Assembly: GCA_022842945.1 (NCBI GenBank)
Contig: JALHOO010000002.1
Span: 103,180-167,179, forward strand
Length of the DNA: 64,000 bases
Reading direction: 5' to 3'
From: Minisyncoccota bacterium
GTDB taxonomy: Bacteria; Patescibacteriota; Minisyncoccia; Phycocordibacterales; Phycocordibacteraceae
Shown: piece by piece, positions 1 through 64,000 of the stretch
Numbering within the stretch: the first letter of the stretch is position 1
Layout of the letters: every line of letters begins with the position of its first letter
Notes under the pieces: model-generated
Told to the model about the DNA's origin: nothing
Database searches by the model: none
What the model saw: only the letters and a program-made list of their open reading frames with translations
Program-made: the position numbers and the translations under genes

Positions 1-712
1 CTGTTGATGCACGTCCCACAAGAAACCCGTCTACAAGGGTGCCGGTTGCAAGTGAGCGCACATCATCAGCATCAACCGACCCTCCGTAGAGAATACGCAC
101 CTTCTGATTTGCGCGTCCTGGCATGAAGTCTGCAAGCACCTTGCGTATGTAGAGCACCATCTCAGCAAGATCTGTTGGGGTTATGGCTTCAAGGTCTGTC
201 TTTCCGATAGCCCAGATAGGTTCGTATGCAACCACAACCGAAAGTCGCTCCTTTGGTGTAAGGGCTGCAAACACACTACTAATCTGCGCACGCACAAACT
301 TCAGGTATTGTGCTTCGGGATCGCGATCTGCTTCTCCGACACAAATTATAGGTGTCATCCCATGCGCGAGTACGTGCCGCGCCTTCTCCGTAACAATCTC
401 ATCCGTTTCTCCACGCGCACGACGCTCTGAGTGTCCCACGATCACGTATGAAACCCCGATCTCCCTAAGCACTCCTGCGGTTACTTCTCCGGTTTTTGCA
501 CCTCCAACGGTTATGGATACATCCTGAGCACCCAGAGCAGGCACGTCCTTTACTGACGGACGCAGCGGCGCGAGCATACCAATATAAGGAAACGAGGGAG
601 CGATAACAATCTCATGCACACCCTTAGCACCAAGACGCCTTGCACCTGCACAAAGTGCTTTGGCTTTCGCCTTCGATTCCACGTATGCTTTCCAGTTTCC
701 AACGATTAACAT
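1..712 (-). CDS. tpiA: triosephosphate isomerase, C-terminus truncated by window edge
   Basis: Manual reverse translation from ATG at 710-712 gives MLIVGNWKAY...VGHSERR...AYEPIWAIGKT...YGGSV, the TIM signature motifs. Not in the ORF track because the stop lies outside the window. Confidence 0.85.
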   Translation of the reverse strand, partial: MLIVGNWKAYVESKAKAKALCAGARRLGAKGVHEIVIAPSFPYIGMLAPLRPSVKDVPALGAQDVSITVGGAKTGEVTAGVLREIGVSYVIVGHSERRARGETDEIVTEKARHVLAHGMTPIICVGEADRDPEAQYLKFVRAQISSVFAALTPKERLSVVVAYEPIWAIGKTDLEAITPTDLAEMVLYIRKVLADFMPGRANQKVRILYGGSVDADDVRSLATGTLVDGFLVGRAST

Positions 713-788
713 GGCTAAATCGTAGCACGCCCACGCAAAGGGCCCGGAACGTGCGTGCCGGGCCCTGGGATTACCTTCCTTGCAGAGA

Positions 789-1103
789 CTACCTGGAAAG
801 CATCGGGAGAGCGTTGCCTGTCTTGAGATACAGCGCAATGAGGTCTTCGTTGTCGTTGTGCGTCCAGACCTCGAGTGCCTTGCCGTGAAAATCCTTTCTG
901 AAATGGAGCCACAAAGCACCAAAAAGAAGGAGCGGCAGGATAAAGCCAGGGATGCTGTACGAACCAGCCACGAAGAACCATACCCCGAAGACGACAGGTC
1001 CCAAGAAAAGTTCTATCGCAAAATATCCGAGAGTCTTCAGCACGCGTTCACGCTCGGTATACCTCATCGCCCTTCTGCCATTAGCGTCTATGATCTGTAT
1101 CAT
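789..1103 (-). CDS. small membrane protein, possible bacterial PH-like domain, hypothetical
   Basis: Track ORF 789..1157, trimmed to the internal Met MIQIIDANG. Two hydrophobic helices follow. No recognisable motif. Confidence 0.3.
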   Translation of the reverse strand: MIQIIDANGRRAMRYTERERVLKTLGYFAIELFLGPVVFGVWFFVAGSYSIPGFILPLLLFGALWLHFRKDFHGKALEVWTHNDNEDLIALYLKTGNALPMLSR

Positions 1104-1168
1104 GAGGAACTTCCTCCTTTCTAAGGAGAACACTAGCACGCCCTTATGCTGGTTCAAATATTCTTCAG

Positions 1169-2620
1169 CTACTCCTCCCTCCAGTCTACAAACTCATAAT
1201 CTGTAGAGGTTGTAGGCGTAAAGGGCGGCGGGTCTGTTGAGAGCTTTCGGTCAAACGCATCAACGCGCGTCTGGTACCCTGCCTGGTTGTTTGATCCACA
1301 ATCAACCCCCGTCCACTTTGTTCCCGTACGCAGGTTTGAGACAGTCGTACCAAGAATAGTTAGAGAGGTGCGAGGCTCATACGAGGTATTACATCGGTCA
1401 TCATTCGCGTTTCGCCAGTAATAGTTGCGACCAAAGGCGCCCCCTTGGGCAACAAAAATGCCGTTCAATGTCATGTTCTGCGGGGAATTTGGCGTAACGA
1501 GCACGTTGTTCTCGGCAATAACTGTAAGTCCATCAGTACCGTCTGTTGCTGCATACGTTAGATTGCCCGGAAGCATCACGTTTGGCTCTATGCCTGTAGT
1601 TACTACGTTTGCCGCAACCACGGTTACCTTCCTATCAACCACTCCCTCAATCCATACATTGTCCTCTACATAAATGAGTCCGCACCCTGCAGGTATCGTG
1701 AGCGTTGAGTAGAAGCTTTCTGAAGAGATAAGGGTACGGTCCGGTAGCGCATCGTCTGACGTGTTCACGTGTGTCGAATGCAAGAGCGTGGTGTTCGTTA
1801 CGCGACGCACCGTTACCGTTCCATTCCCATTAAAGATGAGGTGGTATCCGTCCCAGTAGTTCTGGTTCCCCGTGTTCGTGCCGGTACTATATCGCGGAAG
1901 GTAGTGTCCTGACGCAATCGCTCGTGTCTTCAAACTTGAGAAGTCTGCCGCAATACCACTGAAATCAACCTGAGGCACCGGGTATCCCCACAATGTCTGG
2001 TTCGGTCCATTCCCCCACACACCAGTCTTTGTCTGATTAGGTGAACACCCGAAGGACGAGGTACAGAGCCAGGAGGATAAGGAGCTCGTAACTGGAGAGT
2101 TGGACGTACCGTCCATACGCACACCCCCATTGCTGTGATACGGACCAAGAATAACGCGGTCTTCCCCCGCCCACACACTGTCGTTCAGAATGTACGAGAA
2201 GCGCGCAACCGTTGGTCGCGCATAACGTGCCGTTATGGTGCTCGAAACATTTGGCGCGGCCTCGGGAGTCCCTGTAGAACGGATATCAATCGAGCTTATC
2301 GCTCCGCACGATGTGTTACCAGTTATGGCGAGCTCTATGATTCCCGCATTCCCGCCCTCTGGGTCTGCATAGGGAATGGTGTAAGGACCCGGCACTCCCG
2401 TGCCGTTCTGCAAATCGTTTGGGTAGTGTGCCAAGAACCAGCGATAGTACTCGAGACCTGCCTCAGCAATGGCCGTTGCCTGCACACTCTGCGTTGCTGT
2501 AGATTGTGCTCGGTTCTCGGTTAAAACAAACCCTGAAAGAGCACCCAGTACCGTAAGGAATATCGCACCAAACACGATGGCGAGGAGCATGAGGTAGCCG
2601 CGTACAGGTTCGTGTTTCAT
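1169..2620 (-). CDS. large pilin-like / pseudopilin-like protein (PilX/GspK-like N-terminus)
   Basis: Track ORF trimmed to MKHEPVRGYLMLLAIVFGAIFLTVLG: basic leader, Gly, then a hydrophobic helix without Glu at +5. Last gene of a run of pilin-like genes downstream of pilC. Many NxS/T sites. Confidence 0.45.
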   Translation of the reverse strand: MKHEPVRGYLMLLAIVFGAIFLTVLGALSGFVLTENRAQSTATQSVQATAIAEAGLEYYRWFLAHYPNDLQNGTGVPGPYTIPYADPEGGNAGIIELAITGNTSCGAISSIDIRSTGTPEAAPNVSSTITARYARPTVARFSYILNDSVWAGEDRVILGPYHSNGGVRMDGTSNSPVTSSLSSWLCTSSFGCSPNQTKTGVWGNGPNQTLWGYPVPQVDFSGIAADFSSLKTRAIASGHYLPRYSTGTNTGNQNYWDGYHLIFNGNGTVTVRRVTNTTLLHSTHVNTSDDALPDRTLISSESFYSTLTIPAGCGLIYVEDNVWIEGVVDRKVTVVAANVVTTGIEPNVMLPGNLTYAATDGTDGLTVIAENNVLVTPNSPQNMTLNGIFVAQGGAFGRNYYWRNANDDRCNTSYEPRTSLTILGTTVSNLRTGTKWTGVDCGSNNQAGYQTRVDAFDRKLSTDPPPFTPTTSTDYEFVDWREE

Positions 2621-2624
2621 AAGT

Positions 2625-3224
2625 CTATTCGCTGCGTAGGTTACGGAGCGTTGCCCCTGACTCAAGTCGGAGAATGTTCGGTGCACGAAGAGGATTAATA
2701 TCCACATCAAGACGAGCTCGGACAGAGCGCACACTCGCAATGTCTATAGCACCTGTTAACTCTACGCCATCCTCATCGAAGTATCGGAACACGGGCGTAT
2801 TCGCAGCATTCTTAACATACGTAGCGATAACCGTAGTCGTCTCTGACTGACCGGTGTACGAAGGCGGGTTGCCGGCGGCATTTGTAACGCCCTTATAAAA
2901 CGTATCTCCCGAACGATAGAGTCGCACCTTCTCAATAGCGGGGTCTGCATCGACATCTGCATGGAACGTAACACTTGAGGTTGCTGTGCCCGAAAGAGGA
3001 TACGCCCCATCCTCTCCATACGACGCCTCGCGCAATGAGGTAATGGACTCAGTAAGTCCCCTGCTCGCACTATCAACCGCACTTGTGGCTTCGAGCAGAT
3101 AGGCATTCGTACGATAGAAGTACGCAATCATCGAAAGGAGGCCGACGCCCACAAGTCCTGTAAGCGCAATAACCACGAGCATCTCTGCAAGTGTGAATCC
3201 CCTCATGCGCGCAGCAGTCATCAT
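2625..3224 (-). CDS. type IV pilin-like protein with canonical prepilin (class III) signal peptide
   Basis: MMTAARMRGFTLAEMLVVIALTGLVGVGLL contains the G|FTLxE prepilin peptidase motif. The track ORF 2625..3335 is N-terminally over-extended into the upstream gene. Confidence 0.6.
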   Translation of the reverse strand: MMTAARMRGFTLAEMLVVIALTGLVGVGLLSMIAYFYRTNAYLLEATSAVDSASRGLTESITSLREASYGEDGAYPLSGTATSSVTFHADVDADPAIEKVRLYRSGDTFYKGVTNAAGNPPSYTGQSETTTVIATYVKNAANTPVFRYFDEDGVELTGAIDIASVRSVRARLDVDINPLRAPNILRLESGATLRNLRSE

Positions 3225-4678
3225 TGCAGTATAAGCGTTGCCTCCGTAGCGGTGCCTGGCGCAATCGTATACGGAGGAGTCGAAGACGCCGTAACGATGG
3301 TGTATCCCGGAATCGAAAGCTCGTACACATCCCACTCAAGCGAGAGGGCTCGAACACCAAGCGCAGAGGTTGTTGTCGACACAATAGTCTTTGGTATAGG
3401 CACTCCAGCTCCCGTTGTGCCCTTCTTCTTAGCTCCTGTAAGGGTGAACGGGACATTGGGAAGCGGCACGGGCCCTTCATCAAACGCAATGGTCCACGAG
3501 GCAATCGCTGGTGTCGAGATACCGTCCGAGCTGAATTGCGCACGAACCTGTAGAGCGGGGTATGTAGTAGTTGATACTGCCGAAAGATCTATAGGAAAGG
3601 TACTGAATCCGCTCGTATTTCCTGGAAGCACCGCGTCTGACAACAACGTTCCGGTGCTGTCAGCAATAGATACTAAGAATGACGTACCTGCAGGTGTCGA
3701 CGCAGACACCGCAAGAGAAGTCCATGCGGAAAGATACGAAGGAGCAAACGATACGGACCGCGCACTTCCAGAGAGCGCGTAGCTTAGCGGTGCACCCGAA
3801 AGCATGAGATTGCCCCCTGACACTTGTGTTGAGAGCATTTCTTGCATGAGTGAAGCATCTGTAAAGGTATCAATGGTTGAACTTGCACGTATCGGGGAGA
3901 AGGTTTTCATAACAAGCTGTGCGAGTACATCTATGGAGAACGTGCTGGAGGTTGTCTGATTCTGCGCAACCGTGAGATACCCGGGAGTTGGATTCTGGTT
4001 TGTTGCATCGCGCACATACGTCTCAGCGGTTGAGTACCCGTCCTTGGAAACGGTTATGCGGTAGTTGGTTGAGGTAGGGGCACCCGGGAGAAGCACGATA
4101 CCCTCAAGATCCGCAAAAGTAGTGAAGTCCACCACCGGACTTACGGTTGAGTTCTGAATGCGGACTCCGGCGCCCGGAACCGGCGCACCAAGCGCATCTA
4201 CGGTGTTAATGCGTAGTGTCCCTCCACCAGTCGTGCTTTCAATAGACGGGGGTGCAATGTTTGAAACTACTGCTACCTCACGCTCCTCCTGACGGAAGAT
4301 ATAGGTTGCGGTTACACGCACGCGCTTGTAGTCGGTTGTGATGCCGTTAGCGTCGCTCGCTCCCGTGCCGTCCTTGCTGTCGTCCACATACTGAATAAAG
4401 GTGCGCACACCATACGGAATACCGTTTAGGGTTGTTGTTGCGTACTGCGCCACAGGACCCGCAGGAATACCTCCAAGCGTACCAACCGAGTCATACGGCA
4501 AGGATCTCAAGTACTCGATGTGCGTCGTAGCAACCGCGGTAGCACCGGCCTTTGCTTTAGAGGAGGACGAGATGAGGAGAGACGCGCGCAAGAGCCCCAG
4601 GAGCGCGAGGAAGACAATGAGGATGAGTGCGACACCCACCACCACATCAATGAGCGACATACCGCGCGGTATCTTCAT
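3221..4678 (-). CDS. large (about 485 aa) type IV pilin-like protein
   Basis: MKIPRGMSLIDVVVGVALILIVFLALLGLL: prepilin-like leader ending in Gly, then hydrophobic helix with Asp at +5. The Thr/Ser-rich remainder is unusually long for a pilin. Confidence 0.55.
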   Translation of the reverse strand: MKIPRGMSLIDVVVGVALILIVFLALLGLLRASLLISSSSKAKAGATAVATTHIEYLRSLPYDSVGTLGGIPAGPVAQYATTTLNGIPYGVRTFIQYVDDSKDGTGASDANGITTDYKRVRVTATYIFRQEEREVAVVSNIAPPSIESTTGGGTLRINTVDALGAPVPGAGVRIQNSTVSPVVDFTTFADLEGIVLLPGAPTSTNYRITVSKDGYSTAETYVRDATNQNPTPGYLTVAQNQTTSSTFSIDVLAQLVMKTFSPIRASSTIDTFTDASLMQEMLSTQVSGGNLMLSGAPLSYALSGSARSVSFAPSYLSAWTSLAVSASTPAGTSFLVSIADSTGTLLSDAVLPGNTSGFSTFPIDLSAVSTTTYPALQVRAQFSSDGISTPAIASWTIAFDEGPVPLPNVPFTLTGAKKKGTTGAGVPIPKTIVSTTTSALGVRALSLEWDVYELSIPGYTIVTASSTPPYTIAPGTATEATLILQ

Positions 4679-4706
4679 ACCGCTATGATAACGCACCAAT
4701 GCCGTA

Positions 4707-5915
4707 CTAAATCTTCTCTGAAAGAGAGTAGATCGGTGTAATCATCGCCATCGCAAACACACCCACGGCACTTCCGATAATGAGCATGAGAATGGGCTCG
4801 ATAATAGTTGAGAGATCCTTGGTGCGTTCTTCCACGTCAGTCTCGTAGTACTGCGCTACCTGTCCGAGCATGTCTGCTACTTTTCCGGTCTCCTCTCCCA
4901 CCGCAATCATGTCGCCCACAAATACCGGGTACAGCTTTGAGTGCTCTGAGAACGATACGGAAAGCGGCTCTCCTTTACGCACACGTTCTTCTGCTTCCTT
5001 CACCACCTTTCCAAAAGAGTTGTCCCCCACAACCTCTCCTGCAATAGAGAGCGCTGAAAGCATTTCAACACCTGAGGAAAGAAGGGACGACATGGAGCGC
5101 GCCGCACGCGCACTCATAGTCTCGCGTACGAGTTCTCCAATAACCGGAATGCGGAGAGCAAGGAAGAGCGTTACCTTCCCTCCCACCTTAGAACGAAGGA
5201 ACAGCATGAGCCCGGCAAAGAATGCCGCCACAAGCACGAGAACCAGCACAACATTGCCTGCCATAAAGTCTGAGACGTCCACAATGATGCGTGTCGCAAG
5301 CGGGAGCTCCACACCGAGCTCCTTAAACGTATTCGAAAGCGTTGGCACTACGAACATGAGCATCAGGATACCGATGACGACAATAGCGGAGAGAATAATC
5401 GACGGATATATCATCGCGCCCTTCACCTTCTTCTGAAGCGTATTTGCCTTGTCCATCTGCCGCGCTACAACCGCAAGGGACTCTGCGAGTGTTCCAGACT
5501 CTTCGCCAGCTTTCGTCATAGCAATAAAGAGATCAGAGAAAATCTTGCGATGCCGCGCCAGTGCCTCATGAAAGGCAGCTCCCTTCTTTACCTCGCTCTC
5601 AAGATCCATAACTATCTTCTTGAGGAACTTGTTCTTTGTCTGGCGCTCGATAACAGAGAGAGCGCGCGTAAGGGTGAGACCAGCTGCAATCATGGCAGCC
5701 AGGTTCTTCGTAAACGTAATCTTCTCGTCAGTCTTCACACCAGTCCCGATAGTCATCTGTGTCCACGCGGGCATACCGCCCGCACCTTCAAGCACTGAGA
5801 CAACCATCCCTCCTTCCTTCTCTACCTGCTCATACACAGCAAAACGACTCGCTGCCTCTATAACGCGCTTCTCTTCTCCTCCTTCAGCAGACTTCGATAC
5901 GACGCGGAATTTCAT
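4707..5915 (-). CDS. pilC: type IV pilus assembly platform protein PilC (GspF family)
   Basis: 402 aa with duplicated GspF-type domains and three TM segments. Adjacent to the PilB ATPase gene. Confidence 0.85.
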   Translation of the reverse strand: MKFRVVSKSAEGGEEKRVIEAASRFAVYEQVEKEGGMVVSVLEGAGGMPAWTQMTIGTGVKTDEKITFTKNLAAMIAAGLTLTRALSVIERQTKNKFLKKIVMDLESEVKKGAAFHEALARHRKIFSDLFIAMTKAGEESGTLAESLAVVARQMDKANTLQKKVKGAMIYPSIILSAIVVIGILMLMFVVPTLSNTFKELGVELPLATRIIVDVSDFMAGNVVLVLVLVAAFFAGLMLFLRSKVGGKVTLFLALRIPVIGELVRETMSARAARSMSSLLSSGVEMLSALSIAGEVVGDNSFGKVVKEAEERVRKGEPLSVSFSEHSKLYPVFVGDMIAVGEETGKVADMLGQVAQYYETDVEERTKDLSTIIEPILMLIIGSAVGVFAMAMITPIYSLSEKI

Positions 5916-5981
5916 AGAAGAATCCTAGCATGCAAAACATGACAGGCCGGATTCTCGAAAGGAGAATCCGGCCTGCAGGTT

Positions 5982-6362
5982 TCAGTATCTGACCGACACC
6001 GGCCGACTCGCCGTGAGCGCAGAGAGCGCAGCAGCGACGAGCGTCACGATCTGTAGCAGTACCGCCCACCACGGAATCGTCCTGTCGCCAGTAAGACCCG
6101 AAACGAAGACGAGGATGGTGGCAGCGATGAATGCGATGAAGGACCACCGCGGACCGAGCCAGCAGAGAAGCCAGGCGAGAAGGCCCGAGACGACGGCCAC
6201 AATGACCGATACCATCGGCACAGGCGTGAGGAGCGAGCCGACGTTGTAGTGGGTGCTCACCAGGTAGCCAGCGATGGCCGCCAGAAGCACCGCAAGAAAC
6301 TCATACACACTGCGTGACATGGGTATCTCCATACGAACGAGTCTGCCCGGGAGTCGGTGCAA
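5982..6362 (-). CDS. hypothetical membrane protein
   Basis: 126-aa ORF with 3-4 hydrophobic helices between pilC and pilB. No recognisable motif. Confidence 0.3.
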   Translation of the reverse strand: MHRLPGRLVRMEIPMSRSVYEFLAVLLAAIAGYLVSTHYNVGSLLTPVPMVSVIVAVVSGLLAWLLCWLGPRWSFIAFIAATILVFVSGLTGDRTIPWWAVLLQIVTLVAAALSALTASRPVSVRY

Positions 6363-6412
6363 AAAGGACGCGTTCCTGCGTCCTTTATACTCTCCCCAGT
6401 ATTTTCAGCAAC

Positions 6413-8167
6413 CTATTCTGCAACTGCCCGAAGCACCTCTTCAACAGACGTAATACCCCTCGTGGACTTGTAGAGTCCGTCCTCAAGCATGGTGAGCATG
6501 CCTTCTTTGCGCGCCTGCGCCTCTATCGCATCAGGAGATGCGCTATGAAGGATAAGGTCGCGAAGTGTTGGTGTAACCGTAAGAACCTCGTGAATACCGA
6601 TGCGGCCGGAGTATCCATCCTCGCATTGCGCGCTTGGTACCGCCTTATAGAACGGCACCGTATCAATCTTTGTTCCCTCTTTAACGAGCTTCTCCTCCGT
6701 TAGTGCGGCAAGCACGTTGTCAAAATGGTCTTCGCTCGCAATCTTGCCTCGCTCCACACTGTCGAGCGCGTACTCTTCTTTTCCGTCACACAGACGACGC
6801 ACCAAGCGCTGTCCCATAACCATGCGGAGTGTGGAGACGAGAAGAAACGGTTCAACACCCATATCCATAAGACGCGGAATGGCACCAGCGGCAGAGTTCG
6901 TATGGATGGTTGAGAGCACAAGGTGTCCGGTGAGCGCGGCATTGATGGCAAGAGACGCCGTCTCTGCGTCACGGATCTCTCCCACCATAATTATGTTCGG
7001 ATCCTGGCGAAGAAGGGCGCGCAGACCATTCGCAAACGTAAACCCAATTGCAGGGTTAACCTGCGTCTGATTCACGCGCTTCATCTGGTACTCGATAGGG
7101 TCTTCAACGGTGGATATATTTACGTCCGGCGTATTAAGAATGTCGAGAATGGTATAGAGGGTCGTTGTCTTTCCGGAACCGGTTGGTCCTGAAATAAGAA
7201 TGATGCCAGTGGTTTGCTTCATTGCCTTGTGTACGCGCTCAAGTCCCTGACCATGGAACCCGAGCACATCAAGCGTGAAGCCTTCACCCGTCTCGCGAAG
7301 AAGACGCATAACTACCTTCTCTCCAAAGTAGGTTGGAAGCATGGATACACGGAAGGACACCTTGTCAGTGTCGGTCTCCATCTTGAAGCGTCCGTCCTGC
7401 GGAAGACGCTTCTCGTCGAGCTTGAGGTTTGCAAGCACCTTAATGCGAGCAGTTATGCCGGCTGCTGCTGCACGCGGCAGAGTCATAGCGTCATGGAGCA
7501 CCCCGTCGATGCGATACCGCACGAGCACCTCAAGTTCCATCGGCTCAATATGGATGTCTGACGCCTTCTGAATAATGGCGTGGCGAAGAAGCGTATCAAC
7601 AATACGTACTATAGGAAGATCCTCGGCCATCTTCTTCAAGTCTTCTCCGGACACATCGTCTCCTGGTTGCCCGTCCTTTATAAGGTTAATGCGTCCAGCT
7701 TCAGTGGTAATAAGATCGCCGAACTCTTCCTTGAGAGACTTTTGGTACTGCAAGAGGACGTTCTTCAAAGACTCGTCGTCGGTAAGGCGCGGGAGAAGAC
7801 GAAGACCGGTAGACTTGCGAACCGAATCAATTGCAGGAAGATCTTCTGTATCAAGCATCGCCACTTCAAGCGTGTCCCCTTCTTTCTTGTACGCCACAAT
7901 GCTGTGCGTTCGTGCGATTGGTTCTGGGATAAGAGAGAGGACAGCAAGATCAATCTTCTTGTCCTTCAAGTTAACGAACGGAATGCCGAGCACGTATGCC
8001 TTTATGCGGCGAAGGCTGTCGCTTGAGAGAAGCCCCTGCGAAACAAGAATGTCTCCAATGGACTGCTTCTTTTGTTTTGCCTCTTCGTCTGCAGCATCAA
8101 CATCCTTCCGAGACACGAGTCCGGAGTCGAGAATGAATTCTTTGAGTTCGCTTTCAGAGACCTGCAT
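6413..8167 (-). CDS. pilB: type IV pilus assembly ATPase PilB (GspE family)
   Basis: Walker A GPTGSGKTTTLY and the GspE-type N-terminal domain. Start trimmed to MQVSESELKEF; the longer track start at 8215 is possible. Confidence 0.9.
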   Translation of the reverse strand: MQVSESELKEFILDSGLVSRKDVDAADEEAKQKKQSIGDILVSQGLLSSDSLRRIKAYVLGIPFVNLKDKKIDLAVLSLIPEPIARTHSIVAYKKEGDTLEVAMLDTEDLPAIDSVRKSTGLRLLPRLTDDESLKNVLLQYQKSLKEEFGDLITTEAGRINLIKDGQPGDDVSGEDLKKMAEDLPIVRIVDTLLRHAIIQKASDIHIEPMELEVLVRYRIDGVLHDAMTLPRAAAAGITARIKVLANLKLDEKRLPQDGRFKMETDTDKVSFRVSMLPTYFGEKVVMRLLRETGEGFTLDVLGFHGQGLERVHKAMKQTTGIILISGPTGSGKTTTLYTILDILNTPDVNISTVEDPIEYQMKRVNQTQVNPAIGFTFANGLRALLRQDPNIIMVGEIRDAETASLAINAALTGHLVLSTIHTNSAAGAIPRLMDMGVEPFLLVSTLRMVMGQRLVRRLCDGKEEYALDSVERGKIASEDHFDNVLAALTEEKLVKEGTKIDTVPFYKAVPSAQCEDGYSGRIGIHEVLTVTPTLRDLILHSASPDAIEAQARKEGMLTMLEDGLYKSTRGITSVEEVLRAVAE

Positions 8168-8298
8168 GCCGTTTGTAGTGAAAGTATAGCGCGGTAGCGC
8201 ATGTTTTTTGCGCATCTATATAGGTAGAACGCGTGGAAAAGAAAAAGCCGCGCGGTGGTGTGCCGCGCGGCCCTTCGAGTCCCGTGAAAATCAGATTG

Positions 8299-8952
8299 TC
8301 AGGACTGTTCGCCTGAAGAAATGATGAGCTCGAAAAGCTCCTTCAGGCGAGACTGGTACATCTCTAGAGGCATGCTCCTGAGCACCTCAACACGGCAAGC
8401 GTAGAGATGAGTATCGCTCAGCATCCTTGCTTTTGCCTCGGTCTCTTTATCGGTCTTCTCGTCCCCCTGGTTTCCCGTAAGAACAGAAGCGATTACGTCT
8501 GTGACGGACCTCCGCCGTATATAGAGTGGTATGCGAGCTCGATCAGGGATTCCTGACCATTGGCCAGTATGGCGACGTACTTCAAGTGAAGCGGTCGCCT
8601 CCAGCAAGTGGAATCTCTCGTTGAAGAACGAGAAGTCAGTAGCGCAGACTCGAACGATTCGGTCGAGTACAGTCCCCTCCTCAGTAGCAGCACGCACCAG
8701 CATCTTTTCGTGCGACTTTGTCTCATCTTCGACAATTGTAAGTAGCAGATCGGCCTTGTCTCTGAAGCTCGCGAACACAGCGCCGGTCGACATGCCCGCC
8801 CTTTTCGCTATGTCGCGGATAGTGGCCTGGCTGTAGCCACCTTCCATGAAGAGGGCTCGGCCTGCATTGATGACCTTCTTACGGGTCTTCGCCTTGGCTT
8901 GATGCCGACGATTGGGTAATCCCTTTTTGGTTATTCCAACCTCGTTGCTCAC
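8299..8952 (-). CDS. TetR-family transcriptional regulator
   Basis: N-terminal TetR HTH, ...AGRALFMEGGYSQATIRDIAKRAGMSTGAVFASFRDK..., in a 217-aa protein. Confidence 0.8.
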   Translation of the reverse strand: MSNEVGITKKGLPNRRHQAKAKTRKKVINAGRALFMEGGYSQATIRDIAKRAGMSTGAVFASFRDKADLLLTIVEDETKSHEKMLVRAATEEGTVLDRIVRVCATDFSFFNERFHLLEATASLEVRRHTGQWSGIPDRARIPLYIRRRSVTDVIASVLTGNQGDEKTDKETEAKARMLSDTHLYACRVEVLRSMPLEMYQSRLKELFELIISSGEQS

Positions 8953-9179
8953 TTTCTGGCTCCCTCTAAGCGCCTAGGCGCGTTCATTTCCGCCTTTAGA
9001 GAAACACTAATTATCAGAAACGTCAATGATTTGCATGAACTCTCCATATTGACCTTGTACCTATATATGGTATCTTCTACCTATCTGGAATGTCCGCACC
9101 TGCGGGCATTTATTTTTAGGAATCCAGAGTTACGTGCGAAAATAGAATAACAGCGTGCGAACAACTAAATAACGGACCT

Positions 9180-10571
9180 ATGTTGGACCTAAAAACAATC
9201 AATTCAGTGCTCGGGGAGTTCGAGGAGCGCGGCATCACCAAGGAAACCATGGTGGATGCTATCGAGCAGGCTATGGCAACTGCCTATAAGAAGGAGTACG
9301 GAAAGCGTGGCCAGGTAGTACGCGGCATGCTTGATATGAACTCAGGCACCGTTTCCTTTGAGCAGGTTAAGACTATCGTTGACGAGACGATGGTGCGCTT
9401 CCCTGAGGAAGGCGAGGAAGTTGCTGAGCTCCCCGCACACCACCCGCACTTCGACCGCGAGGAAGAAGTAGTCGAGGGCGAACTCCCTCGCTACGACGCT
9501 GAAAAGCACATCCTTCTAGAGGACGCGAAGCGCATTAAGCGCACCGCGGAGCTTGGCGAAGAGATTATCTTCCCTCTTGAGCCTCAGGACGACTTTGGCC
9601 GCATTGCTGCACAGACCGCAAAGCAGGTGGTTATCCAGAAGATCCGTGAGGCAGAGAAGCTTTCTATCCTCGACGAGTTCGGACACAAGAAGGGCGAGAT
9701 TGTTACAGGTATTGTGCAGCGCGCAGAGCGCGGAGCAATCTTCGTAGACCTTGGTCGCGCCACCGGTATTATTCCCTACGAGGAGCAAATTCCTGGAGAG
9801 CGCTACCGTCCAGGAGAGCGCATTAGCGCATACCTCTACGCCGTTGATGAAGGATTCCGTGGCGTATACCTTCGCCTTTCTCGTAGCCACCCACGCTTCC
9901 TCACCCGTCTATTCGAAATGGAGGTTCCGGAGCTTGCTGCGGGTTCTATTGAAATCAAGGGTCTCGCGCGCGAGCCAGGAAGCCGCACCAAGATTGCTAT
10001 CGCTTCGAACGATCCGCACGTAGACCCAGTTGGCTCACTCGTTGGCCAGCGCGGTGTTCGTGTATCTACCGTTATGGCAGCACTCGGTGGCGAGCGCATC
10101 GACATCATCGAATGGTCTGAGGACCAGGCTGCTTATATCAAGGAGTCTCTTTCTCCAGCAACTATCGTTAGCGTAGAGCTCGACGAGGAAGGACATCGTG
10201 CGAGTGTCACCGTTACCGAAGACCAGCAGTCACTCGCTATTGGTCGCGGCGGACAGAACGTGCGCCTTGCGGCAAAGCTCACCGGCTGGAACATCGACAT
10301 CATGGCCGTTGGCGGCGAGAACGTCGCTGAGAGCGAAGTTCCCGAGGAGAAGTCTGAGGACGTAGTGTCTGACGAGTCCGTTGCTGCTCTTGAGAACGCT
10401 GAGGACATGGACCCAGCCGTTGCTGCGGGTATTGACCCTACAGAGACGGGGTCTGTTGTCTCCGAAGACGATACCTCAGACAGCACCCTTACCGTTGAAG
10501 ACGAGACCGCTTTTGACGACAACGGTCCTGTCGCAGATGCTGAAGAAGCGCGCGACGAGTCTGCAGCATAG
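9180..10571 (+). CDS. nusA: transcription termination/antitermination factor NusA with acidic C-terminal tail
   Basis: N-terminal domain, S1 domain (GEIVTGIVQRAERGAIFVDLG) and two KH domains, followed by a D/E-rich tail. Confidence 0.9.
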   Translation: MLDLKTINSVLGEFEERGITKETMVDAIEQAMATAYKKEYGKRGQVVRGMLDMNSGTVSFEQVKTIVDETMVRFPEEGEEVAELPAHHPHFDREEEVVEGELPRYDAEKHILLEDAKRIKRTAELGEEIIFPLEPQDDFGRIAAQTAKQVVIQKIREAEKLSILDEFGHKKGEIVTGIVQRAERGAIFVDLGRATGIIPYEEQIPGERYRPGERISAYLYAVDEGFRGVYLRLSRSHPRFLTRLFEMEVPELAAGSIEIKGLAREPGSRTKIAIASNDPHVDPVGSLVGQRGVRVSTVMAALGGERIDIIEWSEDQAAYIKESLSPATIVSVELDEEGHRASVTVTEDQQSLAIGRGGQNVRLAAKLTGWNIDIMAVGGENVAESEVPEEKSEDVVSDESVAALENAEDMDPAVAAGIDPTETGSVVSEDDTSDSTLTVEDETAFDDNGPVADAEEARDESAA

Positions 10572-10583
10572 TACCCTGTACAC

Positions 10584-11105
10584 ATGAACCTTCTTCACGA
10601 CATTGCTCCGGGCACGAAGGACGAGATGAATGTCATCATCGAGATTCCTCGCGGCTCGCACAACAAGTATGAGATTGATAAGGAGACCGGCATCATCGCG
10701 CTTGATCGTGTGCTGCACACTGCACAGACCTATCCGTTTGACTACGGATTCGTGCCGCAGACGCTCTGGGATGATGGGGACGCACTTGATGTAGTGCTTC
10801 TCACTACCAACCCTCTTCTTCCAGGTATCTTGGTTCGCGCACGCCCTATCGCAACGCTTCCTATGATTGATGGTGGCGACTCGGACGAGAAGATTCTTGC
10901 CGTTCCCATAGCCGATCCTCGCTTCGCTGATGTGAAGGACTTAAGCGATGTGAACAAGCACACCCTTAAGGAAATCGCGCACTTCTTCGAAACCTACAAG
11001 AAGATTCAGGACAAGGAAGTGTCTCTTGGTGCCTGGGCTGACAAAGCAGCAGCTCAAGCAGCATTTGAGCGCTCCGTTGGACTCTACGCACAGAAGAACG
11101 CGTAA
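10584..11105 (+). CDS. ppa: inorganic pyrophosphatase
   Basis: NVIIEIPRGSHNKYEIDKETG...DDGDALDVVLL matches family I soluble pyrophosphatase. Confidence 0.9.
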   Translation: MNLLHDIAPGTKDEMNVIIEIPRGSHNKYEIDKETGIIALDRVLHTAQTYPFDYGFVPQTLWDDGDALDVVLLTTNPLLPGILVRARPIATLPMIDGGDSDEKILAVPIADPRFADVKDLSDVNKHTLKEIAHFFETYKKIQDKEVSLGAWADKAAAQAAFERSVGLYAQKNA

Positions 11106-11226
11106 GAAACTCTCTTGGAATACAGCCGGCTTCATAGAGAAGCCGGCTGTATTCGTATCCCCACCCCGTACTCTGCCTCTCCCCCCTTCGCCTATACTTA
11201 ACCTTAGTTACCCTAATCAATCACCT

Positions 11227-11499
11227 ATGGAACAAGCACCTGACCAGAACACCAACACCACCCCTCCCCCAGCAATGCCGCCTGTTGCAGAGGAAGCAAA
11301 GGGTCCCGCATACGGCTCCATCCTCGGTATCATCCTCATCGTGGCTATTCTTGTCGCGGGAGCGTTCTATGTGTGGAACGAGCGCATCAACATGGACACG
11401 AACACAGTTGAGGGTGAAGTGCTTCCAGACGGTTCCATGCCAACGGTTGAGGGTGCTGCTGACGTAGAGGAGGGTCCAAACGGCCCGATGCCAATCTAA
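11227..11499 (+). CDS. small Pro-rich single-pass membrane protein, hypothetical
   Basis: Track ORF 11026..11499 overlaps ppa. Trimmed to the ATG after the ppa stop. One TM helix, GSILGIILIVAILVAGAFYVW. Confidence 0.3.
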   Translation: MEQAPDQNTNTTPPPAMPPVAEEAKGPAYGSILGIILIVAILVAGAFYVWNERINMDTNTVEGEVLPDGSMPTVEGAADVEEGPNGPMPI

Positions 11500-11513
11500 T
11501 ACGCGCATCATAA

Positions 11514-11543
11514 GAAAACGCCCCACCTACATGGGGCGTTTTC
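11514..11543 (+). terminator. intrinsic terminator hairpin
   Basis: aaaacgcccc...ggggcgtttt stem-loop followed by a T-tract. Confidence 0.5.
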
Positions 11544-11578
11544 TCTTATCCGTCGAGCTTTGGTAATATGACCAGACT

Positions 11579-12187
11579 ATGGAATACAAAAATACTAATC
11601 CCCGTGCAATGCTCGTGCCGATGGTTGTAGAGAAGTCGCAGTTCGGCGAGCGTGGCTACGATATCTACTCCCGCCTCTTGAAGGACCGCATCGTCTTCCT
11701 TGGTGGCGGCATCGATGACGATATGGCGAACCTCATCATCGCCCAGCTCCTCTTTCTTGAGTCTGAGGACCCGAAGAAGGACATTTCGCTCTATGTGAAC
11801 TCTCCCGGTGGCTCCGTTACAGCAGGTCTCGCCATTCTCGACACCATGAACCATGTGAAGCCAGACGTCTCTACGGTTGTGGTTGGTATGGCGGCAAGTG
11901 CAGCTGCGGTTATTCTCGCAGCAGGCGCCAAGGGAAAGCGCTTCGCGCTTCCGAATGCTGAGGTTATGATCCACCAGCCATGGGGCGGAGCTCAGGGCCA
12001 GGCAGCTGACATTGAGATTACAGCCAAGCACATCCTCCTTACCCGCGATCGTTTGAACAAGATTCTTGCGAAGAGCACCGGACAGCCTCTCTCAAAGATT
12101 GAGAAGGACGTTGATCGCGACTACTTTATGATGGCGGAAGATGCGAAGAAGTACGGACTTGTAGACCAAGTGTACAAGAGCAAGTAG
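11579..12187 (+). CDS. clpP: ATP-dependent Clp protease proteolytic subunit
   Basis: [19 protein letters not shown]...MIHQPWGG: Ser/His/Asp catalytic-triad context typical of ClpP. Confidence 0.95.
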
Positions 12188-12202
12188 ATTCAATTTCAAT
12201 CA

Positions 12203-12233
12203 AACAGCCGCTCTCTCTGAGAGCGGCTGTTTG
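12203..12233 (+). terminator. intrinsic terminator hairpin after clpP
   Basis: aaacagccgctctc tctg agagcggctgttt, a perfect stem followed by a T-tract. Confidence 0.6.
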
Positions 12234-12372
12234 ATTTGCGAAACCCCAAAAAAGTGTTATTTTATAAGGGTTCTGGGGAATTCTGCTTTACAGAAACGGC
12301 TGAAATACTGCGTTCCCGAACCTAATTTGCTTGCAAACCCTTCGCGTACGCGCGAAGGACCCATCCACCGGT

Positions 12373-13902
12373 ATGTCCATAAAGATAATATTGAGCCTTT
12401 TGGCGCTTTCCGGCCTCGCCGGTATTGCGCTTGGGTACGTGCTTCGCCTCTTAATTGCACTCGGCCAGCGCGGGTCGCTTGAGATAGAGGTTAAGCAAAA
12501 GATGCTCGAAACCAAGGAGCGCGCGAACCGCGTCCTTGAGGACGCTGAGGACCGTGCCCGCAAGCTTGAAGAAGAGCGTGCCCTTCCCCTGAAGGAACAA
12601 GAGGAGAAGATAGCAAAGCTAACAGAGCGCATCAACAAGCGCGAGGAGTTTCTTGATGAGCGTGAGCGAGCGCTCGCCATTGACCTTGAGGAGGTTAAGA
12701 ACCGCGAGAACGAAGTAGCGAACCTGAAGCGTGACGCAGAGAAACTTCGTGACGAGCGCAGACAGGAACTGGTGCGCGTGGGACGTCTCTCAGAGAAGGA
12801 TGCGAAAACCGCCCTTCTCAAAGACCTTGAGGACAGCCACGAGGAGAGTGTGCTTGCACGCCTCCAGAAGCTTGCCGCAAATGGCCGCGAACAACTTGAA
12901 GAGAAGAGTCGTGCCATCCTCCTTGCAACCGTACATCGCATGGCAGGGGCCGTTAACAGCGAGGTTATGACGCTTTCCGTTACGATTCCTTCTGAAGAGG
13001 TTAAGGGAAAGATTATCGGCAAAGAAGGACGTAACATTAAGGCCTTTGAGCGCGCTACCGGTGTCGACGTTATTATCGACGACGCTCCGGACAAGATAAC
13101 GCTCTCATCGTTCGATCCCCTTCGCCGCCACATCGCAAAGCTCGCGCTTGAGAGTCTTATAGAGGATGGCCGTATACAGCCCGCAAAGATTGAAGAGGCA
13201 GTTGAGAAGGCAAAGGCTGAAGTTGCTGAGGCAGTTAAACAAAAGGGTGAGCAGGCGGCATACGAGGTTGGTGTTATAGGCCTCGATCCACGTCTTGTAG
13301 CACTCCTTGGACGTCTGCACTTCCGCACCAGCTACGGACAGAATGTCCTCCAGCATTCAATTGAAATGGCACACATCGCAGGCATGCTCGCGTCTGAGCT
13401 GGGTGCTGACAGTGACGTCGCAAAAGCTGGCGCACTCCTTCATGACATCGGAAAGGCTGTTGATCACGAAGTTGAAGGCACGCATGTAGAAATTGGACGC
13501 CGCATCCTCGAGAAATTCGGCGTTGCAAAGCCGGTTATTCAGGCCATGCAGTCGCACCATGAGGAGTATCCGTATGAAACACCGGAATCTATGATCGTGC
13601 AGGCGGCAGATGCCCTCTCCGCAGGGCGCCCTGGAGCTCGTAGAGACACCGTAGAGCGCTATCTAGAGCGCCTTACGGACCTGGAGCGCATTGCGCGGGG
13701 ATATGAAGGCGTTGAGAAGGTATACGCTATCTCTGCAGGGCGTGAAATAAGGATATTCGTGAACCCAGGCAAGGTCTCAGACCTGGCGATGCACAGAATG
13801 GCACGTGATATTGCTGAGCGCGTACAGCAGGAACTCAAGTATCCAGGCGAAATCAAGGTTAACGTGATTCGGGAGAACAGAGTGGTTGAGTTTGCGCGCT
13901 AA
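12373..13902 (+). CDS. rny: ribonuclease Y
   Basis: N-terminal TM helix, coiled coil, KH domain and HD domain (LLHDIGKAVDHEVEGTHVEIG). Track start 12331 trimmed to MSIKIILSLL. Confidence 0.9.
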   Translation: MSIKIILSLLALSGLAGIALGYVLRLLIALGQRGSLEIEVKQKMLETKERANRVLEDAEDRARKLEEERALPLKEQEEKIAKLTERINKREEFLDERERALAIDLEEVKNRENEVANLKRDAEKLRDERRQELVRVGRLSEKDAKTALLKDLEDSHEESVLARLQKLAANGREQLEEKSRAILLATVHRMAGAVNSEVMTLSVTIPSEEVKGKIIGKEGRNIKAFERATGVDVIIDDAPDKITLSSFDPLRRHIAKLALESLIEDGRIQPAKIEEAVEKAKAEVAEAVKQKGEQAAYEVGVIGLDPRLVALLGRLHFRTSYGQNVLQHSIEMAHIAGMLASELGADSDVAKAGALLHDIGKAVDHEVEGTHVEIGRRILEKFGVAKPVIQAMQSHHEEYPYETPESMIVQAADALSAGRPGARRDTVERYLERLTDLERIARGYEGVEKVYAISAGREIRIFVNPGKVSDLAMHRMARDIAERVQQELKYPGEIKVNVIRENRVVEFAR

Positions 13903-14071
13903 TTGATCCCTTGTGAAATCCGCTATTTCTCACGAAATAGCGGATTTTGCATTATCCCCCGGATTTTTCAAGCCCTATTGCACAATATGGCTCATTTCCT
14001 ATACTTCTCAGGTAGCCCTTTTGTAGGGCTTTACAAAAAAGCCCTACCAGGGAATAACCCTCATTACGTAC

Positions 14072-14344
14072 ATGAACAAAGCAGACATCGCAGTAAAGGT
14101 GCAGGAGGTGCTCGGCGGAACAAAGGCTGACGCAGAGCGCGCAGTTGAAACTGTTATTGCAAGCATCACTGATGGCCTTAAGAGCGGCGACGAAGTTTCG
14201 ATCGCAGGTCTTGGTATCTTCAGCGCGAAGGCTCGTCCTGCGCGCACCGGACGCAATCCACGCACCGGCGAGACCATCAAGATTGCCGCAACGCGCACAC
14301 CAAAGTTCCGTGCAGCAAAGGCACTCAAGGACGCGGTTAAGTAG
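14072..14344 (+). CDS. hup: DNA-binding protein HU
   Basis: 90 aa; ...GLGIFSAKARPARTGRNPRTGETIKI... is the HU/IHF arm motif. Confidence 0.9.
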   Translation: MNKADIAVKVQEVLGGTKADAERAVETVIASITDGLKSGDEVSIAGLGIFSAKARPARTGRNPRTGETIKIAATRTPKFRAAKALKDAVK

Positions 14345-14357
14345 ATAAACGTTTGTT

Positions 14358-14392
14358 ACAGAAAGGCCCCGCTTGTGCGGGGCCTTTCTCTT
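14358..14392. terminator. bidirectional intrinsic terminator
   Basis: aaaggccccgcttgtgcggggcctttctctttt sits between convergent hup (+) and the acidic-repeat gene (-). Confidence 0.6.
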
Positions 14393-14409
14393 TTCTGTTC
14401 TCTGTAGAA

Positions 14410-15615
14410 CTATAGGGCGTCAACTGCCTCTTCAGCGAGATCCATTGCCTCTTCAGCGTAGTCTATGGCGTCGTCATAGTCTTCGTCGTCGAAGGCGTCT
14501 TCTGCGTCGTTAAGTGCGTCCTCAGCCTCATCGAGAAGATCTTCTGCTTTGTTAATCTTCGAGCTTGAGCTATTGGAGTCATCAATTTCATCGCGCGCAT
14601 CGTCAATTGCATCCTTTGCGTCATCAATGGCGTCTTCTGCATCGTCCTCATCTCCTCCACTTGAGTTGCGTGAGTCAATCTCGTCGAGCGCTTCGTCAAT
14701 GAGGTCCATTGCCTCTTCTGCATACTCTATGGCGTCTTTATAGTCACCGTCATCAAATGCATCCTCTGCATCCTTAATGAGGTCGTCAGCCTCGTCGAGA
14801 AGGTCCTCTGCCTTGTCGGTATCCTCACCGTCATCATAGGCTTCATCTACCTCATCCTTGGCATCATCAAGTGCATCGTTCGCGTCGTCGATGAGGTCTT
14901 CAGCATCCGCTTCCGACTCCTTGCTTCCAACTCCCTCGATCTCATCAAGTGCTTCGTTAACAAGATCCTCTGCTTCCTCAGCAAGATCAAGTGCCTCGCT
15001 GTAGTCTTTGTCAACGAACGCGTAGAGCGCTTCAGTGAGTACGTCGTCAGCTTCAGCAAGAAGTGTCTTAGAGCTTCCTAGATTGTTGCCGTCATCTTTC
15101 GCGTCGTCGTAGTCGTCCTGAGCATCCTCATGTGCATCACGCGCATCGAGTATGGCGTTGCGCGCTGAATTCTCCTGTGTGGAACTCGGCTGTGGAGACG
15201 GAATAACTGGCGTCGTTGGCTGTGGGACTGGTGTTGTGGGTGCCGGTGCTGGAGTTGACGACGTAAGTACGATGTACTTCGCGCGTGAGAGTGGACCGAA
15301 CGTGCCCGTGGCAGGACTAATGCCATTTGCGGCCTGCCACTTCTGTACGGCAGCAACGGTCTTCGTCTGGTACTGATTTGTCTCGAAGCCTTTCGACCCC
15401 ACGCCAGACGCAGAAACAGTGAACCCGTTTGCATTCAGATACCGCTGAAGACAACGGACTGCTTCGGTCTCAACGCCGAGCTCAAGATTGCTTGTAAACG
15501 TACAGGTCGCGGCGCGAGCATTGCTTGGAAGAAGGAGCACGCTTCCTGCGAACGCTATGGCGAATGCAAAAAATAGTGCGCCGCTTCTTTGTAGTGTCTG
15601 GGTATTCATACGCAT
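14410..15615 (-). CDS. secreted protein: N-terminal peptidoglycan-binding-like domain, Pro/Thr linker, about three acidic 65-aa helical repeats
   Basis: Signal peptide; PG_binding_1-like LQRYLNANGF...TVAAVQKWQAANGI; TPAPAPTTPVPQPTTPV linker. Then repeated KAEDLLDEADDLIKDAEDAFDDGDYKDAIEYAEEAMDLIDEALDEID units. Confidence 0.6.
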   Translation of the reverse strand: MRMNTQTLQRSGALFFAFAIAFAGSVLLLPSNARAATCTFTSNLELGVETEAVRCLQRYLNANGFTVSASGVGSKGFETNQYQTKTVAAVQKWQAANGISPATGTFGPLSRAKYIVLTSSTPAPAPTTPVPQPTTPVIPSPQPSSTQENSARNAILDARDAHEDAQDDYDDAKDDGNNLGSSKTLLAEADDVLTEALYAFVDKDYSEALDLAEEAEDLVNEALDEIEGVGSKESEADAEDLIDDANDALDDAKDEVDEAYDDGEDTDKAEDLLDEADDLIKDAEDAFDDGDYKDAIEYAEEAMDLIDEALDEIDSRNSSGGDEDDAEDAIDDAKDAIDDARDEIDDSNSSSSKINKAEDLLDEAEDALNDAEDAFDDEDYDDAIDYAEEAMDLAEEAVDAL

Positions 15616-15734
15616 AATGATCAACTCATAATCGTTCCGAACTCGCACGCAAAGGTGCGACGGATATACAGTAAAGATAGCACGCGCCCATCTGGCGAAT
15701 GCGTGACGATACTCTACAGAACACTCTTAGGTAG

Positions 15735-15805
15735 TGCGGGATAGGAGAATCGGACTCCTGCTCTCAGTTTGGAAAACTGATGTTCTACCATTAAACTAAT
15801 CCCGC
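15735..15805 (-). tRNA. tRNA-Gly (anticodon TCC)
   Basis: Manual fold: acceptor GCGGGAT/ATCCCGC, D-arm GTTT..GAAC, anticodon loop TTTCCAA, T-arm AGGAG TCCGATT CTCCT. No encoded CCA. Confidence 0.7.
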
Positions 15806-15876
15806 TTCGGATTCGAGAATACCACATTCTCTATACTCTTCTACAGATGCCATCTGTGCATCCTGTCAAAAACAAA

Positions 15877-15950
15877 GTCGGGGTGCGGAGAATTGAACTC
15901 CGTCTACTTGTTCCCAAAACAAGCGTACTACCGGTATACGACACCCCGAC
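15877..15950 (-). tRNA. tRNA-Pro (anticodon TGG), approximate ends
   Basis: Anticodon stem CTTGT/ACAAG with loop TTTGGGA (G37). T-arm CGGAG TTCAATT CTCCG. Acceptor pairing CGGGGTG/CACCCCG. D-arm assignment is ambiguous by hand. Confidence 0.6.
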
Positions 15951-16309
15951 TTTGCTTTCGACTCACACAGACACCTTCTGGCGGCCGGGAGAGTCTCTCA
16001 CGAATCTCCTGTCTTCGCTATCCTAACAGATTTATAGGATTTGGGCAGATACCCTAGAAAATAGTGGCCGCTACTGAGGTAGTCTTCCCCATTATTCACA
16101 CCCAGATATCCAAGACGTGTCGGATAACGACGTGTCCTTGGGGATAGAAAGTCTTATATACGACTTTAAGGAAAACGTTATGTAATAAGGCTATATTAGG
16201 GACCGTGAAGATTTCTTCAGAAATGTCCCTTGTCCTTTATCCCCAGTACTAACAGGTTTGTCCACTGGTATCCCTTGACGGCATAATCTAGTCTGATAGA
16301 CTGTCTTTA

Positions 16310-17188
16310 ATGGCAAAAGAAACCAAGTACGGCCTCACTTCTTTAAAGAAGGACTTCCCCACAGATGAATCCTGCCTTGAGTTCGTCTTCGATAACCTAC
16401 ATAGCCGAGAGTGCTCATGCGGTGGTACTTACTCGCTTTTAAAAGGACGTAAGAAGTTCCAGTGCTCAAAGTGTCGCTTTCAGATAGCTCCGGCTGCGGG
16501 GACGATCTTCCATAAATCAGATACCCCTCTTACGCTCTGGTTCCATGCCCTGTGGGTGTTCTCGAACGCCAAGAGTGGAATCAGTGCCAAGGAGATGGAA
16601 CGTCAGCTTGAGGTTACATACAAGACGGCATGGAGAATGCTGAAGCTCATACGAGAAGCCCTCGGAAAGGACTTCACACGCCTTGGCGGGGATGTTGAGA
16701 CGGATAGCGCGTACTTCGGTGGCAAGGGCGACGGCGGGGAGTACAACGTGCGACAGAGCACTGTGATGCGCTCAAAGGCGCTGGTTATTGGGGCTGTGGA
16801 GCGTGGAGGACGGGTGCGGACAAAAGTGGTCGAGAGGAACAGCGCTGTGGAGCATGGGAAGTTCCTAGAAGAGAACGTGGATCCCCTCTTTGGAACCCGC
16901 CTCATGACAGACAGCACCAGCGTGCTCGACAATGCAGCTCGAGGATACGAGCGCTTTATGGTTAATCACTCAAGGAAGGAGTGGGTGCGAGGGGATGTAC
17001 ACATAAACACCATGGAATCTTTCTGGAGCCATGTTAAGCGCTCTATCAAGGGGACGCACAAGGCGGTATCTAAACAGCACTTGCAGGGGTACCTCGACGC
17101 CTTTGCCTTTCAATGGAGCAATTCACGCAACGACAGGCGTCGGTTCGCGGTTTTGCTCGGTACTGTATTACTCGCTTCAAGAGTGTAA
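16310..17188 (+). CDS. IS1595-family (ISXO2-like) transposase
   Basis: N-terminal zinc-ribbon (CSCGG...CSKCR) and DDE_Tnp_IS1595 core, with C-terminal ...NTMESFWSHVKRSIKGTHKAVSKQHLQGYLDAFAFQWSNSRN characteristic of the family. Confidence 0.85.
   Translation: MAKETKYGLTSLKKDFPTDESCLEFVFDNLHSRECSCGGTYSLLKGRKKFQCSKCRFQIAPAAGTIFHKSDTPLTLWFHALWVFSNAKSGISAKEMERQLEVTYKTAWRMLKLIREALGKDFTRLGGDVETDSAYFGGKGDGGEYNVRQSTVMRSKALVIGAVERGGRVRTKVVERNSAVEHGKFLEENVDPLFGTRLMTDSTSVLDNAARGYERFMVNHSRKEWVRGDVHINTMESFWSHVKRSIKGTHKAVSKQHLQGYLDAFAFQWSNSRNDRRRFAVLLGTVLLASRV
16310..17188 (+). mobile_element. IS1595-family insertion sequence; minimum extent given as the transposase ORF, terminal inverted repeats not resolved
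   Basis: Transposase gene sits inside a tRNA cluster between tRNA-Pro and the anomalous tRNA. Inverted repeats could not be assigned by eye. Confidence 0.5.
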
Positions 17189-17232
17189 GAAAAGAAGAAC
17201 GATTCATTGGAGCCATTTTAACATTAAACAAA

Positions 17233-17257
17233 AGCCCCTTTCGGGGCTTTTGCTCGT
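17233..17257 (+). terminator. intrinsic terminator after the transposase gene
   Basis: aaaagcccctttcggggcttttgc. Confidence 0.55.
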
Positions 17258-17427
17258 TTCTAACATCCTTTTGGGAGTAAAGATATGACAGAACCTCCAA
17301 GAAAGACACTAGGACTCTGGCTTTATTGGCCAGCTCGGCTCAAGTGCCGAGGCCTGCTAAGGGCATAGAGAATGGTAGCACAAGCCCCGGCACGGTCAAT
17401 CAAGACCGATGGGGGATAAGTTTCAAG

Positions 17428-17516
17428 CGGAGGCGATGGGGTTCGAACCCATGAGACCCTTAGCAAGCCTTCCGAGTTTGGAGCTCGGTGCATTCGACCA
17501 ACTCTGCCACGCCTCC
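17428..17516 (-). tRNA. class II (long variable arm) tRNA with serine identity elements (G73, G2:C71, A3:U70, C11:G24) but anticodon CCA
   Basis: Manual fold: GGAGGCG TG GCA GAGTTGGTCGAA TGC A CCGAG CTCCAAA CTCGG, a 19-nt variable arm, ATGGG TTCGAAC CCCAT, CGCCTCC G. The scaffold parallels E. coli tRNA-Ser and the bona fide tRNA-Ser(TGA) at 63914-63998. Loop CTCCAAA gives anticodon CCA. Confidence 0.55.
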
Positions 17517-17888
17517 TTCAGATGTACCTAAACATAAAACCACTTCAGAGGCAGGGACTCGTGGATTCCGAACTTACGTTTGGAAACCCACTAGTTTGGA
17601 GACCGTGGAGTTTCCCCCACGAGTGCCCACCTCTTAAGTGGTTTGGCTATCCTTTCGGATTCCCTGCCGTCTTGCGGTCTCCATGCAAGACATATTCGTA
17701 TGTATAGGTACATCATTAACTTACCATGATTCATCTAATCCTCCGTGTGCATAAACCATCACGAAATACCTACAGAAAAATGCAAGTCTAGGACATCATG
17801 CTGTGGGGGGATAGGCATGGGTTTGTCCACAGTTGTCCCCAATGCAAAAGACAGCCTTTTGAGCTGTCTTTTGCATCCTTCTCGCTAG

Positions 17889-17959
17889 TGCGGATAGGGA
17901 GAATCGAACTCCCGACTCGTCCTTGGCAAGGACGCGTTTTACCACTAAACCATATCCGC
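17889..17959 (-). tRNA. tRNA-Gly (anticodon GCC)
   Basis: Acceptor GCGGATA/TATCCGC, D-arm GTTT AGTGGTA AAAC, anticodon loop TTGCCAA, T-arm GGGAG TTCGATT CTCCC. Confidence 0.75.
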
Positions 17960-18003
17960 TACGGGAGGCATCATAGCACAGACTGCGCTGTACTATCCAG
18001 TGT

Positions 18004-19185
18004 TTAAAGCGCGTAGTTGGAAGGAGAAAAGGATATATCCTTCACCCTTCCGGAACCCAAGATCATTACTTCGTGGGGCAAAGCATGCATGTTGAAGTTG
18101 CTTGCCATAGAGAATCCGTACGCTCCAGCGTTTCGTATGGCGAGAAAGTCTCCTATCTCTGGACGAATCATAGGACGGCCTACGGCAAACAGATCTCCCG
18201 ACTCACACACGTTACCCGCTATCGATATTGCGGTCTTCGTACCACGCGTGCGCGAAAGGTTCTCTATGGGGTGATATGAGCCGTACATGGCATGTCTGAT
18301 GAGCTGATTGAACCCTGAATTCACTCCAGCAAACAGATGTGCGCTTGTCTCCTTCACGTCAACAACCGATACAAGTAGCGACCCGCTCTCGGCAACGATG
18401 AAGCGACCTGGCTCCATAGCGAATGACACTTCTCGCCCGTGCTTCTTAGCGAAGGCTTTAGACATGGCAACGAACTCCTTCCCTACCCTTTGAAGAGGAA
18501 GCTGTTTCTCTCCTGGCGCGTAGGGCACACCGAGACCTCCGCCGAAATCAATATGTGTGAGCTCCGGGAATGCCTCAGCAGTCTTAAGGAGGGTCTGCAT
18601 TGCCTTGATGAAGATGTCTGCAGAAAGAACGTTGGATCCTATATGCTGCTGGATACCAGTTATAGAAAGGCCGTACTTCTCCGCAATGCGCTTAGCCTCA
18701 GGAATGTCCTTTAGGGTTATGCCGAACTTGCTGTGAGGTCCTCCGGTTATGACATGCGCATGGTGTCCAGCTCCAATGCCCTGATTAAGTCTTAGGGACA
18801 CTTCCCTGCCCAGAGCGCGCCTTCCCCACGTCTCAAGCTGTGTAAGCGAATCAAGATGCACGCGTACGCCCGTCTGCGCAGCTGCACAGAGCTCTTCTTC
18901 AGTTAGGCTCGCGCACGTGAAGCTCGTATCTTTCTTCTTGAATCCAACTGATTTGGCCAGCGACAGCTCGCCCAGACTTACTGCCTCAACCCCTATTCCC
19001 TGCTTTCGTATACCCTTAAGTATCTCAGGGTTGCTGTTTGCCTTCATGGCGTAGTGGAACGCCACACTTGGGAAATACTTAAGAAGCTTCTGGCACTGAT
19101 TCTCAATAACAGACTGCTCGTACACGTAGACAGGGGTGCCGAAGGCACTTGCAACGTTTGTAAGCGCATCTGTTCCCTTTTTCAT
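18004..19185 (-). CDS. lysA: diaminopimelate decarboxylase (PLP-dependent, fold type III)
   Basis: HYAMKANSNPEIL (PLP lysine region), GGGLGVPY and CESGD motifs. Confidence 0.8.
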   Translation of the reverse strand: MKKGTDALTNVASAFGTPVYVYEQSVIENQCQKLLKYFPSVAFHYAMKANSNPEILKGIRKQGIGVEAVSLGELSLAKSVGFKKKDTSFTCASLTEEELCAAAQTGVRVHLDSLTQLETWGRRALGREVSLRLNQGIGAGHHAHVITGGPHSKFGITLKDIPEAKRIAEKYGLSITGIQQHIGSNVLSADIFIKAMQTLLKTAEAFPELTHIDFGGGLGVPYAPGEKQLPLQRVGKEFVAMSKAFAKKHGREVSFAMEPGRFIVAESGSLLVSVVDVKETSAHLFAGVNSGFNQLIRHAMYGSYHPIENLSRTRGTKTAISIAGNVCESGDLFAVGRPMIRPEIGDFLAIRNAGAYGFSMASNFNMHALPHEVMILGSGRVKDISFSPSNYAL

Positions 19186-19188
19186 GAG

Positions 19189-19261
19189 TGCGCCCGGAGG
19201 GAATCGAACCCCCGACCCTCTGTTCCGAAGACAGATGCTCTATCCCCTGAGCTACGGGCGC
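19189..19261 (-). tRNA. tRNA-Arg (anticodon TCG)
   Basis: GCGCCCG TAGCTCAGGGGATAGAGC A TCTGT CTTCGGA ACAGA GGGTC GGGGG TTCGATT CCCTC CGGGCGC A. Directly upstream of lysA. Confidence 0.75.
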
Positions 19262-19950
19262 TTCTGGTCACCATACTCTTCTTTACCGTAGTGTTCAATG
19301 AGCATTTGTTGCCAGTAGGTAATCTTTCGAAAGTATTTAACTTTTCCTAACTCAATTCGCACGCAACCAATGTAATTCGGTCTTTTCTTAACCATTAAAC
19401 CCTGCGATTTAAAGATTGTTTTCCCGAAGCGATTAAGAGGAATGGTAAGTAGCTTAGCCCACACCTCTTCATGCTTTTCGTGAGCAAAAGACTTGTGCGT
19501 ATACACACGCATTCTAATTTCATCCTCCGCAGGCCTAAGGTACTCCCTTATCCAATTAATCATCAATCTCGCCATTTCGGAATCAGAGTTCATGAAGCCA
19601 AACGCTGGTGACCTCTTCGAGCCTTCTGCCCAGTACAAACCGATTCCCAATATAAAGAAGGCGTCCTTCTTGTTCTGATCAAACTCTTTTCTTGCTTCTT
19701 CCAATATTTGCTTATCTCTTTCAAGGCGCGCTTGTCGAAGTGAGGTTGCGGCTCGTATTCTTCCGCGGCTTATACTACTGTCCTTTCTTCGCTTTAAGAG
19801 TCTCATTTCGGCTTCAGTAAGCACTGAATCCTTGAGCCATAGCGACACAGAGCTTTTTGAAACTGGCACTTTTTCAAGTATTTGGCGGTACGTTAGCCCC
19901 TTCTTGCGAAGCTCTAAGACAAGTTCCATTTCTCGAACCTTTGATAACAT
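19252..19950 (-). CDS. hypothetical protein with N-terminal HTH-like region and a possible single LAGLIDADG-like motif
   Basis: 232 aa; N-terminus LTYRQILEKVPVSKSSVSLWLK is HTH-like. FILGIGLYWAEGSK loosely resembles LAGLIDADGS. The 3' end overlaps tRNA-Arg by about 10 nt. Confidence 0.35.
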   Translation of the reverse strand: MLSKVREMELVLELRKKGLTYRQILEKVPVSKSSVSLWLKDSVLTEAEMRLLKRRKDSSISRGRIRAATSLRQARLERDKQILEEARKEFDQNKKDAFFILGIGLYWAEGSKRSPAFGFMNSDSEMARLMINWIREYLRPAEDEIRMRVYTHKSFAHEKHEEVWAKLLTIPLNRFGKTIFKSQGLMVKKRPNYIGCVRIELGKVKYFRKITYWQQMLIEHYGKEEYGDQKRP

Positions 19951-20006
19951 TTACTAATGATATCATATAAGGTACGAGTGATTGTGCCTATGCTAGTATT
20001 TTCCTA

Positions 20007-21470
20007 ATGAAGTTCCCTATTCCCCTTGAGGTTTCCCGTGTAACAGCCGATCTCCGAAGTGCAGGATATGAGGCATATCTGGTAGGCGGTTGCGTGCGCG
20101 ACCTCCTTTTAGGACGGAACCCGAAGGACTGGGACGTAACCACAAACGCTAAGCCTGAGCAGATTCAGGCAGTATTTCCAGAATCCTTCTATGAGAACGA
20201 TTTCGGTACGGTAGGAGTGAAGACCGGAAGCGAGGACAACACCCTCGCAATTATTGAAGTGACCCCTTACCGCACGGAGACCGGGTACTCAGACAAGCGC
20301 AGACCTGACGCTGTGGCATTTGGGGATAACTTAGAGGAGGATCTTGCTCGCCGTGACTTCACCATCAATGCCATTGCCCTTGATGATTCTAAAGGACATT
20401 TCATTGACCCCTTTAAAGGACAGGAGGACGTACAGTCGAAGGTATTAAGGACAGTTGGGGTTGCTGCGGACCGTTTTGAAGAGGACGCACTGCGTCTTAT
20501 GAGGGCCGTTCGCCTCGTGGCTGAGCTTGAATTCGCTCTAGACGCCGACACGGCCGCCGCAATCCAGGAGAAGGGACCGAACCTCAAGCACATTTCACGT
20601 GAAAGGGTTCGGGATGAGTTCGTTCGCATCCTGAACTCTAAGCAGCCCATGATGGCTCTGGTTCTCTGCCAGCAGCTCGGTATTCTCACGTATATAGCTC
20701 CCGACCTCACACGCGGAATAGGCATAGACCAGAATCAAGCCCATAGTTACGACGTATTTGGACATCTCATCCGCTCCCTTCAGCATGCTGCTGACAAGGA
20801 CTGGGGCTTTGATATACGCCTAGCAGCTGTTTTTCATGACGTTTCAAAGCCTGAGACCAGGCGCTGGTCTGACGAAAAGAACGATTGGACCTTCCACGGA
20901 CATGAGGTTGTTGGTTCACGTGTAACAAAGAGGGCTTTGGAAGACCTTAAGTTTTCACGTGAAACTATAGAGAAAGTGACCAAATTGGTCCGTTGGCACA
21001 TGTTCTTCTCTGATCCTGATCAGATTACCCTTTCAGCAGTTCGACGCATGATTCGCAATGTTGGCGAGGAACACATTTGGGATCTCCTCAACCTCCGGAT
21101 ATGCGACCGCATTGGCACAGGACGCCCGAAGGAGCAGCCGTTCAGGTTCCGCAGGTATAAGGCTATGGTTGAGGAGGCGCTTAGGGACCCAATATCTGTG
21201 ACCATGCTAAAGACTGACGGCTCACGGATTATGGAGAAGTTCCACGTGCAACCAGGTCCAAAGATAGGTTTTGCCCTGCACGCCCTTCTTGAAGAGGTTC
21301 TAGAGGACCCAAAGCGCAATACTGAGGATTACCTAGACGGGCGGACCAAGTCCCTTCTTGAGCTCCCTGAGGCTGAACTAAAAGAGTTAGGGGATTCTGG
21401 AAAGAAGCGCCGAGAGGCTGAGGAAGAACGAGAGATCAAAGAAATCCTAGAGAAGCATCACGTTTGCTAG
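20007..21470 (+). CDS. cca: CCA-adding tRNA nucleotidyltransferase with HD domain
   Basis: GGCVRDLLLGRNPKDWDVTT (pol-beta-like nucleotidyltransferase head); HD motifs FHDVSKPET and HGHEVVGS. Confidence 0.85.
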   Translation: MKFPIPLEVSRVTADLRSAGYEAYLVGGCVRDLLLGRNPKDWDVTTNAKPEQIQAVFPESFYENDFGTVGVKTGSEDNTLAIIEVTPYRTETGYSDKRRPDAVAFGDNLEEDLARRDFTINAIALDDSKGHFIDPFKGQEDVQSKVLRTVGVAADRFEEDALRLMRAVRLVAELEFALDADTAAAIQEKGPNLKHISRERVRDEFVRILNSKQPMMALVLCQQLGILTYIAPDLTRGIGIDQNQAHSYDVFGHLIRSLQHAADKDWGFDIRLAAVFHDVSKPETRRWSDEKNDWTFHGHEVVGSRVTKRALEDLKFSRETIEKVTKLVRWHMFFSDPDQITLSAVRRMIRNVGEEHIWDLLNLRICDRIGTGRPKEQPFRFRRYKAMVEEALRDPISVTMLKTDGSRIMEKFHVQPGPKIGFALHALLEEVLEDPKRNTEDYLDGRTKSLLELPEAELKELGDSGKKRREAEEEREIKEILEKHHVC

Positions 21471-21499
21471 ATACTGCTCTCTTTCACGTGGAACACAGC

Positions 21500-21523
21500 A
21501 AAAGCCCGTATATACGGGCTTTT
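21500..21523 (+). terminator. intrinsic terminator hairpin GCCCGTATATACGGGC after cca
   Basis: aaaagcccgtatatacgggcttttgg. It is flanked by inverted copies of the TTTCACGTGGAACA motif. Confidence 0.55.
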
Positions 21524-21958
21524 GGCTTGAAAGTAGACTGTTCCACGTGAAAACCACCATAAAACAGAAGACCGCCTGTGAGGGCGGTCTCTTCTGTGGT
21601 TCGTCCAAACGACGGGAAAGGTTGGGGTTGGGGGCTTTGGTAGCTCCCGTCAGGAGAATATGGACGTACTACAGGCGCACAAATGTACTGATGGGTGTGT
21701 TTTCACGTGGAACAGATCGAACCGGACCCAGTCTGTGTAATGCGGATACGCCGCGATTCGTTGGACAGCCGATACGTACACGCTAGTGGCACGAGAGCAC
21801 GAAGGTACGAGCAAGGAACATTCGGTTCCTGGAACGCCTGCCTACGGCTCTCGCGAGCGTTGCTGACCCCCAGGTCTTTATAGATACTACTCCTGTATAG
21901 GACATAGTAAAGGACAACTATGGGGATAGTGTGGACAACCTGTCTTTAATACTGTCCT

Positions 21959-22752
21959 TTAGAGCGTAATGGACACGGGGCAGTGGTCTGATCCCATAAT
22001 GTCTGCATGAATAGCCGCTTCTTTGACCTTAGGTGCAAAAGCCTTTGATACAAACACATAATCGATTCGCCACCCGACGTTTCGCTCCCTAGATTTTGCG
22101 AAATGGCTCCACCAGGAGTAGTGCCCCTTGCCTTCAGTGAAGAGGCGGAACGTATCTACAAATCCAGCCGCAATAACCTTATCGATTCCCTCGCGTTCTT
22201 CGTTTGTATATCCATGCTTTCCTTCGTTTGGTTTGGGGTTTGCAAGGTCGTTTGGCGTATGGGCAGCATTTAAGTCGCCACAGAATATAACTGGCTTTTC
22301 CTCTTCAAGCCGTTTCATGTATTCAAGAAACGCCGGGTCCCATTGCGTATGGCGCAGTGAAAGTCGTGAAAGATCCTCCTTGGAGTTCGGTGTATACACG
22401 GAGACAACCCAGAAAGACGTCATGTCGGCCGCTATGATGCGTCCTTCTTCATTCGGGTCTCCGTACCCATCCCCAGAAAGCCCGTATTTGCTAGCTATGT
22501 CGGCAGGCATGCCAAACGCCACATTCTCCGGAACCTGCTTTGAGAATATCGCTGTGCCGCTGTAGCCCTTCTTATTCTTTGCCGAGTGCCAGTATTCCTC
22601 ATACCCCATGAGGTCAACAGGGGACTGGTGCTGTTCTGCCTTTGTTTCTTGAAGGCAGATAATATCTGGCTTCAATTGCTTAATAAATGGCTCAAATAAG
22701 CCCTTGGTATGTACAGCACGAATGCCATTCACGTTCCATGAAACGATTCTCA
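21959..22752 (-). CDS. xth: exodeoxyribonuclease III (AP endonuclease)
   Basis: MRIVSWNVNGIRAVH...ICLQETK and the C-terminal SDHCPV motif. Track ORF start 22834 trimmed to the conserved MRIVSWN start. Confidence 0.85.
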
Positions 22753-22775
22753 TGCCTCTATTGTATACCCAAGAG

Positions 22776-23711
22776 TTATCGACCTTTCCCGTGGAACTTC
22801 TTATGGACGTCTCTAAGGTGACTGTCCGTAACATGCGTGTAAATCTGCGTCGTATTTATGGACGCATGACCCAGTAGAGCCTGAACACTACGTATATCAG
22901 CTCCGTTTGAGAGTAAATCAGTCGCAAAAGAGTGTCGCATCACGTGAGGCGTAACTTTCTTTGTTATACCAGCCTTTGCAGCATAGGTTTTGATGAGTAA
23001 CTCAATAGAGCGGGGAGTGAGGCGGGTGGGTACGCGCTTCTTTGTCTCAGTGCTTCGCGCAACACTAACGAAAAGTGCTGGCTCCATGTCCGTACGAGCT
23101 TTCAAGTAGGCTCTTGTAGCGTCTTTTGCAGCGTCCGAGAGGAACACTACACGTACCTTGTCTCCCTTGCCGCGAATAGGGAAGTCGTCCCGCGAGAGAT
23201 CTATATCGGAATCCAGAGAACACAGCTCGGAAACACGCAGGCCTGTAGAGAAGAGCATTTCAAGAATCGCTTTATCTCGTAGAGCGCGTTCGCCATTGCC
23301 ATCGGTCGCGGCAAGAAGACGTTCCAGCTCTTGGCTAGAAATAAGGTCCAAATGGCGCTCAGGCACCTTTGCAAGTTCTATCTTCTCCGGAGAGAGGGAA
23401 GGGATATCGCGCTTCCTGAGGTATTTTAGGTACGCACGTAGCGCAATAAGGTAATAGTTCTGCGTTCTGCGCTTCATGGAGTCCTTGTTGGTGCCCGGCT
23501 GTCGGTTAAGCCAAAGCCGGAATTCACGCACATTGGCTTCGTTTATGTCTTTAGCCTCCCGTATGCCCATTTGGTCTATAAAACGAGTCAGGTAATGGTC
23601 GTAGTTCTCAACGGTTTTCACCGCACGACCGCGCTCAATCTCTATATATTCGAGAAACTCACGCTTCATCTGTCGAGCATCCATAGGGAAAGGGTACCAT
23701 GAACTTCGCAC
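22776..23711 (-). CDS. tyrosine site-specific recombinase XerC/XerD family
   Basis: C-terminal HVMRHSFATDLLSNGADIRSVQALLGHASINTTQIYTHV (R..HxxR..Y catalytic signature); N-terminal SAM-like domain. The true start may be the internal Met about 27 nt downstream. Confidence 0.85.
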   Translation of the reverse strand: MRSSWYPFPMDARQMKREFLEYIEIERGRAVKTVENYDHYLTRFIDQMGIREAKDINEANVREFRLWLNRQPGTNKDSMKRRTQNYYLIALRAYLKYLRKRDIPSLSPEKIELAKVPERHLDLISSQELERLLAATDGNGERALRDKAILEMLFSTGLRVSELCSLDSDIDLSRDDFPIRGKGDKVRVVFLSDAAKDATRAYLKARTDMEPALFVSVARSTETKKRVPTRLTPRSIELLIKTYAAKAGITKKVTPHVMRHSFATDLLSNGADIRSVQALLGHASINTTQIYTHVTDSHLRDVHKKFHGKGR

Positions 23712-23787
23712 AATATTGTTTACGTGGCAGACTCCTCCTACTAGGAAACACTTGCGCTTTTAATCAAGGTGTGGTAAGGTACATCCA

Positions 23788-24054
23788 ATGCTAACGAAAC
23801 GAGTAAAGACCGCCACTATTAAGAATGTGGCACGCCACCCCGAGGATACCGGCTCTGCCGACGTCCAGGTAGCTATACTTAGCCGCAAGATTGAGGAGCT
23901 CACCAGCCACCTTAAGAAGAACAAGAAGGATTTCCACTCCCGTCGCGGTCTTCTCCAGATGGTTGCTGATCGCCGCACCCATCTTCGCTACCTTGAGAAG
24001 AACGACAAGCGCCGCTACAGCGCGGTTGTGAAGAAGCTCGGTCTCAAGAAGTAG
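23788..24054 (+). CDS. rpsO: 30S ribosomal protein S15
   Basis: 88 aa; ...HSRRGLLQMVADRRTHLRYLEKND... is the S15 signature. Confidence 0.95.
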   Translation: MLTKRVKTATIKNVARHPEDTGSADVQVAILSRKIEELTSHLKKNKKDFHSRRGLLQMVADRRTHLRYLEKNDKRRYSAVVKKLGLKK

Positions 24055-24155
24055 GGAATCGCGGGCAACAGCCCGCGATTTTCGTTTCTAAGCAGGTGCT
24101 AGAATATATCAGAGGCTCCTCTGAGCCTATTACATCCTTTTAATACAAAACAACT

Positions 24156-24668
24156 ATGCCCGTGATAAAACATCCGGCGCAGCGTGTGGGGGTTTTTATA
24201 GATACCCAGAACCTCTACCACAGCGCCAAGCATCTCTATAAGTCTCGCGTTAACTTCGCTAAGGTTCTTGAAGAAGCAGTAGGGGACCGTATTCTTGTGC
24301 GCGCGATTGCGTACGTCATCTCGACAGAGGGAGGCGACGAGAGTGCGTTCTTCGATGCGCTTACAAAGATTGGTATCGAAACTAAGGTAAAAGGACTCCA
24401 GATATTCTCTGACGGCGCCAAGAAGGCAGACTGGGACGTTGGTCTCGCTATTGATGCCGTAAAGCTCGCTCCGAAGCTTGATACCGTGATTATCGCTTCA
24501 GGAGACGGGGACTTCGTGCCTCTCATTGAGTACTTGGATATGAACCAAGGCTGTCAGGTTGAGGTTATTTCCTTCGGAAAGTCCTCTTCACAGAAACTGA
24601 AAGAAGCGGCACATGCCTTTACCGACATGTGTGACGACCCGAAGAAGTTCATAATCGGACACCGATAG
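24156..24668 (+). CDS. NYN-domain (LabA-like, PIN-fold) protein
   Basis: VFIDTQNLY ... DVGLAIDAV ... SGDGDFVPL match the NYN/LabA acidic active-site pattern. Confidence 0.65.
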   Translation: MPVIKHPAQRVGVFIDTQNLYHSAKHLYKSRVNFAKVLEEAVGDRILVRAIAYVISTEGGDESAFFDALTKIGIETKVKGLQIFSDGAKKADWDVGLAIDAVKLAPKLDTVIIASGDGDFVPLIEYLDMNQGCQVEVISFGKSSSQKLKEAAHAFTDMCDDPKKFIIGHR

Positions 24669-24680
24669 CACAGACAGAGG

Positions 24681-24712
24681 AAAAGCCGCACTCAACTTGA
24701 GTGCGGCTTTTC
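24681..24712 (+). terminator. intrinsic terminator after the NYN gene
   Basis: aaaagccgcactcaacttgagtgcggcttttcc. Confidence 0.6.
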
Positions 24713-24771
24713 CTATACACGCACCTTCGGGCCATACGTGTCAGTGCACGGTATAATTCGAGCAGCATTGT

Positions 24772-26391
24772 ATGGCGACACCCACTGACCCAACGAAAGT
24801 ACCGAGCTCGCAAAGTACTCCTGATTCTACGCACGCTACCGAGCGCGCAAGCATGAACAATGCACTTGAGGATCGTTCCCAGTTCATTCGCACCATGGCC
24901 AAAGACATGGCTCAGTTTTCACGTAATCCTGCACCCGCATCGCCTGCGCGTCCAGCTAAACTTCCACCAAAGCAAAAAGAAACTGTCGGTGACGTAACCC
25001 TCGACGTTGCCGAACAACCATTTTTCGAGAAGCCGGAGTCTCGCGACGAGCGCGACGCAGAAGAGCCAGTTGCGCTACCTTCTTTTAAGGAGGCAGGGGA
25101 GATAACCGAGTCCGCACCCGTGCAGCCACTTGCAACACCCGAGACTCTTGAAGCCGATCGTTCTGCAGTACTTGATAGACTCCGCCAGAAAGTAGGGGAG
25201 AGTGCTCAGATGTCTATACAACAGTCGCCAGCACCAGTAGTGCCTGAACCTGCTCCACAGCCAGTACCTGCACCCGTAAAGAACCCGGAGCCGGAGTCTG
25301 CATGGTCAAATATCCCAACACCAGCACCCGCGTTTACGCCGCTTTCAGAGCCTGTTCCACCCCGCATGCCTCCTGTCTCTAAGCCGCAAGCTCCGGAGAC
25401 GTATCGCGAACCCATAGAGACATACACACCCCCTAAGCCTGCACCAAGCACGAGCCCTGAAGCGCTCCACACTTATACGAGTGACTTCTCAGACCGCATT
25501 GATACACAGAAAGCATCGACGTTCTCTGTACTGGCCGCGGAACAAGATGCTCAGTCCAAGGCACCGACTGTACTTACCACGAGCAAGGGACTACCAAAGA
25601 AAGCTCTCTTTGCGGTACTAACGAGTATTCTACTTCTTACTCTTGCTGGGGGCGGCATCTTCTTTACGTATCAGTTCGTTATGACCATGCGCGACACACC
25701 TATCGCCTCGCTCACGGTTCCATCTATCGTATTCGCTGATGAGTACCGGGAACTTGAGGGAAGTGGTTCTGCGCTCCTACAGGCTTTGCGGGCCACGACT
25801 GACGCAACACTCATCCCAGGGAACGTGCTCGTTACGTATATCCTTACCTCGTCAGAGAGCGGGGACGGCTCTATCGTGCAGACTCCCGCAGGAGGAGATG
25901 CCTTTGTACGCGCCCTTCAAATTCCAGCTCCAGACATACTGCTTCGCAACATTGCGGAGCAAAGTACCATTGGTGTGATTAACACTAATGCTCAGAACAC
26001 TCCTTTCTTCGCGCTTCGCGTTGATTCCTACGAGCGAACCTACGCCGGCATGCTTACCTGGGAACCTCTCATGACTCGAGACCTCGGGCTCTTGTTCCCG
26101 CTCTATCCCGTAACAAGTGCTCCTGTTGAAGAGGTGAGTGAGCCTGTCGCTACGACCACCGCCTCAACCACCGTGTCCGTAAGCACGAGCACCGTACAGT
26201 TGCAGGAAGTGCAGGCAACGGCACGTACCCGCTTCGAGGACGCCATAGTAGCTAATCGTGATGTGCGCATACTACGCGACAGCCGTGGCCGTTCTCTTAT
26301 GCTCTATGGCTACGCAGACAAACAGACGTTATTGATTGTTCGCGACGAGGCGGTATTTGAAGCCCTTATTTCGAGGCTCAAAACCGATTAG
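24772..26391 (+). CDS. hypothetical Pro/Ala/Glu-rich protein with a single TM helix and a C-terminal globular domain
   Basis: 539 aa; PAPVVPEPAPQPVPAPVKNPEPE low-complexity region; TM ALFAVLTSILLLTLAGGGIFF. Confidence 0.4.
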   Translation: MATPTDPTKVPSSQSTPDSTHATERASMNNALEDRSQFIRTMAKDMAQFSRNPAPASPARPAKLPPKQKETVGDVTLDVAEQPFFEKPESRDERDAEEPVALPSFKEAGEITESAPVQPLATPETLEADRSAVLDRLRQKVGESAQMSIQQSPAPVVPEPAPQPVPAPVKNPEPESAWSNIPTPAPAFTPLSEPVPPRMPPVSKPQAPETYREPIETYTPPKPAPSTSPEALHTYTSDFSDRIDTQKASTFSVLAAEQDAQSKAPTVLTTSKGLPKKALFAVLTSILLLTLAGGGIFFTYQFVMTMRDTPIASLTVPSIVFADEYRELEGSGSALLQALRATTDATLIPGNVLVTYILTSSESGDGSIVQTPAGGDAFVRALQIPAPDILLRNIAEQSTIGVINTNAQNTPFFALRVDSYERTYAGMLTWEPLMTRDLGLLFPLYPVTSAPVEEVSEPVATTTASTTVSVSTSTVQLQEVQATARTRFEDAIVANRDVRILRDSRGRSLMLYGYADKQTLLIVRDEAVFEALISRLKTD

Positions 26392-26439
26392 GATACTCGT
26401 CTTGCCAGGCATAGCGCCCGGCATGGTAGTATCGTTCAC

Positions 26440-26793
26440 ATGAATACTGAACACTTTCGCACCCGTCTTCTTGAGGAAAAGGCAGCTCTTGAGGCTTCGC
26501 TTTCAACAGTAGGACGCAAGAATCCAAGCAATGAGAATGATTGGGAGGCAACTCCTGAAGAAACTGGACTTGAGGCTGACCCGAACGACCGGGCTGACCA
26601 GATGGAGGAGTTTGGCAACAACAGCGCCATCCTCACCGACCTTGAAACCCGGTACAACGATGTAAAGGCAGCGCTTGAGCGTATTGATGCTGGTACCTAC
26701 GGAACCTGCACCGTGTCGGGCGAGCAGATCGAAGAGGATCGTCTTGAGGCTGACCCTGCTGCAGCAACCTCTAAGGCGCACATGAACGACTAA
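26440..26793 (+). CDS. DksA/TraR-family-like protein with degenerate zinc finger
   Basis: 117 aa; coiled-coil N-terminus. The C-terminal GTCTVSGEQIEEDRL resembles the DksA C4 finger but keeps only one Cys. Confidence 0.45.
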   Translation: MNTEHFRTRLLEEKAALEASLSTVGRKNPSNENDWEATPEETGLEADPNDRADQMEEFGNNSAILTDLETRYNDVKAALERIDAGTYGTCTVSGEQIEEDRLEADPAAATSKAHMND

Positions 26794-26794
26794 T

Positions 26795-27463
26795 ATGGAG
26801 AAATTATCTATTAAGGAGTGCTTCTCGTTTGCGTGGCGAACCTTTAAGTCTCGCCCATGGATATTCATTCAGGCCGGCCTTCTATTGTTCCTTATTAATA
26901 TGGCCGTTAACCTTGTCCAGACGCTTCTGGAGATGGGAGCTGAATCAACGGGAGGATTAATTGTTTCCGTTATAGCCTTTATTTCAGCCATCATTGGCGT
27001 GGCGGTGTCGTTCCTCATCAGCATGGGTGAGGCTGCGTTCTTCCTACGCTCACACGATGACGTGAATGCGGTGTCCCTACGTACACTCTGGAACCCTACA
27101 CCGTTCTGGAAGTTCGTTGGCGTATCCCTCCTTACCGGCATCTGCATCCTTGTCGGTCTCGTATTCCTTATCGTTCCAGGAATAATACTCGGTATCCTCT
27201 TCATGTTCGCGGGATACCTTGTTATTGAAGAGAAGCTTGGACCCATTGATGCTATGAAGAAGAGCATCGAGCTCACGAAAGGGAACCGTGTGCAGCTCTT
27301 CATGCTCTCCCTCGCTATACTTGGCATAAACATCCTCGGATTCTTTGCGCTCTTGGTCGGACTCTTCGTTAGTATTCCGGTATCGTTCCTCATGATGGTG
27401 CATGCGTACCGCACACTCAGTCGCAAGGAACAACCTGAGGTACTCGTTGCAGAACCCGCATAG
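26795..27463 (+). CDS. hypothetical polytopic membrane protein
   Basis: 222 aa with about 5 TM helices. Start is 2 nt after the upstream stop. Confidence 0.4.
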   Translation: MEKLSIKECFSFAWRTFKSRPWIFIQAGLLLFLINMAVNLVQTLLEMGAESTGGLIVSVIAFISAIIGVAVSFLISMGEAAFFLRSHDDVNAVSLRTLWNPTPFWKFVGVSLLTGICILVGLVFLIVPGIILGILFMFAGYLVIEEKLGPIDAMKKSIELTKGNRVQLFMLSLAILGINILGFFALLVGLFVSIPVSFLMMVHAYRTLSRKEQPEVLVAEPA

Positions 27464-27480
27464 GACGCAGGTTCTATACA

Positions 27481-27511
27481 AAGAAAGCCCGCGTGCGCGG
27501 GCTTTCTTTGT
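27481..27511. terminator. bidirectional intrinsic terminator between convergent genes
   Basis: aaagaaagcccgcgtgcgcgggctttcttt. Confidence 0.6.
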
Positions 27512-27525
27512 ATCAGTGTAGGCCC

Positions 27526-28539
27526 CTACGAACCAAATGGGTTCTTTGCGCCACGCACCTCAAAGTGGAGGTGGTACCCGGTGGACTGGCCGGTATTTCC
27601 AACCGTACCGATGTTCTGCCCACGTGAGACGCTCTGACCTATAGAAACAGCGTCGGTACTCATGTGTGCGTACAGGGTCTGAACACCGTTGCCGTGATCA
27701 ATAACGACGTAGTTTCCGTATCCGCCGTTCCAGCCCCCAACCTTGGAGACAATAACGGTACCCGCTGCAGCGGCATTAACCGCAGAGCCCTGAGGAGCCG
27801 CAAGGTCTACACCGTTCCACCCGTGAATGCCCTGAGAAAGTCTTCCGGCAGGAGCGGGGTTTGCAAAGGAGCCTGAAAGGGAGCCGTCTGAGGTGTTTCC
27901 GGTTGCCTTAACGGCACCGAGAGATCCTCCGGTCTTAATCTTTGCCGTTGCTGCAGGTGTCTTTGCCTTTGCTTTAGCAGCTGGAGCACTTGCGAGCTCG
28001 CCTCCAGGGATGATAACGGTAGCGCCCTTTGTAAGAGCCTCGGACGCTCCAAGACCATTATAGGAAGCGATCTCGTCACTATCTGAGCCGTAGCGCTTCG
28101 CGAGAGTGCTCAACGTCTCGCCAGAAGCAACCGTGTGGCGAATACCAGACACCGGAAGGATAACGAGGGTCATGCCCGGACGAACGGTTCCCTTAGCTGG
28201 AAGGTTGTTGGCCCAAAGAATGGTGTTCATGGACACATCGAACATGTCCGCGATACCGGAAAGGGAATCGCCCTCGCGAACCGTGTAGGTAGAAATGCGG
28301 CCACTGCCACGATTCTGATCAATGTCTGCAATGGTGCCGTCAGGACCGGTATAGGCAATGAGTGCCGAGCCATCGGTGGTATTAATGCCTCCACGACCCT
28401 TTGCCGGGTTCGGGTCAGGGTTAATTGCAGCAGCAAGAAGGTCAATACTGCTGTCATGCAGCATTGGAGTAGCAGAACCCGCATCCGATGCGTTGGTTAC
28501 GGTAAATGGCCAGAATGCGCCAGCGGCGCGTGGCATCAA
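27526..28539 (-). CDS. LysM-domain M23-family peptidoglycan endopeptidase
   Basis: Two LysM repeats (GDSLSGIADMF..., GETLSTLAKRYG...). C-terminal M23 motifs HxxxD and GNTGQSTGYHLHFE. Confidence 0.8.
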   Translation of the reverse strand: MMPRAAGAFWPFTVTNASDAGSATPMLHDSSIDLLAAAINPDPNPAKGRGGINTTDGSALIAYTGPDGTIADIDQNRGSGRISTYTVREGDSLSGIADMFDVSMNTILWANNLPAKGTVRPGMTLVILPVSGIRHTVASGETLSTLAKRYGSDSDEIASYNGLGASEALTKGATVIIPGGELASAPAAKAKAKTPAATAKIKTGGSLGAVKATGNTSDGSLSGSFANPAPAGRLSQGIHGWNGVDLAAPQGSAVNAAAAGTVIVSKVGGWNGGYGNYVVIDHGNGVQTLYAHMSTDAVSIGQSVSRGQNIGTVGNTGQSTGYHLHFEVRGAKNPFGS

Positions 28540-28885
28540 AATGATTCCTATCCCCAGAAGGAGGCTTGCGGCGATTAAAGCGCCAGGAATCCAGTATGCA
28601 TCCCGTTCTCCTGCAGTAGCAGTGCGAACAGAAGGTCTCAGAGGGTCAGTTATAGGGGAACCAGGGGATCTTCAGCGTTTCTTCAGAGTACAAAATGGCT
28701 TACCTAAGCCATTCTTGAGTTTCAGATGATCGGTCGATGAAGGTAGTATAAACGCTCCTGAGATAGGGTCAACCACCCGATAATGAGCCTGTTGAGAGTG
28801 GTTTCAGAGCATGAAAAGGACCGAAATCAAGGAACAGGCTCTTGCTTTTGGCGCATGCACGGCACCCAGGTATAGTAGGGAGAGC

Positions 28886-30793
28886 ATGCAACACCTCCAA
28901 GGCTTAAACGACGCACAAAAGGAGGCAGTGCTCACCACCTCAGGACCCGTTTCAGTACTCGCTGGAGCCGGATCAGGCAAAACCCGCGTTCTCACCACCC
29001 GCATATACCACCTTATTAAGGAAGGTGTTCCTGCAGACCGTATTCTTGCCGTTACCTTCACGAATAAAGCTGCCCGCGAGATGCGCGAACGCTTAACGCA
29101 CCGCCTCGGGGATGGCCCTCTCCCGTTTGTGGCAACGTTCCACGGTCTTGGTCGCGAGCTCCTTCAGCGATACGGCACGCGTATAGGCATTCCAAAGTAC
29201 TTCACTATATTTGACCGCGACGACTCGAAGGCGGCTATTCGCCAGGTGCTCAAAGAGATGGATATTGATCCGAAGGAGATGAATCCAAACTTTGTGCTCT
29301 CACGTATCTCGAAAGAGAAGGGGGAAGGGTCCACACCTGCAGAGTTCCGCGACAAATATGCACAGAAAAGTTTCCAGTCTCGTGTTATCGCAGAGGTCTG
29401 GCCGCGGTATGAAGCTATTGTACGCAAAGAGAAGGCGCTTGATTTTGATGATCTCATCTCTCTACCGGTTAGCCTCCTGCGTGATCATGAGGACATACGT
29501 CGCGAAGCAGAGCAGCTCTACAGCCATGTACACGTAGACGAGTTTCAAGACACCAATGGTCTGCAAGGGAAGCTCGCGGGATATCTTTCTGCAGTACATA
29601 ACAATCTGTTTGTTGTGGGAGATATCGATCAGACCATCTACACCTGGCGCGGAGCGACAATCGAAAACCTACTCGGATTCGAAGAGAAGTATGCAGACGC
29701 AAAGACCATCGTCCTTGCGCACAACTACCGCTCCACGAAGACCATCGTTGCAGCCGGGAACCAGATCATCGAAAAGAACCAGAACCGCAAGGACAAGCAC
29801 GCGGTTACAGATAATCCAGACGGGGAACCTATACGTCTGCACGTCGCACGCAATGCAGAGAGCGAAGCTCGATGGGTGGCGCGCGAAACAAAGAAGGCCG
29901 TGCTTGCGGGCACCGCTCCTGAAGAGATAGCCGTGTTGTTCCGTACAAACTTCCAGTCCCGCGCACTTGAAGAAGCATTCTTGAGCGAGAACATCCCATA
30001 CAAGGTTCTCGGTACGCGCTTCCTCGACCGTAAAGAAGTGAAGGATGTGCTCGCGTGGGTACGTCTTGCGCTTGATTCTGAGAGGGAAGTAGACCGAGTT
30101 CGTGCGGTGCAATCGCCAACACGCGGTATTGGAAAGGTAACGCTCGGCAAACTCATAGACGGAAGACGCGACGAGTTGAAGCCTGCAGAACGTACTAAAG
30201 TAGCGGCGTTTGAAGCAATAGTTACCGAGCTTAACGAACTTTCAAAGATTGCGATTCCGTCTGAGTTCGTAAAGCTTGTTATTGAAAAGTCTGGTATTGC
30301 GAGCGCTCTCCAGAAGGGCGGGGAGGAGGATATGGAGCGACTTGAGAACGCAAAGGAGCTTGCCACACTCGCAAGTCGCTACGACGGCATGCCCGGAGAA
30401 GAAGGTATCTCAGCATTCCTTGCAGAGTCGGCACTCGCCGGAGACCAGGACGAGCTCGATGCTCCAGGAAAGAGCGGCGCAACCCTCATGACGGTACACG
30501 CAGCAAAGGGGCTTGAGTTCGATACGGTATTTGTAACCGGCATGGAGGAGGGATTGTTCCCGCACGAAGCGAGGGAAGGGGAGAAGCGGGACGAAGAGGA
30601 AGAGCGCCGTTTGTTCTATGTAGCGGTTACACGCGCAAAACGCAGGCTCAATCTCTCACTCGCAACCGTGCGCCGCATCTACGGCACCGACTTTGCGAGC
30701 GAACCATCCTCATTCATCCGCGACATTGATGAGGGACTTATAACCTTCTCGGAAGGGGAGGATCTGTACGGAGAGCGTACGATATACATCTAG
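28886..30793 (+). CDS. ATP-dependent DNA helicase UvrD/PcrA family
   Basis: Walker A AGAGSGKTRVLTTR and SF1 helicase motifs (DEFQDTN, VGDIDQTIYTWRGA, TVHAAKGLEFD). Start trimmed to the Met before LNDAQKEAV. Confidence 0.9.
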   Translation: MQHLQGLNDAQKEAVLTTSGPVSVLAGAGSGKTRVLTTRIYHLIKEGVPADRILAVTFTNKAAREMRERLTHRLGDGPLPFVATFHGLGRELLQRYGTRIGIPKYFTIFDRDDSKAAIRQVLKEMDIDPKEMNPNFVLSRISKEKGEGSTPAEFRDKYAQKSFQSRVIAEVWPRYEAIVRKEKALDFDDLISLPVSLLRDHEDIRREAEQLYSHVHVDEFQDTNGLQGKLAGYLSAVHNNLFVVGDIDQTIYTWRGATIENLLGFEEKYADAKTIVLAHNYRSTKTIVAAGNQIIEKNQNRKDKHAVTDNPDGEPIRLHVARNAESEARWVARETKKAVLAGTAPEEIAVLFRTNFQSRALEEAFLSENIPYKVLGTRFLDRKEVKDVLAWVRLALDSEREVDRVRAVQSPTRGIGKVTLGKLIDGRRDELKPAERTKVAAFEAIVTELNELSKIAIPSEFVKLVIEKSGIASALQKGGEEDMERLENAKELATLASRYDGMPGEEGISAFLAESALAGDQDELDAPGKSGATLMTVHAAKGLEFDTVFVTGMEEGLFPHEAREGEKRDEEEERRLFYVAVTRAKRRLNLSLATVRRIYGTDFASEPSSFIRDIDEGLITFSEGEDLYGERTIYI

Positions 30794-30794
30794 T

Positions 30795-31574
30795 ATGGTC
30801 TTCGCTAAAAAATCCCTCGGACAGAACTTCCTGATGCATAAGCAGACCGCTGCGCGCATCGTTGGGGCAGCGAACCTTGAGAAGAACGCTCTTGTACTTG
30901 AGGTTGGTCCGGGCACCGGCATGTTAACTAAAGAACTTCTGAAAGCGGGCATGCGCGTTATTGCCGTTGAGGCAGACTACACACTTATACCGGAACTTGA
31001 AGCGAGGTTCATTAAGGAGATCGAAGAGGGGAGACTCACACTCAAGAGTGCAGACATCCGTTCATTTGATACCGGCACCATTACGGAGCCATACGCACTC
31101 GTAGCCAATATTCCGTACTACATAACCGGCGAGATTATTCGCCAGTTCCTTACGGCCCCTAACCAACCTCAGTCCATGACCCTGCTTGTGCAGAAGGAAG
31201 TGGCCGAGCGCATAGCCCGAAGCAAGAAGGAAAGCCTCCTTTCTTTGTCCGTTAAGGTGTACGGGGAGCCTAGCTACTGCTTTACCGTGCCTCGCGGTGC
31301 GTTCGTCCCGGCACCGAATGTAGACTCTGCTGTTCTGCATATACAGGACATTTCGAGGAACTCTTTCTCAAGCGGGGAAGAAGAGGACCGATTCTTCGAA
31401 GTTATACGTGCAGGGTTCGCGCACAAGAGAAAGCGCCTTGCGAAGAATCTAGAGGAGCATTGGTCTAGAGAGGCGGTGACGAGTGCATTTAGCGCAGCCG
31501 GACTTGATACGAATGCACGCTCAGAAGATCTTACACTCGCGCACTGGAATACCGCTGTGAAGACGCTGAGTTAA
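30795..31574 (+). CDS. rsmA: 16S rRNA (adenine1518/1519-N6)-dimethyltransferase
   Basis: KKSLGQNFLMH...VLEVGPGTGMLT SAM-binding motif; NIPYYIT motif. Confidence 0.9.
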   Translation: MVFAKKSLGQNFLMHKQTAARIVGAANLEKNALVLEVGPGTGMLTKELLKAGMRVIAVEADYTLIPELEARFIKEIEEGRLTLKSADIRSFDTGTITEPYALVANIPYYITGEIIRQFLTAPNQPQSMTLLVQKEVAERIARSKKESLLSLSVKVYGEPSYCFTVPRGAFVPAPNVDSAVLHIQDISRNSFSSGEEEDRFFEVIRAGFAHKRKRLAKNLEEHWSREAVTSAFSAAGLDTNARSEDLTLAHWNTAVKTLS

Positions 31575-31641
31575 TGCACACACCTTATATAGGTTCGTGA
31601 AGGGAGCGTGAGCCTGCGTGCTATTATTTTGGTACTGAAAT

Positions 31642-32640
31642 ATGGCTCATTCTACCCGCACACTCCGCATCGGCATCGCTTCATTAGTAGCTATCGTTAT
31701 GGTTGGGGGAACCTTCGCACTCACTGGTCCTGATCCTCTGTTTGGTCTTGGTCGCGTTGCTGAAGCGCAGTCTTCGGAAGAGCTCTTGCGTGAATATGCT
31801 GCTAAAGATACGGACTCTGACAGTCTCCCGGACTGGCAGGAGTCGCTCTATGGGACAGACCCAACAAACCCGGAGTCGTTCCAGGCAGGCATCAAGGACG
31901 GGGATGCGGTTGCACAGGGGCTCATTCAGCCGAAGGTTGCAGTACGCGAGGAAGGCGAGATGACGGATATCGAGACTATCCCAGGAACTACTGCGGCCCC
32001 GAACTCTCTCACAGACCGCTTTGCACAAACACTTCTCAAGCAGTACCTCCAGAACAGGGGAGAGACGCCGCCAACGAGCGCGGAGATTGTTGCGTTTGTT
32101 GAGGCGGGCATTCAGAACCTCGTTGCAGAAAGCGACTCATCCGCTCGCTATGCACTTGCTGACGTGCGGCTGTCTGGAGAGACAGGAACCATTGGACTCC
32201 AGTCCTACGCTGCACAGATGGAAAGTGCATTTGCACGCAACACGGTTGCCGCGAACCGGAACGAGCTTTCCTACTTCTCTGACGCACTTAGCGGAGACAC
32301 GGCTTCTCTCAAGAAGATTGGGGAGATTAGCCAAGCATACAAGAACATCGCGTCTGCACTCATCACAGTACCGGTTCCAAGCGAAGCCCGTCAGGCACAT
32401 CTTTCAATTGCTAACGCGCTCGTACACATGAGTGAGACAAGTGCAGACATGGCAGCCATGGAAACAGATCCGCTTCGCGCACTTATGGGCATCGGACTCT
32501 ACGAGAAGTACGCAACAGAGCTCGTTGCAGGATTCTCTAACCTGCACGGCGTATTTTCTGCACAACAAGTGTCTGTGCCACAGGGAACTGTTGGGTATCA
32601 AGTTATTAAAACAGCGGCAGATGCCGCCGCAAGCAATTAG
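31642..32640 (+). CDS. secreted hypothetical protein, first gene of the T4SS-like cluster
   Basis: Signal peptide/TM IGIASLVAIVMVGGTFALTG. No recognisable motif. Confidence 0.4.
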   Translation: MAHSTRTLRIGIASLVAIVMVGGTFALTGPDPLFGLGRVAEAQSSEELLREYAAKDTDSDSLPDWQESLYGTDPTNPESFQAGIKDGDAVAQGLIQPKVAVREEGEMTDIETIPGTTAAPNSLTDRFAQTLLKQYLQNRGETPPTSAEIVAFVEAGIQNLVAESDSSARYALADVRLSGETGTIGLQSYAAQMESAFARNTVAANRNELSYFSDALSGDTASLKKIGEISQAYKNIASALITVPVPSEARQAHLSIANALVHMSETSADMAAMETDPLRALMGIGLYEKYATELVAGFSNLHGVFSAQQVSVPQGTVGYQVIKTAADAAASN

Positions 32641-32643
32641 CCT

Positions 32644-34068
32644 ATGAACCGCACTTCACATACCCCCCACGCAAAGAAGTTCGCCGCAGGTGCACTTATG
32701 TTTGTGTGTTTGGTTGGTGTTTCAATTCCGCACAAGGCTGAGGCTCAATTTACTGACGCACTTAACCTCGTCCAGAACACTATTCAGGCAGTGTTCAGTT
32801 CTGGAGAGAATGTTAAGGAGTATGTGTTCGATGCGCTCGCATGGCAGGTTGCGAACATGGCCATTGAGTCTATTACAAAGAGCACCGTTAACTGGATTAA
32901 CTCCGGCTTCCAGGGATCTCCTGCATTCGTTACAGATCTGAACGAGAACCTTCGAGGGGTGGGGGATGCGGTTGCCGCCCGCTTCTTTGACGAGCTCTCT
33001 GCACAGACCATTGCTGATACTCCATTCCAGGACAAGGTTCTCGACAGCGTTCGTCTCGCATACTACCTCCGCACCAGTCCTGAATCTTTCTACACACGCA
33101 ATCCGTACACCTTGAATCAGGTTAGTGCGAACGATCGTGCATTCCTTCAAGGAGACTTCAACCAGGGAGGCTTCAATGCCTGGTTCGCAACCGTGATGAA
33201 TCCGCAGAACAATCCGTACGGCGCGCAGATGCTTGCGAACGAAGCACTTGAGAACGCAGTTGCGGGCGCAACAGGTAACCGCCTTGAGGAGCTTTCATGG
33301 AACCGTGGATTCCTTTCATGGAGAGGGGATTGTGCAGTATCAGACGAGACGGACACCATATCACTCACCGGAGCAGACCCGTGTGTGGAGTACAACATCG
33401 ACACGCCAGGGTCCGTTATCATGGAGCAGCTCAACAGCCAGCTTGGTGTTGGTGTGGAGCGTCTTGTCTCTGCTGACGAGTTCAACGAGATCATCGGTGC
33501 ACTCTTGAACCAGCTCGCAAGCCAGGTGCTTGGCGGAGGCAGTGGGGGACTACGCGGTGTGTCGCGTCCTTCAACCGGAGGCGGAGGTTCGTTCCTTGAT
33601 ACAGCGTCCGGTTCTTCTACGGGAAGCGGTGCGGCTATTAGCCGAACATTCTCTTCAACTATAACGAACCAGATTGCACGCATCGATGCATACCGTGCTT
33701 CGTGGGAGAAGATTCGTACTGCAGCAGAGGCAGCACGGCAGCAGTGTGCGAATAACAGCGCGGCGCAGGATGTACTTAACCGCGCAGCTGTTGCTCTAAC
33801 GAAGGCCGCGAATGCGCGGGCAGCACTTCAGGCGATTGAAACCAAGCTTGCTGAGAGCGCGGCGCAGGGAGGAGACAGAACACTGGATCTCCTTGATATC
33901 TCGAACGAGTACAACGAACTCACCGCCTCCGGCGTTCTTCCATCTGCAGAGGAGATTGCAGAGGCACAGAACGAGTCACAGGATACGGGAGACACAGAAC
34001 CAGGTTCGCTATATAGCCAGATGAAGCGTGCATCGTCTGGAAGTTGTAGCGCTAACTCGGGCAACTAG
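32644..34068 (+). CDS. secreted hypothetical protein with Gly-rich segment and C-terminal coiled coil
   Basis: Signal peptide FAAGALMFVCLVGVSIPHKAEA. Starts one codon after the upstream stop, in the same frame. Confidence 0.4.
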   Translation: MNRTSHTPHAKKFAAGALMFVCLVGVSIPHKAEAQFTDALNLVQNTIQAVFSSGENVKEYVFDALAWQVANMAIESITKSTVNWINSGFQGSPAFVTDLNENLRGVGDAVAARFFDELSAQTIADTPFQDKVLDSVRLAYYLRTSPESFYTRNPYTLNQVSANDRAFLQGDFNQGGFNAWFATVMNPQNNPYGAQMLANEALENAVAGATGNRLEELSWNRGFLSWRGDCAVSDETDTISLTGADPCVEYNIDTPGSVIMEQLNSQLGVGVERLVSADEFNEIIGALLNQLASQVLGGGSGGLRGVSRPSTGGGGSFLDTASGSSTGSGAAISRTFSSTITNQIARIDAYRASWEKIRTAAEAARQQCANNSAAQDVLNRAAVALTKAANARAALQAIETKLAESAAQGGDRTLDLLDISNEYNELTASGVLPSAEEIAEAQNESQDTGDTEPGSLYSQMKRASSGSCSANSGN

Positions 34069-34070
34069 AT

Positions 34071-36674
34071 ATGCAGAAGCTCCTACGAGCGTCACTTCTT
34101 GTAGCGACTCTGTCGGTGCTTTTGTTTGTGAGTGGGCATGGCGCTGTCAGTGCGCAGACCCCACCTCCTGCTCCTGACCCCACACCCACACTTGAAGATA
34201 AAGGGCAGGCCGGAGCGTACGACCAAAGTGCTGTTGCGAGACTGCGGGATGCTTGTTTCGCGGCTAATGGTGGTGATCGGATTGGGTGTGCTGTTGAAAA
34301 CAGCCCTGCAGGCGGAAGTACTTCGTGTGAAGCCGTTGGCTTGTTGCCGCCAAGAATCAGGTGCGAGGCTAAGTTCCCTGATGGCAGCAGGATCATCTCT
34401 CAACAAGGAATATCCAACTCCTGGGTAAACAGTTATTACGGCTCACCCGAAGACGATGATCCGCTGGTACGCGACCCAGGACTAGGGGATGACGTAGGTG
34501 ACGAAGAGGATGTTGCAGCCGTTACAAATGTTGGCAGGTCTTGTACGGAAGGGGATGTTGTTAGTTGTCTCCGAAATCTGCCTGGGATGCTCTTTACTGG
34601 AATCGCGTTTCTTTTTCTTACGCTCTCCGGGTTTGTTCTGGGACTTGCGGGCACCGTCTTTAACTGGGTTGTTATACGAACCGTATTCCAATTCGGAACA
34701 TACTTTGGCACCAACGAAGGCATGCTCATAGCGTGGGGAGTTATGCGAGATGTTGCAAACATTGGTCTTCTGTTCGGGTTCATTCTCATGGGGGTTCTTC
34801 TCATACTGAATGTTGAAGGCGGCGGAGGGCACGGCCATGGCGGAGGGATGAGTGCAAAGAAGGCGATTCCTCGCTTGATTATCTTTGCTGTTCTTCTTAA
34901 CTTCAGTCTCTTTGCTTCTCAACTTGTTATCGATGTAGCAAACGCATTCAGCTCTAGCTTTGCAACACTCGCAGGAGAATCTTGTTCGACAAATACTTCG
35001 ACCGGAACAAATGCTGACAATAGTGCGCAAGACAACGATGCCTGCGCAAACATTGGTATTGCGGGACAGGTACTTAAGGTAACAGGCCTAACGGCATTGT
35101 GGGACACAGAGGCTCTTGATATAGAGACGGGAATGAAGAATCTTGTTGATCGACCGTACTCCTACGCTGTGTCGCTCATCATGCTTTCCATATTTGTGCT
35201 CATAACCGCAATGGTGCTTCTTGCTGGTGCAATTATGCTCATCATTCGTGTAGTTATTCTGTCATTGCTCATGGTTACCTCGCCAGTTGGATTTGCTGGT
35301 ATGGCGATACCAAAGCTTCAAGGTATAGCTACGATGTGGTGGAGCAAGCTCATGTCACAAGCATTCTTTGCGCCGGTCTACCTTCTCCTCATATTCATCA
35401 GCATCAAGCTGACCGAGGGCCTAACAGAAGGGAACGCGACTCTTGCGAACGCACTTATTGCTAATGAGGGCAATTCAGTAGCGGGAAACATGCAGGTGGT
35501 TATGGTGTTCCTGATTGTTATTGGATTCATGATCGGCTCGCTTATTGCTGCTACGAAGATGGGAGCAATGGGCGCAAGCTTCGCAACAAATGCCGCGAGC
35601 GCTCTTGCGTTCGGAGCAGTCACTCGTGGTGCAAACTTTACGACCGGAGGGGCAGCGTACGGACTAAGACGCATCCAGCAGAAAACCGGTTTTGGGGGAC
35701 GTGTAGGTGAAGTGATGGTAAATCGTGGCCTGCGTCCGTTAGAGAAAGCGAATCTTGACCTGCGACGCATTCCAGGAATGGCCGGAGGTCTTGGTGCTGC
35801 AGGCATATCAGCAGGAGCTAAGGCAGCGGAACATGCGACATATGCCGATATTGCACATCAGTTCTCTGACATAAAAGCAGGCAAGGAAGGACAGAAGCTT
35901 CACGAAGAATACGATCAGGAGAAGAAGAATATGATGCTTGAAGACAATGCGCATCATGGCGGAATGACTTCAGATGACAAGGCACACCTTGCTTCCCTAT
36001 CTACGAAGGAACTTGAGCAGCTTCATGGAGTCAAGGAGGGCGTACAGCAGCTTGCAGAGAATTTGAGTCCTGAACAGTTTGAGAACCTAATGAAGAGCGA
36101 CAAGCTTACAGATATCGAGAAGGGGACCCTTAAGTCTGGTCGCTTCTCGTCCTTGAATGAGGCGGCTGCATCTGGCCGCGGAGCAGACGTGAAGAATCTA
36201 ATGAAGACCATGAGCAAGAAGGATCTTGAGAACGCGCCGAATGGCGTACTCCTACAGCCGCTTGTTCTCGAGAATCTTTCTGATCAGCAGCGTGAGGACC
36301 TTGTTAAGAGCGACAAGCGAACACCAGCCGAAAAGGCTGCCATAAAGGCTTCGTACGCAAACGAGGTTCTGAAAACAGTCTTTACAGGGGCAGGTGGTGG
36401 TGCAGCAGGGGCGGCAGCAGTCATCGCACACCCAAAGTATGGTTCTGTGTCTACAGCTCAGTTCGCTGAACTTGGTGTTGATATACTTCAGCAGTCATCT
36501 ATTGCCCAGAACATTCCGGTATCGGTACTTGAAAAGATTGTTAAGGACAATAAGTTGAGTCCTGCGGAGATGAAGCTTGTTGGAGCACAGATGGAGGCAG
36601 CCGTCGCAGCGGGCACAGCCTCAGCTGGAGTAAGAGGATATATGGCAAGTCCTAAGGGAGATTTCTGGAGGTAA
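34071..36674 (+). CDS. VirB6/TrbL-like polytopic membrane protein with long C-terminal repeat-containing extension
   Basis: Signal peptide, a large extracytoplasmic N-domain, then about 6 TM helices (...SLIMLSIFVLITAMVLLAGAIMLIIRVVILSLLMVTSPVGFAGMAIP...). C-terminal hydrophilic region has repeated ENL..Q.EDLVKSDK.T..EK units. Confidence 0.5.
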   Translation: MQKLLRASLLVATLSVLLFVSGHGAVSAQTPPPAPDPTPTLEDKGQAGAYDQSAVARLRDACFAANGGDRIGCAVENSPAGGSTSCEAVGLLPPRIRCEAKFPDGSRIISQQGISNSWVNSYYGSPEDDDPLVRDPGLGDDVGDEEDVAAVTNVGRSCTEGDVVSCLRNLPGMLFTGIAFLFLTLSGFVLGLAGTVFNWVVIRTVFQFGTYFGTNEGMLIAWGVMRDVANIGLLFGFILMGVLLILNVEGGGGHGHGGGMSAKKAIPRLIIFAVLLNFSLFASQLVIDVANAFSSSFATLAGESCSTNTSTGTNADNSAQDNDACANIGIAGQVLKVTGLTALWDTEALDIETGMKNLVDRPYSYAVSLIMLSIFVLITAMVLLAGAIMLIIRVVILSLLMVTSPVGFAGMAIPKLQGIATMWWSKLMSQAFFAPVYLLLIFISIKLTEGLTEGNATLANALIANEGNSVAGNMQVVMVFLIVIGFMIGSLIAATKMGAMGASFATNAASALAFGAVTRGANFTTGGAAYGLRRIQQKTGFGGRVGEVMVNRGLRPLEKANLDLRRIPGMAGGLGAAGISAGAKAAEHATYADIAHQFSDIKAGKEGQKLHEEYDQEKKNMMLEDNAHHGGMTSDDKAHLASLSTKELEQLHGVKEGVQQLAENLSPEQFENLMKSDKLTDIEKGTLKSGRFSSLNEAAASGRGADVKNLMKTMSKKDLENAPNGVLLQPLVLENLSDQQREDLVKSDKRTPAEKAAIKASYANEVLKTVFTGAGGGAAGAAAVIAHPKYGSVSTAQFAELGVDILQQSSIAQNIPVSVLEKIVKDNKLSPAEMKLVGAQMEAAVAAGTASAGVRGYMASPKGDFWR

Positions 36675-36679
36675 TATCT

Positions 36680-37402
36680 ATGGCACGATTCACACAAGAA
36701 CAACTTTTGGAAGCATATCGAAGGGCGCCAGAGGCGATTCAGGATACCTATGGCAGCGAACTAATGGCTGGTGTAATTAACGACATTAAGACGAGATTTC
36801 GCTTACACGTAGATGTGGTTGGCAGTATTGAGAGGGAGGTGGGATATCTCATGCTGGGACTGATTAGCCCTGCGGAGTTCTTTGGTAGCCTTATGCTTTC
36901 AGGGACAGACGAGCAGTCCGCTAGAGGAATTATGGAGGAGGTGAACCAGCGAATCTTTATTCCGCTCAAGAGGAGAATGTCAGGAGTGACGCAGGCTCCT
37001 GTAATGGAAGGGACGTATGCGAACACTCCCGAGAGACCTGTGCGAGAGCCTGCAGTACCAACGCCGGCACTTGATTATGAAGCCCCCGCAACCCTTCCAG
37101 GATCACCAGTGGCGGCCCCAATGCCTTTGGCAGTAAGCACGCCTCCTTCTGTGGTGGTTTCTGAGTCCTCACCAATCTCTATGGAGGCCCCGAAAGTGAC
37201 ACCCGCCGCCGAAACAACGGGTTCGCCTGCCCCTGCAGGCAATGTTGCGAACAATACTTATACTCCACCGACTTTTATCGCATCTCCTGCAGCACCCAGA
37301 GCGAGCGCTCCCGTACAGCCGGTTTCAGTGCCAGTCCAACCAAAGCCAGAAAGTCCCCTTAAGAAAGAAGGTTGGGCAGATCCATATCGTGAACCGATAT
37401 AA
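36680..37402 (+). CDS. hypothetical Pro-rich protein
   Basis: 240 aa, C-terminal Pro/Ala/Val-rich low-complexity half. Confidence 0.35.
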   Translation: MARFTQEQLLEAYRRAPEAIQDTYGSELMAGVINDIKTRFRLHVDVVGSIEREVGYLMLGLISPAEFFGSLMLSGTDEQSARGIMEEVNQRIFIPLKRRMSGVTQAPVMEGTYANTPERPVREPAVPTPALDYEAPATLPGSPVAAPMPLAVSTPPSVVVSESSPISMEAPKVTPAAETTGSPAPAGNVANNTYTPPTFIASPAAPRASAPVQPVSVPVQPKPESPLKKEGWADPYREPI

Positions 37403-37446
37403 AATCACTAGTTTGAAACGCGCTTAGGTCCTGCTACTATTTTAGT

Positions 37447-37920
37447 ATGTCTGAGAACCCTCCCCGAACCTTACCTAACGAACCCGGTGAACAGATGGTG
37501 GAGGCGAACAATCCAGAATCTTCAGGAGAGAACAGTGGCGATTCGCAAGAAACAGGCCCGCAGCCAGGAACATCTGTCGCAGAAACCATCCTCGCTGATG
37601 AGCGCGAGGCCATAGCGCAGGGTCGCCGCGCTGAGACCCTAGAGAATCTTAGGAGGCACGCGGATGCTTCGCCGCGAGCGGAGGAAACTAATCCTGGTAG
37701 TACCACCCATACAACAAGGGCACCCGCTGCTGTTCATAAGCAGGGCGGGCGTATTGGTGCTTCGGTACTAGGCACCGGCAAGAATATTTTTGCACTCTTT
37801 GGCCTGTTCGGCTCATGGATCTTAATGGCTCTCAAAGGCGCAGGGGCCATGGCAGGCAAAGGAGGCGGCGGAGGTGGTGGTCACGCCAAGAAGGATGATC
37901 ACGGGGGCGGACATCATTAG
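37447..37920 (+). CDS. hypothetical protein with one TM helix and a Gly/His-rich tail
   Basis: C-terminus ...GKGGGGGGGHAKKDDHGGGHH. Confidence 0.3.
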   Translation: MSENPPRTLPNEPGEQMVEANNPESSGENSGDSQETGPQPGTSVAETILADEREAIAQGRRAETLENLRRHADASPRAEETNPGSTTHTTRAPAAVHKQGGRIGASVLGTGKNIFALFGLFGSWILMALKGAGAMAGKGGGGGGGHAKKDDHGGGHH

Positions 37921-37984
37921 CGTCCACAGTACGAACGTGAGGAATTTAGCAGTCGGCGAGAACCGACTGCTATACTTATAGGTA

Positions 37985-38389
37985 ATGGAGTACCAAGTAC
38001 CGCAGTTCATCGAAGTAGAGGATAAGATTTTCGGACCCTTCACGCTGAAGCAGTTCATCTATGTAGCCGGCGGGGTAGGGCTCTGCGCTATTCTTGTTCT
38101 GTATTTCCCGCTCATCATTGGCCTCATCCTCGCGCTTCCAGTAGCTGCGTTCACAGCAGCTCTCGCGTTCTACAAGATAAACAACAAGCCGTTCGTTGAA
38201 ATCATGGAAGCAGCCTTTAACTACTACATCGGGGACCGCCTGTATCTCTGGAAGAAGGAGAAGAACCAAGTAGATGCACCGGTTGCTGTGAAGCCTGCGG
38301 ACCCAGAGAAGCTCGGCCTAACCCAGAGCAAACTCAAAGACCTCGCCTGGTCTCTTGATATCAAGGATCAAAACAACACCCCTTCCTAA
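37985..38389 (+). CDS. VirB3/PrgI-like small membrane protein
   Basis: 134 aa; MEYQVPQFIEVEDKIFGPFTLKQFIYVAGGVGLCAILVLYFP... followed by two TM helices. Immediately precedes the VirB4-like ORFs in the same frame. Confidence 0.4.
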   Translation: MEYQVPQFIEVEDKIFGPFTLKQFIYVAGGVGLCAILVLYFPLIIGLILALPVAAFTAALAFYKINNKPFVEIMEAAFNYYIGDRLYLWKKEKNQVDAPVAVKPADPEKLGLTQSKLKDLAWSLDIKDQNNTPS

Positions 38390-38392
38390 TCT

Positions 38393-39025
38393 ATGGCTCC
38401 TACTAAGACTACGCAGTCATTTGTGCCGGTAAAAGAAGTACGCAACGGTGTTGTGGTACTTAAGAACGACGGGTACCGAGGGATTCTCATGTGCTCCTCT
38501 ATTAACTTCGCCTTGAAAGGGGAGGACGAGCAGCGCGCTATTATCGGCGGATTCCAGAGCCTTCTTAATACGCTCGATTTCTCTATACAGATCGTGGTGC
38601 ACTCTCGAAAAACTGATATTCGTCCATACCTCGCACTCCTTGAGACGCGCATGCAGGAACAGTCTACGGAGCTCATGCGTCTCCAGCTGCGCGAGTACAT
38701 CGCCTTCATCAGGAACTTCATCGACTCGAGCGACATTATGACGAAGCTCTTCTACGTCGTTGTCCCATATGCTCCTGGCGCCGGAGGTATTGTATCGAGC
38801 ACACCATCCTTCCTTGGGGGAACGAAGCGCCCCGCAACAGACGGCACGAGCGATTCATTCGAAGAGAACCGCGTACAGCTAGAGCAGCGCATGGCACTTG
38901 TGGTGCAGGGCTTGGCTGCAAGCGGGGTGCGTGCCGTGCCGCTTGGCACCGAGGAGGTTATCGAGCTTCTATACCGCTCATTCAACCTCTCTGAGCTTGA
39001 GAACCCTATTCATCTTTCTGCATAA
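38393..39025 (+). CDS. VirB4-family ATPase, N-terminal domain fragment encoded as a separate ORF
   Basis: 210 aa; ...PVKEVRNGVVVLKNDGYRGILMCSSINFALKGEDEQRAIIGGFQSLLNTLDFSIQIVV... resembles VirB4/TraC N-terminal region. Ends TAA; the next ORF starts 3 nt later in the same frame. Confidence 0.5.
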   Translation: MAPTKTTQSFVPVKEVRNGVVVLKNDGYRGILMCSSINFALKGEDEQRAIIGGFQSLLNTLDFSIQIVVHSRKTDIRPYLALLETRMQEQSTELMRLQLREYIAFIRNFIDSSDIMTKLFYVVVPYAPGAGGIVSSTPSFLGGTKRPATDGTSDSFEENRVQLEQRMALVVQGLAASGVRAVPLGTEEVIELLYRSFNLSELENPIHLSA

Positions 39026-39028
39026 TCT

Positions 39029-40852
39029 ATGGCACTCCTCGACTTCCTCGGAAAGAATAAGGGCGACGAAACACCAAGCATGGCACCAGTCCTTCCAAAG
39101 GACATCTATGCAGAAGGGGAGCTGAAGCTCGCTGACGCTATCGCGCCGGCGGCCCTCAAGGTTGGAGCCCGCGAGCTTGAGCTAGGGGAGAAGGTATCTC
39201 GCTCGTTCTACACCATTTCCTACCCACGCTTCCTCGTTGATAGCTGGTTCACACCAATCATCAACCTCGACAAGGTATTCGATGTTTCTATTTTCATTCA
39301 TCCCGTTGAAACCGGTTCAGCACTCCGCGGCTTCCAGAAAAAGGTTGCTGAGATTGAGAGTCAGATCTCTGACAGGGAAGAGAAGGGGTTAGTGCGCGAC
39401 CCGATGCTCGATACCGCGTACCGCGACCTTGAGCAGCTGCGTGACCAGCTTCAGCAGGCAGAAGAGCACATCTTTGAAGTGGGGCTCTACATAACACTCT
39501 ACGGAAACTCGAAGGAGGACCTCGACAAGATCGAAGGGGACGTGCGCGGCATCCTCGACGCCAAGCTCGTATATACGAAGCCAGCACTCTTCCAGCAGGA
39601 GCAGGGATTCCGCTCGACACTTCCGCTCGCGACCGACGAGCTCCAGGTTACAAGCAAGCTCAACTCCTCTCCGCTCTCTTCCATATTCCCGTTCGTGTCC
39701 TTCGACCTCACGAGTGACCGCGGCATTCTCTACGGTATCAACCGCCACAACGCCTCGTTGATTCTTTTCGACCGCTTCTCCCTTGAGAACTACAACTCGG
39801 TTGTGTTCGCAAAGTCTGGTTCCGGAAAGTCCTATGCCGTTAAACTCGAGATTCTTCGTTCCTTGATGTTCGGCACTGACGTTATTGTTATCGACCCTGA
39901 GCGCGAGTACGAGAACCTGGCATCTGCCACAGGAGGACGTACCTTCAACATCTCGCTCTCGTCCGAGCACCACATCAATCCGTTCGACTTGCCGCCGGTT
40001 AAGGAAGACGAGGAGCCGTCTGACATCCTTCGCTCGAACATCATTAATCTCGTGGGTCTATTCCGTCTCATGCTCGGAGGACTTTCGCCTGAGGAGGACG
40101 CGATTATCGATCGCGCAATAACGGAGACCTACGCCCTTAAGGACATCACCGGGGACAGCGACTTCACTGGCATCGAACCGCCGATTCTCTCGGACTTCGA
40201 GAACGTGCTTTCCGGCATGGAGGGCTCAGAATCCCTTGTTATACGCCTTTCCAAGTACACGCACGGTACCTGGGCTGGGTTCATTAACCAGCCGACGAAC
40301 ATCGACATAAACAAGCAGTTCATCGTGTTCTCTGTGCGCGACATGGAGGACGAGCTGAAGCCTATTGCGATGTACATCATCACGCACTACATCTGGAACG
40401 CGGTCCGCCACGAACTCAAGAAACGCCTTCTCATAATCGACGAGGCGTGGTGGATGATGAAGTCAGACGACACCGCGTCCTTCCTCTACAGCCTTGCTAA
40501 GCGCGGCCGTAAATACTATCTGGGTGTTGCAACCGTCACCCAAGACGTTGAGGACTTCCTCCGCTCTCCATACGGCCGTCCTATCCTTACGAACTCGTCC
40601 ATGCAGTTGCTCTTGAAGCAGTCTCCAACAACCATCAACGTCCTCAAGGAGACCTTTAACCTTACAGACGAGGAGAAATTCCTTCTTCTTGAGTCTGGAG
40701 TGGGGGAGGGTCTCTTCTTCGCAGGCCTTAAGCACGTGGCTATTAAGATTGTTGCGTCCTACACCGAGGACCAGATCATAACCTCAGACCCGAGCCAGTT
40801 GCTCCAGATCAAGCAAGAGAAGGCACGAAACGACGCGGGGCTCGCGGCCTAG
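39029..40852 (+). CDS. VirB4/TrbE/CagE-family type IV secretion ATPase, motor domain
   Basis: Walker A VVFAKSGSGKSYAV, Walker B RLLIIDEAWWMM; 607 aa. Together with the previous ORF it approximates a full-length VirB4 of about 820 aa. Confidence 0.8.
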   Translation: MALLDFLGKNKGDETPSMAPVLPKDIYAEGELKLADAIAPAALKVGARELELGEKVSRSFYTISYPRFLVDSWFTPIINLDKVFDVSIFIHPVETGSALRGFQKKVAEIESQISDREEKGLVRDPMLDTAYRDLEQLRDQLQQAEEHIFEVGLYITLYGNSKEDLDKIEGDVRGILDAKLVYTKPALFQQEQGFRSTLPLATDELQVTSKLNSSPLSSIFPFVSFDLTSDRGILYGINRHNASLILFDRFSLENYNSVVFAKSGSGKSYAVKLEILRSLMFGTDVIVIDPEREYENLASATGGRTFNISLSSEHHINPFDLPPVKEDEEPSDILRSNIINLVGLFRLMLGGLSPEEDAIIDRAITETYALKDITGDSDFTGIEPPILSDFENVLSGMEGSESLVIRLSKYTHGTWAGFINQPTNIDINKQFIVFSVRDMEDELKPIAMYIITHYIWNAVRHELKKRLLIIDEAWWMMKSDDTASFLYSLAKRGRKYYLGVATVTQDVEDFLRSPYGRPILTNSSMQLLLKQSPTTINVLKETFNLTDEEKFLLLESGVGEGLFFAGLKHVAIKIVASYTEDQIITSDPSQLLQIKQEKARNDAGLAA

Positions 40853-40855
40853 CGT

Positions 40856-41362
40856 ATGGCAGCACCTCACAAGATAGGGAACGTAACGGCTGGTTTCATG
40901 GTCGCAATCGCCTTGCTTGTGGACGGTGTCCAGGCACTTCTAACGCTCTCTGTGTTCCTGCTTCCGTTATCTGTTCTTGCCACGTTCTTTTCTATAACCA
41001 TGTTCTTTTTATGGTTTGGCATCCTGGGGGTGAAGTACACCGGAAACGGGGGAGGGAAGAAACTCTTGATTATGCTCGCTACAACCGTAGCTGAAATAGC
41101 GCCGGTTATAAACGCACTTCCTGCTACAACTGCGGGGGTCATTGGGGTGATCGTTCAGACTCGCATTGAGGACGCTCGAGCTTCTGTAGAGGGGAATGTA
41201 ACCCCAAACACCGCGATGGCATACGCTCGCCAAAGACGAATGCAGGCTGCCCGCGTCAACCGCCAGGACTCAGCGCGAGAGGGTAGGGAAGAGGTTCAAA
41301 ATGCTCGCCACTCAGAACCTGCTAACGACAATTCGGGAGAGTCGTACCGCAGCGCGGCATAA
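40856..41362 (+). CDS. hypothetical membrane protein (3 TM helices)
   Basis: 168 aa. Same reading frame as the three preceding ORFs, TAG-CGT-ATG junction. Confidence 0.35.
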   Translation: MAAPHKIGNVTAGFMVAIALLVDGVQALLTLSVFLLPLSVLATFFSITMFFLWFGILGVKYTGNGGGKKLLIMLATTVAEIAPVINALPATTAGVIGVIVQTRIEDARASVEGNVTPNTAMAYARQRRMQAARVNRQDSAREGREEVQNARHSEPANDNSGESYRSAA

Positions 41363-41409
41363 CATTACCCCCGTCCTCTAAAGAGGCTCTGGGGTATTCG
41401 GTATATACT

Positions 41410-42399
41410 GTGCGTATGATACGCGCGCTACTTCTAGCGATTCTTCTTATCGGCACAAGCATTCCCGCAGCGCTTGCTCAGGGACTTCCCGGAACAGACC
41501 CGCTTACACTCGTCGTTTCTCCGCAGTATCCGCGACCATACCAAACCGTGAGTATTGCACCGAGAAGCTCACTTCTCGACCTCTCAGCGAGCACGGTGCG
41601 GGTTTCGGTAGACGGGGAACGGGTATATGAGGGAAGTGGTACTCAAGCAACTAATGTTCGTGCAGGAGCTCTAGGAGAGCGCACCACGGTTTCAGTGTCT
41701 GTTACGGATCCAGACGGCCGTGTCTATACAAAGACGCAGGTACTTCGTCCCGCAGAAGTGTCGTTGATACTGGAACCCGCCTCAACAGCACACCCTTTCT
41801 ATAGGGGTGGGGGGTTGGTTGCCTCAGAGGGCAGGGTGCGTCTTATCGCTGTGCCTGATTTGAGAAGCGCTCCGGGCACACGTCTCCCCGCATCGTCCTT
41901 GGTATACACCTGGCGTCTTGGAGACCGTATCCTTACGGACTCTTCCGGTATTGGGCGCTCTACACTAACGGCAGAAGCACCCGTCCGCTATCGCAATGCA
42001 AACATAAGCGTAACCGTAACGAGCCCAGACAGCTCTTTGGTAGGGGAGGCGAGAACGGTTGTGTCAGCGGTTGATCCGACTGCTCGTATGTATCGCAACG
42101 ACCCTCTCCTTGGACCAAACTTTGATGTAGCGCTTAGTGATCGGTTCTCTATGCCAGATACTGAGGCAACCTTCCGTGCAGTTGGATACTTCTTCGCAAC
42201 ACCTCCAACATTCGCGTGGACCGTTAACAACACAACCAACGGCACCGACAAGGACCTCACCGTCCGCGCTACCGGCAACGGACAGGGGGCTGCTCGTCTC
42301 GGCGTTACCGTAACGGAGCCTGCAAGTAGGCGCTCTGCTGAGAGTCGCGTAACCGTAGACTTCGGTGCGTCCACTGGCTTTGGATTCTTTGGCCTATAA
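41410..42399 (+). CDS. secreted hypothetical protein
   Basis: Signal peptide MRMIRALLLAILLIGTSIPAALAQG. Beta-rich sequence with repeated VTVT-type segments. Confidence 0.4.
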   Translation: MRMIRALLLAILLIGTSIPAALAQGLPGTDPLTLVVSPQYPRPYQTVSIAPRSSLLDLSASTVRVSVDGERVYEGSGTQATNVRAGALGERTTVSVSVTDPDGRVYTKTQVLRPAEVSLILEPASTAHPFYRGGGLVASEGRVRLIAVPDLRSAPGTRLPASSLVYTWRLGDRILTDSSGIGRSTLTAEAPVRYRNANISVTVTSPDSSLVGEARTVVSAVDPTARMYRNDPLLGPNFDVALSDRFSMPDTEATFRAVGYFFATPPTFAWTVNNTTNGTDKDLTVRATGNGQGAARLGVTVTEPASRRSAESRVTVDFGASTGFGFFGL

Positions 42400-42403
42400 C
42401 ACT

Positions 42404-43243
42404 ATGAAATACCTTTCTTTTCTCGTACTTTTCTTCGGACTCCCACTCATGGCACTCGCACAGAGCACCGACATTGGGAGTGGGTTCGTACCTCTTACGA
42501 ATATTCCAATCCTTGCTCAGACCGGAAACTCATTCAGTCTCGATCAGTTCCTGAACGGTCTCTACAGAATCTGTATTGGTATAGCGGCAGTGCTCGCGGT
42601 GCTCCAGATCATGCGCGCGGGCATCATGTACATGGGAGGAGACAGCGTTACGGAGAAGAAGGAGGCCAAGAACCTCATTGCTATGGCTATTGGGGGACTT
42701 ATTTTGGTGCTTTCGCCAGTTGTTGTGTTCTCGGTTATTAATCCAGAGATTCTTACACTGAAGATTAATAACATCGAGGAACTTGCTCCGGAAGAACCAG
42801 CGACACCAACACCACCCATCACACTTCCGAGCACCGAACAGGGTGTGTGCAGCATCACGTATGTTGAAAGGCGTGAGGCACCGAACTGTAGTGCACTTGG
42901 CTCCGATTGGGAGACAGCGAGTCTTTCGTGCTGTGTGTCTTTCACGGGAGGCTTCTGTTGTGGCCGCAAGCCGCAAACTCCTTCGACGCCAGACACCACT
43001 GCGGGCTTCAGATATCGAATTGCCGTACAAGACACTGATTCAAGAAACCCTGATTTTCTATATCAGAGTCGTTCCTGCGTTCGTTACGAAGAGGGAACGG
43101 AGGCGAATCAAATAGCGTGCGTTGGTGCACTTGAAGCAGAGAAGATTCAGCTTCAAGGAAAACAGTATCAAGTTGTGAAGGAGTGTGTTGGACAGGAAGC
43201 TACTACGCACGCATATACAAACCTACCGACCTGTACACCTTAG
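42404..43243 (+). CDS. VirB2/TrbC-like pilin with long Cys-rich C-terminal extension
   Basis: Signal peptide, then two hydrophobic segments (LYRICIGIAAVLAVLQIMRAGIMYMGG...LIAMAIGGLILVLSPVVVFSVI) as in VirB2. A C-terminal tail of about 150 aa has 13 Cys. Track start 42365 trimmed to MKYLSFLVL. Confidence 0.4.
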   Translation: MKYLSFLVLFFGLPLMALAQSTDIGSGFVPLTNIPILAQTGNSFSLDQFLNGLYRICIGIAAVLAVLQIMRAGIMYMGGDSVTEKKEAKNLIAMAIGGLILVLSPVVVFSVINPEILTLKINNIEELAPEEPATPTPPITLPSTEQGVCSITYVERREAPNCSALGSDWETASLSCCVSFTGGFCCGRKPQTPSTPDTTAGFRYRIAVQDTDSRNPDFLYQSRSCVRYEEGTEANQIACVGALEAEKIQLQGKQYQVVKECVGQEATTHAYTNLPTCTP

Positions 43244-43246
43244 TTT

Positions 43247-44470
43247 ATGAACCGCCGCATCCTCGTTATCGTTGCAAGTATCATCGTCCTCATAGGGCTT
43301 CTTGTGGGTGGGTACTATCTGTTCTTCGCGAACGGAGCCTCTCTCTCTGTAGGGTTGCCTGGAGACCCATTCGGTTCAAGCGGAGACCGTGATCAAACAG
43401 GGCTTCTAGGACCAGACGGTCAACCTATTCAAGGAGCCGGAACGGTGGTGGCACCGCGTCTCATCCGTATCTCTGATGCTCCTGTGGCAAAGGGCGCTAT
43501 TGCACTCTACATCCCGCCAGTTCTTCCGGTTGGCACTTCGACCGATCCTGAGATTCCTGCTGACACTGAGGTTCGCTTCATCGAGCGTCAGAGCGGGAAC
43601 ATCTACGCATTCCGCGTTCATGATCGCGTGCTCACACGCGTAAGCAACCGCACTCTTCCAGGTATTCAGGAAGCAACATGGAGCTCAGACGGGTCTCGTG
43701 CCTTTGCGCGCTATCTCACCCGTGCTGCAGACGGCACTGAGCACATTGATACCTATGCGCTTCCTGCAGACGGTGGGGAAGGGTACTTCTTAGAGCAGGA
43801 CCTTGAGCAGGTTGCGGTGCAGGGTTCAACAACCGTCTTCTCACTCCTTCCAAACTCAACCGGCTCTATAGGAAGCCTTTCAAATACAGACGGCACAAAC
43901 GTCAGTACACTCTTCACGTCCGCTCTCTCTCGCCTGCATGCCGGCTTCTCAGGCAACGACCTCGTACTTGCCACTAAGGCCTCAAGCGGACTCGATGGCT
44001 ATGCATTCCTCGCATCAAGGACAACAGGTGCGTTCACGCGCATTCTAGGACCCCTCAGAGGCCTCGCTGTACTTCCGAACACCGAAGGCACGTCTGTTCT
44101 TTACAGTTATGCTGATGCAGGACGTGTGTACCTACAGGTCCTCGACCTCTCAACCAGAAACTCAACCGCACTTCCGCTCGTTACACTCGCTGAAAAGTGT
44201 ACCTGGGCACCTGGAGGACGTGCCGTCTACTGCGGCGTACCAACCGCGCTCGCAGGAAACGTACCAGACGAGTGGTACCAGGGCGCAAAGACATTCTCTG
44301 ATCGCATTTGGCGCATTGATCTTGATACACGCCTCGCAACGCTAATCGTTGACCCGGGGACCGTTGCAGGTGTTGCTATTGATGCAGTTGCTCTTACGGT
44401 TGACCCAGTAGGGGACACTCTAGTGTTCACGAATAAGAAAGATGGCACACTCTGGGTATACGACCTCTAG
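43247..44470 (+). CDS. membrane-anchored hypothetical protein, possible beta-propeller-like ectodomain
   Basis: N-terminal TM ILVIVASIIVLIGLLVGGYYLFF. Repeated ...DG.....Y.. segments (TWSSDGSRAFARY, WAPGGRAVYCG, DGTLWVYDL). Confidence 0.35.
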   Translation: MNRRILVIVASIIVLIGLLVGGYYLFFANGASLSVGLPGDPFGSSGDRDQTGLLGPDGQPIQGAGTVVAPRLIRISDAPVAKGAIALYIPPVLPVGTSTDPEIPADTEVRFIERQSGNIYAFRVHDRVLTRVSNRTLPGIQEATWSSDGSRAFARYLTRAADGTEHIDTYALPADGGEGYFLEQDLEQVAVQGSTTVFSLLPNSTGSIGSLSNTDGTNVSTLFTSALSRLHAGFSGNDLVLATKASSGLDGYAFLASRTTGAFTRILGPLRGLAVLPNTEGTSVLYSYADAGRVYLQVLDLSTRNSTALPLVTLAEKCTWAPGGRAVYCGVPTALAGNVPDEWYQGAKTFSDRIWRIDLDTRLATLIVDPGTVAGVAIDAVALTVDPVGDTLVFTNKKDGTLWVYDL

Positions 44471-44486
44471 AGAACAGGAAATAAGA

Positions 44487-44515
44487 AAAGAGCCCGTATA
44501 TACGGGCTCTTTTCT
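44487..44515. terminator. bidirectional terminator containing GCCCGTATATACGGGC
   Basis: aaaagagcccgtatatacgggctcttttc between convergent genes. Same hairpin core as at 21504-21519. Confidence 0.55.
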
Positions 44516-44527
44516 TATATGCAGTGC

Positions 44528-45262
44528 TTACGCCTCAACCGGCGCAACTTTCTTGCGGCGCACAATGAACTCCTGCAGCACTCCTACGAGGTTGCTTGTT
44601 ATGAAGTAGAGGGCGATAGCAACTGACGTGTAGTACGCGGCAATACCAATGAACACTGGAAGCATGTAGCGCATTTGAAGCGCGAGTGAGCGTCCGAAAT
44701 CTGCTTGCATGTCGGTTCCTTTCTTCTTGGTTGAGCGCTCGGGCACCGGAATAGCGTACCAACCGTACACAAACTGCGTAATGGCAGCGATAAGAGCAAG
44801 GGTGATGCTTGCGCTGGTTACCGCAAATACCCCAAGGAAGAGGGGAGAGATGGCGAGAGGGGCTGGCACAAACGAATAAAGAATCGCGGTATCAACCATG
44901 AGAAGCTCCTTGTTGTTGAACACCCAGTAGAGGGAGATAACGATAGGAAGCTGGATGATAAGGGTGAGGAGGCCTGCGAATGGGTTAACGCCGTACTTCT
45001 TGTAGAGTGCGAACATCTCCTTAGCCTGATTCTCCTTATCGTCCTTAAGCTTCTCCCGGATCTCTTTCATCTCAGGCTCAATGGCCTTAATAGCGCGCTG
45101 GGTGCGCAGTGCCGCGAAGGAAAGAGGCATCAAAATAACCTTCACAATGAGGGTGGCAATAACCACCGCCATGCCAATATCCTGCCCGGGCAGGATATCC
45201 GTAAGGAACATAAGGAGGTTGTAAATCGGCGTGTAGAGAACAGTGTGAAAGAAGGACATCAT
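44528..45262 (-). CDS. yidC: membrane protein insertase YidC (short Oxa1-type)
   Basis: 244 aa, 5 TM helices, cytoplasmic loop with ...RAIKAIEPEMKEIREKLKDDKENQAKEMFALYKKYGVNPFAG... Confidence 0.85.
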   Translation of the reverse strand: MMSFFHTVLYTPIYNLLMFLTDILPGQDIGMAVVIATLIVKVILMPLSFAALRTQRAIKAIEPEMKEIREKLKDDKENQAKEMFALYKKYGVNPFAGLLTLIIQLPIVISLYWVFNNKELLMVDTAILYSFVPAPLAISPLFLGVFAVTSASITLALIAAITQFVYGWYAIPVPERSTKKKGTDMQADFGRSLALQMRYMLPVFIGIAAYYTSVAIALYFITSNLVGVLQEFIVRRKKVAPVEA

Positions 45263-45289
45263 GATGCCTTGAGTGTACCGTATTTGGGT

Positions 45290-45616
45290 CTATTTCGCGC
45301 TTTGGGGAAGGGCGCGAACAAGAAGATCTCCCAGCTCCTTCTGGATAGCAGGGAAGTCGAGGGTGGGAGCTCCCGGACGAGCATACACAATGAGAATACG
45401 GGTGGGGAGGCAATGCGGAGCGATAACCGAAGCCATCCGGCGCTTTAGGAGATGACGAAAAACCGAGAGTTTTGCTACCTTTTTCCCAATAACCACGGCG
45501 CACCCGCCCTTTTCTGCCTCCCGTACTGAAAGGGAGAAATGGGGGCTGGCAGACCTCTTTTCAGGGCCTGTGGGCGCAAAATGCGCCCGAGAGAGGCGCA
45601 TGTTCCGTGGAATCAT
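45290..45616 (-). CDS. rnpA: ribonuclease P protein component
   Basis: 108 aa basic protein; ...AVVIGKKVAKLSVFRHLLKRRM... (RNR-like motif). Sits between rpmH and yidC. Confidence 0.8.
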   Translation of the reverse strand: MIPRNMRLSRAHFAPTGPEKRSASPHFSLSVREAEKGGCAVVIGKKVAKLSVFRHLLKRRMASVIAPHCLPTRILIVYARPGAPTLDFPAIQKELGDLLVRALPQSAK

Positions 45617-45753
45617 TAGACAGTGAGCTTCGAACGTCCCTTGCGGCGACGGCGAAGAAGGACAGCGCGTCCAGTAGGGGTACTGGTGCGTGCACGGAAG
45701 CCGTGCGTACGCGCGCGCTTACGCTTTTTCGGCTGATAGGTGCGCTTTGGCAT
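45616..45753 (-). CDS. rpmH: 50S ribosomal protein L34
   Basis: Manual translation [45 protein letters not shown]. Below the 60-aa track cutoff. Its stop overlaps the rnpA ATG (TAATG). Confidence 0.85.
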
Positions 45754-45853
45754 ATGCACAGGATACTAACAGGTTGACGGGAAGTGAGCAAGGAAATGCC
45801 TTACGGGCGCCCTGGTCGCGCATTTTGAAAACCTCCGTATACTTACCCTAACA

Positions 45854-47203
45854 ATGAATCGGTTAGACGCACGAGAACTCTGGGAATACACCCTTACGCA
45901 AGTGGAACTCTCCATTTCACCCGCTAATTTCAATACCTGGTTCCGTGATAGTTCTATCGTAAAGATAGAGGATGGGATCGTATATATAGGCGTTCCAAGC
46001 CAATTCTTTCGGGACTGGTACCTGAAGAAGTTCAACATGCTTCTTCTTAAGATTATTCGCGGTGTCTCCCACGAGTACCGCAATATCGAATACATGATTG
46101 TGAAGGACGATCGTAGACGTCCTAAGGAAGTACGTCGCCAGCAGCAAGCAACAGTTGAGATGCCGCTTGATGAATTCTACATCAATAAGAGTGACGGCCT
46201 AAACCCACGCTATACGTTTGAGACGTTCGTGGTTGGCTCGTTCAATGAGCTGGCACACACCGCGGCGCAGGCGGCATTGAAGCGCCCTGGCATCATGTAC
46301 AACCCACTCTTCATCTATGGAGACACCGGAAGAGGGAAGACCCACCTTATCCAGGCGATAGGGAATCAATTCAAGAAGCTGTATCCCGGCCGTAAGGTGT
46401 TCTATTTAACTGCGGAAACCTTTGCGCAGGACTACATGAACTCTATTCAGGCGGGAAACACGAACCGCTTCAAGGAGAAGTACCGCCAGTACGATCTCCT
46501 TATCATGGACGACATTCAGTTCTTCTCGAAGAAGGATAAGACGCAGGAAGAGCTGTTCCATCTCTTTAACGCCCTCTACGACAACAACAAACAGATCCTC
46601 TTCTCTTCTGATAGGGCACCGGCTGCTATTCCAGACATTGCAGATAGGCTTCGTGGCCGCTTCGCCGCCGGTATGTCTATTGATATTGGCGAACCGGACA
46701 CTGAGAGCCGTATGGCTATTGTGCGCAAGAAGGCTGCCGCAAACGGCGTCATGCTCTCAGACGAAGTTATCGAACACATCGCAACCTCTATATCAGGCTC
46801 TATCCGTGAGCTTGAAGGTGTTATAAACAGCGTTGTTTGCCATACACAGGTTAAGGGCGTTCCACCAGACCTTGCTGAAGTGCGCCACTCTCTTCGTTCC
46901 TTCGCACGCCCTCAGAAGACGGTCTCGGTTAAGCATGTGGTCTCTAAAGTGGCTGAGTTCTACGGTATTGATGAGGAAAGTATCTATGAGAAGACGCGTA
47001 GAAGGGAGGTGGTGCGCCCGCGTCAGGTAATCATGTATATCCTTCGAGAGGATTTCAGCGTCTCGTATCCAACCATTGGCTCAAAGCTCGGAGGCCGTGA
47101 CCACACAACCGTTATCCATTCCTGTGAGAAGGTTAAGAGGGAGGTGCTTGTCGACCCGGATCTCGCAAAGGAGATTCAGGACATTAGAAGCCTGTTGGTA
47201 TAG
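45854..47203 (+). CDS. dnaA: chromosomal replication initiator protein DnaA
   Basis: AAA+ Walker A GDTGRGKTHLIQAIGN, and the C-terminal DNA-binding domain with the DnaA signature region. Confidence 0.95.
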   Translation: MNRLDARELWEYTLTQVELSISPANFNTWFRDSSIVKIEDGIVYIGVPSQFFRDWYLKKFNMLLLKIIRGVSHEYRNIEYMIVKDDRRRPKEVRRQQQATVEMPLDEFYINKSDGLNPRYTFETFVVGSFNELAHTAAQAALKRPGIMYNPLFIYGDTGRGKTHLIQAIGNQFKKLYPGRKVFYLTAETFAQDYMNSIQAGNTNRFKEKYRQYDLLIMDDIQFFSKKDKTQEELFHLFNALYDNNKQILFSSDRAPAAIPDIADRLRGRFAAGMSIDIGEPDTESRMAIVRKKAAANGVMLSDEVIEHIATSISGSIRELEGVINSVVCHTQVKGVPPDLAEVRHSLRSFARPQKTVSVKHVVSKVAEFYGIDEESIYEKTRRREVVRPRQVIMYILREDFSVSYPTIGSKLGGRDHTTVIHSCEKVKREVLVDPDLAKEIQDIRSLLV

Positions 47204-47415
47204 TTGGGGAAAACCTATGGATAACCTTCGGAAAAGCGCGGGGATATGCAGGGGAAAGAAGGGTTTCGGAATGGATAGTTTTGCACTATCCCCAGAACAT
47301 CTCGTTCAAACGAGACCGTCATCAACAGGATGTTTCAGGGTAAAGAGGGCACAAACCGCGTTCTTGCGCGCCTCCAGGGGTTGTCCCCGGTGTCCACACC
47401 CCTAATAATAGGACT
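47204..47415. promoter_or_regulatory. putative oriC segment: DnaA-box-like motifs and AT-rich stretch in the dnaA-dnaN spacer
   Basis: tatggataa (47215-47223, reverse complement TTATCCATA), gaatggatag (47269-47278), ctatcccca (47285-47293) and gtgtccaca (47390-47398) approximate TTATCCACA. AT-rich ctaataataggactatgattattactttagataag lies just before dnaN. Confidence 0.5.
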
Positions 47416-48516
47416 ATGATTATTACTTTAGATAAGAAAGAATTCTCTGAAGGAGTGCAGACGGTTGCACGCTTTGCAGAGCGACGGAGCGGTACGCTTC
47501 CAGTGCTCGCTGGTATCGCAATCATTGCAGGGGATGATGGCATCAAACTTCGGGCAACCAATCTCGAGACAGGTATTGATCTCAAGGTGGAGGGAACCAT
47601 AAAGAGCGACGGGGTTGTAGCGCTCCCCGCGAACACCCTTCGTGATATTGCCTCTTCTCTGTCAGGAACAGGCACTCTTACGCTCGAGCACACTGGCGAC
47701 ACGGTTCTCGTAAGCACCGGAAACGGGCGCAGTACGCTCAAGACCCTTCCGTTCGAGGATTTCCCTACACTTCCGCTTCCCGAGTCTCCACGAGCGAAAT
47801 TCGAGCTTCCAGGTGCACTTCTACGCTCTCTTGTTATGGCAGTCTCTCCCTATGCTTCCGTATCAACGGTGCGTCCTGAACTTGCTTCTGTTCTTATTAA
47901 GAGCGAAGGAAATATCCTTAAGGCTGTTGCGACAGATTCCTTCCGTCTTGCGGAGAAGAAGATATCGCTTTCAAGTGCGGTTGAGGAGTTCTCCATGCTT
48001 ATTCCCGCAAAGAATGCAGGAGATATTATGCAGACACTTCCAGACGAAACTATCTCCATCTCAGTTGATGAGCATCAGTGTGCCTTCTTCTGGAAGAAGG
48101 GCGTCCTTACAACCCGTCTCGTTACGGCAAACTATCCTGACTACACCCAGATTATCCCGAAGAGCTTTGTGTCTGAGGCAACAGTCCTCAAGAAAGACTT
48201 TGAGACAGCACTTCGCAGAACCGCTATCTTCTCCGATACGTTCCAGAAGGTACGTCTTGGGTTTGATGCAGGAGCTAAAGCAGTTGCGCTCTCTGCGCAG
48301 AATGCAGACGTGGGGGACTCAAACGAATCTATCCCTGCAGCAGTTACAGGTGACGCGGTTGATCTATCCTTCAACCATCGTTACCTCTCAGCTCCCATAG
48401 GAAGTATTGCAACGGAAAGCGTTACGCTATCTGCAAGCGGTATAGGACGGGCCATGGTTATGCGAGGAGCAGGGGACACATCATTCTTGTATCTCGTGAT
48501 GCCGATGAATCAGTAA
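47416..48516 (+). CDS. dnaN: DNA polymerase III beta subunit (sliding clamp)
   Basis: 366 aa, three-domain clamp organisation. Canonical position after dnaA. Confidence 0.9.
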   Translation: MIITLDKKEFSEGVQTVARFAERRSGTLPVLAGIAIIAGDDGIKLRATNLETGIDLKVEGTIKSDGVVALPANTLRDIASSLSGTGTLTLEHTGDTVLVSTGNGRSTLKTLPFEDFPTLPLPESPRAKFELPGALLRSLVMAVSPYASVSTVRPELASVLIKSEGNILKAVATDSFRLAEKKISLSSAVEEFSMLIPAKNAGDIMQTLPDETISISVDEHQCAFFWKKGVLTTRLVTANYPDYTQIIPKSFVSEATVLKKDFETALRRTAIFSDTFQKVRLGFDAGAKAVALSAQNADVGDSNESIPAAVTGDAVDLSFNHRYLSAPIGSIATESVTLSASGIGRAMVMRGAGDTSFLYLVMPMNQ

Positions 48517-48571
48517 GGTTCGATTTCTAGTCTGATACAAGAAAGGCCACGATATCGTGGCCTTTCTGCTT

Positions 48572-50770
48572 TTAGATATTCTCCTCTCGTTCTCTCCTGC
48601 GCTCTTCTCTGTCCAGGTCGCGCTGTTCTCTATCAGTTAATTCTTCTTCCGGAACCGTTGGTGTGGTGGTGGCAGTGTTCTGCATTGCCCCTGTCCACAT
48701 CTGTATCGGTGTTTCCCAGTACGCGAGCTGAGGATCGCTATATGGATTCTGCGGAGGGGCCCCTTGAGGATTGTTCTTGTTTGTTAAGAGAAGGAGCGAG
48801 TGCCATATAACTTGTCCGCGAAGCACCGCAGGAGCACTCTCAGGAATAGGGGGCGGTTCGTTGAAGTATTCCTTCGGAAGCTTTGCAAGGGCTACATCCA
48901 TGAACTCCCGCCACATAGGCGCAACAATGTATCCCGCAATCTCCTTAACCATTGGCGAGTTGTCGTTGTTTCCAGCCCATATCGCAACGGCGATGGTTGG
49001 GGAGTAGCCAACGGTCCACGCGTCACGTGACTCGTTTGTAGTTCCAGTCTTTGCGGCAACATCGTAGTCGCTGAAGGCGAGCGGGTTAACAGGGTTGTAG
49101 GACGGAATACGTGCCTGGTTGTCCGACATAATGTCTGCCATCTGGCGGGCAACACCCTGGTCTATCGCTTGCTCTGGAGCTGGGGTGAACTTCTCAATAA
49201 CACGCCCGCGCATGTCGCGAATCTCAAGGATACCAGTAGGGGGATTGCGCACACCGTCGTTCGCGAACACGCCCATAGCACTTGCCATCTGCAGTGGGGT
49301 AACCTCAGCGGCGCCCAGCGCAAAGGAAAGGCCATAGTCCTTAGAGGTGCCGAGGGTTGTGATGCCCATACGAGTTGAGAGGTTAATCACATTGTCGACG
49401 CCCGCAAGGTAGAGCGCCTTAACTGCGGGGATGTTTATGGACTGTGCGAGCGCAGTACGGAACGTCATTGGTCCGCGGAAGGTGAGGTCGTAGTTCTGAG
49501 GCGCGTAGCAGGGAGGCGTGCTGTTGCTGGTATCTGTTGGAGAACACGCCGTTGAGAACTGTGTCGGGACGTCGAAGATAACCGTCTCTGAGGTGTATCC
49601 GCGCTCAAGTGCAGTTGCGTACACGAACGGCTTGAAGGCCGACCCTGGTTGGCGGGTTGCAACCGCTACGTTGTAGTTGCCGGGAATAACTTCGTCGAAG
49701 TAGTCACGAGACCCCACCATCGAAAGGATTTGCCCGGTCTTAGGATCAATAGCAACGAGTGCCGCATTCGATGCGTTGTAACGAGTCGCGTTTGAAAGGG
49801 CACCCTGCTTGATGATGGTCTGTGCAGCATTCTGAAGATCCGTATCAAGGGTGGTTATAACGGTAAGACCCTGTGTAACTACGTCAGCGCCGTACTTCTG
49901 CTCAAGCAGCTGCTCAATGTAGAACACAAAATGTGGCGCGATAATAGAGTTGTTCTGCTGACGACTAAAGACAACAACTTCTCTCTGTGCAGCAACCTTC
50001 TCTTCCTCAGTTATGAATCCAAGAAGTTCCATGCGCTCAAGCACATAGTTCTTGCGAGCATCAAGCTCCTCACGGTTGTTTCCGTATGGAGAGTAGTAGG
50101 TAGGAAGCTGGGGAATAGCGGCGAGGTACGCGGCCTCGGAAAGCGAGAGATCGTTTGCACTCTTTCCATAGAACGCGCGCGCCGCAACTTCGGCGCCGTA
50201 GAGTGTACCGCCGTATGGGGTTACGTTGAAGTAAAACTCAAGGATCTGCTCCTTTGAGTAACGGTGCTCAAGCTTCCAGGCCAGTACCCACTCTTGAAAC
50301 TTACGAATAGGAGTCTTATCTCCCGAAAGAATGGTGTTCTTCACCACCTGCTGGGTAATAGTAGAACCGCCCTGTGCGAGCGACATGGTCTGAATATCAA
50401 CCCAAATGGCGCGCGCAATAGCCTTGAGAGAGACACCGCTGTGGGTGTAGAACTCTGAGTCTTCAATAGCGATAGCGGCCTGCTGGAGATTTGGAGAAAT
50501 CTCTGCGAGCGTAACCACGTTGCGGCGTACATCATGGTTAAGGTCATACAGGACTGTCTTTCCTTCACGGTCGTAGATCTTCGTAGACTGCGCCACCTTC
50601 CTTGAATCAAAGGAGTTCAAGTCTGGAATCGGCGTGAGTGCTGCCCAGAGGACACCCACACCCGCGAGTAGCATGAGGCCTCCAATACCTATGAAGATAA
50701 CGCGGAGTATGGGGTGCGGATTCTCAATGTGAGAACGAAGGTCGATTTTCTTTCGGGGGCGTTTAGGCAT
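48572..50770 (-). CDS. class A penicillin-binding protein (transglycosylase + transpeptidase)
   Basis: N-terminal TM; GT51 motifs (EDSEFYTHSGV, GGSTITQQ). Transpeptidase SxxK region (GSAFKPF), SxN (SIN) and KTGT motifs. Confidence 0.9.
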   Translation of the reverse strand: MPKRPRKKIDLRSHIENPHPILRVIFIGIGGLMLLAGVGVLWAALTPIPDLNSFDSRKVAQSTKIYDREGKTVLYDLNHDVRRNVVTLAEISPNLQQAAIAIEDSEFYTHSGVSLKAIARAIWVDIQTMSLAQGGSTITQQVVKNTILSGDKTPIRKFQEWVLAWKLEHRYSKEQILEFYFNVTPYGGTLYGAEVAARAFYGKSANDLSLSEAAYLAAIPQLPTYYSPYGNNREELDARKNYVLERMELLGFITEEEKVAAQREVVVFSRQQNNSIIAPHFVFYIEQLLEQKYGADVVTQGLTVITTLDTDLQNAAQTIIKQGALSNATRYNASNAALVAIDPKTGQILSMVGSRDYFDEVIPGNYNVAVATRQPGSAFKPFVYATALERGYTSETVIFDVPTQFSTACSPTDTSNSTPPCYAPQNYDLTFRGPMTFRTALAQSINIPAVKALYLAGVDNVINLSTRMGITTLGTSKDYGLSFALGAAEVTPLQMASAMGVFANDGVRNPPTGILEIRDMRGRVIEKFTPAPEQAIDQGVARQMADIMSDNQARIPSYNPVNPLAFSDYDVAAKTGTTNESRDAWTVGYSPTIAVAIWAGNNDNSPMVKEIAGYIVAPMWREFMDVALAKLPKEYFNEPPPIPESAPAVLRGQVIWHSLLLLTNKNNPQGAPPQNPYSDPQLAYWETPIQMWTGAMQNTATTTPTVPEEELTDREQRDLDREERRREREENI

Positions 50771-51035
50771 GATGCGAGCATAATATCACGAAGAATGGCC
50801 CCGTTTCGGGGCCATTCTGTACTAGATTGCGTCGTCTTCGGACTCTTCGTCCTCGTCGAGCAAATCTTCTTCCTCATCCTCCTCAAGTGGGAGATCGGCC
50901 CCTTCGAGCTCGTCGTCCTCACCCAAGATTTCATCGTCCATGATCATGGTACGGAAATTACGTTTATCATGCGTTCGCCTACGCGAAGCTTACGTAGTGT
51001 GTACAGAAGCCGGGAAGTTGGCAATGCCCCGGCAC

Positions 51036-51506
51036 TTACCCACGTGTGGACAGTGCACAAATAGCGAGAGCTATAGCATCAAGCTCATCATCAAGACGTT
51101 TCTTGGGCGGCAAAGATATAAGGCGAGGAACCATGCTTGCCACCGCCTTCTTATCAGCGTTCCCGTACCCCGTTACGGCGAGCTTCACCTGCTGTGGAGA
51201 GTGTTCAGACACCGAAAGTCCGGCCTCAGCTGCTGCAGACAATGCCGCGCCCCGAGCCTCAGCAACCCCCAAAGCACTTCGTTTGTTGTTGGTGCTCCAG
51301 AACAGGCTTTCAATAGCGACGCGATCTGGGGAGTGCTCCTGAATCGCCTCGGCAACAGCTTTATGCACAAATGCTAAACGGTCTTCAGTAGCTCCCTTTG
51401 GGGGGAGGGCACAATCGCTCCACACGTGCGTGGGGCGTGAGGGATCGCCCTCAAGGACCGCAAGGCCCATGCGATCGTATCCCGGATCAATAGCAAGGAT
51501 GCGCAT
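51036..51506 (-). CDS. ruvC: crossover junction endodeoxyribonuclease RuvC
   Basis: MRILAIDPGYDRMGLAVLE RNase H-fold start. Confidence 0.9.
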   Translation of the reverse strand: MRILAIDPGYDRMGLAVLEGDPSRPTHVWSDCALPPKGATEDRLAFVHKAVAEAIQEHSPDRVAIESLFWSTNNKRSALGVAEARGAALSAAAEAGLSVSEHSPQQVKLAVTGYGNADKKAVASMVPRLISLPPKKRLDDELDAIALAICALSTRG

Positions 51507-52075
51507 TAGTCTGTCTCGTCGCTCTCACTCGTCTCGTACCCGCGGGCGTTGGTGTAGAAGCGTTGCACATCGTCATGCTCGTCGAGGAGTTCAAATATCT
51601 TTCCTAGAGATTCTTCGTCGCTTTCTGAAAGGTCCATAAGGGGTTCGTTTGGAGAGAAGCTCCCGTCCGGGGACTTCTTGAACGCCCACGCAGCTGAACC
51701 TTGTGCACCAAGTTCGAACCCATTCTTTGTTATAAGGTGCTTTATTTCCTGTGTGGTGCGGTTCGTGTTGTCCGTGAGGGCATCAATGATGATGGCGGTG
51801 CCACCCGGCCCGTACCACTCGTAGACTACCTGTATAAGGTCGGTTGCGTCTTTGGATGCGCCCTTTGTTACCGCTCTTTCAATACTGTCCTTGGGCATGT
51901 TAACTGCCTTCGCGCGACCGATAGCGGTTGCAAGGCCTGGGGAAGAGGTGTCGCCACCTGCTTTCTTAGATTCTTGAGCAATGAGCTTCGAGAAGCGGGC
52001 GAACGTCTTTGACTTAGCTGCATCAGCAACGCCCTTCTGTCTCTTTATTTGTGACCACTTACTGTGCCCTGACAT
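51506..52075 (-). CDS. YebC/PmpR-family probable transcriptional regulator
   Basis: MSGHSKWSQIKRQKGVADAAKSKTF... is the characteristic YebC N-terminus. 189 aa is shorter than typical. Confidence 0.75.
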   Translation of the reverse strand: MSGHSKWSQIKRQKGVADAAKSKTFARFSKLIAQESKKAGGDTSSPGLATAIGRAKAVNMPKDSIERAVTKGASKDATDLIQVVYEWYGPGGTAIIIDALTDNTNRTTQEIKHLITKNGFELGAQGSAAWAFKKSPDGSFSPNEPLMDLSESDEESLGKIFELLDEHDDVQRFYTNARGYETSESDETD

Positions 52076-52169
52076 ATGAGAACACTATAACAAAGTCCAA
52101 AGGGGCTCCGGGTATTTGTATTAGAAGATTGATGATATGCTCTGCTCGGATTAGGAGAAGGGGTACAAA

Positions 52170-52565
52170 ATGCTTAGTTTCCTTAACGGACTACTTGATC
52201 GAGGTGTGTCGTTACCACAAAAAAGACACAATCTTGGCGACCTTCGCTACGGGTCGTATTACCTCGGACGTTTTATCTCCGAGGTAGAAAAGATCGCTGA
52301 CGGACTCTCAGGGCTTGGTCAGCCCATTAGCGCGGTTTTCGTGAAGGATCGTGGACTGGTCGAATTCCGTCTTCCCGCAGGCGAGGTGTACGCGGAACTT
52401 CGCATGGAGGGTTGTTGTTGTGAAGAAACAGATGCATATGTCTCTCCTGGGAACCTTCCCGAGTATGCGGTGCGTCAATTCTTTGTTCTCAAGTCACGCG
52501 TTAAGGTCCATATTGCAGACCGAGACAGATGGCGTGAGTATGGCAGCAGAGGCTCGTTCGCGTAA
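52170..52565 (+). CDS. hypothetical protein
   Basis: 131-aa ORF with no recognisable motif; contains CCC. Confidence 0.3.
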   Translation: MLSFLNGLLDRGVSLPQKRHNLGDLRYGSYYLGRFISEVEKIADGLSGLGQPISAVFVKDRGLVEFRLPAGEVYAELRMEGCCCEETDAYVSPGNLPEYAVRQFFVLKSRVKVHIADRDRWREYGSRGSFA

Positions 52566-52596
52566 CAAGGAATCATAGGGTCGCCATTTGGCGGCC

Positions 52597-53580
52597 CTAT
52601 TTCTTTTCCAAATACTCTTTGCCTTTCTCGGTGAGCATACGTCCGCGCGGAGAGCGCTCAATGAACCCAAGGCGCATAAGATATGGCTCATACACGTTCT
52701 CAACGGTGTCCGGGTCTTCGTGCAGTGCTGAGGCAAGTGCGCGAACTCCGGCAGGTCCACCTTTGAAAGCGTCACGCAGTGTTGAAAGATACCGTCGGTC
52801 GTCTTTGGTGAGACCAAGAGCATCGATGCCAAATAGCTCGCACGCAAGATCCGCCACTTCTGCAGAGAGGGGCTTGTTCTCCACCTGAGAATAATCACGC
52901 ACACGTTTAAGAAGGGCGTTTGCAACGCGGGGTGTGGCGCGACTTCGAGAGGCAACACGCTCAACCACTTCGTCCGGTGTATCAAGCCCGAGTACGCCTG
53001 CTGAGCGGCGGATAATACTGCGGAGATCTTCGTCTGTATAGAAATCCAGCTGGTACACACCTCCTCCAAAGCGAGAACGAAGCGGGGAAGAGAGCTGGGC
53101 CATGCGCGTGGTTGCACCAACGAGCGTGAACGGAGGAAGAGCAAGCTCAACCGTGCGTGCGGACGGCCCCTTTCCGAGAATAATGTCCAAAGACCCGGAC
53201 TCAAGGGCAGGATAGAGAAGCTCCTCTACCTTAGAAGAGAGCTGGTGTATCTCGTCGATGAACAATACAGTCCCTGGCTCAAGGTTGGTGAGAATAGATG
53301 CGAGGTCAGCGGCGCGCTCGATAGCCACACCCGAGGTCGACTTCAAGGGAGCGTCCAAAGACGCGGCCACAAGGTGGGCCAACGTGGTCTTTCCGACACC
53401 CGGAGGTCCATAGAAAAGGATGTGCTCAGGCATGTCCCCGCGCATCTTCGCCGCCTCTAAAACGACGGAAACATTGGCTTTTACGTGACCTTGGCCTACA
53501 TAATCGTCCCACGTAGCGGGACGCAGGGCACTATCGAGGGCCTGATCACGGAGCTTCGGTATCTCGAGGGGACTTGACAT
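52597..53580 (-). CDS. ruvB: Holliday junction branch migration ATPase RuvB
   Basis: Walker A LFYGPPGVGKTTLAHLVA, Walker B LFIDEIHQL, C-terminal winged-helix domain. Confidence 0.95.
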   Translation of the reverse strand: MSSPLEIPKLRDQALDSALRPATWDDYVGQGHVKANVSVVLEAAKMRGDMPEHILFYGPPGVGKTTLAHLVAASLDAPLKSTSGVAIERAADLASILTNLEPGTVLFIDEIHQLSSKVEELLYPALESGSLDIILGKGPSARTVELALPPFTLVGATTRMAQLSSPLRSRFGGGVYQLDFYTDEDLRSIIRRSAGVLGLDTPDEVVERVASRSRATPRVANALLKRVRDYSQVENKPLSAEVADLACELFGIDALGLTKDDRRYLSTLRDAFKGGPAGVRALASALHEDPDTVENVYEPYLMRLGFIERSPRGRMLTEKGKEYLEKK

Positions 53581-53825
53581 AAAGTTGCACTATGCTACCA
53601 TTCTATCACACCGGCTCTTTCATTAGGGCCGATTCTCTTTTCAGATCGTTCATAGCACCCTCTAGGCAAGGCTTGACGGCTTCAGGGCGTTTCCCCAAGG
53701 ACCATTTGGTACCGCGCTTGTTCGCGGCCCACTGGATGCATCCTCAGGCGACTCGTCCGCCTTTCCATTGCGGAAAGGAGTGCCTGGAGGGTACTGCGCA
53801 CGATCTGCAGAGAAGACGCAGGAAC

Positions 53826-53851
53826 AAAACGCACGCTACGGCGTGCGTTTT
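53826..53851 (+). terminator. intrinsic terminator inside the ruvB upstream spacer
   Basis: aaaacgcacgc tacg gcgtgcgtttt, an 11-bp perfect stem flanked by A- and T-tracts. Confidence 0.55.
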
Positions 53852-53892
53852 GTGTTATCAACCAACCCCAGAACCTGCTATCCTTATATCCA

Positions 53893-54074
53893 TGACGCCA
53901 GACCCCATACCTGAGCTATACGAAGAGACCGCAACGATGCTTTCAAAGGAGCATGCGGATGCGGCTGCAGAAATACGACAGGGAGCTATTGCCCTTCAGG
54001 AAGCAATTGCCGCACGCGGTGCGGGGGAGAAGCGCGCGTCGCTCCTTGCGCGCCTTTTTAATGGAAGCGTATGA
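53893..54074 (+). CDS. small hypothetical protein (60 aa)
   Basis: Coding-like C-terminal part of track ORF 53592..54074 (MTPDPIPELYEETATMLSKEHADAAAEIRQGAIALQEAIAARG...). The upstream 100 codons have non-coding composition. Confidence 0.25.
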
Positions 54075-54730
54075 GTTTTGAAGAAACACCATTCGATGCG
54101 TATGGCGGAGCTGATAAAGAATCAGTATCGAGTACTCTAACGCCAGAGAGTATCGAAGAGCATGCACAGACGCAGGAAACAATAATGAATGAGAGGGAGG
54201 CGGACCTTCTGCGAACGCTCGACACCATACAGCCTGAGACGCCAGATCAGGAGAGGATACTCGAAGCGCTCAAAGAGAGAACGCTCGCGTTGTCTGGACC
54301 CCGTCTTGATTTGAAGGTGGCAGCACAGACCGCCGCACTGTCTGTTGCGCTCGAAGGCATTCTCTCAGCAAATAGTATTGCGCCTGAAGGTGAGACATAT
54401 ACTGCACGGCTTCTCGCAAACAATCCTGAACTAACCGAGATGCTCATGCAGCGAATTCTTGGTGTTGCAGAAGGGGCACCGAAGTCGGTACTTATTGATA
54501 GTGCAAAAGAGGTACTAGCAGAAATGGAAGGATCAGACTCGAAGCTCTTTAAGGGACTTGCGCTACGTACTGCTGAGCGCGCTGCGCGAGCACTTATTAG
54601 TGCCAGCACGCTTGGTATAGGAACGGTTGTGTACGATTCTGCCAAAGACCTCTATATAAGCTTGCGCGAGAGAAGCGTGTCTCGCACGAAGCAGAGACTT
54701 ACGTCTTCAACTGCTATTCCGGCAGTCTAG
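54071..54730 (+). CDS. hypothetical protein
   Basis: 219 aa, acidic and helical. Overlaps the previous ORF by 4 nt (ATGA). Convergent with the second PilB-like gene. Confidence 0.35.
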   Translation: MSFEETPFDAYGGADKESVSSTLTPESIEEHAQTQETIMNEREADLLRTLDTIQPETPDQERILEALKERTLALSGPRLDLKVAAQTAALSVALEGILSANSIAPEGETYTARLLANNPELTEMLMQRILGVAEGAPKSVLIDSAKEVLAEMEGSDSKLFKGLALRTAERAARALISASTLGIGTVVYDSAKDLYISLRERSVSRTKQRLTSSTAIPAV

Positions 54731-56400
54731 TCTCGCGGAAGATCAACAACCCTGAAGACCTCGTCGAGAGAAGTTTCTCCTGCAAGTGCCTTGAGTACAC
54801 CATCCTGCGCCATGGTTAGGAATCCTTGGCGACGTACATGCTTTGCGATGTCGCCCTCGCTTGGGTTCTCGCGTAGATAGTTTCCAAGTTCGTCATCCAT
54901 GAATATGGCTTCGTGTACGCCGGTGCGTCCTTTGTATCCGGTCTGTTCAGCGCTCTTCGGGTCAGGTACCCATACGGTGTCGAGAGAGCTAGGCATGAGG
55001 CTCGGGTCTGCGATGGTGGAGAGTACTTTCTGCATAAGTGCTTTTTGCTCTTCTGTAGCAGGCACCTGTTTCTTAGCTTCAGGGTCTAGGGTGCGCACCA
55101 GACGCTGTGCCATGGCAACGGATACCGCAGACGCAAAGGTCTTAGGGTCCACCCCAAGATCAACAAGGCGAGGGAAGGTTCCGGCGGCGTTGTTGGTGTG
55201 GAGTGTTGAGAACACAAAGTGTCCGGTGAGGGCGGCTTGAACCGCCGTCTCTGCAACTTCGCCGTCGCGCACTTCTCCAACCATGATTACGTCAGGGTCC
55301 TGGCGAAGTACCGACCGGAGACCAGAGGCGAATGTGTACTGCTTGCCGTCGGTCTGTGTCTGCACAATACCTGGGAGGTGGTACTCGATAGGGTCTTCGA
55401 TCGTAACAATCTTGATTTCAGGGGTATGAATATGACGCAGGAATGCGTACAGCGTCGTGGTCTTTCCGGAGCCCGTTGGTCCTGTAACCAGAAGCATGCC
55501 GGTGGGGCGTGCTATTTCCTTGGTAAGACGCTCAAGAAGATTTGCGCGGATACCAAGCTTTTCAAACGAGACGCCCAGTATAGAAGGGTCGAGGATACGC
55601 ATAACGAACGACTCGCCGTATGCGCCGGGAATAAGGGAGGTGCGAATCTCAACCTCAGAGTCGCCAACCGGCACCGTGAAGCGACCGTCCTGCGCGCGGT
55701 CCCTAACGTTGATTTTGAGTCCTGAAAGGAGCTTGATGCGAGAGGACAGGAGATTGTAGGTGTGTGCATCAAACGTGTACGCGTCTACCAGCTGGCCATC
55801 AAGACGAAGTCTCAGACGAATACCAACCTCTTCAGGCTCAAGGTGTATGTCAGACGCGCGCAGTGCAAAGGCAGTTGCAAGAACGAACTCAAGAACTCGA
55901 GAGACCTGTGCACGTGCTCCCGCGGTTAGTGTTTCGTCCAGCTGCGCACGAAGGCTTGCGAGGGAGGTTAGTTTCTCACGAAGCTCATGCAGCTCTTCTC
56001 CACGAATATCAAAAACTCCGGCCTTACTTTCACTTGCGAGTGAGAGCTCCATGTAGCGAGCATACGCGCGCTCAAGACTCTTTCGAGAGACCAGGAAACG
56101 ATTCAGGATAAACCCATTCGCCTCAAGTGCGTGTTCTACCTGCGCATACGGCACACTACTTGGGTTCCTAACGGCAATTGAGAGATGCTTCCCGCTCTTA
56201 TCAAATGCCACTACCTCAGCCTCTTTCGCTTCTTTCTCTGGGATGAGGCGAAGTGCATCCACGTTAATGGGCATGATGGTAAGGTCGGTGTAGGCGTAGC
56301 CGTACTTTTCTGAGAGTACGCGCGCCAGATCCTCTTCTTCTTGTGCGCGAACGCTATCGAGCTTCGCGTCTTCAGCGTCTGTATCAAACTGTGCGGGCAT
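54727..56400 (-). CDS. second GspE/PilB-family secretion ATPase (orphan)
   Basis: Walker A VTGPTGSGKTTTLYAFL, Asp box, His box, and tetracysteine-less C-terminus. N-terminal GspE_N-like domain. Confidence 0.85.
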   Translation of the reverse strand: MPAQFDTDAEDAKLDSVRAQEEEDLARVLSEKYGYAYTDLTIMPINVDALRLIPEKEAKEAEVVAFDKSGKHLSIAVRNPSSVPYAQVEHALEANGFILNRFLVSRKSLERAYARYMELSLASESKAGVFDIRGEELHELREKLTSLASLRAQLDETLTAGARAQVSRVLEFVLATAFALRASDIHLEPEEVGIRLRLRLDGQLVDAYTFDAHTYNLLSSRIKLLSGLKINVRDRAQDGRFTVPVGDSEVEIRTSLIPGAYGESFVMRILDPSILGVSFEKLGIRANLLERLTKEIARPTGMLLVTGPTGSGKTTTLYAFLRHIHTPEIKIVTIEDPIEYHLPGIVQTQTDGKQYTFASGLRSVLRQDPDVIMVGEVRDGEVAETAVQAALTGHFVFSTLHTNNAAGTFPRLVDLGVDPKTFASAVSVAMAQRLVRTLDPEAKKQVPATEEQKALMQKVLSTIADPSLMPSSLDTVWVPDPKSAEQTGYKGRTGVHEAIFMDDELGNYLRENPSEGDIAKHVRRQGFLTMAQDGVLKALAGETSLDEVFRVVDLPRD

Positions 56401-56459
56401 GGTCTCTATACTACCGCGCCTCTAAGCGCGTTCCTACCGAGCTTGGTACAATTACTCCC

Positions 56460-56900
56460 ATGAGATCCGGGATAACCGTGGAGAGTCCAGAAGCGTTTGC
56501 TGCAGAGGCAGGTGCGTTCGCGCGGAGTCTCGTTCCAAAAGAGAGCGGAGCGACGTTGGTTACCCTCTCAGGAGACCTGGGTGCTGGCAAAACGACGTTT
56601 ACTCAAGGACTCGCGAAAGCGCTTGGCGTATCAGAACCCGTTACGAGCCCTACGTTTGTGCTTGCAAAGTCGTACCACCTTCCTGAAGGTCCTTTTAAAA
56701 AGCTCGTGCACATTGACGCGTACCGGTTAACAGAAGGGAAGGACCTTGCACCGCTGGCCTTTTCCGAAGTCATTGAAGATGCGGAAACTATCGTTATGCT
56801 CGAGTGGCCCGAAATTGTGGCGGACGCACTTCCCGCTATCGACGTCGCGGTGTCGATACTGATGCTTCCGGACGGCTCGCGTACTATTTCCTATGCCTAA
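56460..56900 (+). CDS. tsaE: tRNA threonylcarbamoyladenosine biosynthesis ATPase TsaE
   Basis: GDLGAGKTTFTQGLAKALGV...PVTSPTFVL; short P-loop protein. Track start 56343 overlaps pilB-like gene, so trimmed to ATG 56460. Confidence 0.8.
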   Translation: MRSGITVESPEAFAAEAGAFARSLVPKESGATLVTLSGDLGAGKTTFTQGLAKALGVSEPVTSPTFVLAKSYHLPEGPFKKLVHIDAYRLTEGKDLAPLAFSEVIEDAETIVMLEWPEIVADALPAIDVAVSILMLPDGSRTISYA

Positions 56901-59271
56901 AAGCACGTCTACAAAGCCACTTCGTCTCGTGCTCTTGGATGCGCACGCGATTATTCATCGTGCGTATCACGCGCTCCCTGATTTCACGGCGCCAGACGGG
57001 CAACCAACTGGTGCGCTCTACGGACTCGCGTCCATGCTGCTCCGTATCGCAACTGATCTAAAACCTGACTACATCGTTGCGTGTTACGACCTAGCAGGAC
57101 CAACAGTGCGTCACGAAGCATACGAAGACTACAAGTCCACACGCTCTTCCATAGACGATGCGCTCATAGCCCAACTCAACACGTCCCGGAATGTATTCAA
57201 AGCATTCTGCGTTCCCACATACGAGAAGGCAGGATTTGAGGCAGACGATATCCTCGGCACTATCGTAGAGAAGTTGAAGGACGATCCGAATACCGAGATT
57301 ATCATCGCGTCTGGCGACATGGACACGATGCAGCTCATCGAAGGCAAGAAGGTGCAGGTATACACCCTGAAGAAGGGACTGAACGACACTATCCTCTACG
57401 ACGAACAGGCAGTGCTTGAGCGCTACGGATTCCTACCCGCACTCATTGCAGACTATAAGGGTCTTCGCGGCGACCCGTCCGACAACATTAAGGGTGTGCC
57501 CGGTATTGGAGAGAAGACGGGAACTGAGCTCATCCAGAAGTTTGGCTCTGTAGAAGAGATATACAAGACACTAAAGAAGAACGAGAACGCATTCCTTGAG
57601 GCGGGCGTAAAGCCCCGTATCGTAAACCTCCTCAAGGAACATGAGGAAGATGCGCACTTCTCAAAGTCCCTCGCAACCATCAGGCTCGATGCGCCCATAA
57701 CATTTAAGCTTCCAGCAAAAGAATGGAGAGACACTATCTCAATTCCGAACCTGCTCGCGCTCTTTGACGAACTTGGCTTCCGCTCTTTACGGGGAAGGGT
57801 ACACGCGTTGCTTGGAGAGAGTGACGAGGAAGAAGAGGAAGACGTACTCGAAGAAGAAGAGGTTCCAGAGATCCGTCTTCAGGAAGCAAAGGTTATGCTC
57901 TGGCTTTTGTATTCAGATTTCACAAACCCCACGCTCGACGACATTCTCGCGTATACCAAAGCCAAGAACTTTGACGAGGCATACGCGTCTCTTGAAAAGA
58001 GCCTTGCCGAAACCGGTCGCTTGAAAGAGCTGTACGAGACTATGGAGCGCCCTCTCATTGCGGTGCTCGAGGCAATGCATGAGAACGGTGTGCGCATCGA
58101 CACCAAGGTTCTCGAGACACTTCAGAAGGAATACCGAAAGGATCTAGAGGTTATAGAACAACGCATATACAAGACCGCAGGGCACGAGTTTAATATTAGT
58201 TCTCCAAAGCAACTTGGAGACGTGCTCTTCGACGAGCTCGGTCTTGCGGCCAAAGGCCAGAAGAAGACCGCCACGGGCCAGCGCTCAACGAAGGAATCTG
58301 AACTCGAGAAACTCAAGGACGCGCACCCTATCATTAACGACGTACTGGAGTTCCGCGGACTGCAGAAGCTCCTCTCTACGTATATCGAAGCACTCCCGCC
58401 CTTGCTCGACGAAGGGAATAGGCTCCATGCGCAGTTCTTGCAGACTGGTGCCGTTACCGGACGCATGGCGAGCCAGAACCCGAACCTTCAGAACATTCCT
58501 ATACGCACCGAGCGCGGACGCGCTATTAGGAATGCTTTTATTCCGCGCGACGGATACACGCTCGTTGGGCTCGATTACTCGCAGATAGAGTTACGCATCG
58601 CGGCTATTCTTTCGGGAGACGAGAAACTTAAGGCTATATTCAAGAGCGGTCGCGATGTGCACACGGAAGTTGCAGCGGCAGTGTTTAAGGTTGCTCCAGA
58701 AGACGTGGATCGCGAGATGCGCAGACGTGCGAAGATCATCAACTTCGGCATCCTCTACGGCATGGGGGTAAACGCACTTAAGACTCAGCTCGGTACTTCG
58801 CTCGGCGAAGCACACACGTTCTACGATGATTACTTCGCAACCTTCGACACCCTCGCAAAGTACCTAGAGTCCACGCGCGGATTCGCACGCAAGCACGGAT
58901 ACACCGAGACTATGTTTGGTAGACGCAGGCAATTCCCGGAGATGAAATCGTCTCTGCCATATGTTCGCGCACAAGCAGAGCGCATGGCTATTAATGCGCC
59001 GATTCAGGGAACTCAAGCGGATCTTATTAAGCTCGCTATGGTGCGGGTGGATGCTCTGCTGAAAGAGCTGGGTGCGCGCGAAGATGCACACCTTCTTCTT
59101 CAGGTGCACGACGAGCTCGTATACGAAGTGCGTGCAGACCGCGTTGCAGAACTTTCCGCTCAGGTTCGCAGAACTATGGAGGAAGCGCTTCCTGAGGAAC
59201 TCGCAGACGGTGTCCCGATACTTGCAGAAGCCAAGGCGGGTCCCAACTGGGGACATATGGAACTTCTATGA
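56893..59271 (+). CDS. polA: DNA polymerase I (5'-3' exonuclease + polymerase domains, no obvious 3'-5' exonuclease domain)
   Basis: N-terminal FEN-like domain (LVLLDAHAIIHRAYHA). Polymerase motifs A (DYSQIELRIAA), B (RRRAKIINFGILYGMG) and C (QVHDELVYEV). Confidence 0.9.
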   Translation: MPKSTSTKPLRLVLLDAHAIIHRAYHALPDFTAPDGQPTGALYGLASMLLRIATDLKPDYIVACYDLAGPTVRHEAYEDYKSTRSSIDDALIAQLNTSRNVFKAFCVPTYEKAGFEADDILGTIVEKLKDDPNTEIIIASGDMDTMQLIEGKKVQVYTLKKGLNDTILYDEQAVLERYGFLPALIADYKGLRGDPSDNIKGVPGIGEKTGTELIQKFGSVEEIYKTLKKNENAFLEAGVKPRIVNLLKEHEEDAHFSKSLATIRLDAPITFKLPAKEWRDTISIPNLLALFDELGFRSLRGRVHALLGESDEEEEEDVLEEEEVPEIRLQEAKVMLWLLYSDFTNPTLDDILAYTKAKNFDEAYASLEKSLAETGRLKELYETMERPLIAVLEAMHENGVRIDTKVLETLQKEYRKDLEVIEQRIYKTAGHEFNISSPKQLGDVLFDELGLAAKGQKKTATGQRSTKESELEKLKDAHPIINDVLEFRGLQKLLSTYIEALPPLLDEGNRLHAQFLQTGAVTGRMASQNPNLQNIPIRTERGRAIRNAFIPRDGYTLVGLDYSQIELRIAAILSGDEKLKAIFKSGRDVHTEVAAAVFKVAPEDVDREMRRRAKIINFGILYGMGVNALKTQLGTSLGEAHTFYDDYFATFDTLAKYLESTRGFARKHGYTETMFGRRRQFPEMKSSLPYVRAQAERMAINAPIQGTQADLIKLAMVRVDALLKELGAREDAHLLLQVHDELVYEVRADRVAELSAQVRRTMEEALPEELADGVPILAEAKAGPNWGHMELL

Positions 59272-59921
59272 TCTATCTCTTTCACGGCACGGACACGGGG
59301 AAGGCACGCGCCAAGGCATTTGCGTGGATTGCCGCTGCGCGCGCGAAAGCTCCGGACGCCGCATACATACGGCTGCAGGGAAGCCAGATAACAGAAGAGG
59401 CGCTACGAAATGCCATAAGCGCGCAGGGACTCTTCTTTGCGAAGTCCCTCATTCTTATAGACGACCCCTTCGCAGACGAAGAGTCTGGAGAGACTGTGCT
59501 CGAGCTTCTTCCAACACTCGCAGGGTCCGGGAACCCGGTTGGCATACTGGCACCCAAGCTTCTTGCGGCACAGGCGAAGAAGCTTGAAGCGGCAGCGAGC
59601 AAGGTCTTTAAAGAAGATGCTGTCCCAAAGAAGGCACAGGGATTTAATAGCGCGCTCGTTAATGCACTTGGAAGCAAGGACGGTGCAGGGTTATGGAAAG
59701 AGATCGTATCAGCAGAAAGGAATGGTGACGTACCTGAAGCACTGCACGGCCTTCTGCACTGGAAAGCTCGCGACATGATGCAGAAGGGGAGTGCTGTATG
59801 GGGGAAGGATGGAGCACGTGCTCTTTCTCTACAGCTTATTGAGTTGGTCTCAAGCGCACGTGGGGGAGGGTTGCCGCTTGGTACAGCACTCGAACACTTC
59901 GCGCTTTCGCTGAAGAAATAA
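59268..59921 (+). CDS. hypothetical protein, possibly DNA polymerase III delta-subunit-like
   Basis: MIYLFHGTDTGKARAK... start resembles HolA N-termini. 4-nt ATGA overlap with the polA stop. Confidence 0.35.
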   Translation: MIYLFHGTDTGKARAKAFAWIAAARAKAPDAAYIRLQGSQITEEALRNAISAQGLFFAKSLILIDDPFADEESGETVLELLPTLAGSGNPVGILAPKLLAAQAKKLEAAASKVFKEDAVPKKAQGFNSALVNALGSKDGAGLWKEIVSAERNGDVPEALHGLLHWKARDMMQKGSAVWGKDGARALSLQLIELVSSARGGGLPLGTALEHFALSLKK

Positions 59922-59926
59922 TTGTG

Positions 59927-59999
59927 TGCGCCCGCCTGGGCTCGAACCAGGGACCGTCTCCTTAAAAGGGAGCTGCTCTACCAACTGAGCTACGGGCGC
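59927..59999 (-). tRNA. tRNA-Lys (anticodon TTT)
   Basis: GCGCCCG TAGCTCAGTTGGTAGAGC A GCTCC CTTTTAA GGAGA CGGTC CCTGG TTCGAGC CCAGG CGGGCGC A. Confidence 0.75.
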
Positions 60000-60032
60000 A
60001 ATATGCTTCTTTCGCACTTGGACGTTATACCG

Positions 60033-60959
60033 CTAATACGTATACAGGTCTACCGTTCGTCCTTCAGTATCAAGTAGCTTAACGGCGTCTCTGGAAGATT
60101 TCCAGAACTCGTCAGAGCGTCCACGAGAGTTCTCGTGTTCTAGATATATGCGCCACGTGTCGCCCGTGAAATCCGCGTCCGCACTGTGTGTAGCAACACA
60201 ACCGCTGTACGTAAGGCGATCGTCGATGAACTGGATGCAGGCATTTGATACGGAGCGGTCACTTGGGGTGTCGCAGGTGGCCGTACTTTGCATGCGCTCG
60301 TAACAACGATCGTCACGAAGTGCATTGCCCGAGTAATACCGATCGAACTCCCGTGCTGCGTCAGGGCATTGATTACTTACGCTCGGGAAGAAGCCCTGAT
60401 TGCGCGTGAGGTATCCAATACACATGTTCTCCTTAAAGGAGACCCCGATAGGGGACTCGCCCGTAACAACAATAGCTTCGTCTCCAGGATTGAGCACAAT
60501 GCGCCCTGTACTGTTTACGCGACCAGAGCGCGGAAGGCTCGCGCCCTCTGGAATGCGCACACTTCTTCCAGACGCTCCTGAAACGAGCCTCCAGTCAGTT
60601 ATGTCAACACTCACGTCTCCACGCGCACGAAGCACTATGTACTCCTTGTCCGCGTCCTCGCTACTAACACCCGCAACACTTGAGACTTCAACCTGCCCCT
60701 TCTGGGGAGACGCAACATCATTTGCGCCAATATTCATGCCTCCTGAAAAGCTGCCGCCCATAATGTCAGACCATACGCTGCGTGCACGGAAATCAACCGT
60801 AGGGGTGTCGCCGTATCCTTGCTGAATAGTGTCGACATCTGTTATGGGCGTAATGTAGGGACCTGCGAACGATATGGGTTTGGTTGGTCCGCCGGTTGCG
60901 AACCAGAGTATGAAAAAGAAGGCGAGGACGCCGAGAAAGAAAACTCCGTCGCTTTGCAT
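60033..60959 (-). CDS. secreted/membrane-anchored hypothetical protein with Cys-rich C-terminal part
   Basis: N-terminal hydrophobic segment VFFLGVLAFFFILWFATGG. 308 aa with 8 Cys in the C-terminal third. Confidence 0.4.
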   Translation of the reverse strand: MQSDGVFFLGVLAFFFILWFATGGPTKPISFAGPYITPITDVDTIQQGYGDTPTVDFRARSVWSDIMGGSFSGGMNIGANDVASPQKGQVEVSSVAGVSSEDADKEYIVLRARGDVSVDITDWRLVSGASGRSVRIPEGASLPRSGRVNSTGRIVLNPGDEAIVVTGESPIGVSFKENMCIGYLTRNQGFFPSVSNQCPDAAREFDRYYSGNALRDDRCYERMQSTATCDTPSDRSVSNACIQFIDDRLTYSGCVATHSADADFTGDTWRIYLEHENSRGRSDEFWKSSRDAVKLLDTEGRTVDLYTY

Positions 60960-60963
60960 AGCT

Positions 60964-62244
60964 CTATAGTACCAAGCCCTTCTTCAGTTTCCGTAGTTCT
61001 TCACGCACCACCTCAGCGTCACTCCACGGCGTCCTCGTATCGTTCGCTTCCATGATGTAGGGGTCAGTCCCTTTGCCGGTTACGAGCACAGCGTCTCCTG
61101 TGTGTGCAAGCGATAGCGCATGTGCGATGGCTTCTCTGCGGTCCATGATGATGGTTGGCTTCTTCTCCATACCGTCTGCCATTGCGTCAACAATTGCGCG
61201 CGGGTCCTCCTCGTACGGATCTTCGTTCGTAAGGATAACTTCGTCGCAGTACTCTTCGGCGATAGCTCCCATCTCCGGGCGCTTCCAGGTATCACGTCCG
61301 CCGCCGGTGTTTCCAAGTACGCAGATGCGACGCGTTGGGTACGCTTCGTAGAGCGCCTTTAGAGAGTCTGGTGTGTGTGCGTAGTCCACAATGGCTTGGA
61401 AGTCCTGGCCCTCTTCAATTCTTTCCGTGCGTCCCGGAATGCGGTCAAGTTGTGCGAGTGCCTCTGCACAGGTTTCAAGCGGTACACCAAGGAACCGTGC
61501 GGCCCTAATAACCGCAAGCGCGTTCATAACACTGAAGCTTCCGGGAAGCTTCATGGAGAAGCGCACGCCTTCATAGGTGAAGGCGACGGTGCCGGGAGCA
61601 TGCACGACATCCGTAACATCCTCGTATGAGAAGGGGAGTTTCTCCTCAACCGAAAGTGCGAGGTATGGCTCGCTGTGTACGTTGTCTTTGTTTGCGATTA
61701 TGGCGCGCGGACGCTTTGGAGAGCGTGCAAGCTCCTTGCCAATCTCAAGTTTGGCGGCTGCGTAGTTCTCGAATGAACCATGCGACTCGATGTGTTCCCT
61801 ATGAAGGTTCGTAAACACAAGTCCATCGAGGTAGAGGTAACGGTGGCGACTCTGGCGAACACTCTCAGAGGTTATCTCGAGAACCGCGTGGGTAGCACCA
61901 GCCTTTCGCGCACGCGCAAGAAACGCATGAATGAACCCGCGTCCGGGCATGGTCATCTTAAAAAGGTTCGGCTCTGAAGTGTCGCGTATGGCAAAACGAA
62001 TAGTGCCCGCAACCGCTGCAGGAATGCCTGCATAGTGAAGGACAGTGAAGAGCATGTCAGACACTGAAGACTTTCCCTTAGTGCCCGTTACACCGATAAC
62101 GGTCATGTGCCGAGCGGGGAACCCATAACTTCCCGCAAGCATGAATGCCATCACGCGGTGATAGAGAGGAAGAAGCGGCCGCACCAACGAGCGGGGAAGC
62201 AGTTTCTTCAAGAATTCAATGAGGGTGTTGAGAATGCGGTACAT
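60964..62244 (-). CDS. Mur ligase family protein (MurE/MurF/MurT-like)
   Basis: VIGVTGTKGKSSVSDMLFTVL P-loop of Mur ligases, middle and C-terminal domains. Only 426 aa. Confidence 0.6.
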   Translation of the reverse strand: MYRILNTLIEFLKKLLPRSLVRPLLPLYHRVMAFMLAGSYGFPARHMTVIGVTGTKGKSSVSDMLFTVLHYAGIPAAVAGTIRFAIRDTSEPNLFKMTMPGRGFIHAFLARARKAGATHAVLEITSESVRQSRHRYLYLDGLVFTNLHREHIESHGSFENYAAAKLEIGKELARSPKRPRAIIANKDNVHSEPYLALSVEEKLPFSYEDVTDVVHAPGTVAFTYEGVRFSMKLPGSFSVMNALAVIRAARFLGVPLETCAEALAQLDRIPGRTERIEEGQDFQAIVDYAHTPDSLKALYEAYPTRRICVLGNTGGGRDTWKRPEMGAIAEEYCDEVILTNEDPYEEDPRAIVDAMADGMEKKPTIIMDRREAIAHALSLAHTGDAVLVTGKGTDPYIMEANDTRTPWSDAEVVREELRKLKKGLVL

Positions 62245-62246
62245 GG

Positions 62247-62792
62247 CTATTTTGCTGAGAGGGCTGCTTTAAGGCGTGCGTCTTTCCCCACAACACTCGC
62301 AGGAATCTTTCCAAGTGTTGCGCGTGCTTCACGGTCGGTGTAGCCGAGTGCCACAAGAGTATCGAATACTTCTCCGTCGTCGCTGTCAGGAGCCGTACCT
62401 CCGCCAACTTTCTCCGAGAGCTCGACCATGAGTTTCTCGGCAGCCTTCTTTCCGAGACCAATAACGCGCGTGAGGTAGTCGAGGTCACGCTTCCCAATAG
62501 CGCCCTCAAGGGCTTCGCGAGGAGCTTTCCTAAGGATGGAGAGTGCGGTCTTTGGTCCAACCCCTGGAACACCCAGTAGAAGCTCGAAGAACTTGCGCTC
62601 AGCCTCGTCTGCAAACCCGTATAGGTCCATACCGTCCTGCTTTATGGCGAGATAGGTCTTGAGAGTAATCTCAGCTCCCTCAGGGTACGTTTCAGGGGAC
62701 ACGACATGGACTAGGGTGCCCCAGCCACTAATATCAAGGACGATGCCCCCAGCTTCCGCTCCCATAACCGTGCCGCGTACGTGTCGGATCAT
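62247..62792 (-). CDS. ruvA: Holliday junction DNA helicase subunit RuvA
   Basis: Track ORF trimmed to MIRHVRGTVMG...; helix-hairpin-helix motifs LLLGVPGVGPKTALSIL; C-terminal domain III. Confidence 0.85.
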   Translation of the reverse strand: MIRHVRGTVMGAEAGGIVLDISGWGTLVHVVSPETYPEGAEITLKTYLAIKQDGMDLYGFADEAERKFFELLLGVPGVGPKTALSILRKAPREALEGAIGKRDLDYLTRVIGLGKKAAEKLMVELSEKVGGGTAPDSDDGEVFDTLVALGYTDREARATLGKIPASVVGKDARLKAALSAK

Positions 62793-62850
62793 GTGAGTAT
62801 CGTAGCATTTCTTGCGCATATGAGCGGAATGCCGTACTATCCGGTCTACA

Positions 62851-63114
62851 ATGGCAATTACGAAGAACGCAAAGAAGGCGCACCGCGCATCCCTCAAGAA
62901 GCACGTTTTCAACGTGCGCCGCAAGCGCACCCTTGCTGACGCTACTAAGGTAGTGAAGAAGGCTATCGGCACCGACCTTAAGGAAGCTGAGAAGTCCCTT
63001 CCAGCTGCTTTTAAGGCAATCGACAAGGCGGCGAAGACCGGTGTTATCAAGAAGAACGCGGCAGACCGCAAGAAGTCCCGTCTCGCTAAGGCAATCGCGC
63101 GCGCGAAAGCGTAA
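62851..63114 (+). CDS. rpsT: 30S ribosomal protein S20
   Basis: MAITKNAKKAHRASLKKHVFNVRRKR... is the basic S20 N-terminus. Confidence 0.9.
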   Translation: MAITKNAKKAHRASLKKHVFNVRRKRTLADATKVVKKAIGTDLKEAEKSLPAAFKAIDKAAKTGVIKKNAADRKKSRLAKAIARAKA

Positions 63115-63126
63115 CGAAGACAAAAG

Positions 63127-63150
63127 AAAAGGCCCGCACAAGCGGGCCTT
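63127..63150 (+). terminator. intrinsic terminator after rpsT
   Basis: aaaaggcccgcacaagcgggccttttctttt. Confidence 0.6.
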
Positions 63151-63159
63151 TTCTTTTAG

Positions 63160-63231
63160 TGCTCCTGGCAGGAATCGAACCTGCATCAATTCCTTCGGAG
63201 GGAACTATCCTATCCATTGAACGACAGGAGC
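63160..63231 (-). tRNA. tRNA-Arg (anticodon CCG)
   Basis: Acceptor GCTCCTG/CAGGAGC, anticodon stem GTTCC/GGAAT with loop CTCCGAA, T-arm GCAGG TTCGATT CCTGC. No encoded CCA. Confidence 0.65.
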
Positions 63232-63258
63232 GAATCTCCATAGTAGCGCACGGGGTGT

Positions 63259-63333
63259 TGGTGCTCTTGGATGGAATCGAACCATCATTACAACTTCCGC
63301 AAAGTTGCGTCCTATCCATTGAACGACAAGAGC
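63259..63333 (-). tRNA. tRNA-Arg (anticodon GCG) with genomically encoded 3' CCA
   Basis: GCTCTTG...CAACT TTGCGGA AGTTG...ATGG TTCGATT CCAT CAAGAGC A CCA. Confidence 0.7.
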
Positions 63334-63366
63334 GTATCAGGACTCTACCGCACCCTTTACCTTAAA

Positions 63367-63840
63367 TCAAAGTCTGAGCATCTCTATGATGCGGTCTATG
63401 ACGGACTCGTCGTGGCGACCCTCCTCGACATGCTCTGCGAAGAACTCATATATCTCAACTGGATCATGGCCAACGATAGGGATAATGAGGTGCGGGGCGA
63501 GGAGCTTATGGGTGCGAATAGAGAGGGCAGGGGGCAGGTTCGGGTCGATGTACTCAAGCACCGAGAAGGAGACGATGCTGTCATAGTCGTACAAGTTCTC
63601 ATCCACCATCACCCCCTCGTCCGTTATAGAGAAGTGGTGAACGCGAGGACGCGTGATGGTAGAGAGTGCGAGGGTTACGCTCGCGGCGATGATGAGAAGC
63701 GCGAGAATAACATTCCCAAACAGAATGCTCGCAATAGCACTCGCTACCGCAATGATGCCGAGTGCCCAATACCAATCAGAACTCTTCTCTTCGAAGAGGT
63801 ATCCTTCTGCATCCCACTCAAAAAAGACCGCGCGTGCCAT
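63367..63840 (-). CDS. hypothetical membrane protein
   Basis: Two TM helices (WYWALGIIAVASAIASILFGNVILALLIIAASVTLAL). Track start 63891 trimmed to MARAVFF. Confidence 0.35.
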   Translation of the reverse strand: MARAVFFEWDAEGYLFEEKSSDWYWALGIIAVASAIASILFGNVILALLIIAASVTLALSTITRPRVHHFSITDEGVMVDENLYDYDSIVSFSVLEYIDPNLPPALSIRTHKLLAPHLIIPIVGHDPVEIYEFFAEHVEEGRHDESVIDRIIEMLRL

Positions 63841-63910
63841 AGATACACGAATGATAGCACTGCATGTGCGCACATGAGCGTGTATGAACACTTATATCTT
63901 CGTAACACTT

Positions 63911-63998
63911 TGGCGGAGGAGGCGAGATTCGAACTCGCGGTACCTTTCAGTACGGCGCATTTCAAGTGCGCTGGAATAAACCACTATCCGACTCCTCC
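63911..63998 (-). tRNA. tRNA-Ser (anticodon TGA) with encoded CCA
   Basis: GGAGGAG...GCGCA CTTGAAA TGCGC, long variable hairpin GTACTGAAAGGTAC, GCGAG TTCGAAT CTCGC, CTCCTCC G CCA. Has Ser identity pairs G2:C71 and A3:U70. Confidence 0.75.
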
Positions 63999-64000
63999 AA

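Follow-up and report, generated by a model that had tools for sequence, protein, structure and literature searches.

The four plus-strand open reading frames (ORFs) that follow one another in a single frame within the window, that is the whole stretch of 64,000 nucleotides analysed, are very probably four separate cistrons of a type IV secretion system (T4SS). VirB4 is divided between two of them, their shared frame appears to be devoid of function, and their sequence suggests that they would be expressed from a leaderless mRNA with reinitiation at the downstream cistrons. The ORFs (Table 1) encode products of 134, 210, 607 and 168 aa in that order, and the first three end with TAA (38387-38389), TAA (39023-39025) and TAG (40850-40852). 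Each of these stops is followed by 3 nt and then by ATG-GCN (TAA TCT ATG GCT, TAA TCT ATG GCA and TAG CGT ATG GCA), and recomputation of the coordinates confirmed this arrangement, which a preliminary description of the same DNA had pointed out. The positions that it proposed for re-inspection of reads, 38390-38392 and 39026-39028, are the spacer codons and not the stops themselves.

Table 1. Coordinates of the operon features in the window
Feature	Position	Strand	Remark
GC-rich hairpin, 10-bp stem TAGCAGTCGG/CCGACTGCTA	37947..37972	+	between the upstream 157-aa gene and prgI
Promoter -10 hexamer TATACT	37971..37976	+	8 nt before the prgI ATG
prgI / VirB3-like inner-membrane protein, 134 aa	37985..38389	+	Pfam PF12666 PrgI
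Junction 1, TAA TCT ATG	38387..38395	+	prgI>trsD boundary, read from sequence
trsD-like gene, 210 aa	38393..39025	+	separate protein homologous to the N-terminal part of the VirB4/TraC N-terminal domain
Junction 2, TAA TCT ATG	39023..39031	+	trsD>virB4 boundary, read from sequence
virB4 ATPase, 607 aa	39029..40852	+	second half of the N-terminal domain and P-loop C-terminal domain
Walker A motif AKSGSGKS, residues 261-268	39809..39832	+	read from translation
Walker B motif LLIIDEAW, residues 467-474	40427..40450	+	read from translation
Junction 3, TAG CGT ATG	40850..40858	+	virB4>membrane-protein boundary, read from sequence
Small polytopic membrane protein, 168 aa (154 aa if the start is 40898)	40856..41362	+	

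The identities first proposed for the four products, namely a PrgI/VirB3-like protein, a VirB4 N-domain, a VirB4 ATPase and a membrane protein, are supported by profile searches, fold comparison and hydropathy. The first ORF matched the PrgI family with 38.9 bits for a gathering cut-off of 27 (E 1.3e-9). Its product is small, displays a single hydrophobic hairpin at residues 20-65 in the hydropathy profile and is encoded in the neighbourhood of virB4, as expected for a PrgI/VirB3-like protein. The 607-aa product belongs to the VirB4 ATPases, as indicated by its score against the NCBIfam model NF045971 conju_CD1110 (371.7 bits for a cut-off of 325, E 7e-111, positions 183-733 of 752) and by its Walker A and B motifs; Pfam matches to P-loop_TraG, AAA_10 and DUF87 were also found. 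Its N-terminal domain is incomplete, the first ~180 positions of the model being absent from it and matched by the preceding 210-aa ORF.

The 210-aa protein aligned with positions 102-233 of 894 in the NCBIfam VirB4_plasma model (E 3.5e-8) and with positions 2-101 of 752 in the CD1110 VirB4 model (E 1.9e-5). Both products are collinear with this monoderm model, in agreement with the earlier proposal that the 210 and 607 aa together make up one VirB4. The score against the NCBIfam TrsD/TraD model (NF041427) was 17.6 bits (E 2.5e-3), far under the cut-off of 200. A precomputed annotation as Pfam PF26593 (TraC-like) is carried by a protein (P0121) that is 100% identical to the 210-aa product. An AF2 model of the latter (pLDDT 87.7) was compared with the PDB using Foldseek: the top 14 matches were all R388 TrwK/VirB4 (prob 1.0), with TMq values of 0.38-0.56, 13 of the 14 lying at 0.52-0.56, and the first match after these had an E of 0.38. 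The 210-aa protein thus combines the fold and the homology of the N-terminal portion of VirB4. In the same way as in single-chain VirB4/TraC proteins such as R388 TrwK (PDB 7O41/8RTD), the two products are collinear and the Walker motifs are present, but the N-terminal ~200 residues form a separate polypeptide here.

The fourth product, which carries hydrophobic segments at about residues 10-60 and 70-100 and ends in a charged C-terminal tail (hydropathy), had no match in Pfam or NCBIfam. Its family evolves fast: only 35 homologues were found at E <= 1e-3, all without names and with identities of 38-100%, and a homologue was detected 3' of virB4 in 23 of 80 related loci.

The fission between TrsD and VirB4 is ancient and is common to TrsD/TrsE of Gram-positive plasmids of the pGO1/pSK41 type. 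In all 78 related species that could be assessed, a stop separates the N-domain gene from that of the ATPase. To the earlier question of whether orthologues conserve the stops, the answer is that the trsD>virB4 stop is kept in its place; the identity of the stops varies among TAA, TAG and TGA. The ATPase has more than 100 close homologues of 604-613 aa, which align solely to the C part of the concatenated query. Among the best 150 representative clusters for the N-domain protein, 149 are devoid of the ATPase part, and most cluster representatives are 195-260 aa long, some with disordered tails of their own. A close homologue that looks fused (P0052) has an in-frame TGA that was translated as W. 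The only true uninterrupted TrsD-VirB4 fusion found (P0295, locus L084) reads CAA GGG ATG at the fusion point, versus TAA NNN ATG in relatives, and indicates that a covalent TrsD-VirB4 link is tolerated.

It had been suggested that a formerly fused gene was broken by nonsense codons. Canonical VirB4 is indeed a single polypeptide of ~800 aa, and some conjugative systems have VirB3-VirB4 fusions, according to work cited in PMC12102498; both facts would suit a recent breakage of an intact virB3-virB4 fusion into a decaying pseudogene, or stops that are mere assembly or sequencing errors. Such an origin is nevertheless hardly credible. It is refuted by the stops found at the homologous place in 78 of 78 species, whose proteins are 62-89% identical, and by an independent Logan assembly (L082) that shows 100% identity over 1171 nt spanning the first two junctions, which bears out the earlier opinion that the stops are not random sequencing errors. 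Moreover, both halves are well conserved, the N part having over 2,000 homologues and the ATPase exceeding a curated family cut-off, each downstream ORF opens with its own conserved ATG, and staphylococcal plasmids carry the same split. A TrsD homologue was also reported to be essential in Ca. Southlakia epibionticum ML1 (Wang et al. 2023, as cited in PMC12102498). No VirB3 fusion was found, and among the relatives only L084 fuses the two VirB4 parts.

The PrgI-TrsD-VirB4 operon with its split VirB4 is already known in Patescibacteria (CPR), in which it was described as the common T4SS core (Quinonero-Coronel et al. 2025, PMC12102498). That study counted 2,272 TrsD homologues, 1,664 of them adjoining virB4, reported no VirB3-VirB4 fusions and located the T4SS genes near dnaA/dnaN/ksgA; spacer lengths, reading frames, promoters and cistron translation fall outside its discussion. 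The operon analysed here contains the same three proteins in the same order and chromosomal setting, and differs from that core in nothing essential. It is the chromosomal, origin-proximal T4SS operon of a Paceibacteria-type Patescibacterium: the window holds ksgA (30795-31574), dnaA (45854-47203) and dnaN (47416-48516), and close homologues of the operon proteins come from Paceibacterota/Parcubacteria MAGs. Close by is a gene for a VirB2-like pilin (42404-43243, weak T4SS_pilin match), and no relaxase gene was seen adjoining virB4 in the window.

The stand-alone gene between the VirB3-like gene and virB4 is found in the window, in 78 related loci and in pTZ361 (NZ_CP098651.1), an example of the staphylococcal pGO1/pSK41-type plasmids (MPF_FATA). 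Their TrsC-TrsD-TrsE system encodes, as here, a TrsD of ~200-230 aa and then a VirB4-type ATPase of ~610-670 aa. In pTZ361, a TrsC-like protein (a small VirB3-like membrane protein), a trsD of 227 aa and a TrsE-like protein of 670 aa come in the order seen here, and the ATPase begins at the residue homologous to the start of the 607-aa protein; residues 35-574 of the latter aligned with residues 33-615 of the staphylococcal TrsE-like protein (BLASTP, E 3e-38). However, the similarity is remote, with 25% for the ATPase and an hhalign probability of just 53% between the 210-aa profile and staphylococcal TrsD (E 1.4e-4, 173 columns aligned). The spacers of pTZ361 are -14 and +20 nt, unlike the 3 nt observed here, and the plasmids use their system, which includes a relaxase, for conjugation, whereas that of the window is chromosomal.

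The four ORFs very probably share a frame by chance, owing to their very short spacers. The frames were compared across 80 related species, 78 of which could be assessed at prgI>trsD and trsD>virB4 and 23, in which the fourth gene is detectable, at virB4>membrane protein. The junctions were in frame in 6/78, 37/78 and 17/23 cases, respectively, and only one other genome (L005) has all three in frame. At prgI>trsD, the spacers were of 1 (26 loci), 2 (20), 5 (11), 4 (9), 3 (4) and -4 nt (4). At trsD>virB4 they were of 3 (23), 2 (15), 1 (14) and 33 nt (5), then 4, 5, 6 and so on up to 552-978 nt, and the third junction is a -4 ATGA overlap in 4 of 23 loci. The overall range is -8 to 978 nt, and some spacers hold whole inserted genes. 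Among the 11 closest relatives the trsD>virB4 spacer is always 3 nt and the prgI>trsD spacer is 2, 3, 4 or 5 nt. Fitch parsimony on a 67-taxon tree required at least 22 frame changes at prgI>trsD and at least 28 at trsD>virB4, the latter figure being no different from that obtained when the tips were shuffled at random (mean 30). Separate genes with unrelated spacers in related genomes, named beforehand as the sign of a coincidence, are what was found. From these comparisons, the shared frame is very probably a chance outcome without function, the junctions drifting among several equivalent states with short spacers (1-5 nt), of which it is one.

Neither the same-frame run nor the repeated junction sequence exceeds chance given the local context. 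The sequence TAATCTATGGC occurs exactly twice in the window, solely at junctions 1 and 2. On the other hand, TCTATGGC is a recurring start context (4 of ~60 gene starts), and 3 nt is the most frequent same-strand spacing (5 of 41 pairs), with further cases at 32640>32644 and 43243>43247. When the 13 operon spacers were shuffled, a run of three 3-nt spacers appeared in 31% of trials. In parallel, marginal frequencies predict ~3% of genomes with all three junctions in frame, and one was seen (L005) for 80 related species.

These data also bear on the idea, put forward in the preliminary description, that programmed readthrough of TAA/TAA/TAG yields PrgI-TrsD-VirB4(-membrane protein) fusions beside the separate proteins. 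The common frame with 3-nt spacers, the constancy of the trsD>virB4 spacer in the 11 closest relatives, the slight excess over one third of in-frame cases at this junction and the natural fusion in L084, whose product is presumably functional, would fit such a scheme. It is nonetheless very improbable, and the comparative data contradict it: the frame is lost in 41/78 species at trsD>virB4 and 72/78 at prgI>trsD through at least 22-28 independent changes, the prgI>trsD spacer varies even among the closest relatives, and so does the identity of the stops among relatives in general. The in-frame excess is expected without selection, since substitution-driven shifts of stops and starts keep the frame, which only indels change, and since close relatives share states by descent. 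TAA followed by T is the strongest termination context in E. coli, and two of the three stops are of this kind. No conserved leaky context and no RNA structure beyond shuffles was found 3' of the stops, the 90-nt junction windows giving z values of +0.9, +0.37 and +0.37, and none of the 9 tRNAs of the window is a suppressor.

As regards expression, the prgI ATG is preceded by TANNNT, nearly always TATACT, which ends 6-9 nt from it in 75 of 75 related loci (7-8 nt in 74). The sole purine-rich match 5' of this ATG, a weak AGGT at -5, lies within the predicted 0-2-nt leader, and the position of the -10 box makes a leaderless or near-leaderless prgI transcript likely. In the window, TANNNT precedes the ATG by 5-10 nt in 18 of 40 genes with a free upstream region, versus a 5% background, and an SD-like tetramer lies at -20..-5 in 5 of 60 genes, versus 15%. 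The GC-rich hairpin that overlaps the beginning of the -10 box folds at -20.1 kcal/mol (z = -4.14), and none of 200 shuffles was equally stable. Palindromes of different sequence occupy the same position in relatives including L002, L005, L012, L013 and L030, and the hairpin may serve to terminate transcription of the upstream unit or act as a regulatory site.

The starts of trsD and virB4 lack a preceding SD-like motif, and a sequence scan revealed no convincing internal promoter or terminator within the operon. Starting from the leaderless mRNA predicted from the conserved TATACT box, ribosomes would terminate at each stop and re-initiate at the nearby ATG of trsD, virB4 and the membrane-protein gene, all without SD and promoter of their own, which would hold the T4SS subunits in fixed proportion. 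The TrsD-like protein (the first ~200 residues of the VirB4 N-domain), the 607-aa ATPase and PrgI would presumably assemble non-covalently at the membrane. Termination-reinitiation, first invoked as a rescue of the downstream genes, is a reasonable route for their translation, but there was no recent nonsense break to be rescued from. Known systems of this type likewise involve same-strand genes for complex subunits with stop and start a few nt apart and no downstream SD (Huber et al. 2019, PMC6728339; 2023, PMC10666635). The process requires genes that overlap or lie only a very short distance apart, and it is over-represented among genes for the subunits of heteromeric complexes (PMC10666635). 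Coupled genes typically overlap (-4 or -1), whereas the present junctions are mostly at +1 to +5 nt: 3 nt in the window and <=5 nt at most junctions of the 80 species.

Alternatively, each gene could be initiated independently, either de novo without SD or from internal promoters giving leaderless mRNAs, the spacers reflecting compaction only. The genome is small, dense (~90% coding) and SD-poor throughout, so that some SD-independent initiation route must exist. In some relatives, trsD and virB4 lie 33-978 nt apart, at times with genes inserted between them, so coupling there is not obligatory, and the junction regions show no more structure than shuffled sequences. In one E. coli study cited in PMC10666635, even +3 nt could cut coupling about tenfold compared with a -4 overlap, and de novo SD-independent initiation may thus contribute. 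Fully independent initiation is however rather unlikely. At 5-10 nt upstream of the ATG of trsD, virB4 and the membrane-protein gene, no -10-like hexamer is present, and the sole hexamers in front of these starts (TAATCT and CATAAT) overlap the stop codon and end 0-2 nt from the ATG. In addition, spacers are overwhelmingly <=5 nt over the 80 species, which fits selection for stop-start proximity, and the products are subunits of one complex, a class enriched for coupling.

Returning to reinitiation, a broader version of it can be advanced tentatively: the essential T4SS core of Paceibacteria might be chain-translated from a leaderless prgI mRNA by SD-free stop-N(1-5)-ATG reinitiation. A single substitution would turn the in-frame 3-nt state into a fusion like that of L084, so that VirB4 could undergo ongoing fission and re-fusion in this phylum. 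At the third junction, the fourth ORF has an ambiguous start, the copy at NCBI being annotated from 40898, and GGGG at -19 is the sole purine-rich run near the gene start. Close relatives in which the fourth gene was detected retain the ATG exactly 3 nt past the virB4 stop.

Translated in a single frame, the segment from 37985 to 41362 runs to 1,126 codons, and three stop codons are its sole breaks. The four collinear ORFs of the preliminary description, joined by a stop codon, three bases and ATG-GCN, were thus found again in both sequence and translation (see the table). The 11-mer TAATCTATGGC is present twice in the window, solely at the first two junctions (prgI to trsD and trsD to virB4), and this repetition is explained by a TAA stop meeting TCTATGGC, a recurrent start context that opens 4 of the about 60 genes in the window. 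The stops are not sequencing or assembly errors, since locus L082, assembled by Logan from run SRR28154525, matches the window with 100% identity along 1,171 nt that cover these two junctions, and a stop codon separates trsD from virB4 in 78 of 78 assessable relatives. Among the 64 called genes of the window, TAG (34) is used more often than TAA (22) and TGA (8), an unusual preference.

Features of the type IV secretion (T4SS) region and its surroundings, in window coordinates
Feature	Position	Strand	Remark
tRNA-Trp(CCA)	17427-17516		90 nt
uvrD and ksgA	28811-31574
Upstream flank ORFs	31642-37920		332, 474, 867, 240 and 157 aa
Hairpin	37947-37972		10 bp
prgI -10 hexamer TATACT	37971-37976	+	8 nt before ATG
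ORF1 (prgI)	37985-38389	+	134 aa, PrgI/VirB3-like
Stop codon TAA	38387-38389	+	then three bases and ATG-GCN
ORF2 (trsD-like)	38393-39025	+	210 aa, TrsD-like / VirB4 N-domain
Stop codon TAA	39023-39025	+	then three bases and ATG-GCN
ORF3 (virB4)	39029-40852	+	607 aa, VirB4 ATPase
Stop codon TAG	40850-40852	+	then three bases and ATG-GCN
ORF4	40856-41362	+	168 aa, small polytopic membrane protein
Downstream flank ORFs	41416-44470		327, 279 (weak T4SS_pilin/TrbC match) and 407 aa
dnaA	45854-47203
dnaN	47416-48516

The domains originally assigned to the four products are correct on profile, fold and hydropathy evidence. ORF1 matches Pfam PF12666 with 38.9 bits (cut-off 27) and its hydropathy displays a single hydrophobic hairpin. 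ORF3 scored 371.7 bits against the NCBIfam model conju_CD1110 (cut-off 325) over model positions 183-733 of 752, and it carries the Walker A motif AKSGSGKS and the Walker B motif LLIIDEAW. A scan of the ORF2 product against a local copy of Pfam gave no match, even at E <= 10; PF26593 "TraC-like" is the Pfam family precomputed on proteins identical or related to it. ORF2 was found to match positions 102-233 of 894 in VirB4_plasma, the N-terminal part of a full-length model (E 3.5e-8), positions 2-101 of 752 in the CD1110 model (E 1.9e-5) and, weakly, the TrsD/TraD family (E 2.5e-3). An AlphaFold2 model of ORF2 built from 81 diverse homologues was confident (pLDDT 87.7), and in a fold search of the PDB its top 14 matches were all chains of TrwK, the VirB4 of R388 (probability 0.99-1.0; TM-score 0.38-0.56, with 13 of 14 at 0.52 or more), the next match having an E of 0.38. 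When PDB sequences were searched with a profile of the 81 aligned N-domain sequences, no relative came up; the link to known structures came from the fold search alone. Together, the N-terminal model coverage of ORF2, the coverage of ORF3 and the TrwK fold establish, as had been proposed, that the 210-aa and 607-aa products are collinear with one canonical VirB4, and the cut between them falls within the VirB4 N-terminal domain. ORF4 is polytopic by hydropathy, has a charged tail and belongs to no family; its homologues number only 35, every one unnamed. The NCBI copy of ORF4 is annotated as 154 aa from a later ATG (40898). Close relatives keep the ATG 3 nt past the virB4 stop and vary in the next residues, which favours the 168-aa form.

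The division of VirB4 is old and widely conserved. A concatenated ORF2 and ORF3 query retrieved upwards of 100 close homologues, 604-613 aa long, whose alignments cover the ORF3 part alone. Eighty loci were collected, all from genomes distinct at species level (Paceibacterota, Kaiserbacteria and further Patescibacteria MAGs), with ORF2 identities of 62-89%. An exhaustive ORF2 search gave 2,262 relatives; among the best 150 cluster representatives, 149 are without any ATPase part and most measure 195-260 aa, and family members of 300-443 aa have disordered C-terminal tails and again no ATPase part. A single genuine TrsD-VirB4 fusion was found, the 797-aa protein P0295 of locus L084 (GCA_964615945.1), whose junction at L084:1195-1215 (CGC CAA GGG ATG GGC) has the TAA-NNN-ATG shape with T replaced by C; either loss of the stop re-fused the two genes or this MAG carries a wrong base. 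The 846-aa P0052 was rejected as a second fusion, since its contig has an in-frame TGA at which the source gene caller put Trp. This public "VirB4" (L081:2060-4600) is therefore mistranslated between trsD and virB4, presumably from genetic code 4 applied to a code-11 organism. Similarly, the N-domain proteins P0276, P0383 and P0384 are not PrgI-TrsD fusions, their N-terminal extensions being low-complexity, Q/P-rich and without a PrgI domain; P0340 looks like a frameshifted fragment.

A staphylococcal plasmid of the pGO1/pSK41 type displays the same layout, with a TrsC-like gene, trsD (227 aa) and a gene for a 670-aa VirB4-like ATPase. From its own N-terminal end onward, ORF3 can be aligned with this ATPase (residues 35-574 against 33-615, E 3e-38), and the ORF2 profile matches the staphylococcal TrsD over 173 columns (E 1.4e-4). 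The "split VirB4" is real and corresponds to the TrsD/VirB4 arrangement already familiar from Patescibacteria and from pGO1-type systems; the T4SS gene set with a stand-alone TrsD is already known for Patescibacteria. Quinonero-Coronel et al. 2025 (PMC12102498) list a TrsD homologue among the essential genes of Ca. S. epibionticum ML1. According to the same paper, VirB3-VirB4 fusions are absent from Patescibacteria and the T4SS is often close to dnaA, dnaN and ksgA, a setting with which the window agrees. A literature search on "split VirB4" found no paper, and Guglielmini et al. 2014 do not name TrsD in their main text.

The common frame of the four ORFs is coincidental. In the relatives, spacers between prgI and trsD measure 1 nt (26 loci), 2 (20), 5 (11), 4 (9), 3 (4) or -4 (4), and those between trsD and virB4 3 nt (23), 2 (15), 1 (14), 33 (5), 4 (4) or 5 (4), the longest reaching 552-978 nt and holding inserted genes. 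Where ORF4 is detectable, its spacer is mostly 3 nt, with a -4 overlap in four. Frame relations were read from tblastn frames, so that start-codon choice has no influence: prgI and trsD are in frame in 6 of 78 loci, trsD and virB4 in 37 of 78, virB4 and ORF4 in 17 of 23. All three junctions are in frame at locus L005 only; from the marginal frequencies, about 3% of genomes would be expected to show this. With 67 taxa on a neighbour-joining tree, parsimony requires 22 or more frame changes at the first junction; for the second it requires 28 or more, a count no different from shuffled tips (mean 30, range 23-35). Selection was rejected as the source of the excess of multiples of three between trsD and virB4 (which include 33, 36, 102, 552, 879 and 978 nt), because shared ancestry and frame-preserving shifts of stop or start account for it and the tips are near-random by parsimony. 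Among the 11 closest relatives the prgI-trsD spacer is 2, 3, 4 or 5 nt, and the sequence of this junction differs in every close relative. In the window itself same-strand neighbours are most often 3 nt apart (5 of 41 pairs), and when the operon's 13 spacers were shuffled, 31% of trials placed three 3-nt spacers in a row. Separate genes with unrelated spacers in related genomes, the pattern that the preliminary description had named as the mark of coincidence, is thus what the survey found.

The shared frame had been read either as a fused gene broken by nonsense codons and rescued by reinitiation, or as programmed readthrough yielding fused isoforms. The junctions mark no recent break and are not a recoding site. 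A recent break is contradicted by the stop between trsD and virB4 in every assessable relative and by the staphylococcal parallel. Readthrough is contradicted by a frame relation that is not conserved, by stops that vary among TAA, TAG and TGA in the relatives, and by the TAA followed by T, a strong termination context, at two of the three stops in the window. Moreover, 90-nt segments around the junctions are not more stably folded than their shuffles (z +0.9, +0.37 and +0.37), the tRNAs of the window are ordinary, many TrsD-like proteins have their own disordered C-terminal tails, and three genomes carry an element of 0.55-0.98 kb between trsD and virB4. An Rfam scan of the window returned tRNAs only. 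The ORFs should not be merged by annotators, nor labelled pseudogenes or recoding sites, and the feature as flagged matters little, the gene set being already described and the shared frame coincidental. Separately, the tRNA-Trp gene exceeds the usual 71-76 nt and may contain an insertion.

How these genes are expressed can be approached from the sequence. Shine-Dalgarno-like motifs (GGAG, GAGG or AGGA at -20 to -5) precede 5 of 60 window genes versus 15% of random positions, so that the genome reads as Shine-Dalgarno-poor. A TANNNT ending 5-10 nt before ATG, a leaderless signature, was found in 18 of 40 genes with at least 25 nt free upstream versus a 5% background, which suggests widespread leaderless mRNAs in this genome. 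A hexamer occupies the prgI -10 position in 75 of 75 related loci; it is nearly always TATACT, usually preceded by G or TG, and in nearly all of them ends 7-8 nt before the ATG, the other upstream sequence being divergent. This implies a conserved leaderless transcript of the T4SS core that would start at the prgI ATG. No Shine-Dalgarno-like motif precedes the trsD or virB4 starts, the ORF4 start has a GGGG run at -19 and nothing else of this kind, and all three lack a suitably spaced -10 box. A promoter scan proposed TTGAGA-18-CATAAT (38997-39026, overlapping the trsD stop) for virB4; it was rejected because its hexamer ends 2 nt from the ATG, versus 5-10 nt typical in this genome.

Termination-reinitiation depends on genes that overlap or lie very close together, and subunits of heteromeric complexes are enriched for it (PMC10666635); in E. 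coli, according to a study as cited there, coupling at +3 nt is about ten times weaker than at -4. Probably the most economical model is one leaderless mRNA, prgI-trsD-virB4-(membrane protein), on which ribosomes would re-initiate at each junction. Where relatives have long trsD-virB4 spacers, virB4 must be initiated independently. The model offers a concrete way of expressing an essential machine in an uncultivated phylum and would explain why cistrons are held within a few nucleotides of each other. A literature search found no paper linking leaderless translation and Patescibacteria, and the putative conserved leaderless promoter with its tightly spaced cistrons free of Shine-Dalgarno motifs is a modestly interesting side result.

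Several neighbouring elements were also observed. Directly upstream of the prgI -10 box lies a strong hairpin (z = -4.14), and palindromes of differing sequence are found at this site in relatives such as L002, L005, L012, L013 and L030. The hairpin could act as an operator or, for the upstream gene, as a terminator lacking a U-tract. The long inserts fill the exact interval from the trsD stop to the virB4 ATG (L063:4628-5503, L043:1903-2865 and L044 at about 600-1160). Inverted repeats of 17 nt flank the first two: those of L043 are 94% complementary, and those of L063 are perfect and reach about 24 nt through two overlapping perfect pairs (TAGGCTCTAGGCGCTAG... / ...CTAGCGCCTAGAGCCTA). An inverted repeat was sought and not detected in the L044 insert. 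The L063 insert encodes a four-helix-bundle protein (TIGR02436, E 1e-34) of the kind present in 23S rRNA intervening sequences, and one may speculate that the long mRNA stem of the insert would be cut by RNase III, leaving a near-leaderless virB4 mRNA. Five relatives (L051, L054, L066, L078 and L079) share an AT-rich 33-nt trsD-virB4 spacer, TGA TTTTTAAACTTTTA(C/A)ATATTTAAATATTTCACC ATG, to which the 36-nt spacer of L041 is related; it may hold a separate virB4 promoter. Finally, the core is flanked by tightly packed genes (spacers of 3, 2, 5, 4 and 3 nt) that mostly belong to no family and are likely additional T4SS components.
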